This document shows, in pieces, positions 1 through 64,000 of a DNA stretch of 64,000 bases; within the stretch, counting starts at the first letter, position 1, and each line of letters starts with the position of its first letter. The notes under the pieces are model-generated. The model searched no databases and was not told the origin of the DNA. It saw only the letters and a program-made list of their open reading frames with translations. The stretch spans positions 4,742 to 68,741 of the forward strand of contig JAZTXB010000047.1 in the NCBI GenBank assembly GCA_045636225.1, read 5' to 3'. Source of the stretch: Bacilli bacterium. GTDB taxonomy: Bacteria; Bacillota_I; Bacilli_A; RF39; UBA660. The translations under genes and the position numbers were made by a program.

Positions 1-396
1 TTATTCACCATCAATTAAATACTTAGCAAGTGGAATATCTGCCTTAGCTAAATCATAATCTAATAATTTTTCTATTTCTACCCATTTATATTCTGAGTGA
101 TCATGCAGTTTAAATTCTCCATTTAAATAAACGCATTCATATAATCTTAAGTCAACTTTTTTTGAAGGATACTCACATATATTATTGACAATAAACTTTT
201 TAGCTACAATATTCATTTCAAATTCTTCTTTTATTTCTCTTTCAATAGCCTCTTCTTCCGTCTCATCTTTTTCTACTTTCCCCCCAGGAAACTCCCATTT
301 ACCAAATACATTTTCATCTCCAGTAGATCTTTTAGCTATTAAAACTTTATTATTCCTTTTTATAAGTGCAGCTACTACTGTAATCACATAAATCAC
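1..396 (-). CDS. NUDIX hydrolase, MutT-like (131 aa)
   Basis: Complete ORF with its stop codon at 1-3. GKWEFPGGKVEKDETEEEAIEREIKEEFEM is a good Nudix box (GX5EX7REUXEEXGU) of the MutT type. Confidence 0.85.
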   Translation of the reverse strand: MIYVITVVAALIKRNNKVLIAKRSTGDENVFGKWEFPGGKVEKDETEEEAIEREIKEEFEMNIVAKKFIVNNICEYPSKKVDLRLYECVYLNGEFKLHDHSEYKWVEIEKLLDYDLAKADIPLAKYLIDGE

Positions 397-978
397 CTAT
401 TTCCTTAATACCTTTTGTTTATATAAAACTTCTTCTATATGAACTTGATGATAATTTGGATCATACTGCTTTAACTGATTATACATATTCATAAATGATA
501 TATTAAAAGGTTCATGTCTACTTCCACTATTTCTAAATCTGATAGAATATGTTATTCCAATACCATCACATTCTTTTTTACTTTTTACAAATGTTACTTT
601 AAATATTTCATCTTCCTTTTCAATTATTAACTTACTAGCAATCTCATCATAAAAGTCATCAGAAAGCCACTGTATTTTTCCATTTTTATATAACTTATTT
701 ATTTTTTCTTCAAAATAATCATTTTCTCCATTACCATAATATATTTTATTACTTTTTATACTTTCATATAAATTATCAAATAATACATATATATAATAAT
801 TTTCTTTAGTTATTATTACTTCTTGTCTTTCTGGAGAATCTAACATACTTTCTTTATTAATAAATCTCCAATACAAATCCAAATTATTTTGAAATGATAT
901 TTCAAAACTACCACTATCTGTTACTATTGTAAACACATCATATCCATGCCCATTTTGTTTTTTTTCTACCTCTTGCAC
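397..978 (-). CDS. hypothetical protein (193 aa)
   Basis: Uninterrupted ORF abutting the NUDIX gene with no gap. No motif recognised. Confidence 0.5.
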   Translation of the reverse strand: MQEVEKKQNGHGYDVFTIVTDSGSFEISFQNNLDLYWRFINKESMLDSPERQEVIITKENYYIYVLFDNLYESIKSNKIYYGNGENDYFEEKINKLYKNGKIQWLSDDFYDEIASKLIIEKEDEIFKVTFVKSKKECDGIGITYSIRFRNSGSRHEPFNISFMNMYNQLKQYDPNYHQVHIEEVLYKQKVLRK

Positions 979-987
979 AACTTACAC

Positions 988-1872
988 CTACTTTCGCTTT
1001 ATTAAATTTTTTTTCTTTAGTTCTTTTGCTTTCTCTAATTCTTCTTGTACATTATTTTCAAAAAGTAATTTAATTTGCGTAGAATCACTTAATTTTGATA
1101 ATGAAAGATCAACTCCTTCTAATGAACCAGCTAATTCTACATTTGATAAATTACAGCCTAACAAACGTTTTCCTTTAACAGATTGAGGAAATATTACAAT
1201 ATGCCCTTTACAATTAGAAAAATCTGTTTTATAAAGTATACAATCATTAAAGCAAGGTTTTTTAAAGCTGAAATTATTTGTATTTTGAATAGGATTCCCT
1301 ATTAATTCAACACCATCAAAATCAACATAACTTAAATCTTTATTTTTTACTCTTTGCGGATTTACTCTTATTATTCCTTTGGCACCTTTAAACTTTATCA
1401 TACAGATATTACAATCATCAAAACTACCATCAATAGTTATTCCATCTAAGTCAGTAAAATATAAATCTTTATCTTTCACTTTTTGCGGGTCTAAAACTAA
1501 ATTCCCTATATAGCCTTTAAATTTAGTTTTTTTAATATAAGCTTCGTATAGACTACCAGTTACTTTTACACCTTCTAAATAAGTATCACTTAAATCTTTA
1601 TTTGGTATTTCATCTATATTTATTTCCACATTTTTAAGCCCATTAAAATAATGGTCTTTTATATGAACATCTTTAAACGATACTCCTTTCATATCACAAC
1701 CATTTGCTCTTAGTATATAATAAAAATCATCATTTATTGATTTTGTACCGTCTTCATTTTCTATAAATAAATATTTTTGTATAAATTCACTATTAAACTC
1801 TATTTTTCCTTCTGATTCAGTATATTTTTTTATTAACGATTTTATAAATTCTAAAAGTTTTTCCTTTTCCAT
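988..1872 (-). CDS. pentapeptide-repeat-like protein (approx 294 aa)
   Basis: Start moved to the ATG at 1872-1870 (MEKEKLLEF), which has a GGAGGG RBS just upstream. The body has repeated short units (DLSDTYLEGVKVTG, DLYFTDLDGITIDG, DLSYVDFDGVELIG, CNLSNVELAGSLEGVDLS) resembling pentapeptide-repeat beta-helices. Confidence 0.5.
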   Translation of the reverse strand: MEKEKLLEFIKSLIKKYTESEGKIEFNSEFIQKYLFIENEDGTKSINDDFYYILRANGCDMKGVSFKDVHIKDHYFNGLKNVEINIDEIPNKDLSDTYLEGVKVTGSLYEAYIKKTKFKGYIGNLVLDPQKVKDKDLYFTDLDGITIDGSFDDCNICMIKFKGAKGIIRVNPQRVKNKDLSYVDFDGVELIGNPIQNTNNFSFKKPCFNDCILYKTDFSNCKGHIVIFPQSVKGKRLLGCNLSNVELAGSLEGVDLSLSKLSDSTQIKLLFENNVQEELEKAKELKKKNLIKRK

Positions 1873-1928
1873 AAACCCTCCAATTAATGTATATAGTATA
1901 TCATATTTTAATACAAAAAAAGAATATT

Positions 1929-3164
1929 TTATACTCTTCTTTTTAATTTCTTTAAATACAATAATAATAAACCTATCATTATTATTAATAAAGTAATTAT
2001 ACATTTTATAAATGCTTTATTTTTAGTTATTTTAACATTACCAGAATAAACTTCTTTTATAGAACTTTTAACAACATTATACATTTCATCTTTTACTACT
2101 GTATATCCCGATTTTAAATAACTACTTGGATCAGTAGAATAATCACCACCACTTATAAAACCACTATGAATGTCTTTAAATGAATTTGAAAATGAAAATA
2201 CATTCTTACCTCCACCGCTTTTAAAATTTCCGCCTGATATACTCATAGAATAAATCAAACTATTACTGCCTTTTCCTATGTATTCATATATTACATTACT
2301 ATTCTTACTTATAAAAGTTCCATCACTTATATCTATTTCTATATCACCTGCATATCCATTATTAGATTCAATCTGAATAGTTGTTCCTGATGATTTTATT
2401 CCGTTATTATACCCCTCTGTTGGAGTAGCATTCTCTCCATTACATACAATAGTCCCACCATTTATATTTAGTTTTCCAGCTTTTATTCCAATAGCTGATT
2501 CTACACCTTCTATATAAGCTTTACCTATATAAAATGTAGAACTCCCTGCAATATATAATCCATTGCCAGTTGATTTTATTTCAGCACCATCCATTATGTT
2601 AATTACAGGAGATGCATTCTTATCCTTAATATTTCCATTAACATAAATGCCAGTCCCCGCACCACCACTAATATCATCAACTGCATTTATTTTTCCTTCT
2701 AAATAAGCAAAAACACCATAAGACTTAGAAGAATCATGACTAATAAAAATACCAGACCAACCTTCTAATATTACGTCTTTCCCAATCTTAACTGAACTAT
2801 ATTTTTCATCTGTATATTGGCTACTTCCTATTAACATTATTGCTCCATAATTAGGACTCGTTTCTTTTATCATGCCTTTACCACTAATATCTAAAAATCC
2901 ATCTTTAACTACAAATACTTTTTCTCTAGCAGTAATATCATTACCATTTAAATCAATATTAACTACTTTATCAATCGTTAAAGAATTATCTAACTCAACA
3001 TCTGATACAAGTCTTATTGTATCATCCTCTTTAACATTTAATATAGCCTCTTCCAAACTATCATAATAACTATTACCTATTCTAGCTGCAATTGTAGTAC
3101 TTGCATTTACTAAAATCGGTAAAAAAGAAAAAACCAATAAAATACTTAATATAATTTTTTTCAT
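1929..3164 (-). CDS. secreted beta-helix-like surface protein with C-terminal TM anchor
   Basis: Start set at MKKIILSILLVFSFLPILVNA (ATG 3164-3162, AGGAG RBS), which is a signal peptide. The body is Gly/Asn/Ile-rich and repetitive, typical of right-handed beta-helix adhesin-like proteins. The C-terminal hydrophobic helix IITLLIIMIGLLLLYL is followed by KKLKRR. Confidence 0.6.
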   Translation of the reverse strand: MKKIILSILLVFSFLPILVNASTTIAARIGNSYYDSLEEAILNVKEDDTIRLVSDVELDNSLTIDKVVNIDLNGNDITAREKVFVVKDGFLDISGKGMIKETSPNYGAIMLIGSSQYTDEKYSSVKIGKDVILEGWSGIFISHDSSKSYGVFAYLEGKINAVDDISGGAGTGIYVNGNIKDKNASPVINIMDGAEIKSTGNGLYIAGSSTFYIGKAYIEGVESAIGIKAGKLNINGGTIVCNGENATPTEGYNNGIKSSGTTIQIESNNGYAGDIEIDISDGTFISKNSNVIYEYIGKGSNSLIYSMSISGGNFKSGGGKNVFSFSNSFKDIHSGFISGGDYSTDPSSYLKSGYTVVKDEMYNVVKSSIKEVYSGNVKITKNKAFIKCIITLLIIMIGLLLLYLKKLKRRV

Positions 3165-3206
3165 TATATATCTCCTTTTATACATTGTATTCATTTATAA
3201 CAAAAA

Positions 3207-3224
3207 AAGAGTAAAAATACTCTT
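3207..3224 (-). terminator. rho-independent terminator after the scaffold gene
   Basis: On the minus strand, AGAGTA-TTTT-TACTCT is followed by TTTTTTTG, directly after the stop at 3226-3228. Confidence 0.6.
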
Positions 3225-3225
3225 T

Positions 3226-5073
3226 TTATAAATCATCATTAACATTTTTTTGATCTATAATAAAATTTAAAGAATTAGAAGCTGATGAAGTTTCTTCATT
3301 GTTTATGTTATTCTCTACCATAGGTTCAAATATCCCTGTTTGAGCTTCTGAAATTTGTTCTGGATTCATATCTATAATTTCACTTTTTTGTTCTAATCCA
3401 TTATTCTCTACTATAGGTTCAAACATATCTACCTGAACTTCTTCATTTGATTCTTCTATATTATTTTCTTCTTTTTTTATAAAATTTTTATTATTTTTTT
3501 TAATTAATTTAGATATAAATATTCCAACTATTAATCCAATAATAAATGATATTATACTTACTATCACTATCCAAAAAGTAATACCAAACTTTTCTTTAGT
3601 AATTATAAATTTATATTCTTTTTCTATGCCACTTTCACTAATTGAAAACAACGAAACAATGCTTCCAGTTTTTAAATCTTTATTATTCTTTATTATATAA
3701 CTAGCTTTTTCATCTTCTAGTTCCACATTAAATAATAATTCATTTTCATTTTTACCTATTTTTATTTTATATTCAAATACATCACTAGAAAAATTTAATT
3801 TATGATTAACTATATTAAGTTTAGATATTTTATTGTTATCAGACATTTTTTCTTCTTCACTTAATCTTTTTACATTTATTTTATAATTTTTTACCTGTCC
3901 ATTTTCACTTACTACCTCTATTGTAATAGTATTATCTCCAACTACTAATTCTGGATTACTTACTTTAACAATAGCTTTCTCATCTTCTACTAATGCATTT
4001 ACATCTATTTTAGTTACATCATAATTTACAGAAATATTATATTCAAAAGTATCTTTATCAAAAACAATTTTTCCATCACTTAAAGATAAAGACTTTAAAT
4101 AATTATTTGTACTTCTATTATCTTTTCTATTAACATTAATTGTATATGTTCTAACAGATTCATTTTCCGCTTTTACTTTTATTAAAATTGCATTATTACC
4201 ATAATTTAAATTAACTACTCTTGGTCCATAACCATCAACAAAACTAGCCTTACCATTTTCCAAAGAAGCATTTACTTTAATCGAACTTATATTAGATTCA
4301 ACCTCTGCTGAATAATTTATTGCATTTTTATCTAATGAAATATTATTACTATCTAATGATAAACTTTTTAAATAATTATTTGTACTTCTTTTATCTGGTC
4401 GTGTAATTTTTATTGTATAAGTTTTTGTATTTCCAGATTCACTAGTTACAGCTATATTAAAAACATTATCACCATAATTTAAATTATGCGTACCCGCACC
4501 CATAACTTTTTGATAACTATCCCCTTTAATTGCATTAATAGTAATACTTGGTTCCTCTACCGTTACACTATAACTAGTAATATCTGCTGAAAATGAAGGA
4601 GATAATGTTCCAGTTGAAAGAGTTAAATCCTTTAACGAATTGTTTGTTGAATTTAATCTAATATTTATTGCATTACTAGTAGCCCCTGCACCATATGAAT
4701 TTTTATTAACATCACTAGCATCCAAATCACTAAGTTGAATAGAACCCGATTTTGTTACTTTAAGCGTAATTGTTCCTACTGTAAATGTACCACTTTTCCC
4801 ATCAAGATTACCTATTGCAAATCCAGAAGCGGACTTACTATATACTTGAAAGCCATTTTGAGCTTCAAAATCTATATATGTAAGATCTTTTAGAATATAA
4901 TGACTTGCTAAACCATTTACAAGAACATCACTTGTTACATTAACATTACACTTTATTTCAGAATTCTCATTTGCCGTTACTGGACAACTTAATGATACCG
5001 AAACACTAGCAGCCTTAGCAAAAATTGGCATCATCATAAATGATAAAATTATAAATAATATATTTTTTTTCAT
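3226..5073 (-). CDS. membrane-anchored scaffold protein: signal peptide, cohesin-like N-domain, four cadherin-like beta-sandwich repeats, TM helix, acidic cytoplasmic tail
   Basis: - Signal peptide: MKKNILFIILSFMMMPIFAKA.
- An approximately 130 aa N-domain has cohesin-like beta-strand patterning.
- Four tandem approximately 90 aa repeats begin (N)NYLKSLSL / LKDLTLSTGTLSPSFSADITSYSV and end YTI(K/N)V.R. This is the cadherin-like beta-sandwich signature.
- TM helix: FWIVIVSIISFIIGLIVGIFI.
- The start ATG overlaps the upstream stop (ATGA at 5070-5073), with a GGAGG RBS. Confidence 0.65.
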   Translation of the reverse strand: MKKNILFIILSFMMMPIFAKAASVSVSLSCPVTANENSEIKCNVNVTSDVLVNGLASHYILKDLTYIDFEAQNGFQVYSKSASGFAIGNLDGKSGTFTVGTITLKVTKSGSIQLSDLDASDVNKNSYGAGATSNAINIRLNSTNNSLKDLTLSTGTLSPSFSADITSYSVTVEEPSITINAIKGDSYQKVMGAGTHNLNYGDNVFNIAVTSESGNTKTYTIKITRPDKRSTNNYLKSLSLDSNNISLDKNAINYSAEVESNISSIKVNASLENGKASFVDGYGPRVVNLNYGNNAILIKVKAENESVRTYTINVNRKDNRSTNNYLKSLSLSDGKIVFDKDTFEYNISVNYDVTKIDVNALVEDEKAIVKVSNPELVVGDNTITIEVVSENGQVKNYKINVKRLSEEEKMSDNNKISKLNIVNHKLNFSSDVFEYKIKIGKNENELLFNVELEDEKASYIIKNNKDLKTGSIVSLFSISESGIEKEYKFIITKEKFGITFWIVIVSIISFIIGLIVGIFISKLIKKNNKNFIKKEENNIEESNEEVQVDMFEPIVENNGLEQKSEIIDMNPEQISEAQTGIFEPMVENNINNEETSSASNSLNFIIDQKNVNDDL

Positions 5074-8000
5074 AAAGAACCTCCTTCTACAATATATGTG
5101 CTAATAGTCATTACATCATTCATTCTTATCAATCCATCCCCTGTTACATCTGATGATATTTTATAATAAGATTCAGATAAGCCTACTCCATCTACTATAT
5201 ATTCACTAATAGTCATTACATCATTCATCTTAGCAAACCCATCTCCTGTTACATCACCTGAAACTATTATTGTATATCTATCTACCTTTAATCCTGTGTA
5301 AACATATCCCTCATATGATACAGAACCATCAGTTACATATGTATCAATTATTCCATCTACATTTGATATAAAAGTATTTATAGATGTACTAGGTTGAACA
5401 TAAATTTGCAAATTATCTTGATCTATAGTATATATACTACTTGTTATAACTTTTTGTTCCTCTTCAGGTGCCTCAGGCTCTTCTGGAACTTCAGGCTCCT
5501 CAGGTTCTTCTTGTAAGTTTTCATTTTGTGCTTGTTCATTTATCCATTTTACAAAACCAGCAGCAATTTCTGCTTCTTCTTCATCGGTAGGTACTATCTC
5601 TATTTCATTTTGCGTAATTGTAGCCCAACCTCTTCCTATGTTTGTAAAATGATTAACAACGCCTTCAAAATTTACCAAATTTGTATTAAAATCATCCGAA
5701 ATATCATTCATTACATCAATAAATGACAAAAATCTATTTTTATAAGATTTTGAAGAACTACCAGTATAGAATTCATTAAATATTTCAAATAAATTTAAAT
5801 CAGTATTATCTTTAATATTATAATAAAGTAGCCATGCATCTATATCTGCATATACATCTTCCATATTAAAGGAACCTGTTCCCATTAACCTGTAAGTAGC
5901 TTCTAAATAATTACCATATTCTTCTTTAACTCCAACCTTTAAAATACTTCCTTTCATAAGAGTGTGTAAATCTCCAGCCCAGCTAACAACGCTATCATAC
6001 TCTAATTCTTGATAGGCCAAAGAAAATGGAAATTTTGTTGTGTGAAAAAGTCCAGAAATTGATGCTGCCATATGTTTTAAATCTATCTTGTGACCATTAA
6101 TTGTATAATCATTTTTGATTTCAAAATAAGGTTTTAAATTTGTAGCATTTTCTTCAACATATTTAACAAAATTAGCATCAACTCCTGTTACAATATTATA
6201 CTGATTCGTTGTATCGCTAAGATTTGTTCCATATTTGAATTGTCTAATATAGAAAAATACTAACCAATCACTATTACTACTTAAATTTTTTTCTTTAACA
6301 TATTGTTCTGCAAGTAATTCTAATCTATGTAAGTTTTTAAATAATTCAACATTATCTCTAGAATACCTTAAAACTTCATCATATAACCTATCGCTGCCAT
6401 AATCGTTTTTAATATTTTTATTTTCATCATAAATAACAATTGAAACTTGATTTGATGAGTTTATTCTTACTTCGCCACTACCACTAATACTAGAATCCAT
6501 TGTCATATTAGGCTCTTGTGTTTCATTTCCAAATTTATCAACTTTATTTATTACTCCATCTTTAAACTCAAAATAAACTTCATCAGTAATAGTATTATTT
6601 TCTATATATATTTTTGCACTACTTTTAAGTTCTTCATATAACGATAATATATTATCATCATATTCACTATTTATGTCATTATCAGTAAATGCTTTAATCG
6701 ACGCTATTAATGAACCACCTTGTTCATTTGATAAATCTTCCCATGATACGCCATTTAAGGATGTAAAACTTTTATCACCATCAATTGAAACATATTCGTA
6801 AAATTTATCATCTTTAGAAGATATCGCAAGTGGTGTTGTAACAGAATCCATATCGTAATATACCGCTATTGAAAATTGCGTTACATCCTCCTCAAGAAGT
6901 ATAGGAGTATCTAAAATATGAGTAACGTATCCTGCATGTTCTAAATTGCCACTACCTATTAATTGCATATTAGAAACAGAACTATTTTTGCCATTCCCAT
7001 TCATATAATAAATACTATATGAACCAGTTCCTGCACTTCCAATTGTAACTTCTTTTAATTTTTCTTTCTTTTCTTCTTTTGTAAATACATTCATTGCATA
7101 TGCTGAAGTATACTCAACATCACCATATTTATAGCCATAAAAAATATTAAAACCTAAAGTATCATAAATATATGAATTATCTTCTACTTTTTTATCAGCT
7201 TTTTTTATTGCCATATAAATATCACAAACATGAATATCTTCATACGAAATATAATAATATCCATTATCCCCAAAACTACTTCCATAAGAATTTTGTACTA
7301 TCCAAGCACCATTTGAATTTGGTTTATTAGAACTTGAAAAATTATTTTTAGAATAGTTATCATTCCATCCAACAATCAAAACAGCATGATTAGAATTTTC
7401 AGCCCCATTATAATAAAATGCATTCGTATTACTATTATAATAGTTTGATTCATTAGTCATATATGTAGATATTGCAACAGAACCATACTTATAAATGTAT
7501 TCTTTTATATTATTAATCTCAGAAGTTGTACATGTTTTTCCATCTTCATCATCATATTCTAAAACAATATCATTAACATCTAACTGAATAGTTTTATTTT
7601 GAATTTCACTAATGTTTAATGTATTCTCATTATTTTCAAAAATCATATTACTCTCTAAAACAGGACCCTGAGAATTAATAAAATAATTAGACGCCATAAA
7701 AAAATTTCCACCATTGCTTGGTACCTTGTTATAACCATATACATTAATCTCATTATTTAAAAACTCTCTAGTAGTTGAATATACCATATGTCTAGTAGAA
7801 AAAACAGAATTAAAATTTAAAATTTTACTAACATAATATTCAAGTAATGTTGTTGTAGAAAATGCCCAGCACCCATTAGTATCATTTTGATTTTTTACCG
7901 TTGACGCATAATTTTGCTCTCTTGCATCATAAGATGAAGGTAATTCTGCCTCACCTAATCCTTTTGAAAACAAATTATTCTTTGTCTTAATTTTTTTTAC

Positions 8001-8216
8001 ATTACTAACTTTACACATAGGCGGCATAATCGTTTTTTGTTTCTCATCTTCAGTTAACTTCTCCCATTCAAGATACGATTCACTTAACTCGCATTTTGTT
8101 AGTTCTATCTTATCTCCCATTTGTGGAATTTCAAGTGCTAATGTGCTATGAGTACCAAAAACAATACAAGTACATAAACAAATACATATAAAAACTAAAT
8201 TCTTTATTTTTAACAT
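5070..8216 (-). CDS. secreted papain-family (C1) cysteine peptidase with large unknown middle region and C-terminal type-I-like dockerin (1048 aa)
   Basis: - A signal peptide is present.
- The C1 catalytic motifs are NGCWAFS (Cys), NHAVLIVGWND (His) and WIVQNSYGSSFGDNGYYYISY (Asn/Trp).
- A Pro/Glu linker, EEPEEPEVPEEPEAPEEE, follows.
- The C-terminus has a duplicated Ca-binding loop plus helix: DVTGDGFAKMNDVMTISEYIV and DVTGDGLIRMNDVMTISTYIV. This is a dockerin. Confidence 0.8.
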   Translation of the reverse strand: MLKIKNLVFICICLCTCIVFGTHSTLALEIPQMGDKIELTKCELSESYLEWEKLTEDEKQKTIMPPMCKVSNVKKIKTKNNLFSKGLGEAELPSSYDAREQNYASTVKNQNDTNGCWAFSTTTLLEYYVSKILNFNSVFSTRHMVYSTTREFLNNEINVYGYNKVPSNGGNFFMASNYFINSQGPVLESNMIFENNENTLNISEIQNKTIQLDVNDIVLEYDDEDGKTCTTSEINNIKEYIYKYGSVAISTYMTNESNYYNSNTNAFYYNGAENSNHAVLIVGWNDNYSKNNFSSSNKPNSNGAWIVQNSYGSSFGDNGYYYISYEDIHVCDIYMAIKKADKKVEDNSYIYDTLGFNIFYGYKYGDVEYTSAYAMNVFTKEEKKEKLKEVTIGSAGTGSYSIYYMNGNGKNSSVSNMQLIGSGNLEHAGYVTHILDTPILLEEDVTQFSIAVYYDMDSVTTPLAISSKDDKFYEYVSIDGDKSFTSLNGVSWEDLSNEQGGSLIASIKAFTDNDINSEYDDNILSLYEELKSSAKIYIENNTITDEVYFEFKDGVINKVDKFGNETQEPNMTMDSSISGSGEVRINSSNQVSIVIYDENKNIKNDYGSDRLYDEVLRYSRDNVELFKNLHRLELLAEQYVKEKNLSSNSDWLVFFYIRQFKYGTNLSDTTNQYNIVTGVDANFVKYVEENATNLKPYFEIKNDYTINGHKIDLKHMAASISGLFHTTKFPFSLAYQELEYDSVVSWAGDLHTLMKGSILKVGVKEEYGNYLEATYRLMGTGSFNMEDVYADIDAWLLYYNIKDNTDLNLFEIFNEFYTGSSSKSYKNRFLSFIDVMNDISDDFNTNLVNFEGVVNHFTNIGRGWATITQNEIEIVPTDEEEAEIAAGFVKWINEQAQNENLQEEPEEPEVPEEPEAPEEEQKVITSSIYTIDQDNLQIYVQPSTSINTFISNVDGIIDTYVTDGSVSYEGYVYTGLKVDRYTIIVSGDVTGDGFAKMNDVMTISEYIVDGVGLSESYYKISSDVTGDGLIRMNDVMTISTYIVEGGSL

Positions 8217-8300
8217 ACCGCATACTTCCTTACTCTATCAGTAATTATATTATATCTTATTTTTCTTTTTTTTGATAGATAATTTTACAATTTTTTAAAA

Positions 8301-8323
8301 CTTAAAAAAGTCTATAAGACTTT
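8301..8323 (-). terminator. probable terminator downstream of the NUDIX gene
   Basis: On the minus strand, hairpin AAAGTCT-TAT-AGACTTT runs into a T tract. Confidence 0.45.
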
Positions 8324-8369
8324 AATTCTAAAATATGTAACAAAAAAAATACATGTAATTGCATTGTTC

Positions 8370-8915
8370 TTATAAATAAAGTGAATCAAACAATTCAAAC
8401 AAAATCTCAAACTCTTCTGTATGCATCAATAAATCTGGCTGTTTATTTTCTACCATTTTTTTAAATTCTTTATAAGGAACAAAAAATATTTCTGATATTT
8501 CACTTTCTTGATAAGTCATATCATTAATAGTTTTATCAGTTTTTAAAATATACATATCAGCAAATTCATTATTAATAAAATTCTTTGCATTTATTGAACT
8601 TTTTTTGAATGTTTTAATAAACTTTAATTCTTCTTCCTTTACATCTAAGTTTAATTCTTCTTTTAACTCTCTTATTGCACCAGTTAATGAATCATCTCCG
8701 GCAGTTAAATGACCTGCACTAGAAATATCTAACATATTAGGATGGCAATCTTTATTAGCGCATCTTCTTTGAAGAAGTATGTCGCCATTATTATTTATAA
8801 TCCAAATATGAACACCTCTATGCCAATCTCCATCTCTATGTACTTCATTTCTTAATTTTATTTTTCCAGTTTTATTTCCATTTTCATCTAACACATCAAA
8901 ATATTCTTTAGTCAT
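8370..8915 (-). CDS. NUDIX hydrolase (181 aa)
   Basis: Near-canonical Nudix box GHLTAGDDSLTGAIRELKEELNL. The WHRGVHIWI...LLQRR context resembles the IDI/YfcD-like Nudix subgroup. Confidence 0.8.
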   Translation of the reverse strand: MTKEYFDVLDENGNKTGKIKLRNEVHRDGDWHRGVHIWIINNNGDILLQRRCANKDCHPNMLDISSAGHLTAGDDSLTGAIRELKEELNLDVKEEELKFIKTFKKSSINAKNFINNEFADMYILKTDKTINDMTYQESEISEIFFVPYKEFKKMVENKQPDLLMHTEEFEILFELFDSLYL

Positions 8916-8929
8916 AAAAAACCATCTCT

Positions 8930-9463
8930 CTATATTTCATATATTTTTACTTCACAATTATCAAGTCCTAAAACCTGTAAATTACCATCATTAGGAATAC
9001 CATTAAAATAACAATTTATAACTTTAGTAACACCACTATGAGTTACTAATAAAATAGTTTTATCTTTATATTTTTCTTTAATTTCATCTAGAAAACTATA
9101 AACTCTATTAAATAAGTGCTGCATCGTCTCAGCTTTCTCATATATAGTTTTATCATGATAATTCCAGTATAAATCCCTATCTAAACTATCAAACCCTAAT
9201 CCAGTAAATTCACCACAATCTCTTTCAATAATTCTTTCATCATAGATTACTGGATTATTATTAATATTTATTATTTCCATAGTATGTTTAGTTCTAGTAA
9301 GCGGTGAACATATTATTAAATCAAAATTAATATTTTTTAGATTATCTCTTGTAATTTTTGCTTGATCTATTCCTTTTTCATTTAAATCAATATCCCTTAT
9401 TCCATCCATTATTTTGTATACATTACCATCAGTTTGTCCATGTCTTGTTATATATAATTTCAT
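8930..9463 (-). CDS. histidine phosphatase family protein (phosphoglycerate-mutase-like)
   Basis: N-terminal LYITRHGQTDGN (RHG motif) and a distal LLVTHSGV histidine. Confidence 0.85.
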   Translation of the reverse strand: MKLYITRHGQTDGNVYKIMDGIRDIDLNEKGIDQAKITRDNLKNINFDLIICSPLTRTKHTMEIININNNPVIYDERIIERDCGEFTGLGFDSLDRDLYWNYHDKTIYEKAETMQHLFNRVYSFLDEIKEKYKDKTILLVTHSGVTKVINCYFNGIPNDGNLQVLGLDNCEVKIYEI

Positions 9464-9478
9464 AAAATACTATCCCTT

Positions 9479-10159
9479 CTAATTATTTATATTTTTTATC
9501 CCCACTTCTGGTATCATAACGCCACTTGGTGTATCTATAATAAATTTAATTAATCTAGCTACTTCTTTTGTATCTAATCCATTATCCATATTTTTAGTTA
9601 TATTCATTTTATTAAACATATCAGTTTTCATCATTCCTGGCATTACATTAGTAACTCTTATTCCATATTTTGCTACTTCATCTTGTAAAGATTTAGAAAA
9701 ACCAGTTACACCCCACTTAGATGCATTATAAACTGTTCTTTCTGCTTTATGATTAATTCCAGCTTGTGAATTAATATTAATTATTAATCCATCTTTATTT
9801 TCTTTCATAGATGGTATTACTGATTTTGATGCATTTATTGTCCCAAGTAAATTTACTCCTATTACATCTTGTATTCTATCATAATCATTTGTATCTAATT
9901 CATCTTGAATCCATAAACCAGCATTATTTATTAATACATCTATTTTATTATAATCATTTACAATTTCATTTATAGTTTTTTCAACTTTAACATAATCACT
10001 TACATCACATACTTTATAAGAACAATTATTATTGGTTGATACAACATTTAATTTTTCTTCATTTGTGGCAAGAATAATAACATTATTTTCCCTTGATAAA
10101 AATTCAGTTAATGTTTTTCCTAAGCCATCGCTACCACCTGTAATCACTATTGTTTTCAT
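9479..10159 (-). CDS. short-chain dehydrogenase/reductase (SDR)
   Basis: Motifs ITGGSDGLG (TGxxxGxG), NNAG and YNASK (YxxxK). Confidence 0.9.
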   Translation of the reverse strand: MKTIVITGGSDGLGKTLTEFLSRENNVIILATNEEKLNVVSTNNNCSYKVCDVSDYVKVEKTINEIVNDYNKIDVLINNAGLWIQDELDTNDYDRIQDVIGVNLLGTINASKSVIPSMKENKDGLIININSQAGINHKAERTVYNASKWGVTGFSKSLQDEVAKYGIRVTNVMPGMMKTDMFNKMNITKNMDNGLDTKEVARLIKFIIDTPSGVMIPEVGIKNINN

Positions 10160-10161
10160 TT

Positions 10162-10638
10162 CTATTCCTCCTCAATATTCATAGTAAGTGTTAAATTAAA
10201 ATCCTCAAAACCATTTTTTTTATAAAAACTTATAGCATTACTATTTTTAGCACTTGCAGTTACTGTTAAATTATCTATACCATTTTCTTTACAATAAGTT
10301 TTAAATTCATTAACTAGCTTTTTACCAATACCATAACCTCTACAATTATTTTTTATAAACATATTATTTATTTCACCATATTGTATATTCTCATAAGCAC
10401 CTTTTTCATTTATAGTACCGGCTAAGTATCCAACAATTTCATTATTTAATATTGCTACTACTACATAATGATTAGTTATTAAATCTTCAAAGTAATTTTT
10501 ACCTTCTTCTGTTAATGGCCAATTACTAACTAATGTAGAATCATAATTTTCTTTTTCTAATTTAAATAATTCATTATTCAATTCTTGAATATATTCTAAA
10601 TCATTTATTTGTGCTTTTCTTATTATTAAATCATTCAT
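10162..10638 (-). CDS. GNAT family N-acetyltransferase
   Basis: Acetyl-CoA motif CRGYGIGKKLVNEF (R/QxxGxG/A) in a 158 aa protein of typical GNAT size. Confidence 0.85.
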   Translation of the reverse strand: MNDLIIRKAQINDLEYIQELNNELFKLEKENYDSTLVSNWPLTEEGKNYFEDLITNHYVVVAILNNEIVGYLAGTINEKGAYENIQYGEINNMFIKNNCRGYGIGKKLVNEFKTYCKENGIDNLTVTASAKNSNAISFYKKNGFEDFNLTLTMNIEEE

Positions 10639-10646
10639 TTTATCAC

Positions 10647-11582
10647 CTATATTATTCCTCTTAATATTTCAGTAACATTCTTCATTTCTTTTTCACTTGC
10701 CATAATAGTAATTAATAAATTTTTATTTTTATCCAAAACTATATATTGTCCATTTGTACCATCTCTAAAAACAATATTATCACGAGATATAAATGTAAAA
10801 TATCCTGCGCCTATCTTAGGTAATACTCTTTCTGGCTTATAATAATCTGGGGTATCTACTTGGCACTTGCACATTTCATTTATCCAGTATGATGAGATTA
10901 TTTGATTTCCTTCATATTTACCATCATTAAGTAATAATTTAGCTATCTTATGAAAATCAGTATGTTTTAAATATAATCCTGTAGCCCCCATACAATACTT
11001 ACCATAATTATCCCATTTATATTCATTTATATTAAGTTTTTTAAAAATATTTTCATTAACGAAATCAGATAAATTAATATTAAAATATTCACTAAAAATA
11101 ACAGATATCAAAAATGGTTCAACATTGTTATATGCATATCTCTTATTTGGTTCATATTTAATATCATAATTAAGTGCATAATCTAAAACTTTATCTTTAT
11201 CTATATCTAATAAATATTTTTCTGAAAACATTTGGAATTCATAACCAGTTTGATGTGTTAATAAAGTTTTAATAGTCCATTCTTTTATTTTATCTATATT
11301 ATTTATATTTGTTATATTACATATATCTTTTATTAAAGGATATATTCTTGTATTTAAACTTATTTCTTCATTATTTATTTTCATTTTTCTATCTATAGCT
11401 ATACCAAGTGCCATAGCAACTAATAATTTAGAACAACTTCTAAGTTCATGTAGTTTTTCTTCCTTATAAAACTTAATTTTTAAATTACCATTTTGTTCTA
11501 CAAATACACTATCTATATTTAAACTTAATTTTTTTGATAATTCTACTTTCCTATTATCTATTATATCTAGCATAACATTCAC
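10647..11582 (-). CDS. serine hydrolase, beta-lactamase/PBP4*-fold
   Basis: SCSK (SxxK) near residue 50 and YAYNN (YxN) further on. Confidence 0.75.
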   Translation of the reverse strand: MNVMLDIIDNRKVELSKKLSLNIDSVFVEQNGNLKIKFYKEEKLHELRSCSKLLVAMALGIAIDRKMKINNEEISLNTRIYPLIKDICNITNINNIDKIKEWTIKTLLTHQTGYEFQMFSEKYLLDIDKDKVLDYALNYDIKYEPNKRYAYNNVEPFLISVIFSEYFNINLSDFVNENIFKKLNINEYKWDNYGKYCMGATGLYLKHTDFHKIAKLLLNDGKYEGNQIISSYWINEMCKCQVDTPDYYKPERVLPKIGAGYFTFISRDNIVFRDGTNGQYIVLDKNKNLLITIMASEKEMKNVTEILRGII

Positions 11583-11713
11583 CTAGTAATATTATAGCAC
11601 ATATTACTATTTAAACAATAATATATATTATAATCACACTTATTTCAATTTTAAAAGATAAAACGGAATTCAAAATGAAAATTCACGAATTTAAATAAAT
11701 TTAATTTAACAAC

Positions 11714-11742
11714 TTGACTAATTAAAAAAATTAATTTATACT
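11714..11742 (+). promoter_or_regulatory. sigma-A-type promoter for the candidate sRNA
   Basis: TTGACT (11714-11719), a 17 nt spacer, then TATACT (11737-11742). Confidence 0.45.
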
Positions 11743-11749
11743 TATTATA

Positions 11750-11850
11750 GGTATGGTAACATACCTAGTGTTCTTTACGACGCTTATATGTGAAGGACAC
11801 ACAACCAAAACCCCCTGAAATCCCAGCCGAGAGGCTGGGATACTTTGTTT
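11750..11850 (+). ncRNA. candidate approx 100 nt small RNA of unknown family (three hairpins, last one terminator-like)
   Basis: - No ORF is present.
- Hairpin 1 is GGTATG-GTAA-CATACC (11750-11765).
- Hairpin 2 pairs GTGTTCTTT with GAAGGACAC, using G-U pairs (11768-11800).
- A C-rich linker reads CCCCCTGAAAT.
- Hairpin 3 is CCCAGCC-GAGA-GGCTGGG (11822-11839), followed by ATACTTTGTTT.
- The integrase island starts about 30 nt downstream. Confidence 0.35.
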
Positions 11851-11882
11851 ATAAGGGCTCCAAGCCATTTCATATATGTATT

Positions 11883-11903
11883 AGGTACCCAAATAGGTAC
11901 CCA
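11883..11903. repeat. direct repeat AGGTACCCA-N3-AGGTACCCA; putative left attachment site
   Basis: It lies immediately outside the integrase stop codon (11906). Related copies occur at 20570-20590 (AGGTACCCA-TTT-AGGTACTCA) and 22878-22927. Confidence 0.55.
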
Positions 11904-11905
11904 TT

Positions 11906-13021
11906 TTAATTTAGTTTGTTGATAATGTCGATAATTTCATTCATTTTATTTTTAAATAGATGGGAATAAGTATTTAATGTCTCATCTATTTTTGTATGCC
12001 CTAGATATTTTGCAACTACATTTATACTTGCATTACTATTAATTAGTAATGATGCACAACTATGTCTAAAATCGTGAATCCTTATTTGTTTAACACCGGC
12101 TAGTTTACAATTTCTATTTTTACGACTTCTAATTTTACCATTAGTAATTGGATCGGTATCTCCAAATACATACCACTTATTATTAAATCCATAATACTTT
12201 TCACAAACTTTATATAATTCTTTTAAATCATCGAGTAATACTTTAGGTATAGGGATTTCTCTTATACTAGATTTCGTTTTCGGTGTAGTTACTATATAAG
12301 GTTTGTTTTCATCACCTTGAGTGGCAACTACATTTTTATTAACTCTTAAATAACTATTACCAAAATCAATATCATTCCAAGTAAGACCTCTTAATTCACC
12401 TCTACGAAGACCACAATAATATAAAGTTTCATACATTGTTTTATATAAAATATCTTCTTCTACAGATATAAAACTTTTAAATTCTTCATAGGTAAAGAAT
12501 AACATTTCTTTAGGCATTTCATTTGGATTAGTAAAATTAGTCATTTTATTGTAAGTAGTAGTAAAGTTAAAGTTATACCATTTGCTAGCATAGTTTAATA
12601 ATTCTTTAAAGAATTTAAATAGATGATTTTTATGATTAGTTGTATAACCATAAGAATTAATTTCTTTTTTCCACTTTTCAAAATGTTCTATATTAAAATC
12701 TTTTAATTTAACATTCTCTAAATTTTTAAAGAATTTCTGTCTATCCCTATAAGTTTTTAAAGTAGTAAATTTAACTTTGTCTTCTTTATAAGCATAGAAC
12801 AAAGTGTATAAATCTTTAAAAGTCATATTACGATTATTATCAGCTCTTTCTGTATTAAGAGTAAGAAACTCTCTTTCAGCATTTAAAGCCTCTGTTTTAG
12901 TGAAAAACTTCTTTGACTTATATTTTCTTCTTGTTCCATCTAAATTCTTTACATAGTCATAAAATATCCATTTACGGCCATCTTTTGTCCACTCTGATTT
13001 ATCTAATAATTTAACTGCCAT
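11906..13021 (-). CDS. tyrosine-type site-specific integrase
   Basis: Catalytic signature: GLRRGELRGLTWNDID (Arg I), HDFRHSCASLLI (HxxR) and LGHTKIDETLNTYSHL (catalytic Tyr). A phage-integrase N-terminal SAM-like region is also present. Confidence 0.9.
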   Translation of the reverse strand: MAVKLLDKSEWTKDGRKWIFYDYVKNLDGTRRKYKSKKFFTKTEALNAEREFLTLNTERADNNRNMTFKDLYTLFYAYKEDKVKFTTLKTYRDRQKFFKNLENVKLKDFNIEHFEKWKKEINSYGYTTNHKNHLFKFFKELLNYASKWYNFNFTTTYNKMTNFTNPNEMPKEMLFFTYEEFKSFISVEEDILYKTMYETLYYCGLRRGELRGLTWNDIDFGNSYLRVNKNVVATQGDENKPYIVTTPKTKSSIREIPIPKVLLDDLKELYKVCEKYYGFNNKWYVFGDTDPITNGKIRSRKNRNCKLAGVKQIRIHDFRHSCASLLINSNASINVVAKYLGHTKIDETLNTYSHLFKNKMNEIIDIINKLN

Positions 13022-14000
13022 AGTATTCCTCCTTTGAATCTAAATCATTGCTATAAAATTCTAAAGGTTCCTTATATTTAGCAGTATATAATCTTTCTGT
13101 TGCTGTTCGTTTATTTTCTATTACAAGACCATTTCTTTCAAGTTCTTCTTTATGATTTGCAAGTAACTTACCGAAAGTTGATGGAATAACATTTAACTTT
13201 AATTTACTAACCATATCAGATGCAGTAAAAGTAAATTCTTTCAAACTAATTGCATATCTAAAGAAAGTCATAATGTTTTCATTCCATACTTCATCAGCCA
13301 AGCTATCAATTTTAAGTATCAAGTTTTCATTTCTTTTCAGTACGTAATCTTTACTAGGGTAATCTCTGCTTTCATACTTTAAGTAAAAAGTAGATTTAAT
13401 ATTTTCATCTTGTTTTAATGCAATTTTACCATCTACACAAGTATCAATAGCAGTACTACCTAAAGATTTGCCTTTACGATTTAAATGATGAACTATAATA
13501 ATAGCAACATTATAGTTATTACAAAGTTTTCTTAATTGTGGAAATATATTTTGACTCATATCTTGATAATTATTTAAATCATAATTATTACCAAAATTAA
13601 TTCCGTTAAACATATCAATAAATACTAATTTGCCATTATACTTTTCACTAAATTCAGCAATTTCTTTTTCAACTTTCAAGATACTTATTTGAGTTAAATT
13701 ATCTTCTGGGAAAGTATAAAAGAAATATTTATCATTTAAATCTAATTCCATAAACTTAATTCTACTAATAGTCTCTGATGGATTCATTTCTGTACTTAAA
13801 TATAAAACAGGAGTTTTATTAGTCTTTAAATTTAGAAAAGGAAATCCATTAGCAACAGAGTTTGCTATTTGGAGAGCAATAGCAGATTTACCAACTTTAG
13901 CTTCTCCAAGTAAACAATATAAACCATTTTCTCTAATCATATCTTCAATAATATAATTAATATCGACAATACTACATTTTAATTCTTCAATTGTTTTCAT
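13011..14000 (-). CDS. RecA-fold AAA ATPase (RepA/DnaB-like, element replication or mobilisation)
   Basis: Walker A GEAKVGKS, Walker B LVFIDMF, and the IIVHHLNRKGKSLGS motif common in AAA_25/RepA-like proteins of integrative elements. It overlaps the integrase start by 11 nt. Confidence 0.7.
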   Translation of the reverse strand: MKTIEELKCSIVDINYIIEDMIRENGLYCLLGEAKVGKSAIALQIANSVANGFPFLNLKTNKTPVLYLSTEMNPSETISRIKFMELDLNDKYFFYTFPEDNLTQISILKVEKEIAEFSEKYNGKLVFIDMFNGINFGNNYDLNNYQDMSQNIFPQLRKLCNNYNVAIIIVHHLNRKGKSLGSTAIDTCVDGKIALKQDENIKSTFYLKYESRDYPSKDYVLKRNENLILKIDSLADEVWNENIMTFFRYAISLKEFTFTASDMVSKLKLNVIPSTFGKLLANHKEELERNGLVIENKRTATERLYTAKYKEPLEFYSNDLDSKEEYYGS

Positions 14001-14012
14001 ATAATTTCCTTC

Positions 14013-14249
14013 CTATAAATTTTCTTTAGCCATCTTTTCTAAATAATTAATATTTATTTTTAATTTATTAACGACTTCAATCATTGGTAATCTGTTGTTT
14101 GGTAGAGTGTAGCCTTTAAGTATTAGTTCATCTTTTATCTCACGTCTTAACTTAACAGCATTATTCTTACCAATCTCTGCAAGCTTCATTAAATCATTTA
14201 TATCACACCATTGCTTGCTAATTAATTTTAAAGTTTCTCTAGCGTTCAT
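14013..14249 (-). CDS. small DNA-binding protein, excisionase/regulator-like (78 aa)
   Basis: The call rests on size, position (first gene of the leftward operon, divergent from the XRE gene) and a basic helix-rich sequence. No specific family was recognised. Confidence 0.4.
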   Translation of the reverse strand: MNARETLKLISKQWCDINDLMKLAEIGKNNAVKLRREIKDELILKGYTLPNNRLPMIEVVNKLKININYLEKMAKENL

Positions 14250-14340
14250 ATAAAATTATTCCTCCTTTCGTTTAAACTCTAGATAAAAATGATAACCTTT
14301 TATCTATGTAAGTGATTACCAACTAAAAAAAGAAATTATA

Positions 14341-14358
14341 TTGTGAGTACACTCACAA
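14341..14358. promoter_or_regulatory. palindromic operator O1 in the divergent regulatory region
   Basis: TTGTGAGT-AC-ACTCACAA has perfect 8 bp inverted arms. It lies between the divergent genes at 14249 and 14485. Confidence 0.6.
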
Positions 14359-14398
14359 TTACATATTATCATATAAAAATAATTTAAGTCAATACTTT

Positions 14399-14416
14399 TT
14401 GTGAGTTTAGTGACAA
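14399..14416. promoter_or_regulatory. related operator half-palindrome O2
   Basis: TTGTGAGTTTAGTGACAA shares the TTGTGAGT half-site with O1. The second arm is partially complementary. Confidence 0.4.
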
Positions 14417-14484
14417 AATCTATTGTTGATTAATATAATTTATGGTAAAATTAATATATAAAAAGCAAAAAGAGGTGTACTTTA

Positions 14485-15009
14485 ATGAAAGATAAAACTT
14501 TGGCTAGTGTTGTTAAAAAAGCTAGAGAAAAATTGGGAATTTCTCAAAGAGAATTATCTAGAAGAACTGGTATCGATAATAATACTGTCGCTAAGATAGA
14601 AAAAGGAGAAAGAAAAAAGCCTAATATATTGTCATTAAGAAAATTAAGCGTTGTTTTAAATCTTGATTATAGAAACTTGATGGAATTATGTGATTATAGT
14701 AAAGAAGAAATAAAAGCAATTGCAGATAACAATTATTATAGTTTAGCAATTAGAAATAAAGATGCTTCAATATTAATGATGGAAGATTTAATAAATCTTG
14801 TACAAGAACAAAAATATATTAAGTTAGTTTTAAAAGAATTGTTAGAAAATTGTGATGTTAATAACTTAAAATGTTTATCAGAACTTTCTAAAAAAGAAAA
14901 AACACAAGTAATAAAAAAACTAAATGAATTTATTGATGAGAATACTAAATCAATAGAAAGTCATCAAAACTCAATTGAAAATTTAAATGAAATGTTAGGT
15001 AATAATTAA
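14485..15009 (+). CDS. XRE-family HTH transcriptional regulator with coiled-coil C-terminal extension
   Basis: LGISQRELSRRTGIDNNTVAKIEKGERKKPNILSLRKL is a classic Cro/CI HTH. A GAGGTG RBS is present. Confidence 0.85.
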   Translation: MKDKTLASVVKKAREKLGISQRELSRRTGIDNNTVAKIEKGERKKPNILSLRKLSVVLNLDYRNLMELCDYSKEEIKAIADNNYYSLAIRNKDASILMMEDLINLVQEQKYIKLVLKELLENCDVNNLKCLSELSKKEKTQVIKKLNEFIDENTKSIESHQNSIENLNEMLGNN

Positions 15010-15195
15010 TTTTTTTTCAGTAAGTAATGACAGTATGACATCTATATAGATACTGCATGTGGCTCTCGTACTTTTGTCACTCTGTCATAAAGTTATTGTC
15101 TAGCAAGCAATGAATTTCTACTCCTGTACGAAATTCTATCGTGGGAACTATCCCAAACCCTTATAAAAACTATTAATATTCAGGGAGGTAAAAAA

Positions 15196-17148
15196 ATGTT
15201 AAGTCGTGAAGAAATAAAAGATAATAAAGAAATAAGTAAATTGATTGAATACGGATATGATTTGCATAAAAGACAAATGGAACATTATGAACATTCTATT
15301 CCTAACTTCGAATTTTATAATGGCAATTGTTGTCCAATGAAAAAAGTAGATGGTGGCGGGATATTTGGAATGAGAGGATATGCTAACCATTCTGAAGCAC
15401 GTGTATTTACAACTTTAGGAGTAACAGTTGGAAAACAAAAGAAAGATGGATTTGATTTAGATTATGCTCAGATGATTCAAACAGATAATGGATATCGAAA
15501 TATATATTTTTCAAATTTAAAAATAAGTGATAACCAAAAACACTGGTATACTACATTAGACTATGATAGAAGTAACGATTGGGATCATATGACTGATGAA
15601 GATAAACAACAACTATTTATTAAAACTATGGAATTCATAGGTTTCAAAAAAGAAGATGTATTAGCAGTTTTAAATGGTACTTTAACAGCACGTGAAGCAT
15701 ATATGAATGTTGCCCCAGAAGAAATTAGAAATTTACAATGGGTCAATAAAAGTAGAAGAATGTTTGTATTTGATGGAAATGTTGCAGTTGAAGGAAGATT
15801 TGGTTCAATGGATATGGATAAATTTCCATTCCCTTTTGAAGGGCAGCCTATATTAGATTGCTCAAAAGTTAAAACATCTTGTATATATTTTGAAAACAAT
15901 AATCGTAGAGTAAAATTAATAAATGTAAATTCTAATTCTGAGTCTATTAGTTATACTAACTTAAAAAATGCTATTATAGATGAGCCGATTGATTTATCGC
16001 TAGTAGATGCTACAGGTACAAAATTTGGACATCATACAGTTATCAACTTGGGATGGTCAATAGCAAAATTAGATGATATGGATTTAACACTAGCAGTTAA
16101 TGAAAATGGTGAAAGATATGTAGTAGATGAAAAAGGAAGAGTTCAATTTGATTATGATTATAATCCTAAAACTGTTACTTCATCAAAAATTAAATCAAGA
16201 AATGTTTTGATAATGGCTAATGCAGATAATGAACAAATGACAAAATCTGCAATTGAAAATGATGCTGATGGAGTTGGATTAGTAAGAACGGAACATATTT
16301 TTACAAATATAAATGATGTAAAAAAGATGGTTGAATTATTAGATTATCCTAGTGATGAAGTGGAAAAAGAAAATTTAAAGAGAATTAAAGAATTACAAAT
16401 TAAACAAGTTAAAGAAATATTAAAATCAAATTCAAATCAACCTATAGTATTTAGATTATTAGATTTTAAACTAAAAGAATATTTAAGAAACTTTGGTTTA
16501 ACATTTGATGACTATTATGATGAAGAATATGTAGAGTACTTAAGAGGTGCAGCTATTTTATGTAAAAATAAAAAAGTCTTAGCCACTCAAGTTGAAGCAA
16601 TTTTTGAAACATTAGATGGAATGAATATAGATGTTAATTTACTTATTCCAATGTTAAGATCATCATATGAATTTACTGATATAAAAAAGGAAATAATGAA
16701 GTTGTCTGAAAAGTATAATTTAAAAAGTTTAAAAATTGGTGCAATGATAGAAAATACAACAATGAGTAATGATGCAGATGAATTAGCAAAAGAAGCTGAC
16801 TTTATTTCAATCGGAACTAACGATTTGACTGAAAGTGCAACAGGATTAACTAGAGATAATAATTCAATAGAATTTCAAGAATTAACAGATGAAGTTAAAT
16901 CTGCAATTGAAGAAACTATATTTAGAGCAAGAAGTATTAATCCAAATATAGTTGTTGGTGTATGTGGAGAACATGGAAATTATTTAGAAAATGTTCAATA
17001 CTATAGCACACTTGATATTGATTATATTACGTGCAGCCCTTCATTTATAAGAGCAAATAAAGAGTTTTTAACAAATAATTCTAACTTAGAAGCAAGCAAA
17101 GTAAAACAATTAAAACTTACTGATAAAAAAACAGATGATAAACATTAG
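15196..17148 (+). CDS. PEP-utilising-enzyme C-terminal (PEP/pyruvate-binding TIM barrel) domain protein with unknown approx 330 aa N-terminal domain
   Basis: - Residues approx 335-640 align by eye with the C-terminal domain of pyruvate phosphate dikinase:
  - GVGLVRTEHIF vs GIGLCRTEHMF
  - VFRLLD vs VRYLD
  - IGAMIE vs IGTMIE
  - FISIGTNDLTE vs FFSFGTNDLTQ
  - VGVCGEHG vs CGICGEHGG
  - YITCSP vs YVSCSP
- No ATP-grasp motif and no GGxTSHAA phospho-His swivel motif appears anywhere in the protein.
- A GGGAGG RBS is present. Confidence 0.8.
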   Translation: MLSREEIKDNKEISKLIEYGYDLHKRQMEHYEHSIPNFEFYNGNCCPMKKVDGGGIFGMRGYANHSEARVFTTLGVTVGKQKKDGFDLDYAQMIQTDNGYRNIYFSNLKISDNQKHWYTTLDYDRSNDWDHMTDEDKQQLFIKTMEFIGFKKEDVLAVLNGTLTAREAYMNVAPEEIRNLQWVNKSRRMFVFDGNVAVEGRFGSMDMDKFPFPFEGQPILDCSKVKTSCIYFENNNRRVKLINVNSNSESISYTNLKNAIIDEPIDLSLVDATGTKFGHHTVINLGWSIAKLDDMDLTLAVNENGERYVVDEKGRVQFDYDYNPKTVTSSKIKSRNVLIMANADNEQMTKSAIENDADGVGLVRTEHIFTNINDVKKMVELLDYPSDEVEKENLKRIKELQIKQVKEILKSNSNQPIVFRLLDFKLKEYLRNFGLTFDDYYDEEYVEYLRGAAILCKNKKVLATQVEAIFETLDGMNIDVNLLIPMLRSSYEFTDIKKEIMKLSEKYNLKSLKIGAMIENTTMSNDADELAKEADFISIGTNDLTESATGLTRDNNSIEFQELTDEVKSAIEETIFRARSINPNIVVGVCGEHGNYLENVQYYSTLDIDYITCSPSFIRANKEFLTNNSNLEASKVKQLKLTDKKTDDKH

Positions 17149-17165
17149 AAATAAGGAGATAAGAT

Positions 17166-17615
17166 ATGGATATAAATTTTAGAAATGCTAAATTAGAAGA
17201 TAAAGAATTTATTTTAAATGCAAATAGAGAAATAAATATATTATCAGGACTTAATGATAGTACATTTGATAACAACATTGATAAAGATCTATTTGAAGAT
17301 AAAATTTGTAAAGTTATTATTGCTGAAATTGATAATAATATTGCAGGATTTGTTTTATATTCTTATATTTATTGGGCAAATTGTGGAAAAGGAATTTATT
17401 TATCACAAGCTTATGTTAAAAATGAATATAGAAAACAAGGAATATTAAAAATGTTATTACAAGAATTAGAGACAAGAGAAAAAGAATGTAATTTTATAAC
17501 AAATCTTGTAGGGAATGAAAATGAAGTTATGATGAAATCATTAAATAAATTAAATTTTAAATCATCAGATTTAACAACTTATTATAGAAAAACTAAGGAG
17601 AATGTTAATGAATAA
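17166..17615 (+). CDS. GNAT family N-acetyltransferase
   Basis: 149 aa. The motif YRKQGILKMLLQELE fits the acetyl-CoA binding loop. An AAGGAG RBS sits 17 nt after the upstream stop. Confidence 0.8.
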   Translation: MDINFRNAKLEDKEFILNANREINILSGLNDSTFDNNIDKDLFEDKICKVIIAEIDNNIAGFVLYSYIYWANCGKGIYLSQAYVKNEYRKQGILKMLLQELETREKECNFITNLVGNENEVMMKSLNKLNFKSSDLTTYYRKTKENVNE

Positions 17616-18210
17616 AAAAATAGTACTAACTTCTTGTGGGATAATAAATGAAGATGTAAAAAAAGAGTTTTATAAATTACTAAATAAAGAAATTGAAAAT
17701 ATTAAAGTTTTATACATAACTACAGCAATAGATGGTGAAGATGATTCTGATACAAGTTGGATTGAAGAAGAATTTCAAACTATTTTAAATTTAGGTATAA
17801 AAAAAGAAAATATTAAAGAGTACAAAATGGATTATGATATAAATTTATCTTTGTTTGATATGATATATATGATGGGTGGAAATACATTTTACTTACTGAA
17901 AAAAATTAGAGATACTAAATTTGATATAAAATTAAAAGAGGCTATAAATAATGGATTAATTTATGTTGGGTCTAGTGCTGGAAGTATTGTTTTAGGAAAC
18001 ACTATTGAATTAGCTCTAGCGTACGATAAAAATGATGTGAATTTAACTGATTTTACAGGATTGAAACTAATTGACGGCATAATTGTCCCTCATGCAAATA
18101 GGAAGCAAGAGTTTATTAAAGAAAAGAAAAAACAATATAAGGAAAAAATATATGCCGTGCATGATGAACACGGAGTCATAGTAAATAATAATGAATTGAA
18201 AGAAATTTAG
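17608..18210 (+). CDS. peptidase family S51 (PepE / dipeptidase E-like)
   Basis: MMGGNTFYLLKKIR, VGSSAGSIVLG (nucleophile Ser) and VPHAN (His) match the PepE motifs GGGNTFQLL, GWSAGAN and PH. The start was moved to the ATG at 17608 (AAGGAG RBS), which overlaps the GNAT stop. Confidence 0.75.
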   Translation: MNKKIVLTSCGIINEDVKKEFYKLLNKEIENIKVLYITTAIDGEDDSDTSWIEEEFQTILNLGIKKENIKEYKMDYDINLSLFDMIYMMGGNTFYLLKKIRDTKFDIKLKEAINNGLIYVGSSAGSIVLGNTIELALAYDKNDVNLTDFTGLKLIDGIIVPHANRKQEFIKEKKKQYKEKIYAVHDEHGVIVNNNELKEI

Positions 18211-18218
18211 GTGTAAAA

Positions 18219-19628
18219 ATGATAAGAATTAAATCAATAAAATTTTACAATCATAAAATATTTGGGAATCAGTTTTTTGATTTTACAATTGACGGGAACA
18301 ATCCAGTTAATAATATTATTTTTGCAGGAGAAAATGGTAGCGGAAAAACAAAGTTATTAGAGGAATTACATAACGTTAGTAATTTTTCTTTCTTTGCAAA
18401 TTATGGTATTTATTCTCAAAAAACACATGAGATAATTGTAGATTTATCAACAGAAAACTACTGTGATATTAACAATGATGATATAAAGATAAATGAAGCG
18501 ATTTTAACTATATCAAAAAACGCTGAGGAAAACACTTCTAATAATTTAGTTTTTTTAAGTAATGGAAATAAGATAAAAAACGTTAAAAGAGCTGGCTCTA
18601 CAGACAGAGTTATCTCTTTAAAAATAAATGGATTATATTCTAATGTGGATATAAATTATAAACCTAGAAATACTATTCAAGGAATAACTAATAAGACATT
18701 AGATAATGATAATAATTCTATCCCTAATGATATGGCATCAGAAATTATACAACTTCTAGTTGATATAGCAATACAAGATAGCTGTGACGTTGATTCTTGG
18801 ATAGGGAGTCATAGAAATGCAGTTGTTCCTGATAACATTTATCACACCAGGTTAAAAAGATTTACTAATGCGTTTGAAAAAATGTTTGAAGACACAATAA
18901 AATACAAAGAAATTAGAAATAATTCTATTCCAATATTTGAAAAAAATAATAATGAAATAGAAATTTCATCATTAAGTTCTGGGGAAAAACAAGTTATATT
19001 TAGAGGAATTTACTTACTTAGAAATAAGAATAGTTTAAAAGGTGTTCCTGTATTTATTGACGAACCTGAAATAAGTATGCACCCTAAATGGGAAGAAACA
19101 ATATTTGAGTATTATAAAAATATATTTTCGGAAGAAAATATTCAAACATCACAAATGTTTGTCGCAACTCATTCGGAGCATATTTTATCTAATGTTTTAA
19201 ATTATAATGATAGTTTAGTAATAAAAATAAAAGATAATACTACTCAAAAATTCTATAAAAATGGGCCAGGCACAATTTTACCAACTATAACATTGGCAGA
19301 AATAAAATATAGTATTTTTGACTTATATACTACAGATTTCCATACTTTGCTTTATGGATATATACAACAAAATTTTGTTTCCGATAATAATGGGCAGTTA
19401 ATTGATAATCCCAATATTTTACAAACAGATGAATGGTTGAAAAATCAAAATGTTCCTCTAAAAGAATATGTTAAACAGATTAGTCCTACGCATACTAAAC
19501 ATTATGATACACTTTCAACATATATAAGGAATTGCATTGATCATCCGGATGATGATCATAGTTATTGCAATGAAGAATTAATTACATCTATAGAGAAAAT
19601 GATAGAAATAATTAATAACAACAATTAG
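18219..19628 (+). CDS. ABC-type (AAA_15/AAA_21-like) ATPase with unknown approx 130 aa C-terminal domain
   Basis: Walker A GENGSGKTKLLEEL, signature-like LSSGEKQV, Walker B VFIDEPEISMHP and H-loop ATHSEHIL. The architecture is shared by the ATPase components of many anti-phage systems. Confidence 0.8.
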   Translation: MIRIKSIKFYNHKIFGNQFFDFTIDGNNPVNNIIFAGENGSGKTKLLEELHNVSNFSFFANYGIYSQKTHEIIVDLSTENYCDINNDDIKINEAILTISKNAEENTSNNLVFLSNGNKIKNVKRAGSTDRVISLKINGLYSNVDINYKPRNTIQGITNKTLDNDNNSIPNDMASEIIQLLVDIAIQDSCDVDSWIGSHRNAVVPDNIYHTRLKRFTNAFEKMFEDTIKYKEIRNNSIPIFEKNNNEIEISSLSSGEKQVIFRGIYLLRNKNSLKGVPVFIDEPEISMHPKWEETIFEYYKNIFSEENIQTSQMFVATHSEHILSNVLNYNDSLVIKIKDNTTQKFYKNGPGTILPTITLAEIKYSIFDLYTTDFHTLLYGYIQQNFVSDNNGQLIDNPNILQTDEWLKNQNVPLKEYVKQISPTHTKHYDTLSTYIRNCIDHPDDDHSYCNEELITSIEKMIEIINNNN

Positions 19629-19812
19629 AAATATAAAGAAATGCAAAATAACATTGGCTTTATTTTTTCAGCGAGTATGTAATGTTCTCTAATATATTAA
19701 TTAAGCCTCTTTCTTTGCATAGGGGTTGGGAAAATTCCCATATATGAATTGTTGCGGGAGTAAGAATTCAGTGCTGGCACAGACAGAAACTTACTCCCTT
19801 AAAGGCATTTAA

Positions 19813-19847
19813 AGCACTATCTGAAAAAAGATAGTGCTTATTTTTTT
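19813..19847 (+). terminator. rho-independent terminator of the cargo operon
   Basis: AGCACTATC-TGAAAAAA-GATAGTGCT is followed by TATTTTTTT. It abuts the stop of the convergent gene at 19846. Confidence 0.75.
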
Positions 19848-20157
19848 AATTATAATTAATTAGTTTTAATTTAGTGATATTTACGATTTTTAAATTATAT
19901 TTAATTCTTAAAATTAGTTCGATTTGTGGTATTAACTTATCAATATTACATCTAACATTAAATACATCTATTGCAGAGTTGATATGATTACGAAGTGGAC
20001 AATCTGATAAACAATTTCTACTATGTCCATTTGCTAAATAAAATGCTATTGTATCGGGTATAACAAAGTTAATAAGATACTCATTATAATTGTTATAAAA
20101 TGGTAATAATATTTCTTTAAATTCTTTATCAGTTATATCTTCTTTACCTTTAATCAT
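19846..20157 (-). CDS. hypothetical protein (103 aa)
   Basis: ORF whose start is translationally coupled (4 nt overlap) to the TnpV-like gene. No motif recognised. Confidence 0.5.
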   Translation of the reverse strand: MIKGKEDITDKEFKEILLPFYNNYNEYLINFVIPDTIAFYLANGHSRNCLSDCPLRNHINSAIDVFNVRCNIDKLIPQIELILRIKYNLKIVNITKLKLINYN

Positions 20158-20516
20158 ATTTCATCTCCATATACGATTTCTCTTAAAACTATTTCTTCAG
20201 CAATGTTTTTACAAGTATTCATTTTTTGAATCCATAACATTTGATTTTTAGCTTTTAATTTTTCAGTAATAGTATCATCAAATTCTATTAGTTCATTTAT
20301 TAAATAATTAACTTTATTTTCTGCTTCTTTACTTACTGAAAAAAGATGTTCGTTTAGTTTATCTTTCATTAGTAATTCTTGAAATAATGCTTTCTTATGA
20401 TTTTTTAAATATTCTAATCTTAATAATCCATATTTATTTAATTGTTTATTTTCTTTTTCAGCAAGTGCTAAATCAGGTAAGTAATAATCTCCATATTTTT
20501 TATAATTTATTTTCAT
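20154..20516 (-). CDS. TnpV-like transposon-associated protein
   Basis: YGDYYLPDL...NKYGLLRLEYLKNHKKALFQELLMKDKLNEHL...KAKNQMLWIQKMN...AEEIVLREIVY follows the pattern I recall for the TnpV family of clostridial mobilisable transposons. An AAAGGAA RBS is present. Confidence 0.55.
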   Translation of the reverse strand: MKINYKKYGDYYLPDLALAEKENKQLNKYGLLRLEYLKNHKKALFQELLMKDKLNEHLFSVSKEAENKVNYLINELIEFDDTITEKLKAKNQMLWIQKMNTCKNIAEEIVLREIVYGDEI

Positions 20517-20569
20517 AATTTCAATTCCTTTCTTTTGTGAAGAATATTAGTAGTATTATTTTTAATTTT

Positions 20570-20590
20570 AGGTACCCATTTAGGTACTCA
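20570..20590. repeat. AGGTACCCA-TTT-AGGTACTCA; putative right attachment site
   Basis: Imperfect copy of the repeat at 11883-11903. Confidence 0.5.
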
Positions 20591-20704
20591 ATCACTAAAA
20601 TCTCTTAAAATTATATAAATTTTTATAATTAGATTTAATTTATAATTGCTTAAAATATAAGGATTTAATTAGCAATAATTTATTTCATATATGAAAGGTT
20701 TTGG

Positions 20705-20745
20705 CCCCCTGAAGACTAGCCGAGAGGCTAGTCATTTTTGTTTTT
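20705..20745 (+). repeat. CCCCCTGAAG + GNRA hairpin + T-run module (copy B)
   Basis: CCCCCTGAA, then GACTAGCC-GAGA-GGCTAGTC, then ATTTTTGTTTTT. It is homologous to 11811-11850, with compensatory changes in the stem. Confidence 0.6.
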
Positions 20746-20797
20746 ATCAATAAAATCAAGGGTTTACAAGGATTTGTTATCTAAAAAATACTATTTC

Positions 20798-20822
20798 AGG
20801 TAACAAAAAGGTAACATTTTTT
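20798..20822. repeat. 25 nt direct repeat AGGTAACAAAAAGGTAACATTTTTT (left copy)
   Basis: Identical to 22661-22685. An inverted TGTTACC lies at 20833-20839, giving three GGTAACA sites upstream of the phosphoesterase gene. Confidence 0.7.
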
Positions 20823-20968
20823 GTTGCTTAAGTGTTACCTAAAAGCCAATTTTACAAAAATTAATCTTCATAAATGCTTATAAAATAAGACTTTTTGATA
20901 AATTTGAGTCAGTCCAAATAGTTTTGGTTGATTTGTATGGTATAATTATATTGAGAGGTGAATACTTT

Positions 20969-21688
20969 ATGAAAATCGCAGTTTTTTCTGATATACATGG
21001 AAATTTACAAGCATTAAAAGCAATTGTTGCGGATATTAATAAAAATAATTTTGATGAAGTTATTTGTTTAGGTGATGTCATTGCAATGGGACCTAATCCA
21101 AAAGAGTGTCTTGATTTGATAATCGATAATAATTATAAAATGGTTTTAGGAAATCATGAGTTGTATTATATAAAAGGAACACAAATAGATGATGAAATGG
21201 GAGAAGGAGAAATAAAACATCAAAACTGGATTAAAGAACAATTGAAAGATGATTATATAGACTTTCTTAACAAATGCCCAATGAAAATAGAAATAACTAA
21301 AAATAATATAAAACTTTTATTTCAACATTTTTTAATTGATGATAATTCAAAAGATGAATATCCATTAGAAGATCTAAGTATTGTTAAAGATGCTAGAATT
21401 AGTGAACAGTTTGATAAAATTGATACAAATTATATGTTTATTGGTCATGAACACAAAAGTTTTGATGTGAATATAAACAATAAAAAATTATTTGATGCTG
21501 GAAGTAGCGGTTGTAGAAAAGATGAAGAAACATTTTATACTGTTATTACAATTGCAAATGATGTTGTTAATATTGAAAAAAAATATTTGATTTATGATAG
21601 AGATCAATTTGTTTCGACATTAAAAAATATAGAATATCCGGACAGAAAAATAATTTCAAAAATATTTTTTGGAATAAATGATTTATAA
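20969..21688 (+). CDS. metallophosphoesterase (calcineurin-like, YfcE/MPP family)
   Basis: Motifs KIAVFSDIHGN, LGDVIAMGP, LGNHE and IGHEH. The start was moved to the ATG at 20969 (GAGAGGTG RBS). Confidence 0.85.
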   Translation: MKIAVFSDIHGNLQALKAIVADINKNNFDEVICLGDVIAMGPNPKECLDLIIDNNYKMVLGNHELYYIKGTQIDDEMGEGEIKHQNWIKEQLKDDYIDFLNKCPMKIEITKNNIKLLFQHFLIDDNSKDEYPLEDLSIVKDARISEQFDKIDTNYMFIGHEHKSFDVNINNKKLFDAGSSGCRKDEETFYTVITIANDVVNIEKKYLIYDRDQFVSTLKNIEYPDRKIISKIFFGINDL

Positions 21689-21722
21689 AATATATAATAC
21701 ATTAAATAGATAAGGAACACCT

Positions 21723-22628
21723 ATGAAGTTTAGTAAATTCACAAATATAAAAGATGAAGAAAAATTTTTTACAACAAAATATATGATATATAAATATAAA
21801 TTTGCACCTGTATATATAGATAGTGGTATTGATATACCGGATTGTTATTTTGAATTTGAAAATAAATTTTTCGCAGTAGAAGTTACAAGATATTTTCAGC
21901 AAAATTCAGAAAAAGAACATCAAGAATATGTAAATCTTGTAGAAAAATACCTTGAGAATAATTTTTTTAAAGAAGCATATCATCGTTTAGGTAGAAGAAA
22001 AGCAGAAAATGTAACGATCTCATTTTATAATCTTGATGAATTAAAAGATTTAATAATTAATAATAGTAATTATATAAAAAATATATTTATTGGAGATAAT
22101 TATTATCTTAACGAAAAAAAAGAAAAGCTTGGAGATGTCTACTTAATTGGAAATGAAAAAGAAAAAATGACGATAGTAGAATTTATAGATTCACTTTCTA
22201 ATGAAATATGTAATGAAGAGAATATAGAATTAGAAATATTTACAAGGAACAGATATGATATTTCGATAAGTTTTAAATTTTGTAAAATTCCTTATTATGG
22301 AAAGAATAATGATAAAAAAGTAATTCCGGTATTTTGTTGGTTTGTAAATGATAATGAATTATATGACAACATTATTAAGATTATTTTGCATAAAAATAAA
22401 AAATTAATAAATGAATATATTCCTAAATTTGCAGAACATAATATAAAGTATGATAATTATAATTTAGTTGTATATAATGAGGGAATACCAGCAGATTTAG
22501 ATGAAGAAAAATTGTTTGCTCAAGTCAAGAAAATTGATAATTTAAAATATCAAGAAATAGCGATATTCTTATGGAAAAAAGTTATGGTAATAAGTAATAA
22601 TAATTATCAAGTTTTTCATACTAAATAG
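21723..22628 (+). CDS. hypothetical protein (301 aa), weak PD-(D/E)xK-like motif
   Basis: ORF 34 nt downstream of the phosphoesterase gene. IPDCYFEFENKFFAVEVTRY might be a degenerate nuclease motif, but this is not convincing. Confidence 0.45.
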   Translation: MKFSKFTNIKDEEKFFTTKYMIYKYKFAPVYIDSGIDIPDCYFEFENKFFAVEVTRYFQQNSEKEHQEYVNLVEKYLENNFFKEAYHRLGRRKAENVTISFYNLDELKDLIINNSNYIKNIFIGDNYYLNEKKEKLGDVYLIGNEKEKMTIVEFIDSLSNEICNEENIELEIFTRNRYDISISFKFCKIPYYGKNNDKKVIPVFCWFVNDNELYDNIIKIILHKNKKLINEYIPKFAEHNIKYDNYNLVVYNEGIPADLDEEKLFAQVKKIDNLKYQEIAIFLWKKVMVISNNNYQVFHTK

Positions 22629-22660
22629 TTGTTGCTATAAAATATTACAATGTTTTTTCG

Positions 22661-22685
22661 AGGTAACAAAAAGGTAACATTTTTT
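22661..22685. repeat. 25 nt direct repeat AGGTAACAAAAAGGTAACATTTTTT (right copy)
   Basis: Identical to 20798-20822. The two copies bracket the two-gene cassette. Confidence 0.7.
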
Positions 22686-22723
22686 CAAATTTAGGTGAAC
22701 TGAAATGGCCTAAATTGGCTTGT

Positions 22724-22757
22724 TAAAGCCATTTTTGACCAGTAAAAGCCATTTTTG
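22724..22757. repeat. iteron-like tandem repeat (T/A)AAAGCCATTTTTG x2, 20 nt period
   Basis: TAAAGCCATTTTTG is at 22724-22737 and AAAAGCCATTTTTG at 22744-22757. Related AAAGCCAAT(G)TTTACAA sequences occur near 22838 and 20843. Confidence 0.5.
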
Positions 22758-22783
22758 TACTATCAAAACAACGAATTTATAAT

Positions 22784-22816
22784 CCCCCTGAAGGAGCCGA
22801 AAGGCTCCATTTTTTT
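22784..22816 (+). repeat. CCCCCTGAAG + GNRA hairpin + T-run module (copy C)
   Basis: CCCCCTGAA, then GGAGCC-GAAA-GGCTCC, then ATTTTTTT. Confidence 0.6.
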
Positions 22817-22877
22817 GTGTTATGCTTTATAAAGCCAATGTTTACAAGGGTTTGCAAGTTTACAACCCAGTTGTATT

Positions 22878-22927
22878 AGGTACATTTTAGGTACCATTTA
22901 GATACTTTTTCTGGTACCTAAAGTACC
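22878..22927. repeat. cluster of degenerate AGGTAC(C) sites
   Basis: AGGTACATTTTAGGTACCATTTAGATAC plus the palindrome GGTACCTAAAGTACC. Related to the att-like repeats at 11883 and 20570. Confidence 0.45.
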
Positions 22928-23052
22928 AAGTCTAGTTTATTAAACCATTATAAATACTGGCTTTAAATATAAAAAAGAGTGCCTTTTGTTCGAATACTAT
23001 GATATAATTAAACTGTTGTTAGCAACGATAACTTAATGAGGTGATTAGTGTT

Positions 23053-24339
23053 ATGTCTAAGAAAACTGTTTCGGAATTATGGGAAGAAATATTTTTTGAT
23101 TTTGATATTATAAATAATATAAATAGTGAAGGTTATTTTAAAATAACGGCTGATGATATTAGAAAATATAAAGAGCCAAGATTAATGACTAAATTTGATT
23201 ATTCAAAACAATTACCTAAAATTTTCAAAGAAAATAAATTAGGAATTTTACCTATTAAAAATGGTGAATATATTATTGGTAAGTATAATTTGTTTAAGAA
23301 TATTTCAAATACTAAGTATGAAGATGTTATTCCAATAAAAAAACAAATGCCTTCTTATATAGAAACAATAGATCCAGATAACATATATTCAGAGAGTAAT
23401 GCATTAAATGTTGCTCTTTTATCAGGAATGATTAAAGATACTATTGGAGAAGAAGTGGTTGAAACTATACAAGGGAAGATGAGAGCAACAGGATTTAAAT
23501 TTGATATTGATGGCGATTTAGGAACACAATCTATTACTATAGAGAAACCTGCTATGGAAATAGATGGTGGCTATGAAGGTAAAAAAAACGTGGTATTAAT
23601 AGAAGCGAAGAATTATCTTCCTGATGATTTCATAATTCGTCAACTGTATTATCCTTATAGACATTGGTTTAATAAAGTAAATAAAAAAGTAGTTCCAATT
23701 TTCTTTGGATATGAAAACGGAATATATAATTTTTTTGTTTATGAATTTTTAGATTTAAATAATTATAATTCATTATCTTTAAAAGAAATTAAAAGATTTA
23801 TAATTTCTAATGAAACTTCTGAAGAGCTAAAATTAAGAATTTTTAATAATATTCAGTTGCAAGAAGAAAAAAAACAAAGTGAAATGCCTTTTCCACAAGC
23901 AGATTCTTTTGCTAAAGTTTTTGGTTTATTGGATATACTTGATGAAAATATTAATTCTGAAGATGTAGCTGAATTTTATGAATTTGATACTAGACAAGGT
24001 AGTTACTATTTATCGGCTGCTAAATATTTAGGGTTAATAGAAGGAAATTATGGAAAGTATAAATTAACTACGGATGGTTTTACAATAATTAATGCTGATA
24101 CAAAAAATAGAAATGAACAATTGATTTCACTAATTTTGAAACATAAAGTATTTTACTTTACATACAAATATTATTTGGAAAATAAAAAATTACCTAACAA
24201 AAAGTTTATTATCGAACTTATGAAAGAATATACGGACATACCAAAATTTAATAAAGATGGTAAAGAAAACGAAGTATTTAATAGAAGGGCTAGTACTGTA
24301 AGAGGTTGGGTTCAATGGATAATAGGATGTCAAGTTTAG
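23053..24339 (+). CDS. putative PD-(D/E)xK restriction-endonuclease-like protein with C-terminal wHTH-like region
   Basis: EIDGGYEGKKNVVLIEAKN fits D...(D/E)xK. The N-terminal half resembles orphan type II restriction-enzyme-like families. The C-terminal approximately 150 aa is helical. The start was moved to the ATG at 23053 (GAGGTGA RBS). No methyltransferase gene is nearby. Confidence 0.4.
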   Translation: MSKKTVSELWEEIFFDFDIINNINSEGYFKITADDIRKYKEPRLMTKFDYSKQLPKIFKENKLGILPIKNGEYIIGKYNLFKNISNTKYEDVIPIKKQMPSYIETIDPDNIYSESNALNVALLSGMIKDTIGEEVVETIQGKMRATGFKFDIDGDLGTQSITIEKPAMEIDGGYEGKKNVVLIEAKNYLPDDFIIRQLYYPYRHWFNKVNKKVVPIFFGYENGIYNFFVYEFLDLNNYNSLSLKEIKRFIISNETSEELKLRIFNNIQLQEEKKQSEMPFPQADSFAKVFGLLDILDENINSEDVAEFYEFDTRQGSYYLSAAKYLGLIEGNYGKYKLTTDGFTIINADTKNRNEQLISLILKHKVFYFTYKYYLENKKLPNKKFIIELMKEYTDIPKFNKDGKENEVFNRRASTVRGWVQWIIGCQV

Positions 24340-24365
24340 ACATCTTTTTTCTTATAAACAAACGA

Positions 24366-24397
24366 CCTGAAGACAGCCGAGAGGATCTCATTTTTTT
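24366..24397 (+). repeat. degenerate copy D of the CCTGAAG-hairpin-T-run module
   Basis: CCTGAAGACAGCCGAGAGGATCTCATTTTTTT keeps the 5' flank, the AGCCGAGAGG core and T7, but the stem is broken. Confidence 0.4.
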
Positions 24398-24482
24398 ACT
24401 ATTTATCATAAAATACTATTTATATGTTTAATTTCGTGTTATAATTTTTTTATAAGATAAAATAGTAAGTGAGTGTGATAAT

Positions 24483-27077
24483 ATGCTAATAATGATATTA
24501 ATATTTATATTAATTACCATTATCAATTATATCCTTAGAAAAATTCAAAATAAAATAGACTCATTTTATAATAAATTAGAAACTTTAAAAAAAGATTATA
24601 TCCCCTATTCTAAGTTTTTAGAAATAAAAAATGAATTTAATAATTTATATAACTTTACTAAAATTATTAGTTTTTGTTATAAAAAATTCAAGAATGATTA
24701 TAAAAATTTAAAAAATAATATAGATAGATATAATGAAGAATATATAAAACGAGAATTAATTAATCAAAAAGAATATTTTGATAACTTATTTGAATATAAA
24801 ATAGATAATGATCAAAGAAAAGCTATTTTAACTGATGAAGATAATACTTTAATCGTAGCTGGTGCTGGTAGCGGGAAAACTACTACAATTATAGGTAAAA
24901 CAAAATTTCTTATTGAAAAGAAAAATATTAAACCAAATGAAATAATTACTATTTCATTTACTAATTCAGCAGTAAATAATTTTAAAAAGAAATTAAACAA
25001 TGATTTAGTAAACTGTACTACATTTCATAAATTAGGTTTAGATATATTAAATGAAAATGAAATAAAGAAAGATGTTGCTAGAGAAACTCTTTTACACTCT
25101 ATTATTTTAAAGTATTTAAAATCAGATATTTATAAAGAACCTGAAAAATTAAAATATTTTATTGAATTTTGTGCTTTATATATGCACATACCTACTAATC
25201 CTGATGACAAAAATTTAGGAGAAATTTATGAAATTGAAAATGGTTATGACCTAGAAACTATTAAATCTAAATATACTAATTATAAAACATTAAAAAATAA
25301 TGGTGATTTAACTACTTTAAATAACGAAACAGTTAGAAGTTATGAAGAGTTAGTAATAGCTAATTATCTATTTATTAATGGTATATCATATGAATATGAA
25401 GCAAAATATAAATATGATACTGCAAATCAAAATTATAGACAGTATCACCCTGATTTTTATTTAAATGATTATGATATTTATTTAGAACATTTTGGTATAA
25501 ATGAAAAAGGTGCTGCTCCTCAATATTCTGAATTTGAGGAACAAAGATATTTAGAGCAAATAAAAATAAAAAGACAAATTCATAAAATTCATAAAACTAA
25601 TTTAATAGAAACTTATTCTTACAATTTTAAGGATTACTCTATTTTTTCTAGAATTGACAATGAATTAAAAAAATATAATGTAAAATATAAGCAATTAGAT
25701 TATAACGAAATAGCACATATAATAACAGCATCAGAAAATGATGAATTAAAATCTTTTTATACCTTAATACAAAAATTTATAAAACTATTTAAAGGAAATA
25801 ATTATTCACTAGATAAAATGGATAAGTTTTTAGAAGATTCTAAAAAGAACAATAGAAATTACTTAATATTAAATTTAATTAAAGATATTTATATTAAGTA
25901 TCAAAACAAATTAAAAGAAGAAAATCAAATTGATTTTGATGATATGATTAATTTAGCTACTGAAAAAGTAAAAAATGGTTTATACAATAAAAAAATTTCT
26001 TATATTATTATTGATGAATTTCAAGATATTTCTTATTCTAGATATAATTTAGTAAAAGCTTTACAAGAAGTTAATAATTCAAAAATAATTGCAGTTGGTG
26101 ATGATTGGCAAAGTATATATAGATTTTCTGGTTGTGATTTAGATTTATTTGTTAATTTTCCAAAATATTTTGAACATCCAAAAATTGTAAATATAAATAA
26201 AACATACAGAAATAGTCAAGAATTAATTAATATATCAAGCGCTTTTGTTATGAAGAATAAAAAAGAACAATTAGAAAAAAGTATAGTATCTAATATTTCA
26301 TTAGCTGAACCTATAGAGTATTATTATTATAAAAAAGATGTTTTAGTAGCAACTAAGAAAGCTATAAATGAACTTAAAAAATTAGGGTGCAAAAAAATTG
26401 CTATTCTAGGAAGAAATAACTCTGATTTAAAAAAATATATTAATGTAAAAACATTTGATAAAGAATATGATTTGTCTGAAATATTTAATTTTCCTGTAGT
26501 TTTCACAACTATACATAAAGCAAAAGGTCTTGAATATGATGGCGTTATAATATGTAATATGAATAATTTTATTGCAGGTTTTCCAAATAAAATGTCTGAT
26601 GATCCTATCTTAAATTATGTAACACTTTCTAAAGAAGATTTTATATTTGCGGAAGAAAGACGTTTATTTTATGTGGCTCTTACTAGAACAAAAAGTAAAT
26701 GTATTTTACTTATACCTATTTTAAGTCCTTCAATTTTTGTAGATGAATTATATAAAATAAATAAAGATTATGTAAAAAAACAAATTATTGAAGATGATGA
26801 GAGATTGCATAATCCAAATTGTCCTATTTGCCGTACAGGAATACTATTAATTAAAAAGAATACAAAAGATAATTCTACGTTTATTTCATGTAGTAATTTT
26901 CCAAAATGTAAATTTAAACATAACTCAACAGATATAATTCATAATCCTATAATTTGTCCTAGATGTAATGGTTATTTAACTAAAAAGAATAGCAAGTACG
27001 GACCTTTTTATGGATGTATAAATTACCCTCTTTGTAATCAAACTGCAAAAATTAATGATACCAAAAAAGACAATTAA
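24483..27077 (+). CDS. UvrD/Rep-superfamily (helicase IV-like) helicase with hydrophobic N-terminus, embedded nuclease-like motif and two C-terminal topoisomerase-type zinc ribbons
   Basis: - SF1 motifs present: VAGAGSGKTTTI, IIIDEFQDISYSR, GDDWQSIYRFSG, TYRNSQ, TIHKAKGLEYD and ERRLFYVALTRTK.
- Nuclease-like motif: YHPDFYLNDYDIYLEHFG.
- Zinc ribbons: CPICRTG...CSNFPKC and CPRCNG...CINYPLC.
- The N-terminal sequence MLIMILIFILITIINYIL is TM-like. Confidence 0.8.
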   Translation: MLIMILIFILITIINYILRKIQNKIDSFYNKLETLKKDYIPYSKFLEIKNEFNNLYNFTKIISFCYKKFKNDYKNLKNNIDRYNEEYIKRELINQKEYFDNLFEYKIDNDQRKAILTDEDNTLIVAGAGSGKTTTIIGKTKFLIEKKNIKPNEIITISFTNSAVNNFKKKLNNDLVNCTTFHKLGLDILNENEIKKDVARETLLHSIILKYLKSDIYKEPEKLKYFIEFCALYMHIPTNPDDKNLGEIYEIENGYDLETIKSKYTNYKTLKNNGDLTTLNNETVRSYEELVIANYLFINGISYEYEAKYKYDTANQNYRQYHPDFYLNDYDIYLEHFGINEKGAAPQYSEFEEQRYLEQIKIKRQIHKIHKTNLIETYSYNFKDYSIFSRIDNELKKYNVKYKQLDYNEIAHIITASENDELKSFYTLIQKFIKLFKGNNYSLDKMDKFLEDSKKNNRNYLILNLIKDIYIKYQNKLKEENQIDFDDMINLATEKVKNGLYNKKISYIIIDEFQDISYSRYNLVKALQEVNNSKIIAVGDDWQSIYRFSGCDLDLFVNFPKYFEHPKIVNINKTYRNSQELINISSAFVMKNKKEQLEKSIVSNISLAEPIEYYYYKKDVLVATKKAINELKKLGCKKIAILGRNNSDLKKYINVKTFDKEYDLSEIFNFPVVFTTIHKAKGLEYDGVIICNMNNFIAGFPNKMSDDPILNYVTLSKEDFIFAEERRLFYVALTRTKSKCILLIPILSPSIFVDELYKINKDYVKKQIIEDDERLHNPNCPICRTGILLIKKNTKDNSTFISCSNFPKCKFKHNSTDIIHNPIICPRCNGYLTKKNSKYGPFYGCINYPLCNQTAKINDTKKDN

Positions 27078-27090
27078 ATTGTCTTTTTTT
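27067..27090. terminator. bidirectional terminator between helicase gene and recG
   Basis: The palindrome AAGACAATT-A-AATTGTCTT is flanked by an A-run on the left and a T-run on the right. It overlaps both convergent stop codons. Confidence 0.7.
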
Positions 27091-29068
27091 AGTCTAAATT
27101 TATAGATTCATTTAATAATTTAGTTAAATGCGGATAACTATCAATACCACTATCAAGTAAATATTCTGTATCTTCTTTAGCTCTCATAAGTATATTAAAA
27201 TCTGTCTTAAAATCAGCCAATCTAAAATTAATATCTCCACTTTGTCTTACTCCAAATAAATCTCCACTACCTCTTAATTTAAAATCTTCTTCACTTATTT
27301 TAAATCCATCTGTAGTTTTTGTCATTATATCTAGTCTTTCTGCTTCTCTATCACTTATAAGAACGCAGTAACTTTGAACTTCATTTCTACCTACTCTACC
27401 TCTTAATTGATGAAGCTGAGAAAGTCCAAATCTATATGAATCAAATATAACCATCATAGTAGCATTTTTAACATCAACACCTACTTCTATAACAGTAGTA
27501 CTTATAAGTATAGTTATATCTCCATTATTAAAATCTTCCATGACTTTATCTTTTTCTTGTTTTTCCATCTTTCCATGCATTACACCAATTTTGCACACTT
27601 TACCAAATGCAGTTTGCATTTTTTCTTTTAACTTATCCACATTTTCTAAATCTATTTTATCTGATTCTTCTATTAAAGGTGCGATTACATATATTTGATG
27701 TTTTTCTTTTATTTGTTCATACATTAATTCTAATACTTCTTTAATATCATTACTCTTTTTTAAATAAGTTATTATTTCTTTTCTACCACTAGGCATTGTT
27801 TTTATACTAGATACATCCATATCTCCATAAATAGTAAGTGCATAAGTTCTTGGAATTGGAGTTGCACTTAAATAAAGTATGTCCGGTGTAATACCCTTAT
27901 TTTTTAAATTAGCTCTTTGATTAACACCAAAACGATGTTGTTCATCTGTTATAACAAGACCTAAATTATTATAAGTTACATCACTGCTAAATAAAGCATG
28001 AGTTCCTATTATTATATCTATTTTCTTTTCTTGTAATTTCTTATATATTTCTTTTTTATCTTTTACTTTTAAATTACCCGTAAGTATTTCTATATTTATA
28101 TTTACATCCTTAAATATCCTTTTTAGGTTAGAAAGGTGCTGATAAGCAAGTACTTCAGTAGGTGCCATTAAGGCTCCTTGATAACCACTTAAATAATTAA
28201 TATATAAAGCTATAATTGCTACTATAGTTTTACCACTTCCAACATCTCCTTGAACTAATCTATTCATTCTATTTTGACTAGTTAAATCTTCATATATTTT
28301 ATCCACACACTTTATTTGATCTTCTGTAAGTTTAAAAGGTAAATTACCTATAAATTCATCTATTAATTTTCTATCCACACATCTAGTTAGTCCTATCTTA
28401 TTTTTTTTATTTCTTTTTAAACTATTCATCTTTAACATAAATAAAAATAATTCTTCATATTTTAAATAAGCCATTCCTTGTTTTAAAGTTAAATCACTTT
28501 TTGGACTATGCACATACATTACTGCATCTTTTTTATCTATTAGTTTATATTTTTCTTTTAGATTATATGGTACATACTCTACTACTTCAAAGTTATCCAC
28601 ACTATTTATATAACTTCTTATTTGGTTACTAGTAATACTACTTATAGAATGATATATAGGTTCTATTACAGGTACACTTGGAAGCGAACCAAATCTAATA
28701 TCACTCGCAACTATTGTATTTTTTATTTTATCATATTTTCCTATTACAGTAAGTTTTACTCCTACATTTATTTTATTTTTTAAAAAGCCTCTATTAAATA
28801 TAGTTACATTAAGTAAATGAGTACCCATATTAAATTTAAATGTCATTTTATTCATCTTTTTATTAAAGAAAAATAAACTAGGATTACTTTCTACTATTCC
28901 ATCAATTATTATTTTATCATCTTGTACAAGTTCATTTATATTACTTCTTTTTATTACATCATATCTAAAAGGATAATAACTCATTAAATCGTTTATAGTT
29001 ATTATCCCTGCATTATTAAATATTTTACCAGTTTTAGGTCCTATTCCTTTTAAAGAATCTATATTCAT
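27089..29068 (-). CDS. recG: ATP-dependent DNA helicase RecG
   Basis: 659 aa with a wedge-domain N-terminus. Motifs present: GDVGSGKT, DEQHRFG, SATPIPRT and QLHQLRGRVGR. Confidence 0.9.
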   Translation of the reverse strand: MNIDSLKGIGPKTGKIFNNAGIITINDLMSYYPFRYDVIKRSNINELVQDDKIIIDGIVESNPSLFFFNKKMNKMTFKFNMGTHLLNVTIFNRGFLKNKINVGVKLTVIGKYDKIKNTIVASDIRFGSLPSVPVIEPIYHSISSITSNQIRSYINSVDNFEVVEYVPYNLKEKYKLIDKKDAVMYVHSPKSDLTLKQGMAYLKYEELFLFMLKMNSLKRNKKNKIGLTRCVDRKLIDEFIGNLPFKLTEDQIKCVDKIYEDLTSQNRMNRLVQGDVGSGKTIVAIIALYINYLSGYQGALMAPTEVLAYQHLSNLKRIFKDVNINIEILTGNLKVKDKKEIYKKLQEKKIDIIIGTHALFSSDVTYNNLGLVITDEQHRFGVNQRANLKNKGITPDILYLSATPIPRTYALTIYGDMDVSSIKTMPSGRKEIITYLKKSNDIKEVLELMYEQIKEKHQIYVIAPLIEESDKIDLENVDKLKEKMQTAFGKVCKIGVMHGKMEKQEKDKVMEDFNNGDITILISTTVIEVGVDVKNATMMVIFDSYRFGLSQLHQLRGRVGRNEVQSYCVLISDREAERLDIMTKTTDGFKISEEDFKLRGSGDLFGVRQSGDINFRLADFKTDFNILMRAKEDTEYLLDSGIDSYPHLTKLLNESINLD

Positions 29069-29075
29069 AAATCTC

Positions 29076-29603
29076 CTATATTATATTAGATAAAATTCCA
29101 AACGATAATAACATCATTATTACTGATGCGATAAATACTCCAAGAACGGCAGCTAAGAAAGATTTTTTCTTATCCATTTCAAGTACACTAGCAATTAAAC
29201 ATCCTGTCCAAGCACCAGTACCTGGAAGTGGAATACCTACAAAAAGAACAAGTCCCCAGTAACCATATTTTTCTATTTGACCTTTATGTTTTTCAACTTT
29301 ATTATCTAACCATTTAGCAATTCCGTTTATTTTTTTACTTTTACTATTTCTCATAAAATTTAATATTTTATTTATAAGCCATAGTATTAAAGGTATTGGT
29401 ATTATATTTCCTATAGTACAAATTAAATAACTTACCCAAGGATTCATTCCTAAAAGAGAAGCAGCTATTAATCCACCTCTTAATTCTAATATTGGGCACA
29501 TTGATATTATAAATACTATTATCTCTTTAATAAATGGCATAGTTGCTAAAGAGCCAAACATTCCTACTATAAAATTTACTATTTTTTCTGACATTTTTAT
29601 CAC
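29076..29603 (-). CDS. small multi-TM membrane protein (COG2426 / small multidrug-export-like)
   Basis: 175 aa with 4-5 hydrophobic helices. It carries the PILELRGG motif I associate with this family. Confidence 0.55.
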   Translation of the reverse strand: MIKMSEKIVNFIVGMFGSLATMPFIKEIIVFIISMCPILELRGGLIAASLLGMNPWVSYLICTIGNIIPIPLILWLINKILNFMRNSKSKKINGIAKWLDNKVEKHKGQIEKYGYWGLVLFVGIPLPGTGAWTGCLIASVLEMDKKKSFLAAVLGVFIASVIMMLLSFGILSNII

Positions 29604-29738
29604 CTATATAAGTATATCATTTATTAATAATTATGTAAATTAAGTATATAAAAATTGTATAAAACCTTTAATAAAAAGGGTACAAAATACACTAAGTATG
29701 ATAAATTTAAACTTTTTTTAAAAAAGTAAAAAAAAGTA

Positions 29739-29767
29739 TTGACAAAAGCACTTTTTTGGATTAGTAT
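29739..29767 (+). promoter_or_regulatory. sigma-A-type promoter for orphan plus-strand transcript
   Basis: TTGACA (29739-29744), a 17 nt spacer, then TAGTAT (29762-29767). Confidence 0.5.
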
Positions 29768-29773
29768 ATTAAG

Positions 29774-29868
29774 TACCAATTCGGAATTAGGCGAATTGGT
29801 GCTAGTATCACACTAGCCAACCCCTTTTTATTCTTTTATAGAAACTGCTCAGGGGGCAGTTTCTTTTT
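29774..29868 (+). ncRNA. candidate approx 95 nt small RNA between two minus-strand genes
   Basis: - A 12 bp stem pairs AGTACCAATTCG with CGAATTGGTGCT around an 8 nt loop (29772-29803).
- A small hairpin, CTAGT-ATCAC-ACTAG, follows.
- A strong plus-strand terminator closes it: GAAACTGC-loop-GCAGTTTC + TTTTT (29841-29868).
- There is no ORF, and no plus-strand gene lies downstream. Confidence 0.4.
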
Positions 29869-29888
29869 GTTATATAAAATAAAAGAGT

Positions 29889-31007
29889 TTAATTTATAAA
29901 CTCTATTAATATATCATTAGAAACATATATATATTTAGGATTTATATATATGTTTTTTTCATTTTCTATTAACTTATTTTGTTTTAATAAATTACTTACT
30001 ACATCTATACTTTTTATGTCAATATTATATTTATTATAAAACTCTTTTTTATTTATACCATTAATTTTTCTAAGTCCTAATATAAATTCTTTTTGTATAG
30101 TTTCTTGTAAATCTAATCTATGTTCATTAAGTCGATAATTCCCATTAAAATACTCATTAATACTTCTAGTATTATCATATCTAACATCGTTTATATAACC
30201 AGAAGCACCTACTCCAAATCCATAATATTCATTGTTATTCCAGTATGTTAAATTATGTTTAGATTCATAACCTTCTTTTGCAAAATTACTTACTTCATAA
30301 TGTTTATAGTTATGATTTTCTAATGTATTTATTATAGTATTATACATTTCATAATCTAACTCTTCATTTATATTTTTTTCTTTATTTATATAAAGCATAG
30401 TATGTGGTTCTATTATAAGTGAATATGTTGATATATGAGTTATATCAAGTTCTAAAAAGCTATTTAAATCATCTTTTAACTCTTCTATAGTTTGTTCTTT
30501 TAAAGCATATATTAAATCTATATTTATATTATTAAAACCAATTTCTTTAGCAAGTTTTATTTTATTTTTAATAATATCTTTATTATGATTTCTATTTAAA
30601 AACTTTAAATATTTATCATTAAATGTTTGAATACCAATACTAAGTCTATTTACACCATTATCATATAATAATTTTAATTTTTCTTCTGTAATATTTTCTA
30701 TATTACATTCAAAAGTAAATTCTATATTTTGAGATTTATTAAATACTTTTATAATATTAAAAAGTCTATCTAATTGTTTTATGTCTAAAGCGCTTGGAGT
30801 TCCTCCGCCTATGTATAAAGTACTTATACCTTCTCCATTATAGTTTTGATTTATTTCATTACTAAGCGAATCTAAATATTTATAAACCCAATTATCATTT
30901 TTTAAAAATTTACAAAAATCACAATAACTACAAATTGAGTCACAAAACGGTATATGTATATATACCGATTTATCTTCTTTTATTACCTGTAAATTTTCCA
31001 TTTTCAT
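29889..31007 (-). CDS. hemW: radical SAM heme chaperone HemW (HemN-like, oxygen-independent coproporphyrinogen oxidase family)
   Basis: The CDSICSYC radical-SAM cluster motif follows HIPF. The protein is approximately 370 aa and lies near lepA, as in Bacillus. Confidence 0.85.
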   Translation of the reverse strand: MKMENLQVIKEDKSVYIHIPFCDSICSYCDFCKFLKNDNWVYKYLDSLSNEINQNYNGEGISTLYIGGGTPSALDIKQLDRLFNIIKVFNKSQNIEFTFECNIENITEEKLKLLYDNGVNRLSIGIQTFNDKYLKFLNRNHNKDIIKNKIKLAKEIGFNNINIDLIYALKEQTIEELKDDLNSFLELDITHISTYSLIIEPHTMLYINKEKNINEELDYEMYNTIINTLENHNYKHYEVSNFAKEGYESKHNLTYWNNNEYYGFGVGASGYINDVRYDNTRSINEYFNGNYRLNEHRLDLQETIQKEFILGLRKINGINKKEFYNKYNIDIKSIDVVSNLLKQNKLIENEKNIYINPKYIYVSNDILIEFIN

Positions 31008-31320
31008 CCCTTATAGGTATATTATTCATAGTAGAATTAATTCCACCTATTCCTAATCCATTAGCTTTGTTAAGTTTTAATCTTTCACTTATTTGTTTTA
31101 ATTTTTCCCTAGCTTCATCAGAATAAATTAAACTAATATATCCTACGTCATTTAAATCTCTTGGAATTGTTGAAGTAGGAATTTGCATTATCTTTGATAG
31201 TTCATTAATAGATATTTGATCATATGATAGAAAAGTATCTACTATTAATTTTATTCTTTCAACCTTTTCTATACGCTGCGCTTCACTCATCATACTACTT
31301 AATCTTCTTTTCTTCATCAT
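30970..31320 (-). CDS. small HTH protein, possibly SpoIIID-like
   Basis: INELSKIMQIPTSTIPRDLNDV resembles the SpoIIID HTH (IAKEFGVSKSTVHKDLTE), with a basic C-terminal tail. The start is uncertain: an alternative ATG at 31293 would remove the overlap with the upstream gene. Confidence 0.35.
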   Translation of the reverse strand: MMKKRRLSSMMSEAQRIEKVERIKLIVDTFLSYDQISINELSKIMQIPTSTIPRDLNDVGYISLIYSDEAREKLKQISERLKLNKANGLGIGGINSTMNNIPIRDENGKFTGNKRR

Positions 31321-32281
31321 TATGTAATAAAATATTAACGAATTCTTTTATTTCATTACTAAATTGTGGTAATTTTATTATTTCTAACAATAATTTATCA
31401 AAAAGATATTCTGGTAATTTATAGAAACTTAAAATTTGTGACTTCTCTATACCAAATTGATATAACTTTGATACAATATCATTTAACATTATTTTTTTAT
31501 TAGTTAAATCATTACTTAACAATAACATTTCTATTTGTAAATATCTTTTTAAATTATCATAATGTTCTTTTTTTAGTAATTGTTCTATTTTTTTGTCTGA
31601 TAATAAAGTAAAAGCAGCAATTGTACTAACTTCATTTTTTTGTGAAGTAAATTCTAAATTAGCCCCACTACATAAATAATCACTAGCATAACATAATTTT
31701 TTATAATCTGATTGTTCTAAACAAGTTAAATTCTTTTCAGCAACTTTTATTTGATATCTATCCTCAATTATAAACATATTTCTAGGAACATTTAATCTTT
31801 CTCTTGTGTTTTTAGCTATCTTTTCTTCAATTTTTCTTTTAACACCTATACCAAAATTTTCTTCTATATAATTAGTTTCATCAAATAATCTTTTAAATTT
31901 ATTAAGTTGACATAAATTATTTGAACAAATATCTTGTATCCTATAACGTGTATTTAAAATATCATCTATTATTTTAGTTACTAAAGCAAGGTCTTCTTTT
32001 TCTTCTCTTTTTTTATCTAATTCAAAAATATAATCAATTTTACTTTTTAACAATTCATACTCTTCTTCTGTTAAAAACTCTAACATATAATCCTTTTCTG
32101 ATATATATTTTTTTATAGTATTAATCCCTATTGGAACTAATGATTGAATTTCATAAAGATTGGTTTTATTATCTACTAACACAAATTTAAGTAAATTAAT
32201 TACTTTTTTTGCTTTTACTTTTTGTATTTTACTATTATATAAATCCATTATTTTATTTTCTAAATTCATATTATTCCTCAT
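31295..32281 (-). CDS. hypothetical protein (328 aa), helical, possible N-terminal HTH
   Basis: Its start overlaps the lepA stop by 11 nt. No family recognised. Confidence 0.5.
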
Positions 32282-34079
32282 CCATAGAAAGTACTGATAA
32301 AAACGCCTCTTGAGGTACTTCTACACTACCAACCATTTTCATTCTTTTTTTACCTTCTTTTTGTTTTTCTAATAATTTTCTTTTTCTTGATACGTCCCCA
32401 CCATAACATTTAGCAAGTACGTTTTTTCTAACAGCTTTAATATCACTTCTTGCAATTGCTTTTGTCCCTATTACTGCTTGAACTGGTATTTCAAATTGTT
32501 GACGTGGTATTAATCTTCTTAAATTTTCTACTATTGCTTTACCCCTATTATAGGCAAAATCTTTATGAACTATTAAACTTAAAGCATCAACTATATCGCC
32601 ATTTAATAATATATCCATTTTAACTAAATTACTTTCTTTATAACCAATTATTTCATAATCAAAAGATGCATACCCTTTAGTATAACTTTTTAATTTATCA
32701 AAAAAATCATATACTATTTCTGACAAAGGTATTTCATAATGAATATTTACACGAGTAGTATCTATGTACTCCATAGAAACATAATTACCTCTTTTATTTT
32801 GACACAGTTCCATAATAGGTCCAATATATTCACTTGGGACAAATATATTTGTTCTAATATAAGGTTCTGATATACTCTTTATTTTTTGTCTATCAGGCAT
32901 TTTAGCAGGACTATCTATATTTACAATGGTTCTATCAGTAAGTTCTACTTCATAAATAACCGATGGACTAGTTGCGATTAATTCAATACCAAATTCTCTT
33001 TCAATACGTTCTTCTATTATTTCCATATGAAGAAGTCCTAAAAATCCACATCTAAAACCAAAACCTAATGCTTGAGATGTTTCTGGTTCAAATTCAAGCG
33101 ACGCATCATTTAATTTTAATTTTTCTAAAGCTTCTCTTAAATCTGGAAATTTATTTGATTCAATTGGATAAATACCACAAAATACCATAGGTTTCATAGG
33201 TTTATATCCTGGAAGAGGTTCTTTACTAGGGGAATCTGCATTAGTAATTGTATCCCCTACTTTTACATCTTCTATTTTCTTTATACTAGCACATAAATAA
33301 CCTACTTCACCGGTAGTAAGAATATTTTTCTTTTTAACATGTGGTGTGTTTACACCTACTTCAACTACATCATAAATATTGTTAGTAGCAAACATTTTAA
33401 TTTTATCTCCTACTTTTACACTACCATTTACAACTCTAATTAAAGTAACTATTCCCCTGTAAGAATCAAAATAACTATCAAATATTAAAGCTTGTAAATT
33501 ATCGTCTTTTTTCCCTTTAGGAGAAGGAATTCTATCTATTACAGCTTCAACTAATTCTTTTATTCCTATCCCATTTTTCGCACTACATAAAATAATTTCA
33601 TCTTCACTAAACCCTAAATTATCTTTTAATTCTTGTTTTACTTTTTCTATATTAGCATTAGGAAGATCTATTTTATTAATAACAGGAATAATTGTTAAAT
33701 CATTTTCCATAGCAAGATAAAGATTAGCAAGTGTCTGAGCCTCTATACCTTGAGCAGCATCTACAACTAAAATTGCACCTTCACACGCAGCTAAACTTCT
33801 TGAAACTTCATATGTAAAGTCTACATGCCCAGGGGTATCTATTAAATGTAATAAATAATCTTCGCCTTTATAATTATAATTTAACTGAACTGTATTTAAT
33901 TTTATTGTAATACCACGTTCTCTCTCAATATCCATACTATCAAGTAGTTGTGCTTGTTTTTCTCTTTCTGTAATTGCTCCTGTTACATCAAGTATTCTAT
34001 CGGCTAAAGTACTTTTACCATGATCTATGTGAGCAATTATAGAAAAATTTCTAATATTTTCCTGTTTCATTTCATTCAC
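32271..34079 (-). CDS. lepA: translation elongation factor 4 (LepA)
   Basis: [28 protein letters not shown] and NKIDL GTPase motifs, plus the characteristic LepA C-terminal domain ([16 protein letters not shown]). Confidence 0.95.
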
Positions 34080-34124
34080 CTATTCATTATTATATCAAAA
34101 AAACATATTATTTTAAATATGTTT

Positions 34125-35729
34125 TTATTTATAATATTCAAGTTCTATTTTACTTGGGCTAACTTCAGTTTCAATCAATATATTATTAAATCCTTGATTA
34201 AGTAGAATATCAGGTAATTCTATATCTTCTTCTTTTCGAGTATTTAAAACTTCTAAAGTACCATCTTCTAATTTTTCTATATATCTAATAACTTTTTGAT
34301 TTTTAAAATCTACATAATCACACATTTCATCTTTACACCTTAAAGGTTCTTTTATATAAATGTTAGCCCTAGAACCTTTATATGATTCATAATGTGTCGA
34401 AACATCATTTTCTTCTAACTGTATATTAGTATATATTGTCTCCACATTTATTTCATTAGGTCTTAAAATAACTACAATAATTTCACAGTTTTCTGGAGTA
34501 ATAAAATTAGTGTGAACAGTATCCGATATATATTCTCCACCTGATGTATAAAAAGCCACTCCAATACTATAAGTTTGTTCTTGGAATATAGAATACTTTG
34601 TATTAGGCTTTACCTTAAATGGAATTCCTATACCATATCCATTTCCAGTAACTTCTAATGTTATCTGCTCATTAGAAACAGAGTATGATTTAACATAGTG
34701 TGGATAATAATAATTATTCATTGTCAACCCAACATAATATTTGTTAAATTCAAAATCCCTTTTATTAGTGTTAGGTCCTCCAGATGATAAAGTTCCTAAA
34801 GTTCTAGTTTGTATATCAAATAAGTTCTTACCACTTACTTTAACTGGTATTTTATATCCATAAGGCTCGTACGATGTTACTTTATTATCTATTTCAAATT
34901 GTATATTTTTTATATAAGCATTTTCTGTTACTCCTCGATAAAGCAAAACTTTACTATCTAGCATTTCCTGGGTACATTCATATACATTACCTTTTATTAT
35001 TGATTTTTTATAAACATCAAGATAAAAATAAGTTACATTACTATTATCTCTCTCAGCATTAGTTTCAAAATTAAAAATAAATTTATCACCTACTTTTAAA
35101 TCAGGACATAAATTACTTAATTTACCTATAGAAAAACCATTTTCAAAATAATCACCCATTATAAATCCATTATAATTATCAACATATATAATTTGTTTCA
35201 TTGTTAAAAGACCCGGACTTATATTCATTATATTAAATAAATTTTTTGTTCTATGTCCTACTTCTTCTTCATTTCCATATATATTATAATCTAATAACTT
35301 TGATTCTTTTGAAGTATTTAAAATTATACTATTTCCTTCAAATACTTTTCTTACTTTATTTTTATTACATACGTGTTTATCCTGTTCTTTATAGCAATTA
35401 TATCCATTTATTACTAAATCTTCATATGTAATAGTTCCAATTTTATCTATTAGTATTTTTCCTTCAACTGAATTCTTTGAATTTATCTCTAAAATTTCTT
35501 CTCCGTTTTTACATATTCCATCATTACATTCAAATACTATGTTTTCTGCTTTTTTTTGATTAGCAAAATATAATTTTGCAGCTCTTTCTATATTTTGCAT
35601 ACTTACTACATTACTATTTTTATTAACATCATCTATTATATTTAATACTATTGGGGTTGCGATTAACGCAATGATTGCTAATATTACTATTACTGCGAGT
35701 AGTTCTATTAATGTAAAACCTTTTCTCAT
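34125..35729 (-). CDS. large prepilin-type N-terminal cleavage/methylation domain protein (534 aa)
   Basis: MRKGFTLIELLAVIVILAIIALIATP is a class III signal peptide (G|FTLIE, Glu at +5). The remaining approximately 500 aa match no recognisable family. Confidence 0.7.
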   Translation of the reverse strand: MRKGFTLIELLAVIVILAIIALIATPIVLNIIDDVNKNSNVVSMQNIERAAKLYFANQKKAENIVFECNDGICKNGEEILEINSKNSVEGKILIDKIGTITYEDLVINGYNCYKEQDKHVCNKNKVRKVFEGNSIILNTSKESKLLDYNIYGNEEEVGHRTKNLFNIMNISPGLLTMKQIIYVDNYNGFIMGDYFENGFSIGKLSNLCPDLKVGDKFIFNFETNAERDNSNVTYFYLDVYKKSIIKGNVYECTQEMLDSKVLLYRGVTENAYIKNIQFEIDNKVTSYEPYGYKIPVKVSGKNLFDIQTRTLGTLSSGGPNTNKRDFEFNKYYVGLTMNNYYYPHYVKSYSVSNEQITLEVTGNGYGIGIPFKVKPNTKYSIFQEQTYSIGVAFYTSGGEYISDTVHTNFITPENCEIIVVILRPNEINVETIYTNIQLEENDVSTHYESYKGSRANIYIKEPLRCKDEMCDYVDFKNQKVIRYIEKLEDGTLEVLNTRKEEDIELPDILLNQGFNNILIETEVSPSKIELEYYK

Positions 35730-35801
35730 TTAATCACACCCTTATCCTAATACATTATAACATTATTTGATTTTTTTGTAAATTAAAAACTAGGGGTAAC
35801 C

Positions 35802-36890
35802 CTAGTAATTATTTATAATATATTGCTTTAAAGTTTCTTTATCATTAGTAAGTAATTTATTTACTATTTTATATTCTAAATCAGTAAAAATTTCCTTTAA
35901 AAACTTTCCTGGTCTTTTATTTAATAATTCACATATTTCTTTTGCATCTATTTTTATTTCTGTTTTATTATGAATATATAAACTATTATACTTTTCATTT
36001 ATAAGTTTTTTATCTATTCCTTTTATTTCCCCTACTATAGTAGATATATATAGTCCATAATTATATAAATTATTATAATCTAATATATTTTTTTCTATTA
36101 ATTCATTAATTGCCTGTATTGATTCTTTTTCAGTGTTATTAAAAGAATATTTATCTAATACATCAAGTTGTGACCAAATACCAATCAAATAAGTTGTAGG
36201 TATTAGATTATCTAAATTTGAAAGTTCTAACGGTTCATCTAATCCCAATTCTTTAATTAAAGATATACCGTATGCTGAATTATTACTCGAAAATATTTTA
36301 TCTAATTCTTCTTTTTTTCTATAATAAGATAAAGATTTTAATAATCCACTATTCATTTTTATAGCTTCTTTTAACTCATCATCAAGTTTAAAATTAAGCG
36401 TAGTTGCAAATCTAATAGCACGAAGTATTCTTAGGGAATCTTCATATATTCTCATATTAGCATTTCCAACAGTCCTTATTATTTTATCATTTATATCTTT
36501 TTTTCCATCTAATAAATCAATAAGATTTCCACTAGAGTCTATACACATAGTATTCATAGTAAAATCTCGTCTTTTTAAATCATCTAACAAATTATTTACG
36601 TATTCTATTTCTATAGGTTTTCTATTATTTAAATATTTAATATCTTTCCTAAACGTAGTAATTTCAAAACGAATATTATTAACCATTAATGTTACTGAAC
36701 CATATTGCTCAGATGGTAACATTGTATTACCAAATATATCCTTAAGTTCCTTTGGCGTTGCACTAGTACAGATGTCAAAATCCATACTATCTCTTCCAAT
36801 ATATATATCCCTAGGATATCCCCCTACTAAATAAGCTTGATAGCCATTACTATTAATTTTTTTTAATACCTTTAAAGCTGTTTCGTTCAT
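35802..36890 (-). CDS. cca: CCA-adding tRNA nucleotidyltransferase
   Basis: GGYPRDIYIGRDSMDFDI (GGxVRD...DxD), the RRDFTMN motif and the LRAIRFA motif. Confidence 0.85.
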   Translation of the reverse strand: MNETALKVLKKINSNGYQAYLVGGYPRDIYIGRDSMDFDICTSATPKELKDIFGNTMLPSEQYGSVTLMVNNIRFEITTFRKDIKYLNNRKPIEIEYVNNLLDDLKRRDFTMNTMCIDSSGNLIDLLDGKKDINDKIIRTVGNANMRIYEDSLRILRAIRFATTLNFKLDDELKEAIKMNSGLLKSLSYYRKKEELDKIFSSNNSAYGISLIKELGLDEPLELSNLDNLIPTTYLIGIWSQLDVLDKYSFNNTEKESIQAINELIEKNILDYNNLYNYGLYISTIVGEIKGIDKKLINEKYNSLYIHNKTEIKIDAKEICELLNKRPGKFLKEIFTDLEYKIVNKLLTNDKETLKQYIINNY

Positions 36891-36898
36891 TTACTCCT

Positions 36899-38053
36899 CT
36901 ATCCTTTTATTTTTTGTTTATTATTTTCTCTACATATTTTATATGTTTGTAAAATGAAATTATTTATTTCTGGTAGTTTTTTTTCTATATCAGATAATAA
37001 TTTAAGTTGATTTCTAGCTCTTACTAAATTATGTTTATCATAGCAAGTTTTAAAATATGTATCACCATTTATATAGTCATTTAAAAATCTTAAAGCAAGT
37101 TCAAAAGTAAGTACTTTTATAGCTTCACCCATATTACAAACTTCTTCTTCTGTTAAATAAGATGCCATTTCATTTAAATATCCTTTTGTATATTCTTTAA
37201 ATAATTCTATATTTAAAGAAACTTTACTTAAATCTTTTTCATCTTCTTCTGCAGTAGCACATGTACTTCTTACTCCATCTCCATAATCATATAAATAACT
37301 TCCTGGCATAACAGTATCTAGGTCTATAACCGTTAAATAATCACCAGTATCTTTATCCATCATTACATTATTAACTTTAGTATCGTTATGTGTTACACGA
37401 GTAGGTATTGTTCCTTTTTTCAATAAATTAACAATTTTGTCTTTACATCCTTTGTTTTTTAAAATTTCTATAATTTCTTCAGAAACTTCAGATGCTCTAT
37501 CACATACATCAAGCTCTATATCAGACATAAAATCATCAAATCTTTTTTGAGTATTATGAAAGTCTGGAATTGTTGTTTCTAATTCTTCTGCATCATAATC
37601 ACTTAATAATTTTTGGAAATGTCCAAAAGCTTCCCCTACTTTATATACAACTTTCTTATCAGTTGATGAATCATATGATATAGAATTTTCTATACAATTA
37701 TAAGCTCTATAATATTGTTTTTCCCCTGTTTTTTCGTCTATTATAACAGCAAGCGATTTATTATTCTTATTTTTTATAACTGATAAGCAAGGATGAATAT
37801 TATCATCACAAAATTGACTTTTCATTTCTATAAAACTAGTTACATTTTCTATGTTTTTCATTAATTTGTAAGGTTCTTTAAATACCATTGTATTTATCTT
37901 TTGAAATATAAAACATTTTTCCGTTCCATCAAACATTTTATATTTAGCAATAAATGTCTTATTTATATTACCACTACCATGACATTTAACACTATCTTCT
38001 ATAAGTTCACCTTTTATATCAAATTGTTCACATATTTTTTTTATATCATTCAT
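36899..38053 (-). CDS. aminoglycoside-phosphotransferase-fold kinase (sugar/small-molecule kinase-like)
   Basis: Catalytic loop HNDTKVNNVMMD and Mg-binding VIDLDT. The start was moved to MNDIKK (ATG 38053, GGGGGAG RBS). Confidence 0.7.
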   Translation of the reverse strand: MNDIKKICEQFDIKGELIEDSVKCHGSGNINKTFIAKYKMFDGTEKCFIFQKINTMVFKEPYKLMKNIENVTSFIEMKSQFCDDNIHPCLSVIKNKNNKSLAVIIDEKTGEKQYYRAYNCIENSISYDSSTDKKVVYKVGEAFGHFQKLLSDYDAEELETTIPDFHNTQKRFDDFMSDIELDVCDRASEVSEEIIEILKNKGCKDKIVNLLKKGTIPTRVTHNDTKVNNVMMDKDTGDYLTVIDLDTVMPGSYLYDYGDGVRSTCATAEEDEKDLSKVSLNIELFKEYTKGYLNEMASYLTEEEVCNMGEAIKVLTFELALRFLNDYINGDTYFKTCYDKHNLVRARNQLKLLSDIEKKLPEINNFILQTYKICRENNKQKIKG

Positions 38054-38122
38054 TTTTATATCTCCCCCAGTGGACAAAGAGCCCACAAAAATATTATACC
38101 ACTTATAAATAAAAATTCAAAT

Positions 38123-38149
38123 CAAAAAAAAAGCATTAGTTTAATGCTT
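38123..38149 (-). terminator. hup terminator overlapping the stop codon
   Basis: On the minus strand, AAGCATTA-AAC-TAATGCTT is followed by T8. Confidence 0.7.
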
Positions 38150-38408
38150 CTTTTAATTTAGATCCAGCTTTTACTTTAACAGCAACTCTTGCAGGTATTT
38201 TTACAGTTTCACCAGTTCTTGGATTACGTCCACTTTTAGCTGGTTTTTTTTCTGCAGCAAAAGTACAGAAACCTGTTAAAGTTACTTTTCCATCTTCTTT
38301 TAATCCTTTTGTAACACCACCCATAAATGCATCAAGTGCACGAGTAGCGTCAGCTTTTGTTAATCCTGCTTCTTCAGCGATATAATTTACTAAATCTGTT
38401 TTTGTCAT
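38136..38408 (-). CDS. hup: DNA-binding protein HU
   Basis: 90 aa. MTKTDLV...GFCTFAAEKKPAKSGRNPRTGETVKIPA is a canonical HU arm. Confidence 0.95.
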   Translation of the reverse strand: MTKTDLVNYIAEEAGLTKADATRALDAFMGGVTKGLKEDGKVTLTGFCTFAAEKKPAKSGRNPRTGETVKIPARVAVKVKAGSKLKEALN

Positions 38409-38535
38409 TTTGACTACCTCCCTATCTAATTGCTAAGCTATCTTGCTTACAATCTAATATTATCATATCTAAAATTGCTTTGCAACATTTTTTTTAAAAA
38501 AAGTCTATTTTTTACTTATTTTTCAACAAAAAAGA

Positions 38536-39669
38536 CTATTTATTCTTCTTTAAATAGTCTTCTATCTTATTAAACTCAGATGTTTTTAAATTTGTAGCAC
38601 TTAGTTCTTCAAACAATTTCTTTTGTTTTTTATCTATTTTCTCTGGAATTATAACATTTATTACAACATACATATTACCTTTTGTCCCTAAACGTAAATC
38701 TTCTATACCTTTTCCTTTTAATCTATGTTTATCTCCGGTCTGAGCTCCTGCTTCAATAGTCAACTTTACATTTCCATATAAAGTTGGTATTTCTCTTTTA
38801 CATCCTAATACAGCTTCTGCTATTGTAATTGGAAGTTCTAAATAAATATCATTTTCTTCTCTTTCATATAATTCATGTGATTTAACTCTAAATTCTAAAT
38901 ATAAATCTCCATTAGCACCACCATTTGAACCGCTATCTCCCTTTCCAGAAAGTCTAAGTTGATTGCCGGTATCTACTCCTGCTGGAATTTTAACTTCTAA
39001 TGTTTTATTTTCTTTTACTTTGCCTGTTCCCCTGCAGTCAGAACAAACTGATGAATATGTTTTACCCTTTCCATTACAATCAGGACAAGTAGTTCTTGTC
39101 ATAAATGCACCAAATAAAGTATTTTGCTGAGATGTTACAGAACCACTACCATGGCAAGTAGAACAAGTTTTCTCACCTTTTCCACCCTTGCCATCACATT
39201 CATTACATTCTTCATATACATCAAGATTTATCTTTTTTTTGCACCCAAATACAGCTTCTTCAAAACTTAAATCAACTCTCATTAACTTATCTGCGCCACG
39301 GCGAGCCCTACTACCTCTACTAGAACTACCTCCACCGAAACCTCCAAAGTTAGAAAAACCTCCACCAAATGCAGAACCAAACAAGTCTCCAAAAATATCA
39401 CTAAAATCAAAATCAGAAAAATCAAATCCAGCTCCACCATTCATTTGATCGAATGCGGCATGACCATATTGATCATATTGTTTTCTTTTTGATTCATCAG
39501 AAAGTACAGCATATGCTTCTTGTGCTTCTTTAAATTTTTCTGCTGCATCTGGTTCTTTAGAAACATCCGGATGATATTTCTTAGCTAGTTTTCTAAAAGC
39601 ACTTTTAATTTCTTTTTCATCAGCATTTTTAGAAACACCTAGCACTTCATAATAATCTCTTTTATTCAT
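38536..39669 (-). CDS. dnaJ: co-chaperone DnaJ
   Basis: J-domain (YHPD), a G/F-rich region, and four CxxCxGxG zinc motifs ([32 protein letters not shown]). Confidence 0.95.
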
Positions 39670-39676
39670 ACTTCAC

Positions 39677-41470
39677 CTACTTAATTAATTCTTTTAATTC
39701 ATTTAATTTATTCTCAAACATAGATAATGCTTCTTCTATAGGTTTAGAAGTTGTCATATCTACATCTACTTTCTTAAGTATTTCAAGTGGATAATTATTT
39801 CCTCCACTACTTAAAAAATCTAAATAATTTTCTTTTGTTTTTTTATGTCCATCAAGTATTCTACTTGCAATGGATAACGCTGCACTTAATCCAGTTGCAT
39901 ATTTATATACATAAAATGGTGTATAAAAATGTGGAATACGAGACCATTCATACCTAATTTCATCATCACTTATTACATTGTCACCATAATATAATTTATT
40001 TAAATTATAATATGTACTTGATAACTCTTCTTCTGTAATTGGAATTTCATTTTGTTCCTTTTCATGCATAATCATTTCAAATTCAGCAAACATAGTTTGT
40101 CTAAAAATAGTTGCCCTTACGGTTTCTAAAAAATCATTTAAATAAAAGATTTTTTCTTCCTTTGTTTGTGCATTCTTATACAAATAATCATTGATTAACA
40201 CTTCATTTACAGTAGAAGCTATCTCTGCTAAAAATATAGGATAATTTGAATCTACATAAGGTTGATTTTTATGTGAATAATAAGAATGCATAGAATGTCC
40301 AAGTTCATGCCCCATAGTACTTACAGCATCCATCGTATCATTATAATTTAAAAGTAAATATGGATATGAATCATAACATCCCCAAGAATACGCACCTGAC
40401 CTTTTTCCATCACTTGAATATATATCTATCCATTTTTCATCAAAGGCTTTATTTAAATCATTTAAATATTCCTCTCCTAATGGTTTTAATGCTTCAAAAA
40501 GTATTTTTTTACCTTCTTCAAAAGGAACCTTATCATTATTGTTTTTTACTAAATCAACATATATATCATACATATGAAGTTCATCTAAACGAAGCATCTT
40601 TTTTCTAATATCCATATAATCATATATTAAATTCATTTTTTCATGTACAGTATTTATTAACGTTTTATATACGCTAATATCTATATTATCACTAAACAAA
40701 CTGCTTTCAATAGTGGAACTATATTTTTTTACATTTGTAGAAAATGCATTTTCCTTTATTTCACCAACATATGAAGCAGCAAGTGTATTTTTTAATGATT
40801 TATAATAATTATACATTGCCTTAAAAGCATTTTTTCTAACTTCACGATTTGTACTTTTCATATATACTATATAATTACTAGAAGTAAGTTTTACATCTTT
40901 TCCTTCTTCATCTTTTATATAACCTAAATCAATATCAGTATTATTTATATTACTAAACACTTCAGAACAATTCCCAAATGCATTAAGTGCTTTTACATAA
41001 ATGTCTTCTTCTATTTGTGAAAGTGAATGAGGTTTATATCTATAAAAATCTTCTAAATAAAATTTATATTCATCAAGTTTTTTATTTTCTTTTATATATT
41101 CTTTAATTATCTCATAATCAGCTTGCATCATCTCAGGCTCAACAAATGAAAATTTTTCATTTAAAGATTCACTTAATTTTTCTATTTTCATTTTTAAAGC
41201 CTTATTTTTATTATCTTTAGTATCTACATCTAAATTCATTTTTGAATAAACATATAGCTTAGATAAAATGCGATCTTGTCTTTCTGTAATCTTTAAAAAA
41301 TCATATAAACTATTACTATTATCTAAAATATGACCTTTATAGTTTAATATTTCATTAGTTAATTCTTTTACATCTTCTATATCTTTTTCTATTTCTTTAG
41401 AATCTTTATACATCTTAGATAAATTCCATTTATATTCATTAGGTACTTCTTCTCTAGTCTTATATTCCAT
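39677..41470 (-). CDS. pepF: oligoendopeptidase F (M3B)
   Basis: 597 aa. HELGHSMH zinc motif and typical PepF N- and C-terminal regions. Confidence 0.9.
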   Translation of the reverse strand: MEYKTREEVPNEYKWNLSKMYKDSKEIEKDIEDVKELTNEILNYKGHILDNSNSLYDFLKITERQDRILSKLYVYSKMNLDVDTKDNKNKALKMKIEKLSESLNEKFSFVEPEMMQADYEIIKEYIKENKKLDEYKFYLEDFYRYKPHSLSQIEEDIYVKALNAFGNCSEVFSNINNTDIDLGYIKDEEGKDVKLTSSNYIVYMKSTNREVRKNAFKAMYNYYKSLKNTLAASYVGEIKENAFSTNVKKYSSTIESSLFSDNIDISVYKTLINTVHEKMNLIYDYMDIRKKMLRLDELHMYDIYVDLVKNNNDKVPFEEGKKILFEALKPLGEEYLNDLNKAFDEKWIDIYSSDGKRSGAYSWGCYDSYPYLLLNYNDTMDAVSTMGHELGHSMHSYYSHKNQPYVDSNYPIFLAEIASTVNEVLINDYLYKNAQTKEEKIFYLNDFLETVRATIFRQTMFAEFEMIMHEKEQNEIPITEEELSSTYYNLNKLYYGDNVISDDEIRYEWSRIPHFYTPFYVYKYATGLSAALSIASRILDGHKKTKENYLDFLSSGGNNYPLEILKKVDVDMTTSKPIEEALSMFENKLNELKELIK

Positions 41471-41489
41471 ATTATCTCCTTATATTAAG

Positions 41490-41514
41490 GAAGTTCTAGT
41501 TAAACTAGAACTTC
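41490..41514 (-). promoter_or_regulatory. perfect 10-12 bp stem-loop between dnaK and pepF, without a T-run on the coding strand
   Basis: GAAGTTCTAGTT-A-AACTAGAACTTC. On the minus strand it is followed by CTTAATATAAGGAG (the pepF RBS). It may be a processing, stability or attenuation element rather than a full terminator. Confidence 0.5.
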
Positions 41515-41517
41515 TTA

Positions 41518-43347
<1,830 letters not shown>

Positions 43348-43356
43348 TCACCTTTC

Positions 43357-44052
43357 CTATTCACTAACTTTAACCATTGCTGGTCTTATAACCTTATCTT
43401 TATAGATATATCCTTTCTGTAATACTTCTACTACCATACCAGATTCTACCCCTTCAACCTTCTCCATTAGTATCGCATTATGATAAACAGGATCAAACGG
43501 AACATTAATACTATCAACTGGTTTTACTTCAAAACTATTCATAACATTTTGCATATTACAATAAATCATCTTGAATCCTTCTAAAAATTTAGAAACTTCG
43601 TCATCTAGATTATTATCATCAAGTTTTATTGCTCTTTCAAAATTATCTAAAATTGGAAGAATTTGTTTAATCAAATCTTCATTACAAAATTTAAGCATCC
43701 TAGTAACTTCTTCATCTTTTCTTTTTCTATAATTAATTAAATCAGCTTTAGCTACTAAAACTTCTTCTTCTTTCTTTTTATTTTCTTCTTTTAATTTTTC
43801 TATTATTTCTTTATATTTATGTTTATCTTCTTTATATTTTTTCTTATCAAATAACTTTTGATGTTTTTCTTCATGATGATGCTCGCAGTGACATTCATGT
43901 TCTTCACACTTACAATCATCATCACATTCGCAATGATCTTCGCATGTACATTCACTACCTTCTATGCATCCACAATCATGACAAGTACATTCTTTTCCAT
44001 CTTGACATCCACATTCACATGTTTCTGTGCAATTACATTTTTTTTCTTCCAT
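43357..44052 (-). CDS. grpE: nucleotide exchange factor GrpE with approx 65 aa Cys/His-rich N-terminal extension
   Basis: The C-terminal approximately 160 aa is typical GrpE (ADLINYRKR...ILPILDNFERA...PFDPVYHNAI...GYIYKDKVIRPAMVKV). The N-terminus reads MEEKKCNCTETCECGCQDGKECTCHDCGCIEGSECTCEDHCECDDDCKCEEHECHCEHHHEEKH. Confidence 0.9.
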   Translation of the reverse strand: MEEKKCNCTETCECGCQDGKECTCHDCGCIEGSECTCEDHCECDDDCKCEEHECHCEHHHEEKHQKLFDKKKYKEDKHKYKEIIEKLKEENKKKEEEVLVAKADLINYRKRKDEEVTRMLKFCNEDLIKQILPILDNFERAIKLDDNNLDDEVSKFLEGFKMIYCNMQNVMNSFEVKPVDSINVPFDPVYHNAILMEKVEGVESGMVVEVLQKGYIYKDKVIRPAMVKVSE

Positions 44053-44065
44053 AGTTACCTCATTT

Positions 44066-45055
44066 CTACTTATTTGAAATATTATCCATTATATAATTTA
44101 GAAGTGTAATTACTCTTTCATATTCCATTCTTTTTGGTCCTATTAAAGCAATTGTACCTTCTTCACCATTTATCATGTATTTTGTTTTTATAACAGTTAC
44201 ATCATCATCAAAATTATTTTCACTACCAATATAAATATTAATTCCTTTATCTTCTTCTTTTATAGATTTAACTATTTCTTTATCTTCAAATTTACTAATT
44301 ATTTCTCTTATTTTATCAGCATCATTAAATTCTGGCTGCATCAATATATTCTTAGTTCCACTAACTTTGATATTTTCACTAGTAAAATCTGTAAATGCAT
44401 TATAAAATGCATTATATAAAACTTCATGTTGCTTTACATAATTGCTTATAATAGGTTTTACTTGATACTCTAATACTTCACTTACTAAATTAATACTAGT
44501 CCCAACAATTAATTTATTAATTAAATCAACTGTTTGTTTTATCTCAGCTGGATCAATTTTTTCAGAAATATATATATTTTTATGTTCTACATAACCTTTA
44601 TCAGTAACAATAATAGCTACTATATTATTTATATCTATTGGAATTACTTCTACTTTTTGAACTAAATTTTCACTTGACTGCTTACCTAAAACTACTGTTG
44701 TATAATGAGTAAGTTCTGATATTATTTCCATACTTTTAAGTATTACATCATTTACTACCAAAGACTTATTCTCAACTATAGTTTGAAGTCTAAGCATATC
44801 TTCTCCATTTAATTCTCTTGGTCTCATAATATTATCTACATAATATCTATAACCTTTTTCACTTGGTACTCTTCCACTTGATATGTGAGTTTTTTCTAGC
44901 AAACCAATCTCTTCTAAATAATTCATTTCAGCTCGTATTGTAGCACTTGAACAATCCAAAGACTCACATAAAGATTTAGATCCTACAGGTCTTGCATTTT
45001 TTATGTAATCTTCAACTATTAATTTGAGTAATTCTTCTTGACGTTTGCTAATCAT
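44066..45055 (-). CDS. hrcA: heat-inducible transcription repressor HrcA
   Basis: N-terminal wHTH (PVGSKSL...SSATIRAEMNYLEEIGLLEKTHISSGRVPS). The size and its position ahead of grpE-dnaK also fit. Confidence 0.9.
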   Translation of the reverse strand: MISKRQEELLKLIVEDYIKNARPVGSKSLCESLDCSSATIRAEMNYLEEIGLLEKTHISSGRVPSEKGYRYYVDNIMRPRELNGEDMLRLQTIVENKSLVVNDVILKSMEIISELTHYTTVVLGKQSSENLVQKVEVIPIDINNIVAIIVTDKGYVEHKNIYISEKIDPAEIKQTVDLINKLIVGTSINLVSEVLEYQVKPIISNYVKQHEVLYNAFYNAFTDFTSENIKVSGTKNILMQPEFNDADKIREIISKFEDKEIVKSIKEEDKGINIYIGSENNFDDDVTVIKTKYMINGEEGTIALIGPKRMEYERVITLLNYIMDNISNK

Positions 45056-45107
45056 TTTTCCACCTCACTTATATTATATAAACTTTTGATGAATTTATAA
45101 CATTTTT

Positions 45108-45134
45108 TTGGCACTATCTTTTTTTAAGTGCTAA
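45108..45134. promoter_or_regulatory. CIRCE operator 2, between the -10 box and the hrcA start
   Basis: On the minus strand it reads TTAGCACTT-N9-TAGTGCCAA, against the consensus TTAGCACTC-N9-GAGTGCTAA. Confidence 0.75.
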
Positions 45135-45138
45135 ATAA

Positions 45139-45167
45139 AGTATATCACTCAAAATTAGCACTGTCAA
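45139..45167 (-). promoter_or_regulatory. hrcA operon sigma-A promoter
   Basis: On the minus strand: TTGACA (45167-45162), a 17 nt spacer, then TATACT (45144-45139). Confidence 0.65.
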
Positions 45168-45182
45168 GTATATAAGTGCTAA
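45155..45182. promoter_or_regulatory. CIRCE-like operator 1, overlapping the -35 box
   Basis: TTAGCACT-N12-AGTGCTAA. Both 8 nt arms are perfect, but the spacing is one nt longer than consensus. Confidence 0.6.
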
Positions 45183-45206
45183 TTTTTATTTTTTCATTTA
45201 CATTAC

Positions 45207-45229
45207 AAAAAAAGAATCAATTATGATTC
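45207..45229 (-). terminator. terminator ending the long upstream operon
   Basis: On the minus strand, GAATCA-TAAT-TGATTC is followed by TTTTTTTG, just after the lipoprotein gene stop. Confidence 0.65.
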
Positions 45230-45239
45230 CCTTTATAAG

Positions 45240-45575
45240 CTATTTACATTTATATTCATAACTTTCATATTTCTGTTTTATAGATTTTTCATCACCATCT
45301 ATATTTATTTCATCTATAATTTCGGATATTATTACATTCTTTTCTAATCTCAAATTATATTGTTCCTTATATTCTTCTATTTCTTTATAATAATTACTTG
45401 CGCTTATACTATCATTAAAAATCATTTTGTCTACCTGTATTAACGTGTCTTCATCAAAATTAAACACTATTTTATTATTTATTTTTATATCTTCATATTC
45501 TGTTTTATAATTACAAGTAAGCGTATTTGAACAACCACATAAAAACAATAATAATACTAATATTGCTTTTTTCAT
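45240..45575 (-). CDS. small lipoprotein (111 aa)
   Basis: The lipobox LLLFLCGCSN follows a basic N-terminus. This is the last gene of the F1-like operon. Confidence 0.65.
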   Translation of the reverse strand: MKKAILVLLLFLCGCSNTLTCNYKTEYEDIKINNKIVFNFDEDTLIQVDKMIFNDSISASNYYKEIEEYKEQYNLRLEKNVIISEIIDEINIDGDEKSIKQKYESYEYKCK

Positions 45576-45620
45576 TTTATCACCAATTAATAGTATGAAA
45601 AAAGTGCTAATAAATTAACA

Positions 45621-46334
45621 CTAAAATTCTATAAATTCTAAACCATCTATATTTTTTATCAACATATAAAAGGATGTTCCGTATGTAAATGTATCATTAT
45701 ATAAATTTATAACATATTCTTCTGTATATGCTTCTACTTTACCTGTATAACTATCTAGAAATATATATTCCTCAGTTTTATAATTATACATTTTAATATA
45801 ATTATTTGTCACTTCTATAAATGACATTGGAGACAACTCATACTTTTGTTCATTTATAACTACTGTAGTATTCTCTATAAATACATATAAATCTTTACCA
45901 TCATAGAAAAAACAATCATATAGTCTCCCAATACCTGCTTCTGAATTTATATATAAATAATTTTTTTTGGAATACAACTTAGAAAATTTTCCAACTTTAT
46001 ACATAGGATTTTTCCTATAAGGAAAAACAATTTCCATATTATTTGGCATAACTAACAAGCCATCATAATCATTGTAATATATCGGTGTACTATCTAATGC
46101 AACACTATCGTTTTGTATCGATAGAATAGTTTCGTTTACATTAACTGTAACATTACCTTCAAAATCTATTCTATTTGTAGTAAAATAGTAATAAAATTGA
46201 TGAGTTTCACTTTTTACACTACTATAATCATTAATTTCAAAAAATAAAATAAAAGAGCAAATCAATATTAATAGTAATATTATTACAGCAAGTACTGCCG
46301 GACTTACTTTTTTTCCTTTCAATTTATCTAGCAA
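45621..46334 (-). CDS. N-terminally membrane-anchored protein (237 aa), unknown
   Basis: A single TM helix (PAVLAVIILLLILICSFILFF) followed by an approximately 190 aa beta-rich domain. Its start overlaps the upstream gene by 11 nt. Confidence 0.55.
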   Translation of the reverse strand: MLDKLKGKKVSPAVLAVIILLLILICSFILFFEINDYSSVKSETHQFYYYFTTNRIDFEGNVTVNVNETILSIQNDSVALDSTPIYYNDYDGLLVMPNNMEIVFPYRKNPMYKVGKFSKLYSKKNYLYINSEAGIGRLYDCFFYDGKDLYVFIENTTVVINEQKYELSPMSFIEVTNNYIKMYNYKTEEYIFLDSYTGKVEAYTEEYVINLYNDTFTYGTSFYMLIKNIDGLEFIEF

Positions 46335-46850
46335 TTAAATTCCTCCTTACATTTTTATCTTTAGCAACTATTGAAGATAAATTTCTCGCAAAGAAATATA
46401 TAGAACATGCAATTAATATTGCAGATAATATCCATATATAATATTCTACCATTTTAGATTGTCTTACCTCTACCAAAAATAAAGACAATAAATTTAAAAA
46501 ATAAATTATTAAATACTCAGTTACCCCCAACAACAACTCTTTTGTAAACGTAAGTACATTAAAAGAGAAAAATGCATATGTAAAACAAAGTACTAGGAAA
46601 ACATATAAATATAAATTAGAAGAGTCTGAAAGTTTAAATATGCAGTAAATAAGAGTTATTTCCTTTAATATAGCACAAGCAAGCATTATCAAAGAAAAAT
46701 CATCCATACCAGTAAAGAAACCATAAATATTAATAAATTTAAGATTAAATCTACTACTCAAATAATAAAATATAAAAGAAACTAAAGCAATTCCACAAGA
46801 AATAACTAATATAAATTCAACGAGCTGCAATATATAATAAAAAATTAAAT

Positions 46851-46854
<4 letters not shown>
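46324..46854 (-). CDS. polytopic membrane protein (176 aa, approx 5 TM), unknown
   Basis: Five hydrophobic segments. It overlaps the epsilon-like gene by 4 nt. I see no resemblance to subunit a motifs. Confidence 0.55.
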
Positions 46855-49248
<2,394 letters not shown>

Positions 49249-49259
<11 letters not shown>

Positions 49260-50613
49260 TATTTTCCTCTAACACAAATTTAAAACTATTAATTATTTCG
49301 TCTTTAGTTCTAGGAGAAAATTTATATTGATTTAATGTATCAAGTATTCTTTTTCCTTCTTCAATTTTATTTCTAAGATTTCCTCCCATTTCATCAAGAT
49401 TTGCAAATTGATATACATCTTGAGTCTCTAAAAAACTTTGAAGTTTTAGTCTTACAACTGCTCCTAGTTTTTTTATATCATCTGTTTGAACAGCTCCACC
49501 AAGACGTGAAACTGAAAGTCCATAATCAATTGCTGGCTTAAATCCTTTTGCAAATAATTTACTAGATAAATAAATTTGTCCATCTGTAATAGATATTATA
49601 TTAGTAGTAATATAATCAGTCATATCTTCTCCCTTTGTTTCAACAATAGGAAGAATTGTTATTGAACCACCATTTTTATGCTGACACCCCTTTTCAAGTA
49701 ATCTTGAATGAGTATAGAAAATATCAGCTGGATAAGCATCCCTACCTGGGGTTTTTCCAGATACTAAACTTATCTCTCTATATGCTTCTGCATGTCTTTT
49801 CAAATCATCTATAACAACAAGCACATCATGACCATTTTTCATGTATACTTCTGCAATTGATAAAGCCGCATACGGAGTTAACGAAATAACAGGAGGTTTA
49901 TCATCATTAAATGCGCAAACAATTATTGTATACGCAAGTGCTCCTCTCTTTTGTAATTCCAAATAAATATCTTTTACTTCTTTTTTTGTTTTTCCAATAG
50001 CAACATATATACAAAGAACTTTCTTATCTATTTGATTAGCAATTATATCTAAACACATTTGAGTCTTACCTGTTTGTTTATCACCAACTATTAATTGTCT
50101 TTGTCCTTTTCCTATTGGATATATTAAATCAATTCCTGATATACCGGTTTCAAAAGGTCTATCAACACGACCTCTATTCATTATTGATACAGGTTTGTTT
50201 TCAATATTAATTTTAATTAGATCTTCAAATTTTTGATCAGTATATAGATCAGTTCCAAACATATCGATTATTCTACCAACAAATTGATTAGAAAAACATG
50301 TTTTTAAACTTTTTCTTGTTGAATATACTCTATCTCCAACTTTTATCATTTGAGATGTTTTTAAAACTGCAATTATTACAGAATTCTCTAATATTGCATT
50401 AACATATCCAGTTGCATAATTTTCTATATTTACCTGTTCAAAAAAAGCTACTTTTTCTAATCCTGCAACCTCAATAATAAAATTGGTAACCCTTACAACT
50501 CGTCCACTTTCAAATTTGTTTGCGTTTTTGTTTATATTATCAATTTTTTCATCTAAAGTGTCATTAACATAATCACTTACTTTATCTTTTTCATTATTAA
50601 TATAGTCATTCAC
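49249..50613 (-). CDS. F1-ATPase alpha-like subunit (454 aa)
   Basis: GDKQTGKT (vs GDRQTGKT), DDLKRHAEAYR, PGRDAYPADIFYTHSRLLEK, ITDGQIYL and GLSVSRLG. It uses a GTG start with an AAGGATG RBS. Confidence 0.9.
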
Positions 50614-50638
50614 TGTATCACATCCTTTTTATTATTAA

Positions 50639-51385
50639 CTATAAACTATAGTCGTATAAATTACCCTTGTAATTGATTTTTATTCCTTCATTTATTGTTT
50701 CATCATATTCTGTTTTAACCATAGAAGATATATAATCATAACTTATATTTTTCTCCCCAGTATATACATATACTGTAGGATCATTTTTTTCCAATAGTGT
50801 ATCTAACTGTATTATAAAATTATTAACTTTTACATCATCAAGTTTTATATTTTTATTAAGAATATCAATTTCATTATTATCAAGAATACTATATATATAT
50901 TCTTTTTGTTCTTTTTTTTGAAGTTTCATAATCTTATAAATAGTTTTACTATCTAATTTTTTTCTAATACCAGATAACACAATAAACTCTTCGTTTCCAT
51001 CGTCTTCAATTTTATTAACAAAATCTAGTATTATATCAGCCTTATTAAATGAAAATTTTTCTTTTATATTTTTATACTTTTCAAACAAATTTTCATCCCT
51101 ATATTTAGGAGTTACTATTTCTCCATAATATTCTTTTTTGTCATTATAATTAACATTAGTATCAACTTTTGTTTTTTTACTTAAAATCTCTTTATTCTTT
51201 TCTATTTCTTCATTTAATTTATTAAGTACTTTTTGCTTTTCTTCTATTAAATAATCATAATCTTGAAGTTTATCAATAAAATACTTTTTAGTGTTAATAT
51301 CAATTCTCTTAACAGTACTTCTAAGTGAAAAAAACAGAATTGATATTAACGTAAGCGAAACTATAACCGCTACTATATATTCCAT
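50639..51385 (-). CDS. TM + coiled-coil protein, peripheral-stalk (b-like) candidate (248 aa)
   Basis: An N-terminal TM helix (IVAVIVSLTLISILFF) followed by a long charged heptad-like helix. It occupies the slot between c-like and alpha-like where b and delta normally sit. Confidence 0.4.
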   Translation of the reverse strand: MEYIVAVIVSLTLISILFFSLRSTVKRIDINTKKYFIDKLQDYDYLIEEKQKVLNKLNEEIEKNKEILSKKTKVDTNVNYNDKKEYYGEIVTPKYRDENLFEKYKNIKEKFSFNKADIILDFVNKIEDDGNEEFIVLSGIRKKLDSKTIYKIMKLQKKEQKEYIYSILDNNEIDILNKNIKLDDVKVNNFIIQLDTLLEKNDPTVYVYTGEKNISYDYISSMVKTEYDETINEGIKINYKGNLYDYSL

Positions 51386-51386
51386 A

Positions 51387-53070
<1,684 letters not shown>

Positions 53071-53096
53071 ATAAAATTTCTCCTTTTCATGCATTT

Positions 53097-56000
53097 TTAG
53101 TTAAACAACTTTTCATAGCTTATTGGATTTATACTTCCATTTTCAAAGAAAATCTTAATACTCATTTGTTTTACATTTGATACAGGTATCCCATCGTCAT
53201 TGTTATTATTTAGCACTTCGAAAGTATAAACAGTTTTTCCTCGTTCATCTATATGTGACAAGAAAGACAATTCATCTCCCCCTACAGAATTAGAGTACGT
53301 TGCATTTTCTGTTGAATATGTTAACATATATTGTATTTCGCTAATATTATTAAATAACTCTTCGTCTGGTTCTCTAAACATTAGATTAATACTGTTAGCT
53401 AACTTTAGTGTAGACATGTTTAAAGCTGTTGAATTATAAATAATATATGCTGGTTGTTTTCCATCAACAGTTTTTGGGAATACTTCAGATTGCACACCAT
53501 CCTTGCCTTTTACACAATAATTTATTTTTACTGCATAATAACTTTTAACCGCAGCATTACTAAGTTGACTTGTTAAATTTAAACCTGAAGTTTCATTTAC
53601 AAATGGTATTGGTGAATATCCAAGATTTCTTACATTCGTTTTATCATCAAAATTTTTAATATATTTTCCATCTATATTATCTTCAGCTATAGAAAATAAT
53701 TCGAAATAAACAACCTTAGGGATTTCAGAAACATTGAAATACTTCGATATCCTATCTTTATTTTCTTTATCAAAACCAACATATTCAATAGGATTTCCAT
53801 CCTTTTTATCACACGCAACTAACATTCCATCTTCGTCCTGTATTTCTATCTTAAATTCGGGATTAGAAGTATCTTCCACAAAAAATTTTGGTACGTCCCT
53901 AGTTATTTCTATTTCCTTACTCTCAAGTTCTTTATAAACTTTCTTTACCCCATCATAGTCATCTAAATTAAAAACCTTCAATTGTTTTTCCGTACCATCA
54001 TTTTTTTTCAACTTAACCTCTAAATCTAATATATAATTACCTTCTAAATTACTATACGTACTTTGCAAATCAAAAGTCTTATCAATTGATTTTGATTCTA
54101 ATTTTTGAGCATCAGCAAACATTCTTTGGTTTTGCTCACCCTTTTTTAAAATTAAATTATATAGGATTTCTTCACCTTTTTTCAGCTCATAAGTTTCGTC
54201 ATCTACATTCAATTTATATTTTAAATTTTTTGTATATATTATGTCATTGAATTCATTAATCCATTTCCATTTGTTTTTTACTACATTAGCAGAATAATTA
54301 TTAATATATATTCTATCAAGCGAATTGATTGGTAAATCTTCATTATAATTTTTTAAATCAGCATTGTAAGAAGTTTTAAATTCTACTCCGCCAAGAACAG
54401 TACAACCACTTATTGTATATGAATATGTTGAAACATCATCAAACCCATCAAACACTATTGTTACTTTCTTACCTTCATCTACTTTTATCGTTTTTATAAT
54501 TCCACTTTCATTATTCTCATCATTTTCAGATAGATAACTCTCCCACGTACAACCATTAGCATCATCATTACACTGTATTTTGTGAGTTTCAATACCACTA
54601 CCATTCTTTTTTAAAGAAACCTGTAATGCTGTTCCTGCATTAATTTGTTGATTAACGATATCAAAAGATATTGTTGCTCCGGTAGAATTATATATAGTAT
54701 TTATTTCAGTTGTAGCTAAAACAACTTCAACTGTTTGTAAATGTTTTTTCTCTAATTCTATCTCCCATAAAGAAACCTCATTAGAATGAACTAGTTTAGA
54801 TACCGCATTTCCAATTTTCAAATAATTTCCTATAAAATTCTCAGTTACAACCGTAAACCCAGGCTGCTCGAATATCGTCCCTGAAGGTAAACCAGAATTT
54901 GGAGCAAAAATACTATTTTCAGATATATTATCAAATCTTCCAGAATCTTCGGTTCCGGAAAAATTATAATAAATATTTCCACTATGCTGTGTTTGTTCAC
55001 CTAAAACAGCTTGTTTCCAATAATGCGAAGATTTTGTATAATCTACTATCTTTCCAGAATCAAACCAAAGCATAATAGAATTATTTTCAGACAATGTATT
55101 ATCTTCATCAATTTTTAAAACATCCGAAGTTAGTTCAACATCCAAAAACAATTCCTTAGATTGTTCATCTTTTTCAAATTTTCTATAATGTTCATTTATA
55201 TATAATCCTACCACTCTGTCTAAATATTTACTTGGAAACAAATCAGTAACCGCGCCTCGTATATCTTCGTCTGTATATTTAATGCTAAACCTTACGTAAC
55301 CACCATTTGTAGTATCCACGGTTAGAATTTCTGCATCATCACTAATAATAATTACTTCATCTGGATTAAATTCATACATCTTGACTTCTTTTTCGGTTTC
55401 GAATACTTTTTCATATGCATAAAGCGAATACGTTTCATCATTGTTATCAAGACTAAAATTATACTCAGTCCTATACTTATTTTCTTCATCTACAAGGTCA
55501 ACTTTACAACTTGTATTTAAACATATTTTTGTTAAAGCTCTATCTTCATCTTCAATTTTTAATTTAAAGGTAACAGATTTTCCATCATAATCCTTCACAT
55601 ATCCATTTATCTCAGCGCTTTTCTTTTTTCCATAAAAATCTATAGCCTGTGTAACCGTGTTTTTAATTTCTCCATCAACTTCATACTCACCATAATAACA
55701 AAGAAAATATTTTTTTCCTCTAGAATATTTTATTCCGTCATACTCAAGAGAGTCTGAGTATACGTTTGGTCCTGAAGATAAGTTTTCAAAATTATACTCA
55801 ACATCATTACAATAATCTAAATTTAATTGTTCATCAACATAGGCATCTGTTTTATCAGTAACATCTACTATGGAATAATTCAATTTTGTAACATATTGTT
55901 GAGCATCAACTGTACTCGCAGAAGACTTTAATTTAAAATTAAATCCAGTTGTCACTCCATCTCTTTTTATTTCTTCTTTTTCCATAGATAAATATGGAGG

Positions 56001-58796
56001 TAATTCGTTAAATTTTATATTAAATATTTCGCTATCAGTTTCTTTATATTCACCTTCATACTCTTCCTCTATTTCATCTTTAGGTAAAACTACTTTAATT
56101 GGAATTTCATATTCCCTCTTAGAATATCCCTTTATTACAACATGATATTTAAAATCAGAATCGTAATTATCAATTGTATAAGGTAATCCTTCAGCATTCT
56201 CTAAGTCATTTGAATATAATGTAAGTTTTCCTTCATAACCTGCCATTATATGTTCTAACTTATCAAGTTCATCATGATTATCAGGTATTGTACCACTATA
56301 TCCTGTATCTTCACAATTACCATTTTCTCCATCACTGCATCCATATAAAGAAAACTCTAATCTGCCCAATCTTTCATCAGAATTACCACTTTTCTCACTA
56401 TATTTTTGAATATTTATATCGAATACTGCTTCCGGATTATCACTAGGAGTCTCCTTTTCACCATTATCTAATACTAAATACACTGGCATTGCAGTTTCTG
56501 TTCTAACAGTTGTGTAACCCAAATAAATTGACTGAGAACTTCCATTTGCTACTCCATCAATAACACCATCACCATCTGTATCAAGTTCTACATTTTCACC
56601 AGTAGTTAATAATGATACATACAAAGCATATTCTGTATTTGGTATTAGCCCGTCCAAATATACTGGGATAGAAAAATTAGTCCCATCTTTAGGTATATCT
56701 TTCGCAATGATTATTGCCTCAGGACCAGCTTCTCCAGCCACTAAAGCATCATTTTTCTTAATTACAATTTGATAAGAAAAAGCTTTATCGGATGATATAA
56801 AATTTTCTGGGTCAGTTAAGATAATCTGTCCACTTATTAATTCTCCATCAGTATTATTCTGTTCTGATTCAAATTCTACAACTTTTGGAAGTTCAATTCC
56901 TAACGTTACTGAATTAGAATCATTAGATGAAAATATTATTGTTTTTTCGTTATCATCAAAATTTATATTAACATTAAAGTGAATCACTAAATTAGATAAA
57001 TCTTCACTTTCACTTAAGTTAGCAATTTCCCTAAGTTCTTGAAAAGTAAGAACTAGCGGCTCAGAACTATCCTTAGAAACCGTATGCATTAATGGTTCCT
57101 CGTTTTCTGTAGTTATAGATTTATAAATATTATATATATATCCATTAACTCCACCATTTATATCATTTACTCCTTGAACAAAAAACGAAACAACACCCTT
57201 AGTTTCATCCACATTAGTAGACAATTTAACATTATTTTTCTTAAACGGATTTTCTTTTAAAGTTTTTGTCTCATGAGTTAATTTTAATTCTTCATATGAA
57301 ACAGTAGAAAAAGCAACATTTCCATATTGTATTTTCTTCATTACAAAGACATATTCTGTATTAGAATCAAATTTATCTTTTTCTTCAATTATAACAACAT
57401 CGCTATCTCCAAAACTTTTGTCGACACTTTTTACAATAGTATTATTATTTTTATCAATTATTTCATAACTAAAGCCATTTACATCTGAATAAGAATTTTT
57501 ATATACTGCAAACGATAAAGAATCATTTGTGACATAATCATCCACTATTTCTAAACCTATGTCAAGAGTCCTAAAAATTTTTGAAATAAACGTCCTGTTA
57601 TAAACATCTTCATCTATCTTATATTGTCCAGTGACATTTAACGTATATTCAGTATTAGGTTTTAAACTAAAGTACGAATTAATTACATACTCAAGATTTC
57701 CCTCTTCCCACTCATCAAAAATTTGAACAACTCTTCCGGTAGAATTTTCTAGCAATTCGACTTTTCTATTTCCATAAAGTACAGCCGATTCATCAGTAAA
57801 AGAAAATTTTGCATATTCAATTCCCAAAGTTGTAACATCCATACTTACAACTTTAAAAACAGGTTGCTTAACTTCTTCTACTTCAAGTTGTTCATTTTCA
57901 TTTGGAAGTCCTGTCACCAAATTTCCAAGTTCCTCTTGCAATCCTGAATCTATATTGTCTTGTGAATTCCCCGAATTATTATTACCAGTATTTTCTGAAT
58001 TGTTTGGTTGATTATTTAAATTTTCTTCACCACTTTCATCTTTTTCTTCAGGTTGTGGTAAAACTTCTATATTATCATTAGCATTTATAACCATATCAGC
58101 CATAGTTAAATATTCAACATTTTTCTTACTTATAGTTTTATACTCCAAATCTATTTTCACATCATCAACTATTATATATAGATTAGAAGCTATAGTCTGA
58201 TAATTAACTTTATCATTATAAATTCTTATTACATTTTTGCTCACATATTCAATTTCTACATAATCTTCCATTTCAACAGCTTGTTCTCCTGAAAACGATA
58301 CAATTATCTTAGGAGACGCAACTAAATATTTATTATCCGAAATTTTATACATCAATTTAGCAAATGTAATAGTTTTATCTAAATTATCAATTTTATATAC
58401 TGCAGCCTCTTTTCTTAAGACAGAATTTTCAAAAATATTATAATAATTTATTAACTTGGAATCTATCTCATTCAAATCAATTGCAACACCTTTTTTCAAA
58501 GACATAATAGAACCATCCGAATAATGAACAAAACTTTCTTCCGTTATTTCAACTTTTTCACCATTAGAATTAGAAAAAGTATAACCATCCTTATTGTTAC
58601 TTTTATATGAAGTATTTTGTTCAAAATATAATTTATTTATATTACTGTTACCATCACCTAAATTACTTATTATATATCCACTACTAGAAAAATAATTTAC
58701 AGACTTATTTTTATAGTTTATCGCAAACACAAAGCTAACTATCAACATAGTTATTACGATTATAGTAATTATTATAACATGTATTTTTTGTTTCAT
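53097..58796 (-). CDS. giant N-terminally anchored surface protein (approx 1899 aa)
   Basis: One uninterrupted ORF of 5.7 kb. I prefer the start at MKQKIHV (ATG 58796, GGTGAT RBS). Features: TM helix VIIITIIVITMLIVSFVFAI, the acidic/Asn-rich linker EKDESGEENLNNQPNNSENTGNNNSGNSQDN, and a long beta-rich body with no recognised catalytic motif. Confidence 0.75.
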   Translation of the reverse strand: MKQKIHVIIITIIVITMLIVSFVFAINYKNKSVNYFSSSGYIISNLGDGNSNINKLYFEQNTSYKSNNKDGYTFSNSNGEKVEITEESFVHYSDGSIMSLKKGVAIDLNEIDSKLINYYNIFENSVLRKEAAVYKIDNLDKTITFAKLMYKISDNKYLVASPKIIVSFSGEQAVEMEDYVEIEYVSKNVIRIYNDKVNYQTIASNLYIIVDDVKIDLEYKTISKKNVEYLTMADMVINANDNIEVLPQPEEKDESGEENLNNQPNNSENTGNNNSGNSQDNIDSGLQEELGNLVTGLPNENEQLEVEEVKQPVFKVVSMDVTTLGIEYAKFSFTDESAVLYGNRKVELLENSTGRVVQIFDEWEEGNLEYVINSYFSLKPNTEYTLNVTGQYKIDEDVYNRTFISKIFRTLDIGLEIVDDYVTNDSLSFAVYKNSYSDVNGFSYEIIDKNNNTIVKSVDKSFGDSDVVIIEEKDKFDSNTEYVFVMKKIQYGNVAFSTVSYEELKLTHETKTLKENPFKKNNVKLSTNVDETKGVVSFFVQGVNDINGGVNGYIYNIYKSITTENEEPLMHTVSKDSSEPLVLTFQELREIANLSESEDLSNLVIHFNVNINFDDNEKTIIFSSNDSNSVTLGIELPKVVEFESEQNNTDGELISGQIILTDPENFISSDKAFSYQIVIKKNDALVAGEAGPEAIIIAKDIPKDGTNFSIPVYLDGLIPNTEYALYVSLLTTGENVELDTDGDGVIDGVANGSSQSIYLGYTTVRTETAMPVYLVLDNGEKETPSDNPEAVFDINIQKYSEKSGNSDERLGRLEFSLYGCSDGENGNCEDTGYSGTIPDNHDELDKLEHIMAGYEGKLTLYSNDLENAEGLPYTIDNYDSDFKYHVVIKGYSKREYEIPIKVVLPKDEIEEEYEGEYKETDSEIFNIKFNELPPYLSMEKEEIKRDGVTTGFNFKLKSSASTVDAQQYVTKLNYSIVDVTDKTDAYVDEQLNLDYCNDVEYNFENLSSGPNVYSDSLEYDGIKYSRGKKYFLCYYGEYEVDGEIKNTVTQAIDFYGKKKSAEINGYVKDYDGKSVTFKLKIEDEDRALTKICLNTSCKVDLVDEENKYRTEYNFSLDNNDETYSLYAYEKVFETEKEVKMYEFNPDEVIIISDDAEILTVDTTNGGYVRFSIKYTDEDIRGAVTDLFPSKYLDRVVGLYINEHYRKFEKDEQSKELFLDVELTSDVLKIDEDNTLSENNSIMLWFDSGKIVDYTKSSHYWKQAVLGEQTQHSGNIYYNFSGTEDSGRFDNISENSIFAPNSGLPSGTIFEQPGFTVVTENFIGNYLKIGNAVSKLVHSNEVSLWEIELEKKHLQTVEVVLATTEINTIYNSTGATISFDIVNQQINAGTALQVSLKKNGSGIETHKIQCNDDANGCTWESYLSENDENNESGIIKTIKVDEGKKVTIVFDGFDDVSTYSYTISGCTVLGGVEFKTSYNADLKNYNEDLPINSLDRIYINNYSANVVKNKWKWINEFNDIIYTKNLKYKLNVDDETYELKKGEEILYNLILKKGEQNQRMFADAQKLESKSIDKTFDLQSTYSNLEGNYILDLEVKLKKNDGTEKQLKVFNLDDYDGVKKVYKELESKEIEITRDVPKFFVEDTSNPEFKIEIQDEDGMLVACDKKDGNPIEYVGFDKENKDRISKYFNVSEIPKVVYFELFSIAEDNIDGKYIKNFDDKTNVRNLGYSPIPFVNETSGLNLTSQLSNAAVKSYYAVKINYCVKGKDGVQSEVFPKTVDGKQPAYIIYNSTALNMSTLKLANSINLMFREPDEELFNNISEIQYMLTYSTENATYSNSVGGDELSFLSHIDERGKTVYTFEVLNNNNDDGIPVSNVKQMSIKIFFENGSINPISYEKLFN

Positions 58797-58878
58797 ATCA
58801 TCACCTATTATTTTCATTATACAGTTACATTATACCCCAAAATAATACAAATAGCAATCTTTTCAAATCAATTTAACG

Positions 58879-58911
58879 AAAAAAAGAGCTGTATAACAGT
58901 CTCTCTTTTTT
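58879..58911. terminator. weak bulged hairpin flanked by A- and T-runs (possible partial terminator)
   Basis: AGAGCTG-TATAA-CAG(T)CTCT has A7 on the left and T6 on the right. It is the only hairpin inside the 19 kb gene string. Confidence 0.35.
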
Positions 58912-58912
58912 G

Positions 58913-59362
58913 TTATTCACAATGAATATAACTTCTTATAATTCCATCAATTACAGAATCATACTGACTAGGCCAAATAGCGTAAACATATATACCAATT
59001 TCAACTAATTTTATTTGATTATCCTCATATAATTCATTATTAGTATCAATATGATTCTTCAAATCAAACAATTCATTTTCACTTAAGTTTCTTGCCAAAA
59101 TGAAATATTCATTATCCGATTCAATGTTATATGAAAATATATAATCAGTTTCATTCAAAAATCCAATAGGAAGTTTTTCTGAAATTTCTTTAGTTTCTAA
59201 AGAATTAAACCTATTTCCCGTTGCTAAATTTATTTCCAACAAAACTTCCTCTAATTCGAAATCAGCACATTCACTAGGTAATTCTTTTTTAGGAATTAAA
59301 ACTATAAAAATTATTATTAAAACTATTATAGCAACTATTATAATACTTAATTTTTTTTTCAT
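58913..59362 (-). CDS. small N-terminally anchored protein (149 aa), unknown
   Basis: TM helix LSIIIVAIIVLIIIFIVLI. Its start overlaps the GLUG-protein stop (ATGA). Confidence 0.55.
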   Translation of the reverse strand: MKKKLSIIIVAIIVLIIIFIVLIPKKELPSECADFELEEVLLEINLATGNRFNSLETKEISEKLPIGFLNETDYIFSYNIESDNEYFILARNLSENELFDLKNHIDTNNELYEDNQIKLVEIGIYVYAIWPSQYDSVIDGIIRSYIHCE

Positions 59363-62300
59363 ACAGCACCACTCTTTTTTACCAATTTATGTTTAATTAA
59401 TAAGCACAAAGCAACCAAAACAGATACTATAGAAATTGCAAATAATAATATACCACTTAATGATAATTGTTTTTTTCCATTACCAAAATTTGTATAAAAT
59501 TTAACTAATTCATAATTTTGATAAAGCTTTTCTGTTTCAGATTGTACTTCACTAGAATTATCCAACAAAGAAGAAACTTTGTATAAATCATAATTCTTTG
59601 TAAGTTCATTATATACACTAATATATTGTTCTTCTTTTCCTGTCGCATTATTGCTACCATATAGTTTGTCCTTAGCTTGCTCCAACGAAATTTCAGTTAT
59701 TTTCCCCTTTAATATATCCATCTCTTTATATTTTTCTTGTTCAGAAATATTCTCAATAATATTATTCTTAGAAGAATCTCCTATCTTATCCTTAGCAAAT
59801 TCTAAAAACGAAGAATATTTATTTGAAACATTAGTAAATAAAATTGCACCTGTTCTATAGTCAAACGAATATACCGCACCATTAGTATATTTTAATACAA
59901 CATTATTACTAGATGACTTTATATTTGTGTATAATTCAACTATCTCATTATTAATTATATCTTCAGGGTATTTTATATTATTTTTTAAACTATATAATTT
60001 TCCATCTTCTTTTAAAACAATCTGAATCTCATTACTATTATAATAATCTACTATATACATATCCTTTTTATTTTCCAAAGAAGGACTTATAGAACTTAAT
60101 TTTCCATTTTTTAGGAATAACTGCATTTCCTTAACAATTCCATTTGCTAAAGAATAATTATAATATGTATCTATTTTGTTTCCATTATATTCAAACTCAT
60201 ATAATGGTTTTGAATTTTCTAAAATATTATATGTTATATTAGAATCACTTTCATTCCCATTTGATAAATTATATATTTTTCCATCAACTGTCAATACTTC
60301 ATTCCCATATAAATTAACAAAACTTCCATTAATTGCTTTAGCACTGCTATACAATACTTTACCTTGTATATAATAAGTTTCGTTATCTATTATACTTATA
60401 GTTTTAGCCAGTTCTGATGGCTTAACTGTAGATTCTTTATAATTATAACCATTTGTTAAATAAAATTTAATAGGATTTTTAAAATCATATGTTATTGTAT
60501 ATGTTCTTAACTCAACGGGAATATAATTAGACTTATAATCTCCTATTTCATAGTAAAAATATATATTAGTATCTATAGAATCAAATTCTATATTCACCGT
60601 ATTTACACCACTTGCATAAATATCATAATCCATAGTTAATTTATTGTTATAAGAATTTGCATAATTTCTTAACATTTTTGAACTAGATAACAAGGACATT
60701 GATAAACTAATATTTTCCGCACCAGTTCCAGGTAATTGAACTTTATTCTTAACTGATGGATACCCAGAATCGAATATTGGGAAATGCTTATCATCTTCAT
60801 AATTAAACACCGTAGTTGCTGGAATTAAAGTTTGTAATTCAACCAACGAAGAAATTTGAATACTTTCTTTTGTTATGTCTTTTACATATTCTTTAAAATT
60901 ACTTAGCTCCGCAAAAGCATCTTCACTTAACTCATTAGTCCCATATCCCAAAGTTGCTCCTGTTATTTTATTTTCTATTCTTCCAACCAATGGAATACCA
61001 CTGTTTTCAATACTAGAATAGAACAATGAATTTTGGAATTTCTTATCAACGCTTGCAGGAACTTGAGATAAATAACCAATTAAACCACCTGGGTTTGATG
61101 TAGCTCCAACACTAACATCAATAGCTAAATTATTAGAAAAACCAATATTTTGTGAATAAGTATTTCCATTATTTAATCTACCAATGATTCCCCCGACATC
61201 ATTTTCACCAGAAATTTTGGATGATAATACCATATTGCCTTTTATAGATTGAGTTCCCGAAGTTACTTGAATATAATCACCAACTAGCCCACCTACACAA
61301 TCTCCAGTGGCTTTTATTTCAGTCTTTTCTATTAAATTTCCTTCAATTTTATCTGTGGCACTTGTCGTTTGCCCTGCTAATCCACCTACATTAGAACTTC
61401 CTGAAATCACGGAATCAAAAACGCGATTTTTTTGTCCTGTATAAAAATTAAAACCACTAAGACCTCCAACAAATTTTGCATTAAGTGCACTATATAAACC
61501 ATCTTTCTCATTTGCAAAGGTAACCCCCTCTACCTCAATGCCACTATACATTCTAGCATTAGAATATATACCACCTAAATAAGTAATTTGGATTTCACTA
61601 GCATTTGAAATTAATACATTTCTAACTTGGATATTGGAAAAAGTTTGATTTCGTTGCATGTAACCACCTATGCCACCTATATATTTACCAGTAGCAGATA
61701 TTGTACTATTAGTAATACTACAATTGTTTGCACAATCGCCAGCGCCTACTATTCCACCAATATATGAAGAGAGAGAAGATGAGCCGCTAACCGACGACAC
61801 ACTAACATTTGATACGTATATATTCTTCATAGTATATTCTACATAGCCTACTACTCCACCAATTCCAGTAATACCTTCTACTTTTATTTTTTCTGCTATT
61901 ACATTTGTAATCAAAACATATCCAGCTCTGTCTCCAGAACTATAAGCTACTAACGCACCTACATAATTATTTGCCATAACTTCAATATCATCTATTTTTA
62001 CATTATTTATATAACCATAACTAACAGATATAATTCCAGCTTTACTATCAGTAGCAGTTGATGTTATTTTCATGTTAGAAAAATGACAATTTTCTATTTT
62101 TCCATTATTATTTTTAATTAAACTAGCATGCGTACCGCCTTGAATGTTAAAACCTATAAATGCTACATCCCTCATAGTCATAAATAGCTTATCAATTAAA
62201 CTTTCTTTAAAGGTACTATTTTCCTTGAATTCTATAGTATATCCGTTTCCTAATAAATTACCAATTTTTTTAGTTTTACTAACATCAGCATCAAATGAAA

Positions 62301-64000
62301 GCTTACTAGTTAATATAATATTTTGAGGATCACCAGTAGGGATTTCATTCCAATCATCTTGCGACGATATTTTCTTATAAAATTTAGCATCTATTTCTAC
62401 TACGTGTTCTTCCAATGTTTCACTATTTTTAACGTTTAATTTATAAGAACTAAAATAATTTTTAGGTGTTATTTTATATTTGTAATTTTCGCCTTCTAGT
62501 TCTTCAATAGACAAATCATTAGTAGAATAATCTCCTGCATTATCTGAAACAAGTTCATATCCCTCCTCCAATGTAATGATAGCATAATCTGCACTTGCAT
62601 TATTATATAACTCAGGCTGTGTAGAAAGATTTTTACCATTATAAAAATCTATTATTTCATCACTAACGATATCATTATCATAACGATATTCTATACTTAT
62701 TCCACTATTGTCATTTCTTAAATCCTTAAATTTTTCCCCTTTTATCTGTTGTTCTACAAATGAAGCTTCTATTAAATAAGGTAAATCCTCCTTATCTGGT
62801 TCATCGTGGAACGAGATTGCTCCATCAGTTTTATCAAATTGAGTCAAATCAAGATAAAGGCCTCCATCTGGATTTATTATATTTATGGTGTTAAAATCCA
62901 CATCTTGAGGTAATGTATATAATGCATAATTATTTTGTATCTGACTTGCATAAGACCTGCTCGCTGGAATAATTACTGAATAATCTTTTTTTTCATATTT
63001 ATTCACAATTTTTCCTATAAACATATTTCTTTTTACACTATCAGTATTTACCCATCCAGTATCAAGAAAACCAACAATTCCTCCGGCATAACTATTTGAA
63101 TTTATTATGTCCATATAACTATAATTATCCGTTATAGGTGAATAATAGCTTTTTCCCGCAATTCCTCCTACAATATCAAAATCAGTTTCTATAAAGCCAG
63201 TAGAATAACACCTTGTTATATCAGAACTATAAGAATATCCTACTATTCCTCCAATCGCTTTTTTACCATATTCAATATCCATATCTACATTAATATCTAA
63301 ATTATAAACATAACTATTCATAATTTGTGAAGAGTTAAGATAACCAACAATTCCACCTATGTAATTGGTTTTATTAGAACCACTATAACCATCTGTAGAT
63401 TTTTTTATTGTTAAATTATTTATTGATACTTTTTCAATTACTGTATTAGTATTTGAATACGCAATTAATCCACCAATATAAGGATAACTTTCTGACGCAG
63501 ATTTTATTTCAATTTCATAATCTGTTAAATCAATATTATTTATATCAGCATTCGATGCTTCACGTATAAAACCAGAATTGGCAGAAGAAGTTGTTTGAAG
63601 CTTTATATTTTTTACTTGGAAATTTTTCATGACACCAGTAACCCCATAAAAATAATAACCTCTATCTATACTCACTGACTTTAAATCAATTACATGCTCA
63701 TTACCATCTAAAATTGCTGAATAAGTCGTTTTTGATGGTAATCCAGAAGTAAATTCTATATTATTAATCAAACGTATATTTTCATTCCTGTTTAAATATT
63801 TTATAAAATTACCATACGTACCAACATTTCTATACAGTTCAATGTATAATGTTCTCATATTATTGTTATTATATAGTAACGTTTGTTGTCCACCAGCAAA
63901 ATCTTTATAATATACTTCACTGATATTATAACTACTTTTAGCATAATAATTATCATCTTGATTACCAGATTCATCTGTCAAATATAAATCTATAATAACA
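59359..64000 (-). CDS. giant GLUG-repeat (beta-helix-like) surface protein with C-terminal TM anchor; 5' end outside the window
   Basis: The reading frame is open to the window edge. The TTG at 63981 in the ORF track is internal, since upstream codons are sense. There are more than 15 repeats of the (I/V)GG(I/L)(V/I/A)G(Y/F) type (IGGIVGY, VGGIAGK, VGGLAGQ, VGGLVGD, VGGIIGR, PGGLIGY), which is the GLUG motif. The C-terminal helix is LSGILLFAISIVSVLVALCLLI, followed by KHKLVKK. Confidence 0.75.
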   Translation of the reverse strand, partial: VIIDLYLTDESGNQDDNYYAKSSYNISEVYYKDFAGGQQTLLYNNNNMRTLYIELYRNVGTYGNFIKYLNRNENIRLINNIEFTSGLPSKTTYSAILDGNEHVIDLKSVSIDRGYYFYGVTGVMKNFQVKNIKLQTTSSANSGFIREASNADINNIDLTDYEIEIKSASESYPYIGGLIAYSNTNTVIEKVSINNLTIKKSTDGYSGSNKTNYIGGIVGYLNSSQIMNSYVYNLDINVDMDIEYGKKAIGGIVGYSYSSDITRCYSTGFIETDFDIVGGIAGKSYYSPITDNYSYMDIINSNSYAGGIVGFLDTGWVNTDSVKRNMFIGKIVNKYEKKDYSVIIPASRSYASQIQNNYALYTLPQDVDFNTINIINPDGGLYLDLTQFDKTDGAISFHDEPDKEDLPYLIEASFVEQQIKGEKFKDLRNDNSGISIEYRYDNDIVSDEIIDFYNGKNLSTQPELYNNASADYAIITLEEGYELVSDNAGDYSTNDLSIEELEGENYKYKITPKNYFSSYKLNVKNSETLEEHVVEIDAKFYKKISSQDDWNEIPTGDPQNIILTSKLSFDADVSKTKKIGNLLGNGYTIEFKENSTFKESLIDKLFMTMRDVAFIGFNIQGGTHASLIKNNNGKIENCHFSNMKITSTATDSKAGIISVSYGYINNVKIDDIEVMANNYVGALVAYSSGDRAGYVLITNVIAEKIKVEGITGIGGVVGYVEYTMKNIYVSNVSVSSVSGSSSLSSYIGGIVGAGDCANNCSITNSTISATGKYIGGIGGYMQRNQTFSNIQVRNVLISNASEIQITYLGGIYSNARMYSGIEVEGVTFANEKDGLYSALNAKFVGGLSGFNFYTGQKNRVFDSVISGSSNVGGLAGQTTSATDKIEGNLIEKTEIKATGDCVGGLVGDYIQVTSGTQSIKGNMVLSSKISGENDVGGIIGRLNNGNTYSQNIGFSNNLAIDVSVGATSNPGGLIGYLSQVPASVDKKFQNSLFYSSIENSGIPLVGRIENKITGATLGYGTNELSEDAFAELSNFKEYVKDITKESIQISSLVELQTLIPATTVFNYEDDKHFPIFDSGYPSVKNKVQLPGTGAENISLSMSLLSSSKMLRNYANSYNNKLTMDYDIYASGVNTVNIEFDSIDTNIYFYYEIGDYKSNYIPVELRTYTITYDFKNPIKFYLTNGYNYKESTVKPSELAKTISIIDNETYYIQGKVLYSSAKAINGSFVNLYGNEVLTVDGKIYNLSNGNESDSNITYNILENSKPLYEFEYNGNKIDTYYNYSLANGIVKEMQLFLKNGKLSSISPSLENKKDMYIVDYYNSNEIQIVLKEDGKLYSLKNNIKYPEDIINNEIVELYTNIKSSSNNVVLKYTNGAVYSFDYRTGAILFTNVSNKYSSFLEFAKDKIGDSSKNNIIENISEQEKYKEMDILKGKITEISLEQAKDKLYGSNNATGKEEQYISVYNELTKNYDLYKVSSLLDNSSEVQSETEKLYQNYELVKFYTNFGNGKKQLSLSGILLFAISIVSVLVALCLLIKHKLVKKSGAV

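Follow-up and report, generated by a model that had tools for sequence, protein, structure and literature searches.

The PEP/pyruvate-binding TIM barrel of Pfam family PF02896 is common to pyruvate phosphate dikinase (PPDK), PEP synthase and PTS enzyme I. In PPDK, exemplified by the Clostridium symbiosum enzyme (PDB 1KBL/1DIK), the C-terminal barrel is combined with an ATP-grasp nucleotide domain and a phospho-histidine swivel domain. Rifampin phosphotransferase (RPH), which occurs among resistance-type genes, represents the reuse of a dikinase-family module that has been joined to a new domain for substrate binding, whereby the ATP-grasp domain and swivel histidine are kept and the PEP barrel is absent. 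ABC-type ATPases with an AAA_15/AAA_21 core are found in Septu (PtuA), PARIS (AriA) and retrons Ec78/Ec83, the first two having the partner genes PtuB (HNH) and AriB (TOPRIM/DUF4435), respectively. Tn4451-type mobilisable transposons and other small tnpV-bearing elements of Firmicutes carry swappable cargo behind a regulator.

The window analysed here, i.e., the entire 64,000-nucleotide stretch of DNA from a Bacilli bacterium, contains an element which resembles the Tn4451 type in its TnpV, its small size and its swappable cargo behind a regulator, yet codes for a tyrosine integrase and lacks a large serine recombinase (Table 1). Its limits are the points at which L042 and L015/L016, its sister elements, begin and cease to be homologous to it at the DNA level, and it is bracketed by the window's only two copies of the tandem motif AGGTACC-N5-AGGTACY, of which 0.02 would be expected in 64 kb. 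The integrase and the AAA_25/DnaB-like protein, which probably has a role in replication or mobilisation, are 91% and 98% identical in L042, respectively. At 90% identity the integrase cluster has 402 members, compared to 5 for gene 1 of the cargo and 3 for the cargo ATPase. Searches of plasmid and phage collections with the element gave no matches.

Table 1. Features of the integrative element and its cargo array, with positions in the window.
Feature	Positions	Strand	Evidence or remarks
Integrative, probably mobilisable element carrying the cargo array, ~8.9 kb	11810-20715	n/a	DNA homology to sister elements
Left terminal tandem repeat AGGTACCCAAATAGGTACC, putative integrase-binding or att-proximal site	11883-11901	+	Adjoins 3' end of integrase gene
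Tyrosine integrase, 371 aa, backbone	11906-13021	-	Pfam Phage_integrase, E 1e-26
AAA_25/DnaB-like ATPase, 329 aa, backbone	13011-14000	-	Pfam AAA_25, E 2e-22; PHROGs primase/helicase families
Small backbone ORF (orf78), 78 aa	14013-14249	-	100% identical in L042
Best promoter-like site, GTGACA-18-TATAAT, upstream of XRE gene	14410-14439	+	11/12 positions; consensus match only
XRE-family HTH regulator, 174 aa, backbone	14485-15009	+	Pfam HTH_3, E 1e-13
Leader, 186 nt	15010-15195	+	Present in all three elements, irrespective of which cargo gene comes first
Gene 1, 650 aa	15196-17148	+	
Gene 1 N-terminal orphan domain, aa 1-330	15196-16185	+	AF2 pLDDT 92 (domain alone)
Gene 1 C-terminal PEP/pyruvate-binding TIM barrel (aa 333-628) and disordered tail	16192-17148	+	PF02896
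GNAT acetyltransferase, 149 aa, cargo unique to the window's element	17166-17615	+	Pfam Acetyltransf_1, E 7e-10
S51 (PepE-like) serine peptidase, 202 aa, unique to the window's element	17602-18210	+	PF03575, E 2e-29
Stand-alone ABC-type ATPase (AAA_21/AAA_15, PtuA/AriA-like), 469 aa, independent cassette	18219-19628	+	Pfam, PADLOC, PDB profiles
R437-N-x-I-D-H442 (Rx4H, HEPN-like) motif in ATPase C-terminal domain	19527-19544	+	Invariant in 30 homologues, 34-88% identity
Strong hairpin terminator closing the cargo unit, 11-bp stem and T-run	19812-19839	+	3' of ATPase stop
Backbone ORF (orf103), 103 aa	19846-20157	-	90% identical in L015
TnpV, 120 aa, backbone	20154-20516	-	PF14198, E 3e-35; 96% identical in L015
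Right terminal tandem repeat AGGTACCCATTTAGGTACT	20570-20588	+	Just past TnpV start

The ORF listing places the XRE gene, the leader, gene 1 and the genes for the GNAT, the S51 peptidase and the ATPase on the plus strand in this order, with a 17-nt gap between gene 1 and the GNAT gene, a 14-nt overlap of the GNAT and S51 reading frames, and an 8-nt gap before the ATPase gene. Shine-Dalgarno-like sequences stand ahead of genes 1-3, and the plus strand is devoid of terminator-like sites from the promoter-like site at 14410 to the ATPase gene, within which a weak one lies at 19538. Both observations agree with a single transcription unit, and, judging from such signals, the four genes are probably co-transcribed. 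XRE homologues occupy the equivalent position in L042 and L015/L016. The leader is 91% identical to that of L042 (14990-15161) and 87% to that of L015 (from 15006); it matches nothing in Rfam, and its fold z-score (-1.77) is below significance. Transcription of the cargo array probably starts at the promoter of the backbone and proceeds through the leader. Within the window's own element, co-transcription could give the genes of the array some functional interplay.

A preliminary description of this DNA had recognised the ORFs, spacings, domains and motifs reported here, all of which are present, and the co-directional array behind an XRE gene and leader in an integrase-bearing element, for which the integrase and TnpV provide confirmation; Pfam likewise upholds its assignment of the partners as a GNAT, an S51 peptidase and an AAA_15/21-type ATPase. 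Its view of the four genes as a single functional system, be it for defence or for immunity, is not supported: in the sister elements the genes assort independently at sharp breakpoints. L042 retains the integrase, the AAA_25 gene, orf78, the XRE gene and the leader, but then carries a NUDIX-GNAT-MBL string where the window has gene 1, GNAT and S51, followed by an ATPase of 88% identity. The L015 array consists of the XRE gene, the leader, gene 1 (80%), two small ORFs, orf103 and TnpV, and is devoid of the ATPase. The DNA breakpoints coincide with gene boundaries (17141, 18205 and 19635-19704), and the ATPase homology block with L042 begins at the second of these, the end of the S51 gene. Since backbone and leader are shared among the sister elements whereas the cargo is exchanged, the array represents mosaic cargo of the ~8.9 kb element. 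The four genes are thus a mosaic of independently swapped cargo and not one system, and fall into three or more cassettes that assort independently: gene 1, GNAT plus S51, and the ATPase.

The same picture emerges from the neighbourhoods of gene-1 homologues. The window's partner proteins were compared by tblastn with 41 fetched loci (~26 without near-duplicates): neither its GNAT nor its ATPase occurs in any of the ~26, and a distant relative of the S51 peptidase appears in one locus group only (36% over 83 aa). A Pfam census of 110 neighbours revealed no fixed partner, the commonest families being NUDIX (7), HAD (4) and HTH (4), and all-against-all clustering of the neighbours gave no partner common to different clades. 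The four genes are therefore not syntenic elsewhere among these loci, an outcome which the preliminary description had named as refuting its reading.

Gene 1 has the TIM barrel fold of PPDK, which is its nearest kin both in sequence (E 1e-44) and in fold (Foldseek, E 5e-20). PEP-utilizers_C (PF02896) is its only Pfam match (aa 333-626, E 2e-47), and in the full-length AF2 model (pLDDT 89, pTM 0.83) the barrel alone finds Foldseek matches. Direct inspection locates the motifs RTEH (364), FRLLD (419), MIE (517), GTNDL (540) and CGEHG (590), and the residues equivalent to PPDK R561, R617, D620, E745, N768, D769 and C831, namely R364, R420, D423, E519, N542, D543 and C590, are kept in nearly all of the 150 known full-length members. 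PTS enzyme I and PEP synthase have this barrel and the same active-site residues, yet the resemblance is weaker than to PPDK, their HPr-binding and swivel domains are missing from gene 1, and no PTS genes adjoin it. In place of the ATP-grasp and swivel domains of PPDK, gene 1 carries a 330-aa orphan N-domain, and no TSH motif is present in its sequence; the dikinase reaction is therefore impossible for it.

The N-domain belongs neither to the ATP-grasp nor to the swivel type. It gave no match in Foldseek searches against PDB (best E 0.07) and BFVD (best E 0.035), and residues 1-330 match no family in Pfam or PHROGs. An exhaustive phmmer search of 1.84 billion proteins with this domain returned 36 representatives, all of the gene-1 family, and a profile search found no further architectures, fusion to the PEP barrel being its only context. 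The preliminary description, which had left this domain unassigned next to a catalytically complete barrel, was thus accurate on both counts.

Our best guess is that gene 1 codes for a stand-alone PEP-dependent transferase which would act directly on an acceptor bound by its N-domain. The barrel would bind Mg-PEP, as it does in PPDK and enzyme I, while the N-domain would take the place of the swivel domain, dock on the barrel and offer an acceptor, most likely a small molecule, to the phosphoryl group of PEP. Phosphotransfer would thereby proceed in one step without a phospho-histidine relay, and the invariant D221, together with C222, H65 and E263, may serve in catalysis or acceptor binding. 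We know of no precedent for direct phosphoryl transfer from PEP to a small molecule by a PF02896 barrel. RPH serves as a conceptual analogue, although gene 1 keeps the barrel alone and its N-domain has no sequence relationship to RPH. Neighbours of phosphatase type (NUDIX, HAD, His_Phos, inositol phosphatase) are found repeatedly beside gene-1 homologues, which could reflect either a common pathway or just the composition of such gene strings.

A covalent relay is an alternative that we regard as rather unlikely. Here PEP would phosphorylate Asp221 (or His65/His279, depending on the clade), from which the phosphoryl group would pass to a protein or small-molecule target, and the N-domain would stand in functionally for the swivel domain without being homologous to it. 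Such a relay is established for PPDK, PpsA and enzyme I, which to our knowledge are representative of all known PF02896 enzymes in this respect. D221 is invariant and H65 nearly so, and the paralogue P0254, the sole catalytically degenerate case, has lost H65 and H279 along with its PEP-site residues. However, the N-domain has no invariant histidine among the 150 members (H279 is replaced by E, R, S or N in ~10, and H65 by D in 2), it bears no fold similarity to the swivel domain even though swivel structures are in PDB, and no conserved partner protein is encoded nearby.

Defence-type neighbours of some close homologues raise the possibility of a defence role for gene 1 alone. In its explicit form, as a toxic or abortive-infection effector which hydrolyses PEP to pyruvate and phosphate under an N-domain sensor or gate and XRE repression, we consider this role unlikely. 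The PEP site is intact, an obvious phospho-acceptor domain is absent, gene 1 lies behind an XRE gene on a mobile element, and a retron-type RT-protease, R-M genes and Fic proteins accompany close homologues in variable islands, as at locus L001. In spite of this, no PADLOC model matches gene 1, and the XRE gene and leader belong to the backbone, preceding NUDIX in L042. Most homologues, particularly in the clades of ~40% identity, reside in stable strings of small, housekeeping-like enzymes on the chromosome, which lack a regulator or immunity gene. The N-domain is also rich in invariant polar residues, which fit a catalytic or ligand site rather than a sensor alone.

The GNAT and S51 proteins are generic small enzymes, typical of such cargo slots and of the chromosomal "small-enzyme strings" in these bacteria. 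The S51 motifs GGNTF (92), SAGS (125) and PH (163) are present on direct inspection, and the protein aligns with solved PepE-like peptidases over the GxSAGS nucleophile and PH motifs. That the two, with or without gene 1, serve as a cassette for detoxification of, or immunity to, a peptide-nucleotide or other antibiotic appears quite improbable. Their genes overlap and were inserted as a single block between two breakpoints, and resistance or detoxification classes (GNAT, MBL, NUDIX, CAT, ABC-F) occur in sister and related loci, but the GNAT fits no specific resistance subfamily in NCBIfam, all scores being far under the cut-offs. The window's GNAT is absent from every locus with a gene-1 or ATPase homologue, the GNAT-S51 pair was found in no other locus, one metagenome-wide scan included, and gene 1 travels without either. 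The proposed analogy to MccE/MccF is accordingly loose, MccF being an S66 and not an S51 peptidase.

The ATPase, one of a separate family related to PtuA and AriA, shares their ABC-type core and that of the retron Ec78/Ec83 ATPases, with Walker A (GENGSGKT, 37), signature (LSSGE, 252) and Walker B (FIDEPE, 279) motifs and PDB profile matches (E 6e-11 to 1e-7) over the signature and Walker B region. A distinct conserved C-terminal domain, in which an RNxxxH motif occurs, sets it apart from these; this domain matches nothing in Pfam and is probably HEPN-like, judging from the motif and a single borderline profile match to the Cas13d HEPN-2 region (E 0.007). PADLOC, proposed earlier as a test for defence genes, gave nothing for genes 1-3 and a generic PtuA/AriA-type similarity for the ATPase (best match PtuA, E 1e-27), which has no PtuB or AriB partner gene and scores 38.5 against the NCBIfam PtuA cut-off of 500. 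We infer a stand-alone gene of the defence or abortive-infection type. One dedicated anti-phage system of all four genes, in which the ATPase would be the sensor and the PEP barrel the effector, is very improbable: the genes lie close together in one direction, a promoter-like site precedes them and the first terminator-like site follows the ATPase stop, and the ATPase resembles PtuA and AriA, yet the four genes occur together nowhere else, gene 1 and the ATPase each lack the other in sister elements sharing the backbone, and ATPase homologues stand alone in unrelated contexts (L043-L047).

The notion that gene 1 is a decaying PPDK remnant, pseudogene or annotation artefact, suggested by its PPDK-like barrel, has practically no likelihood and is refuted by the 150 full-length homologues, a dN/dS of 0.16-0.27 in both domains and nearly invariant catalytic residues, with a confident two-domain structure model besides.

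The joint explanation that we favour, and hold to be somewhat more probable than otherwise, combines a mosaic array, gene 1 as an autonomous PEP-dependent phosphotransferase and a separate ATPase. Sequence comparison places gene 1, as an autonomous member, in a small family of orphan enzymes (36 representative clusters, mostly from gut Bacilli MAGs), with a PPDK-derived barrel whose active site is fully intact. What stands out in the array is this rare, uncharacterised enzyme, in which an intact PEP barrel is fused to a domain without known relatives.

An ORF scan reproduced exactly the gene layout of the preliminary description, in which gene 1, a GNAT, an S51 peptidase and an ATPase (gene 4) follow an XRE gene and a leader, and all of the motifs quoted there were found on direct check at their expected places. 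The array is flanked by genes which Pfam recognizes as coding for a tyrosine integrase, an AAA_25 protein and TnpV. Genes 1-3 are each preceded by a Shine-Dalgarno-like sequence. The best promoter-like site lies upstream of the XRE gene, a weak terminator-like site at 19538 falls within the ATPase gene, and the first plus-strand terminator-like site 3' of the ATPase stop is a strong hairpin (19812-19839), an arrangement which makes a single transcription unit plausible. The leader carries an imperfect inverted repeat at 15018-15098, built on TGACAG/TGACAT and TGTCAC/TGTCAT, which is kept in the sister elements whichever cargo gene comes first; this repeat is a possible XRE operator or stem-loop, with a fold that is not statistically significant. 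A riboswitch or attenuator was rejected because the leader is part of the backbone and precedes different genes; Rfam was empty at any threshold, and the fold z-score was only -1.77.

Features of the array, DNA homology blocks shared with sister elements L015 and L042, and genes between the copies of the 25-nt direct repeat
Feature	Position in window	Strand	Detail	Basis
XRE gene	14485-15009	+		ORF scan
Leader			186 nt, between XRE gene and gene 1	ORF scan
Gene 1	15196-17148	+	650 aa	ORF scan; Pfam PEP-utilizers_C
GNAT gene	17166-17615	+		ORF scan; Pfam
S51 gene	17602-18210	+	14-nt overlap with GNAT gene	ORF scan; Pfam Peptidase_S51
ATPase gene	18219-19628	+		ORF scan; Pfam AAA_21/AAA_15
L015 block	15006-17141		leader and gene 1	DNA homology
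L042 block	18205-19704		ATPase	DNA homology
Block in both L015 and L042	19635-19704		70-bp segment after ATPase	DNA homology
Metallophosphoesterase gene	20924-21688		between repeat copies
Unknown ORF	21723-22628		301 aa, between repeat copies

The four genes had been taken for one system, a proposal which the preliminary description itself tied to their being syntenic elsewhere; they are not. Synteny was sampled in 41 fetched loci with gene-1 homologues (33-91% identity; about 26 after removal of near-duplicates), drawn from metagenome assemblies and GTDB species representatives. By tblastn of the partner proteins, neither the GNAT nor the ATPase of the window occurs in any of these loci, and the S51 peptidase is represented solely by an 83-aa stretch, 36% identical, in one locus group. 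A Pfam census of 110 neighbors within three genes on either side of the gene-1 homologues gave NUDIX (7), HAD (4) and HTH (4), followed by singletons, with no fixed partner for gene 1. All-against-all clustering of the neighbors likewise revealed no conserved unannotated partner across clades; synteny is restricted to the clades themselves, as for a HAD gene in a clade of ~41% identity and for a SnoaL-like ORF which two close loci share. The four-gene "system" is thus not a real unit. A known defense system was rejected on the basis of PADLOC (PADLOC-DB v2), which matched none of genes 1-3 and returned generic ATPase matches only, with no partner gene, for gene 4. A PEP-based defense system is not described in the literature searched.

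The sister elements exhibit the same backbone with different cargo. In L042, the integrase is 91% (amino acids), the AAA_25 protein 98% and the small backbone ORF orf78 100% identical to those of the window, and the XRE gene and leader are also shared; the cargo which follows the leader comprises NUDIX, GNAT and MBL-fold genes and then an ATPase 88% identical to that of the window. In L015/L016, the XRE gene and leader are followed by gene 1 at 80% identity, two small ORFs (one SnoaL-like), a NikA-like gene, the small backbone ORF orf103 and TnpV (96%), and the ATPase is absent. The breaks between DNA homology blocks coincide with gene boundaries, and the GNAT-S51 block (17166-18210) was found among the sister elements only in the window; it was not found as a recurrent pair either, including in one metagenome scan for S51, which gave a distant relative only. 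The mosaic clearly illustrates that genes packed as tightly as in an operon can pass for a multi-gene system on a mobile element, and the exact cassette boundaries provided by the sister elements make clean single-gene experiments straightforward.

The tandem motif AGGTACC-N5-AGGTACY occurs in exactly two copies in the 64 kb, compared to 0.02 expected, and these copies, at 11883 and 20570, bracket the homologous region 11810-20715. This region looks like an integrative element of ~8.9 kb: it codes for a recombinase, it has bracketing terminal repeats, and its backbone recurs with different flanks in the sister elements. At 90% identity, the integrase belongs to a cluster of 402 sequences, whereas gene 1 falls in a cluster of 5 and the ATPase in one of 3, such that the backbone is common and the cargo of the window rare. 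A tRNA or tmRNA attachment site was sought in the window and not found. In the stretch 11583-11880, to the left of the integrase, a promoter-like TTGACT...TATACT is accompanied by ~100 nt of higher GC content and by the hairpin CCCAGCC-GAGA-GGCTGGG. The part homologous to the sister elements begins inside this stretch, at 11810, and the intergenic region 11583-11905 has chance-level Rfam matches only; the stretch could be a small RNA or an attachment region. A phage or plasmid origin was rejected, as IMG/VR yielded no relatives, INPHARED phages and PLSDB plasmids no relative of the N-terminal domain of gene 1 (tblastn), and PLSDB no DNA match to either the cargo region or the backbone.

On its left, the element directly adjoins a co-directional string of genes for unrelated small enzymes in the host flank (8370-11582, minus strand), coding for NUDIX, His_Phos_1, SDR, GNAT and beta-lactamase-like proteins, and distant gene-1 homologues in other genomes sit in similar small-enzyme neighborhoods. 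One gene pool evidently supplies both the cargo slots and the chromosomal strings. A chromosomal GNAT gene just outside the element (10162-10638, minus strand) is 78% DNA-identical to a cargo GNAT gene of L042 (5705-6181); such sequence similarity suggests that the cargo slots exchange with chromosomal small-enzyme strings. To the right, a perfect 25-nt direct repeat, AGGTAACAAAAAGGTAACATTTTTT, occurs at 20798-20822 and 22661-22685, with AGGTAmC half-sites which resemble the element-end repeats (11883, 20570). The segment between its copies may represent a further small cassette or element, docked alongside the first. Further downstream (23041-27077, plus strand) lies a gene for a DUF6996/DUF6997/DUF7226 protein, followed by one for a UvrD-like helicase whose C terminus carries Top1-type zinc ribbons. 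These genes and the element form a plus-strand block (from about 14 to 27 kb in the window) of reversed GC skew, the rest of the chromosome being on the minus strand, and this block may constitute a larger variable or defense-like region.

The identities assigned to the three cargo genes that follow gene 1 hold well. The GNAT is matched by Pfam, although no curated NCBIfam subfamily fits it. The S51 assignment is genuine: the protein is a PepE-like peptidase that scores 103 bits against PF03575 (cut-off 23.9) and carries the motifs of the Ser nucleophile and catalytic His; its SAGS 125 and PH 163 align with those of the solved PepE-like peptidases 6IRU, 6A4T and 3L4E. The analogy which had been drawn to MccE/MccF immunity against microcin C is loose, because MccF is an S66 peptidase, whereas that of the window belongs to S51; the GNAT of that system is also of the RimL type, whereas that of the window is without a subfamily.

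The AAA_15/21-type ATPase has a family of its own, whose full-length homologues number more than 1,200 and occur in differing contexts: behind different cargo in L042, beside polysaccharide loci (L043-L045) and downstream of an AAA+/S8 protease pair (L046-L047). The similarity of its core to PtuA, AriA and retron ATPases is confined to the signature and Walker B region. In Septu, PtuA is accompanied by an adjacent PtuB HNH nuclease, whereas this ATPase is only PtuA-like, its homologues stand alone, and no plus-strand ORF lies between it and the terminator. PARIS combines AriA with AriB (DUF4435/TOPRIM), whereas here the similarity to AriA is weak and Pfam detects no DUF4435/TOPRIM in the ATPase or its neighbors. 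The C-terminal 130 residues (aa 340-469; 19236-19628) are conserved and end in an invariant TYIRNxIDHP block, within which R437-N-C-I-D-H442 (19527-19544) forms an Rx4H arrangement, with R437, N438 and H442 invariant in 30 homologues. This arrangement is like the signature of HEPN RNases, in which an Rx4-6H motif precedes the final helix of an all-alpha domain. The Pfam HEPN families do not match this C-terminal domain, and a single borderline PDB profile match, to Cas13d in its HEPN-2 region (E 0.007), falls on a different segment than the Rx4H motif. A fused ATPase-HEPN protein, acting as a stand-alone defense-type protein, is plausible but unproven.

Gene 1 itself matches a single Pfam family, PEP-utilizers_C (PF02896; aa 333-626, E 2e-47, 162 bits compared to a cut-off of 22.8), and its closest barrel is that of PPDK (PDB profile E 1e-44; Foldseek E 5e-20). 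Its R364, R420, E519, N542, D543 and C590 align with R561, R617, E745, N768, D769 and C831 of PPDK, and these six residues, together with D423, are essentially invariant among 150 members. The PPDK counterparts of this conserved set bind PEP and Mg and protonate the enolate. The presence of a PEP barrel with its active-site set is thereby borne out, as is the lack of swivel (PF00391) and ATP-grasp (PF01326) domains, for which there is no Pfam match, TSH motif or Foldseek match. Gene 1 thus shares the barrel and active site of PPDK, PpsA and enzyme I, yet lacks their swivel domain and also the ATP-grasp nucleotide domain of PPDK and PpsA, and is therefore not to be classed as a dikinase, synthase or enzyme I; its NCBIfam scores (129, 108 and 84) are far under the cut-offs (843, 598 and 342). 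No PF02896 protein with this architecture is described in the literature searched. The architecture would surprise a specialist, and it belongs with the PEP-utilizing enzymes as a variant form. The proteins of this tiny family are full-length (~600-660 aa) and mostly confined to uncultured gut Bacilli, the hosts being mostly uncultured gut and rumen "Bacilli", Mycoplasmatota and Erysipelotrichaceae MAGs.

The N-terminal domain (330 aa) matches the barrel in conservation, its motifs being NHS 64, FPFPF 210, DCSK 221, LINVN and IIDExIDLSxVDA, and both halves of gene 1 are under the same purifying selection (dN/dS 0.16-0.27). AlphaFold models it with high confidence (pLDDT 92 alone; pLDDT 89 and pTM 0.83 for the whole of gene 1), a short low-confidence linker (330-333) joining the two domains. 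It had been described as unassignable, and so it proved: Foldseek gave no fold match (PDB best E 0.07 and TM below 0.2; BFVD best E 0.035), no model exists in Pfam, NCBIfam, PHROGs or PADLOC, and aa 1-290 have no Pfam or NCBIfam coverage. Exhaustive phmmer of the domain alone against 1.84 billion representatives retrieved 36 proteins, either gene-1-like with the barrel or short sequences, possibly fragments; neither this nor a profile search found it joined to another domain. One match, P0275, was rejected as a spurious repeat-protein match. The region at aa 254-303 (15955-16104) shows a pentapeptide-repeat-like periodicity (TNLKN AIIDE .. IDLSL VDATG TKFGH), and beta bridges recur in the model at intervals of about five residues around 255-265; Pfam Pentapeptide does not match there, and Foldseek finds no beta-helix.

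To our knowledge, every characterized PF02896 enzyme has a swivelling phospho-histidine domain, and in PPDK, PpsA and enzyme I the barrel catalyzes phosphoryl exchange between PEP and a histidine of that domain. Within the reach of fold and sequence searches, a cryptic swivel/ATP-grasp pair in the N-terminal domain is excluded. On visual inspection, aa 270-283 (VDATGTKFGHHTVI) resemble the enzyme I motif DAGGRTSHTS, but this candidate was rejected because Foldseek gives no match of the domain to PPDK, enzyme I or PpsA and because H279 is replaced by E, R, S or N in several clades (~10 of the 150 members). The most economical reading, held tentatively and at something short of an even chance, is that the N-terminal domain packs onto the barrel and would present an acceptor directly to PEP, making gene 1 a one-step PEP-dependent transferase. 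A non-homologous covalent relay through D221 or H65 is unlikely. Among the 150 members, D221 never varies, C222 and E263 are nearly invariant, and none of the histidines of the domain is invariant, H65 being D in 2. The one catalytically degenerate paralogue of gene 1, the metagenomic homologue P0254 (871 aa), has a degenerate PEP site (R420K, E519A, N542S, D543A), also lacks H65 and H279, and bears a C-terminal extension of ~240 aa. It may be a catalytically dead derivative, and its joint loss of these residues is a single hint that H65 and H279 function together with the PEP site.

A little less likely again is that gene 1 hydrolyzes PEP in a regulated manner, with a toxic or abortive-infection effect. 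Close homologues of gene 1 occur in variable islands with retron-type RT-protease, R-M genes, Fic proteins or integrases, whereas clades of ~40% identity occupy stable chromosomal strings of small-enzyme genes such as NUDIX, HAD, MBL, His_Phos, SDR, GNAT and radical SAM, and the genomic context does not discriminate between these mechanisms. In locus L006, a gene (6468-7613) upstream of a 49%-identical homologue codes for a 381-aa bacterial protein with a clear ubiquitin-family domain (Pfam E 1e-24); it adjoins a Dam-type methyltransferase gene, among genes of unknown function.

A one-step transfer from PEP, extended to its fullest form, would have gene 1 found a new mechanistic class within the PEP-utilizing enzymes, in which the barrel hands a phosphoryl or enolpyruvyl group straight to a small molecule bound by a domain with a new fold, without a phospho-histidine relay, and which spreads on mobile elements among gut Bacilli as a determinant of resistance, detoxification or signal inactivation. 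This extended claim is doubtful; were it true, gene 1 would be the mirror image of rifampin phosphotransferase. If the inferred mechanism is true, a family in which an orphan domain replaces the swivel machinery beside a perfect PEP site would demonstrate a second route by which PEP can donate its phosphoryl group, and would add an unrecognized mobile enzyme class to the accessory genomes of gut Firmicutes, with possible relevance to the modification of xenobiotics or antibiotics.

Follow-up and report, generated by a model that had tools for sequence, protein, structure and literature searches.

Why should the genes of an F1-type ATPase head lie among genes for giant surface proteins? The question is raised by a gene cluster at one end of the window, by which we mean the whole 64 kb stretch of DNA analysed. 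An initial annotation, made from the sequence, read the cluster as a surface machine that has taken over an F1-type head, with the F1-like X0 ATPase clusters of mycoplasmas as the nearest precedent. To answer it we have compared 34 species-representative genomes that carry the cluster. The hosts, uncultured Bacillota of guts and digesters, form an RF39-like group with kinship to mollicutes. Source records of the relatives bear names such as 'Mycoplasma sp. CAG:472', 'Mycoplasmatales bacterium' and Candidatus Pelethosoma, the last being placed by NCBI in Mycoplasmatota incertae sedis. The initial annotation set the window apart from UGA=Trp mollicute genomes. TGA is indeed the stop of the epsilon-like (eps83) and GLUG genes, which gives genetic code 11, but the names in the relatives' records make the organism itself a mollicute relative. 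For most RF39, in contrast to gliding mycoplasmas, predictions indicate a peptidoglycan wall (PMC10868615).

Gene order and transcription

Thirteen consecutive open reading frames, all on the minus strand, run from 45240 to the window edge and beyond 64000. With two RNA features, and in the direction of transcription, they are:

59359..64000, minus strand: GLUG protein, C-terminal portion of 1546 aa or more, GLUG motif at 1.6e-8
58913..59362, minus strand: p149, small N-terminally anchored protein, 149 aa, not conserved
58818..58912, minus strand: spacer between p149 and p1906 with a hairpin and U-run, then a promoter-like site (from fold and sequence)
53097..58817, minus strand: p1906, giant surface protein of 1906 aa with an N-terminal TM anchor (residues 8-37)
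51646..53094, minus strand: p482, N-terminal TM anchor and extracytoplasmic beta-rich protein, 482 aa, core accessory
51387..51632, minus strand: c-subunit homolog without ion-binding carboxylate, 81 aa (PF00137 at 3e-8)
50639..51385, minus strand: b-delta fusion, 248 aa (Pfam OSCP, hhalign, AlphaFold/Foldseek)
49249..50613, minus strand: alpha-like subunit, 454 aa (PF00006 at 1.6e-75)
48471..49259, minus strand: gamma-like central shaft, 262 aa (PF00231 at 1.2e-23)
47095..48468, minus strand: beta-like catalytic subunit, 457 aa (PF00006 at 1e-65)
46851..47102, minus strand: epsilon-like protein, beta-sandwich only, 83 aa (position, weak hhalign)
46324..46854, minus strand: 5-TM protein (about five TM segments), 176 aa, in a conserved position directly after epsilon
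45621..46334, minus strand: p237, N-terminal TM helix and all-beta extracytoplasmic domain, 237 aa, core accessory
45240..45575, minus strand: lipo111, putative lipoprotein, 111 aa, signal peptide with LCGC lipobox
45203..45238, minus strand: terminator-like hairpin and U-run after the last gene (RNA fold -9.5 kcal/mol, z -3.7)

The genes are as tightly packed as had been described. From the GLUG gene through p149, p1906, p482, c and b-delta to alpha the spacings are -4, 95, 2, 13, 1 and 25 nt; from alpha through gamma, beta, eps83, the 5-TM gene and p237 to lipo111 they are -11, 2, -8, -4, -11 and 45 nt. Thus all 12 are overlaps or gaps of at most 45 nt, except for the one spacer of 95 nt. 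We count the overlaps of 4-11 nt between adjacent genes as translational coupling, in support of a functional unit. The window genes flanking the cluster are hrcA-grpE-dnaK, and no other F- or V-type genes were found in the 64 kb outside the cluster.

The terminator after the last gene is real; a consensus scan leaves it unflagged because its stem has just 2 G-C pairs. The internal hairpin (58872-58912) had been called weak. At -12.4 kcal/mol and z -4.1 (RNA fold) it is in fact stronger than the terminal one, and its U-run is followed by a promoter-like TTGCTA-17-TATAAT at 58857-58829. Because of this combination GLUG and p149 probably form a separate transcription unit, and the 19 kb, presented earlier as one operon, are probably two units.

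Rotor, stalk and ion path

Pfam profile searches returned the alpha-, beta-, gamma- and c-like assignments and the GLUG motif as annotated, and all the sequence motifs quoted at that time are present and conserved. In beta, 18 residues of motif sequence (not spelled out here) and PADD are conserved throughout the family, with catalytic motifs invariant. To call the head near-canonical was nevertheless an overstatement. Its beta is 39-46% identical to canonical betas, while canonical betas of different phyla are 62-67% identical among themselves, and none of the NCBIfam cut-offs (canonical, N-ATPase, Type 2, Type 3) is reached by any subunit of the cluster. Beta narrowly misses TIGR01039 atpD (459.0, cut-off 462.85), alpha scores 421.4 against 484.45 for TIGR00962 atpA, and gamma 53.4 against 194. 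The beta family is discrete: in a search of 1.84 billion representatives, family representatives score 602-691 bits, and what follows scores at most 362. Judged by its sequence, the head is as distant from canonical F1 as are Types 2 and 3. GenBank records of family members label beta 'F0F1 ATP synthase subunit beta'.

Alpha keeps its N-terminal extension (PDB alignments begin at residues 13-20 and stop near 441 of about 502), and its C-terminal domain is truncated, PF00306 being matched over positions 1-64 of 126. In the window and in most family members the arginine finger of alpha is replaced by Lys (KGFKPAI), which may slow catalysis. The epsilon-like protein has no Pfam or NCBIfam match; hhalign against epsilon subunits covers 81 columns, weakly (E 0.017). 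It is too short for the C-terminal helical hairpin, and its gene follows beta in the 34 loci. The order alpha-gamma-beta is canonical in the window, as had been noted; in about 13 related loci it is broken, gamma having moved after p237.

A delta subunit was reported as missing. It is present, fused to the b-like protein, in an architecture of TM helix, stalk helix of about 50 residues, disordered linker and delta/OSCP-like domain. Of 18 family members, two match Pfam OSCP, at best with E 7.6e-4, and residues 108-248 align to a delta profile in hhalign with E 2.9e-5. With an AlphaFold model of pLDDT 81.8, nearly all of the top 33 Foldseek matches are delta/OSCP chains (best 6oqr_W, E 2.8e-3, probability 0.97), and M. 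smegmatis b-delta chains are among the matches. Peripheral stalks with such a fusion are known in nature, from mycobacteria. Both b and delta/OSCP of the canonical F1Fo stalk are thus here as a single protein. The rotor parts of an F-type enzyme are all in the cluster, as gamma, a short epsilon and a c-ring protein, and so is the whole peripheral stalk, as the b-delta fusion and an alpha with its N-terminal extension.

The c-like protein matches PDB c subunits down to 1e-8, best of all A. woodii c1 (4bem_J). Glu61 of chloroplast c aligns with Ala, and at the position of E. coli D61 / PS3 E56 a carboxylate is absent from all 27 family members, each of which has a hydrophobic or small residue there. 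Only the L006 protein has an Asp, one residue before that position. Identity within the family is 54-95%, and a His and a Ser are conserved near the start of helix 2. To our knowledge, the helix-2 carboxylate is essential in every characterised ion-translocating c-ring, and we know of no demonstration that a carboxylate-free c-ring rotates. A. woodii c1 is also a hairpin minus the carboxylate. The other hairpins of the A. woodii ring keep theirs, whereas the sole c-type gene of the cluster lacks it. Moreover, the mycobacterial and A. woodii enzymes, unlike the cluster, have an a subunit and are whole ATP synthases that translocate ions.

The absence of an a subunit, as annotated, holds for the cluster's ORFs. 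ATP-synt_A (PF00119) matches none of them and none of 18 members of the 5-TM family, in whose alignment no arginine is conserved and Met1 is the sole invariant residue. An hhalign comparison of this family with 15 supposed a subunits (E 0.7) carries little weight, since 14 of the 15 are c-hairpin fusions. A hydrophobic ORF of 167-189 aa occupies the 5-TM position in most related loci; we regard the protein as a candidate membrane stator partner rather than an a subunit. A hidden a or delta had been named as what would speak for an ordinary synthase; of the two, delta was found and a was not found among the cluster's ORFs. As far as these sequences tell, the ion path of the cluster is gone, with a c that has no helix-2 carboxylate and no a subunit in the cluster. 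What replaces it is the fast-evolving 5-TM protein, p237, p482 and two giant anchored surface proteins.

Surface proteins in related genomes

The anchored surface proteins beside the ATPase genes (482, 1906 and more than 1546 aa) exist as described, and their TM topologies are confirmed. The two N-terminally anchored ones had been placed where a and delta would sit; p482 and p1906 lie only upstream of c, with nothing between b-delta and alpha. No Pfam family was found in p1906. p482 contains a Gly/Ser/Asn linker, a sub-threshold hint of fn3 in Pfam and no NCBIfam match. The AlphaFold model of p237 (pLDDT 89.8) has no significant Foldseek match in the PDB (best E 0.035). The GLUG frame is open to position 63999, running off the window, and has its C-terminal TM at residues 1510-1541; its homolog in locus L002 contains an ALK/LTK glycine-rich domain at 6.5e-42.

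Across the 34 loci beta identity is 59-87% and GC 25-46%, and recurrence of the cluster over these genomes is more than chance. A giant protein is kept in 27 of them, p482 in 28 (directly upstream of c or p237) and p237 in 33, so the absence of the linkage from all relatives, named beforehand as telling against it, was not seen. Homologs of p1906 (1235-2016 aa) occupy the same position in 23 loci, with a 280 aa fragment in L025; 12 loci encode a homolog of the GLUG protein (about 2200-2820 aa), usually on the downstream side of p237. Five of the seven loci without a giant protein, and five of the six without p482, are on prematurely ending contigs. L017 has, at the p1906 position, an 894 aa ORF with no BLAST match. 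L018, with an ATPase core without adjacent giant genes and no p482, is the sole clear lack. Two proteins are not core members by this measure: lipo111 is matched by homologs in just L001 and L030, the two closest loci, and p149 has none among the related loci.

The positions of gamma, c, p237 and the GLUG gene vary between loci. Depending on the variant, p237 lies between p482 and c, lies after the 5-TM gene or is fused to it, the fusion being found in four loci (L011, L013, L014 and L032).

Precedents and competing explanations

Several known systems can be compared with the cluster. Type 3 (MSC_0618/0619, partner of MIB-MIP) shares with it F1-derived alpha, beta, gamma and epsilon clustered with membrane or surface proteins of unknown fold, in hosts of the same wider lineage of wall-reduced Bacillota. 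It is believed to power work on surface proteins by ATP hydrolysis (PMC3369863, PMC12994834), and Types 2 and 3 both act on surface proteins (PMC12994834, PMC11864180). However, composition and order differ. The seven Type 3 genes run 12TM, small cytoplasmic protein, gamma, epsilon, 87 kDa membrane protein, alpha, beta (PMC12994834), and the M. enhydrae locus, examined as a Type 3 comparison, differs from our cluster in both respects. Type 3 lacks a c-like protein, a TM-anchored b-delta and the N-terminal helix of alpha, all three kept in our cluster, which in turn lacks a 12-TM protein and has other, much larger partners. Type 3 models give alpha 299 against a cut-off of 520 (MSC_0619_alpha) and beta 393.8 against 570 (MSC_0618_beta). 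Pfam and NCBIfam found no MIB, MIP or protease family among the cluster's proteins, and no similarity of its accessory proteins to those of Type 3 was detected. A Type 3 cluster would also be expected to share its genome with a genuine Type 1 operon; the 64 kb window has none.

Type 2, the G1-ATPase of Mycoplasma mobile, is likewise an F1-like motor thought to drive giant surface proteins. Gli349 and Gli123 have an N-terminal TM and Gli521 a C-terminal one (PMC7052211; bioRxiv 10.1101/2022.09.07.507039), just as p1906 and p482 are anchored N-terminally and the GLUG protein C-terminally, a likeness in topology. MMOB1620 (GliD) is hypothesised to be a derivative of a 'b and delta' fusion (PMC7052211, PMC11864180), where our cluster has an actual one, and MMOB1610 is proposed to derive from an 'a and c' fusion (PMC7052211). 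In contrast to the cluster, whose 457 aa beta has no N-terminal extension, Type 2 has a dimerisation domain of about 300 aa at the beta N-terminus, cytoplasmic chains with PGK, a GliD without TM and no c-like protein. Its Gli genes (MMOB1020-1040) are tagged well away from the ATPase genes MMOB1610-1670 (PMC7052211). Type 2 beta is 42% identical to the cluster beta, and the alpha and beta models (glide_MMOB1660, glide_MMOB1670) give 383 against 600 and 394 against 850. N-ATPase models (alt_F1F0) likewise give scores below their cut-offs (alpha 390 against 750.5, beta 407 against 752), and Pfam and NCBIfam found no AtpQ, AtpR or N-ATPase a subunit in the cluster.

Atypical F-type clusters labelled Patescibacteria (L040-L062) also have no adjacent a subunit, a short epsilon and a c-like hairpin with a GRNP loop and no carboxylate. 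This hairpin aligns with the window c family in hhalign (probability 92.5%, E 4.8e-7), and the group (P0201) is one of the best-scoring groups of betas beyond the family. There, however, the c hairpin is preceded in the same polypeptide by an extracytoplasmic domain of about 200 aa at the N-terminus, b and delta have a gene each, and there are no adjacent giant surface proteins.

Our suggestion, to which we give a probability of about 55%, is that the cluster represents a distinct, apparently undescribed (fourth) type of F1-like ATPase that turns ATP hydrolysis into mechanical work on surface proteins. The recruitment of an F1-type head to a surface machine is strengthened by the c without carboxylate, the lack of a and the linkage in 27 of 34 loci.

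A different use of the same parts would be export. The ATPase would then serve the one-time insertion, secretion or wall-crossing of the giant proteins, like FliI/FliJ in type III secretion, and not their continuous actuation. Synteny with very large surface proteins fits this as it fits our suggestion, and alpha and beta match FliI/SctN models at 1e-58 to 1e-62. Flagellar and injectisome protein export uses F1-like hexamers with a gamma-like shaft (PMC11864180). We nevertheless think it unlikely. Sec/YidC could manage the N-terminal signal-anchors and the C-terminal tail-anchor of the giants, and no export-gate homolog was found in the cluster with Pfam and NCBIfam. A c-ring and a membrane-anchored b-delta stalk are not needed for export, and their retention and conservation here speak for sustained torque against a stator.

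It could also be supposed that this is an ordinary, perhaps the only, F-type ATP synthase or ion pump, rearranged, with an a subunit elsewhere or too divergent, an unconventional mode of ion binding in the c-ring and surface genes as accidental neighbours. As in canonical F1Fo (atpIBEFHAGDC), the subunits c, b, delta, alpha, gamma, beta and epsilon each have a homolog, in the same order in the window and with intact catalytic residues in beta. The near miss of beta at the atpD cut-off, its GenBank name and the His and Ser of c agree with this too, and our search for atpB was confined to the cluster. Still, we judge such a synthase very improbable. The carboxylate is missing throughout a strongly conserved c family, gamma and c fall far under the equivalog cut-offs, and cluster ORFs have neither an ATP-synt_A signal nor a conserved Arg. 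Canonical F1Fo differs further in having a delta that is not fused to a short b, an epsilon with its regulatory C-terminal helices and the half of the alpha C-terminal domain that is lost here. The surface genes, finally, stay with the ATPase through rearrangements and gene fusion in 34 species.

That two unrelated units, a degenerating F-type ATPase remnant and a surface-protein island, are merely adjacent is hard to credit: the internal hairpin and promoter-like site do set GLUG-p149 apart, the GLUG gene lies on either side of the core depending on the locus and L018 has no adjacent giants, but invariant catalytic motifs and the conservation of c over lineages of such different GC indicate purifying selection and not decay, p482 and p237 sit among the ATPase genes, p237 is fused to the 5-TM protein in one variant, and adjacent reading frames overlap.

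Some observations weigh against our own suggestion of a motor acting on surface proteins. They are the L018 core without giants, the Lys finger of alpha, the strong hairpin that splits off GLUG-p149, accessory proteins with no detectable likeness to those of Type 3 or to any solved structure, a c-ring of a kind not known to rotate, and the RF39 wall. The coupling of the ATPase to the surface proteins is proposed from synteny.

If such a motor exists, beta would hydrolyse ATP to rotate gamma, epsilon and the c-ring, while alpha3beta3, b-delta and a 5TM/p237 unit would serve as the stator. Because ion transport would be impossible, torque or cyclic strain would pass through the membrane to p482, p1906 and the GLUG protein, setting them in motion or driving them through cycles of conformational change, by analogy with the Mycoplasma mobile motor, which is thought to drive the 'legs' Gli123, Gli349 and Gli521. 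For the cell this might mean surface motility, catch-and-release adhesion or surface remodelling. Whichever of these applies, the gene content suggests that the motor probably moves surface proteins rather than making ATP or pumping ions.

Layout and conservation of the cluster

Between 45240 and the window edge, in a window of about 25% G+C, the minus strand holds thirteen head-to-tail open reading frames. The tight packing claimed in the initial annotation stands: neighbouring genes overlap by 4-11 nt or lie 1-45 nt apart, with one 95 nt spacer between p149 and p1906 (proteins named by their length in amino acids). Pfam recognised no family in the window's b-like, epsilon-position, 5-TM, p237, p482, p1906, p149 or lipoprotein sequences.

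Genes of the cluster in the direction of transcription, all on the minus strand
Gene 1: GLUG-motif protein (GLUG), at least 1546 aa, reading frame open to the window edge, C-terminal TM anchor
Gene 2: p149
Gene 3: p1906, N-terminal anchor
Gene 4: p482, N-terminal anchor
Gene 5: c-like protein, 81 aa, Pfam PF00137 (3e-8)
Gene 6: b-like protein, 248 aa
Gene 7: alpha-like protein, 454 aa, window 49249-50613, Pfam PF00006 (1.6e-75)
Gene 8: gamma-like protein, 262 aa, Pfam PF00231 (1.2e-23)
Gene 9: beta-like protein, 457 aa, Pfam PF00006 (1e-65)
Gene 10: epsilon-position protein, 83 aa
Gene 11: 5-TM protein, 176 aa, about five TM segments
Gene 12: p237, TM helix and all-beta model
Gene 13: lipoprotein, 111 aa

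As had been stated, UGA is not read as tryptophan: TGA ends two of the genes, and the long frames are intact under table 11. RNA folding also supports the hairpin 3' of the last gene (-9.5 kcal/mol, z -3.7). The internal-spacer hairpin (58872-58912), previously called weak, is the stronger of the two (-12.4 kcal/mol, z -4.1). Since a U-run and a promoter-like TTGCTA-17-TATAAT lie downstream of it, GLUG and p149 are probably transcribed apart from the unit that runs from p1906 to the lipoprotein. A consensus terminator scan missed both hairpins because of the low G+C; folding confirmed them.

The cluster is followed on its 3' side by hrcA, grpE, dnaK, pepF and dnaJ. Beyond it the 64-kb window contains no further rotary-ATPase gene, but housekeeping genes, an integrase and helicases instead. 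A tyrosine recombinase gene (11906-13021) lies just before a plus-strand block at about 14.5-27 kb with inverted GC skew, which includes two genes, one for a PtuA-like ATPase (18219-19628), the other for a helicase IV-like protein (24483-27077); the region 11906-27077 may be an integrated element or defence island. Four successive minus-strand genes at 988-8216 (338, 421, 615 and 1048 aa) have zero NCBIfam matches, and the minus-strand gene at 34125-35729 encodes a 534 aa protein, unusually long for a pseudopilin, whose N-terminus is a cleavage/methylation domain of prepilin type (ComGC/ComGD-like).

Thirty-four related loci, with beta at 59-87% identity, came from a scan that covered a single genome for each species. 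Their genomes, which we take to be RF39 by GTDB placement, carry the labels uncultured Bacilli, 'Mycoplasma sp. CAG:472', Mycoplasmatales, Erysipelotrichaceae, Lachnospiraceae or Clostridiales; the sources sampled were human, rabbit, chicken, horse, rumen and digester. G+C among the loci ranges from 25 to 46%. The single relative with a name, Candidatus Pelethosoma, is assigned by NCBI to Mycoplasmatota incertae sedis. When the window proteins were compared by BLAST with every ORF of the 34 loci, homologs of p237 were found in 33 and of p482 in 28. Proteins like p1906 (1235-2016 aa) occur in 23, the one in locus L025 being a 280 aa fragment, and GLUG-like proteins (about 2200-2820 aa) in 12. 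That the F1-like genes and the giant proteins go together is thus borne out in the relatives, at least one giant protein being present in 27 of the 34 loci. Five of the other seven are contigs cut short, and in L017 the place of p1906 is taken by an ORF of 894 aa. The last, L018 (6916-13741), encodes a 252 aa protein, c, b-delta, alpha, beta, epsilon, the 5-TM protein and gamma; with no p482 or giant gene adjoining its core, it is the sole evaluable exception to the linkage.

The association between ATPase and surface proteins outlasts several rearrangements. In some 13 loci beta directly follows alpha and gamma has moved to after p237; p237 lies between p482 and c in some loci, c is upstream of p1906 in three, and the GLUG gene of relatives is usually downstream of the core rather than upstream. 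Four loci of 35-46% G+C, labelled Lachnospiraceae or Clostridiales, encode the 5-TM protein and p237 as a single polypeptide of 383-410 aa (L011:2735-3967; L013:11669-12880; L014:4350-5501; L032:2346-3578), which argues that the two proteins work together. The model of p237 has a confident all-beta domain behind the TM helix, and a structure search against the PDB gave it no solved relative (best E 0.035, TM-score at most 0.22). One GLUG homolog has an ALK/LTK glycine-rich domain.

Head, stalk and ion path

The head had been described as near-canonical, which is not upheld. The P-loop, GERSREG, YRF and PADD of beta are indeed invariant across the family, yet no subunit reaches its NCBI curated cut-off. 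Judged by pairwise identities and model scores, the window's beta is 39-46% identical to canonical betas of three phyla, which share 62-67% among themselves; for the betas of Type 2 (M. mobile) and Type 3 (M. enhydrae) the identity to canonical ones is 38-49%. When 1.84 billion representatives were searched, four from the family scored 602-691 bits and everything else at most 362. On these sequence scores the cluster belongs to none of the four curated F-type families.

Scores of the window proteins against curated models
atpA: score 421, cut-off 484
atpD: score 459.0, cut-off 462.85
N-ATPase alpha: score 390, cut-off about 750
N-ATPase beta: score 407, cut-off 752
Type 2 alpha: score 383, cut-off 600
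Type 2 beta: score 394, cut-off 850
Type 3 alpha: score 299, cut-off 520
Type 3 beta: score 394, cut-off 570
gamma: score 53, cut-off 194
c: score 37, cut-off 71

The alpha-like protein lacks about half of the C-terminal domain. Eight related loci have a C-terminal alpha extension of 150-530 aa without Pfam match, where the window's alpha is truncated instead. At the arginine-finger position (KGFKPAI) the window's alpha and those of most relatives have Lys, and one subclade has Arg (related alpha genes concerned: L002:7377-9206; L006:6526-9198; L029:3938-6889). The epsilon-position protein is long enough for the beta-sandwich only and matches epsilon weakly (E 0.017).

The initial annotation saw no delta subunit. 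A delta/OSCP domain does, however, sit within the b-like protein. Elements common to 18 family members are a TM helix, a short helical stalk, a variable linker and a conserved C-terminal domain ending G-I-K-I-x-Y-K-G-x-x-Y-D-Y-S. Pfam OSCP is matched by two of the 18 (best E 7.6e-4), and a profile comparison with delta subunits of other F-type loci aligns residues 108-248 (E 2.9e-5, probability 47%). The AlphaFold model (pLDDT 81.8) has a helix at 2-73, disorder at 73-96 and then a helical-plus-beta domain; a Foldseek search of the PDB with this model gave, among the 33 best matches, almost exclusively chains of delta/OSCP or of mycobacterial b-delta, with E. coli delta in first place (6oqr_W, E 2.8e-3, probability 0.97). 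These three lines, individually modest, point in the same direction: by sequence and model the 248 aa protein is a b-delta fusion. The alpha-like protein aligns to solved alpha subunits from its own residue 13-20 onward and so retains an N-terminal extension, the normal docking place of delta. This extension is absent from mycoplasma Type 2 and Type 3 alphas (PMC11864180, PMC12994834), in which respect the window's alpha differs from theirs.

The canonical proton or sodium mechanism requires a carboxylate in c and an arginine in a. We aligned the c-like protein and 26 homologs with E. coli and PS3 c, and the D61/E56 position holds only hydrophobic or small residues in all 27. In an independent alignment to PDB sequences, Glu61 of chloroplast c stands opposite an Ala. 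Despite the lost carboxylate, c-like identity across the family is 54-95%. The best PDB match is the c1 subunit of A. woodii, likewise known for a carboxylate-free hairpin. None of the cluster's ORFs looks like subunit a. The 5-TM protein, whose position is kept in most related loci, was considered as a divergent a subunit and rejected: its family has no invariant residue beyond Met1 and no conserved arginine, and none of 18 members matches ATP-synt_A (Pfam). Since both residues are needed and neither is found, the complex, as judged from its sequences, can be neither an ordinary ATP synthase nor an ordinary ion pump, regardless of what other genes the genome contains.

The C-terminal FFNP of the c-like protein was also considered as a family-specific docking site and dropped, as chloroplast and A. 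woodii c end LLFANPF.

A second atypical F-type cluster occurs in a further set of loci (L040-L062), under the labels Saccharibacteria, Patescibacteria, Daviesbacteria, Parcubacteria and 'uncultured Gammaproteobacteria'. Its c-type protein (265-295 aa) has a signal/TM segment and an extracytoplasmic domain of some 200 aa; at the C-terminus is a c-like hairpin whose loop reads GRNPLA and which lacks the carboxylate (e.g. L040:5545-6363, L041:5601-6467). Genes for b, delta, alpha, gamma, beta and a short epsilon follow, with no adjoining a subunit. In hhalign the hairpin pairs with the c family of the window (probability 92.5%, E 4.8e-7), and the betas of this cluster are among the top-scoring groups outside the window's beta family.

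Mycoplasma motors and the proposed mechanism

Three F-type classes are known in Mollicutes, of which Type 2 (the M. mobile gliding motor) and Type 3 (the MIB-MIP partner) have been called mycoplasma-specific (PMC3369863, PMC11864180, PMC12994834). A literature search found no earlier description of the present cluster, nor any discussion of ATPases in writings on RF39. For comparison, the M. enhydrae locus (L057:2269-11017, translated with table 4) encodes proteins of 503, 167, 311, 159 and 711 aa, an alpha of 609 aa and a beta of 459 aa. Alpha and beta are assigned by similarity and the other five by position, as 12-TM, small cytoplasmic, gamma-like, epsilon-like and large membrane proteins; this gene order is the textbook Type 2/3 arrangement. 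Its alpha has Leu at the arginine-finger position. HMMs of our accessory families gave only noise against this locus, a comparison of low power, since gamma also went undetected.

The gene content of Types 2 and 3 differs from that of the cluster. The mechanism suggested here has its parallels in the model of the M. mobile Type 2 motor and in that put forward for Type 3 (PMC12994834). The anchors agree as well: Gli349 and Gli123 are anchored N-terminally and Gli521 C-terminally (PMC7052211; 10.1101/2022.09.07.507039), matching p1906 and p482 on the one hand and GLUG on the other. The cluster would work like Types 2 and 3 but is a member of neither. It has been hypothesized that MMOB1620 (GliD) arose from a 'b and delta' fusion and MMOB1610 from an 'a and c' fusion (PMC7052211); an a/c fusion has likewise been suggested as the source of the 12-TM proteins. 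A mycoplasma-related lineage with a TM-anchored b-delta and a carboxylate-free c would therefore be a plausible evolutionary intermediate toward Types 2 and 3.

The cluster has all components of an F-type rotor (gamma, epsilon-like, c) and of a peripheral stalk (b-delta with the alpha N-terminal extension), catalytic beta sites, and membrane and surface partners that are conserved; it has neither an ion-binding site nor an a subunit. The most likely reading, whose whole basis is sequence, synteny and predicted structure, is a rotary motor doing mechanical work on surface proteins. Driven by ATP hydrolysis, the c-ring would turn together with gamma and epsilon against alpha3beta3 and b-delta; the unit of 5-TM protein and p237 would stand in for subunit a as the stator in the membrane; and the mechanical output would go to p482 and the giant anchored proteins. 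The purpose of that output may be gliding, catch-and-release adhesion, surface remodelling or export. The strongest rival is that the ATPase is an export engine, but retention of both the stator stalk and the ring favours sustained torque over one-off export. The rotary motor can be drawn more fully, as an ATP-powered transmembrane drive in which an ion-site-free c-ring is the drive shaft, the 5-TM protein with p237 and b-delta form the stator in place of subunit a, torque reaches wall-spanning giant adhesins, and the whole is a living intermediate from F1Fo to the Type 2/3 motors. In this complete form we hold it tentatively, at a probability of roughly 0.3.

In existing annotation the beta gene, at the least, goes by the name 'F0F1 ATP synthase'. 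If this is taken at face value, metabolic reconstructions probably credit these organisms with an ion-pumping ATP synthase that the locus cannot provide. F1-like ATPases doing mechanical work on surface proteins have until now been regarded as specific to mycoplasmas; the cluster would extend the principle to uncultured Bacillota of gut, rumen and digester, a large group with the standard genetic code. With a c-ring and a membrane-anchored b-delta stalk retained, it offers a concrete intermediate step in the b-delta origin that has been proposed for GliD. Here, too, nature would have kept an F-type rotor and stator without an ion path, so that what a rotary ATPase drives besides ions becomes directly testable. 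If the proposed drive is real, abundant uncultured gut bacteria possess a previously unknown motility or surface-actuation machine.
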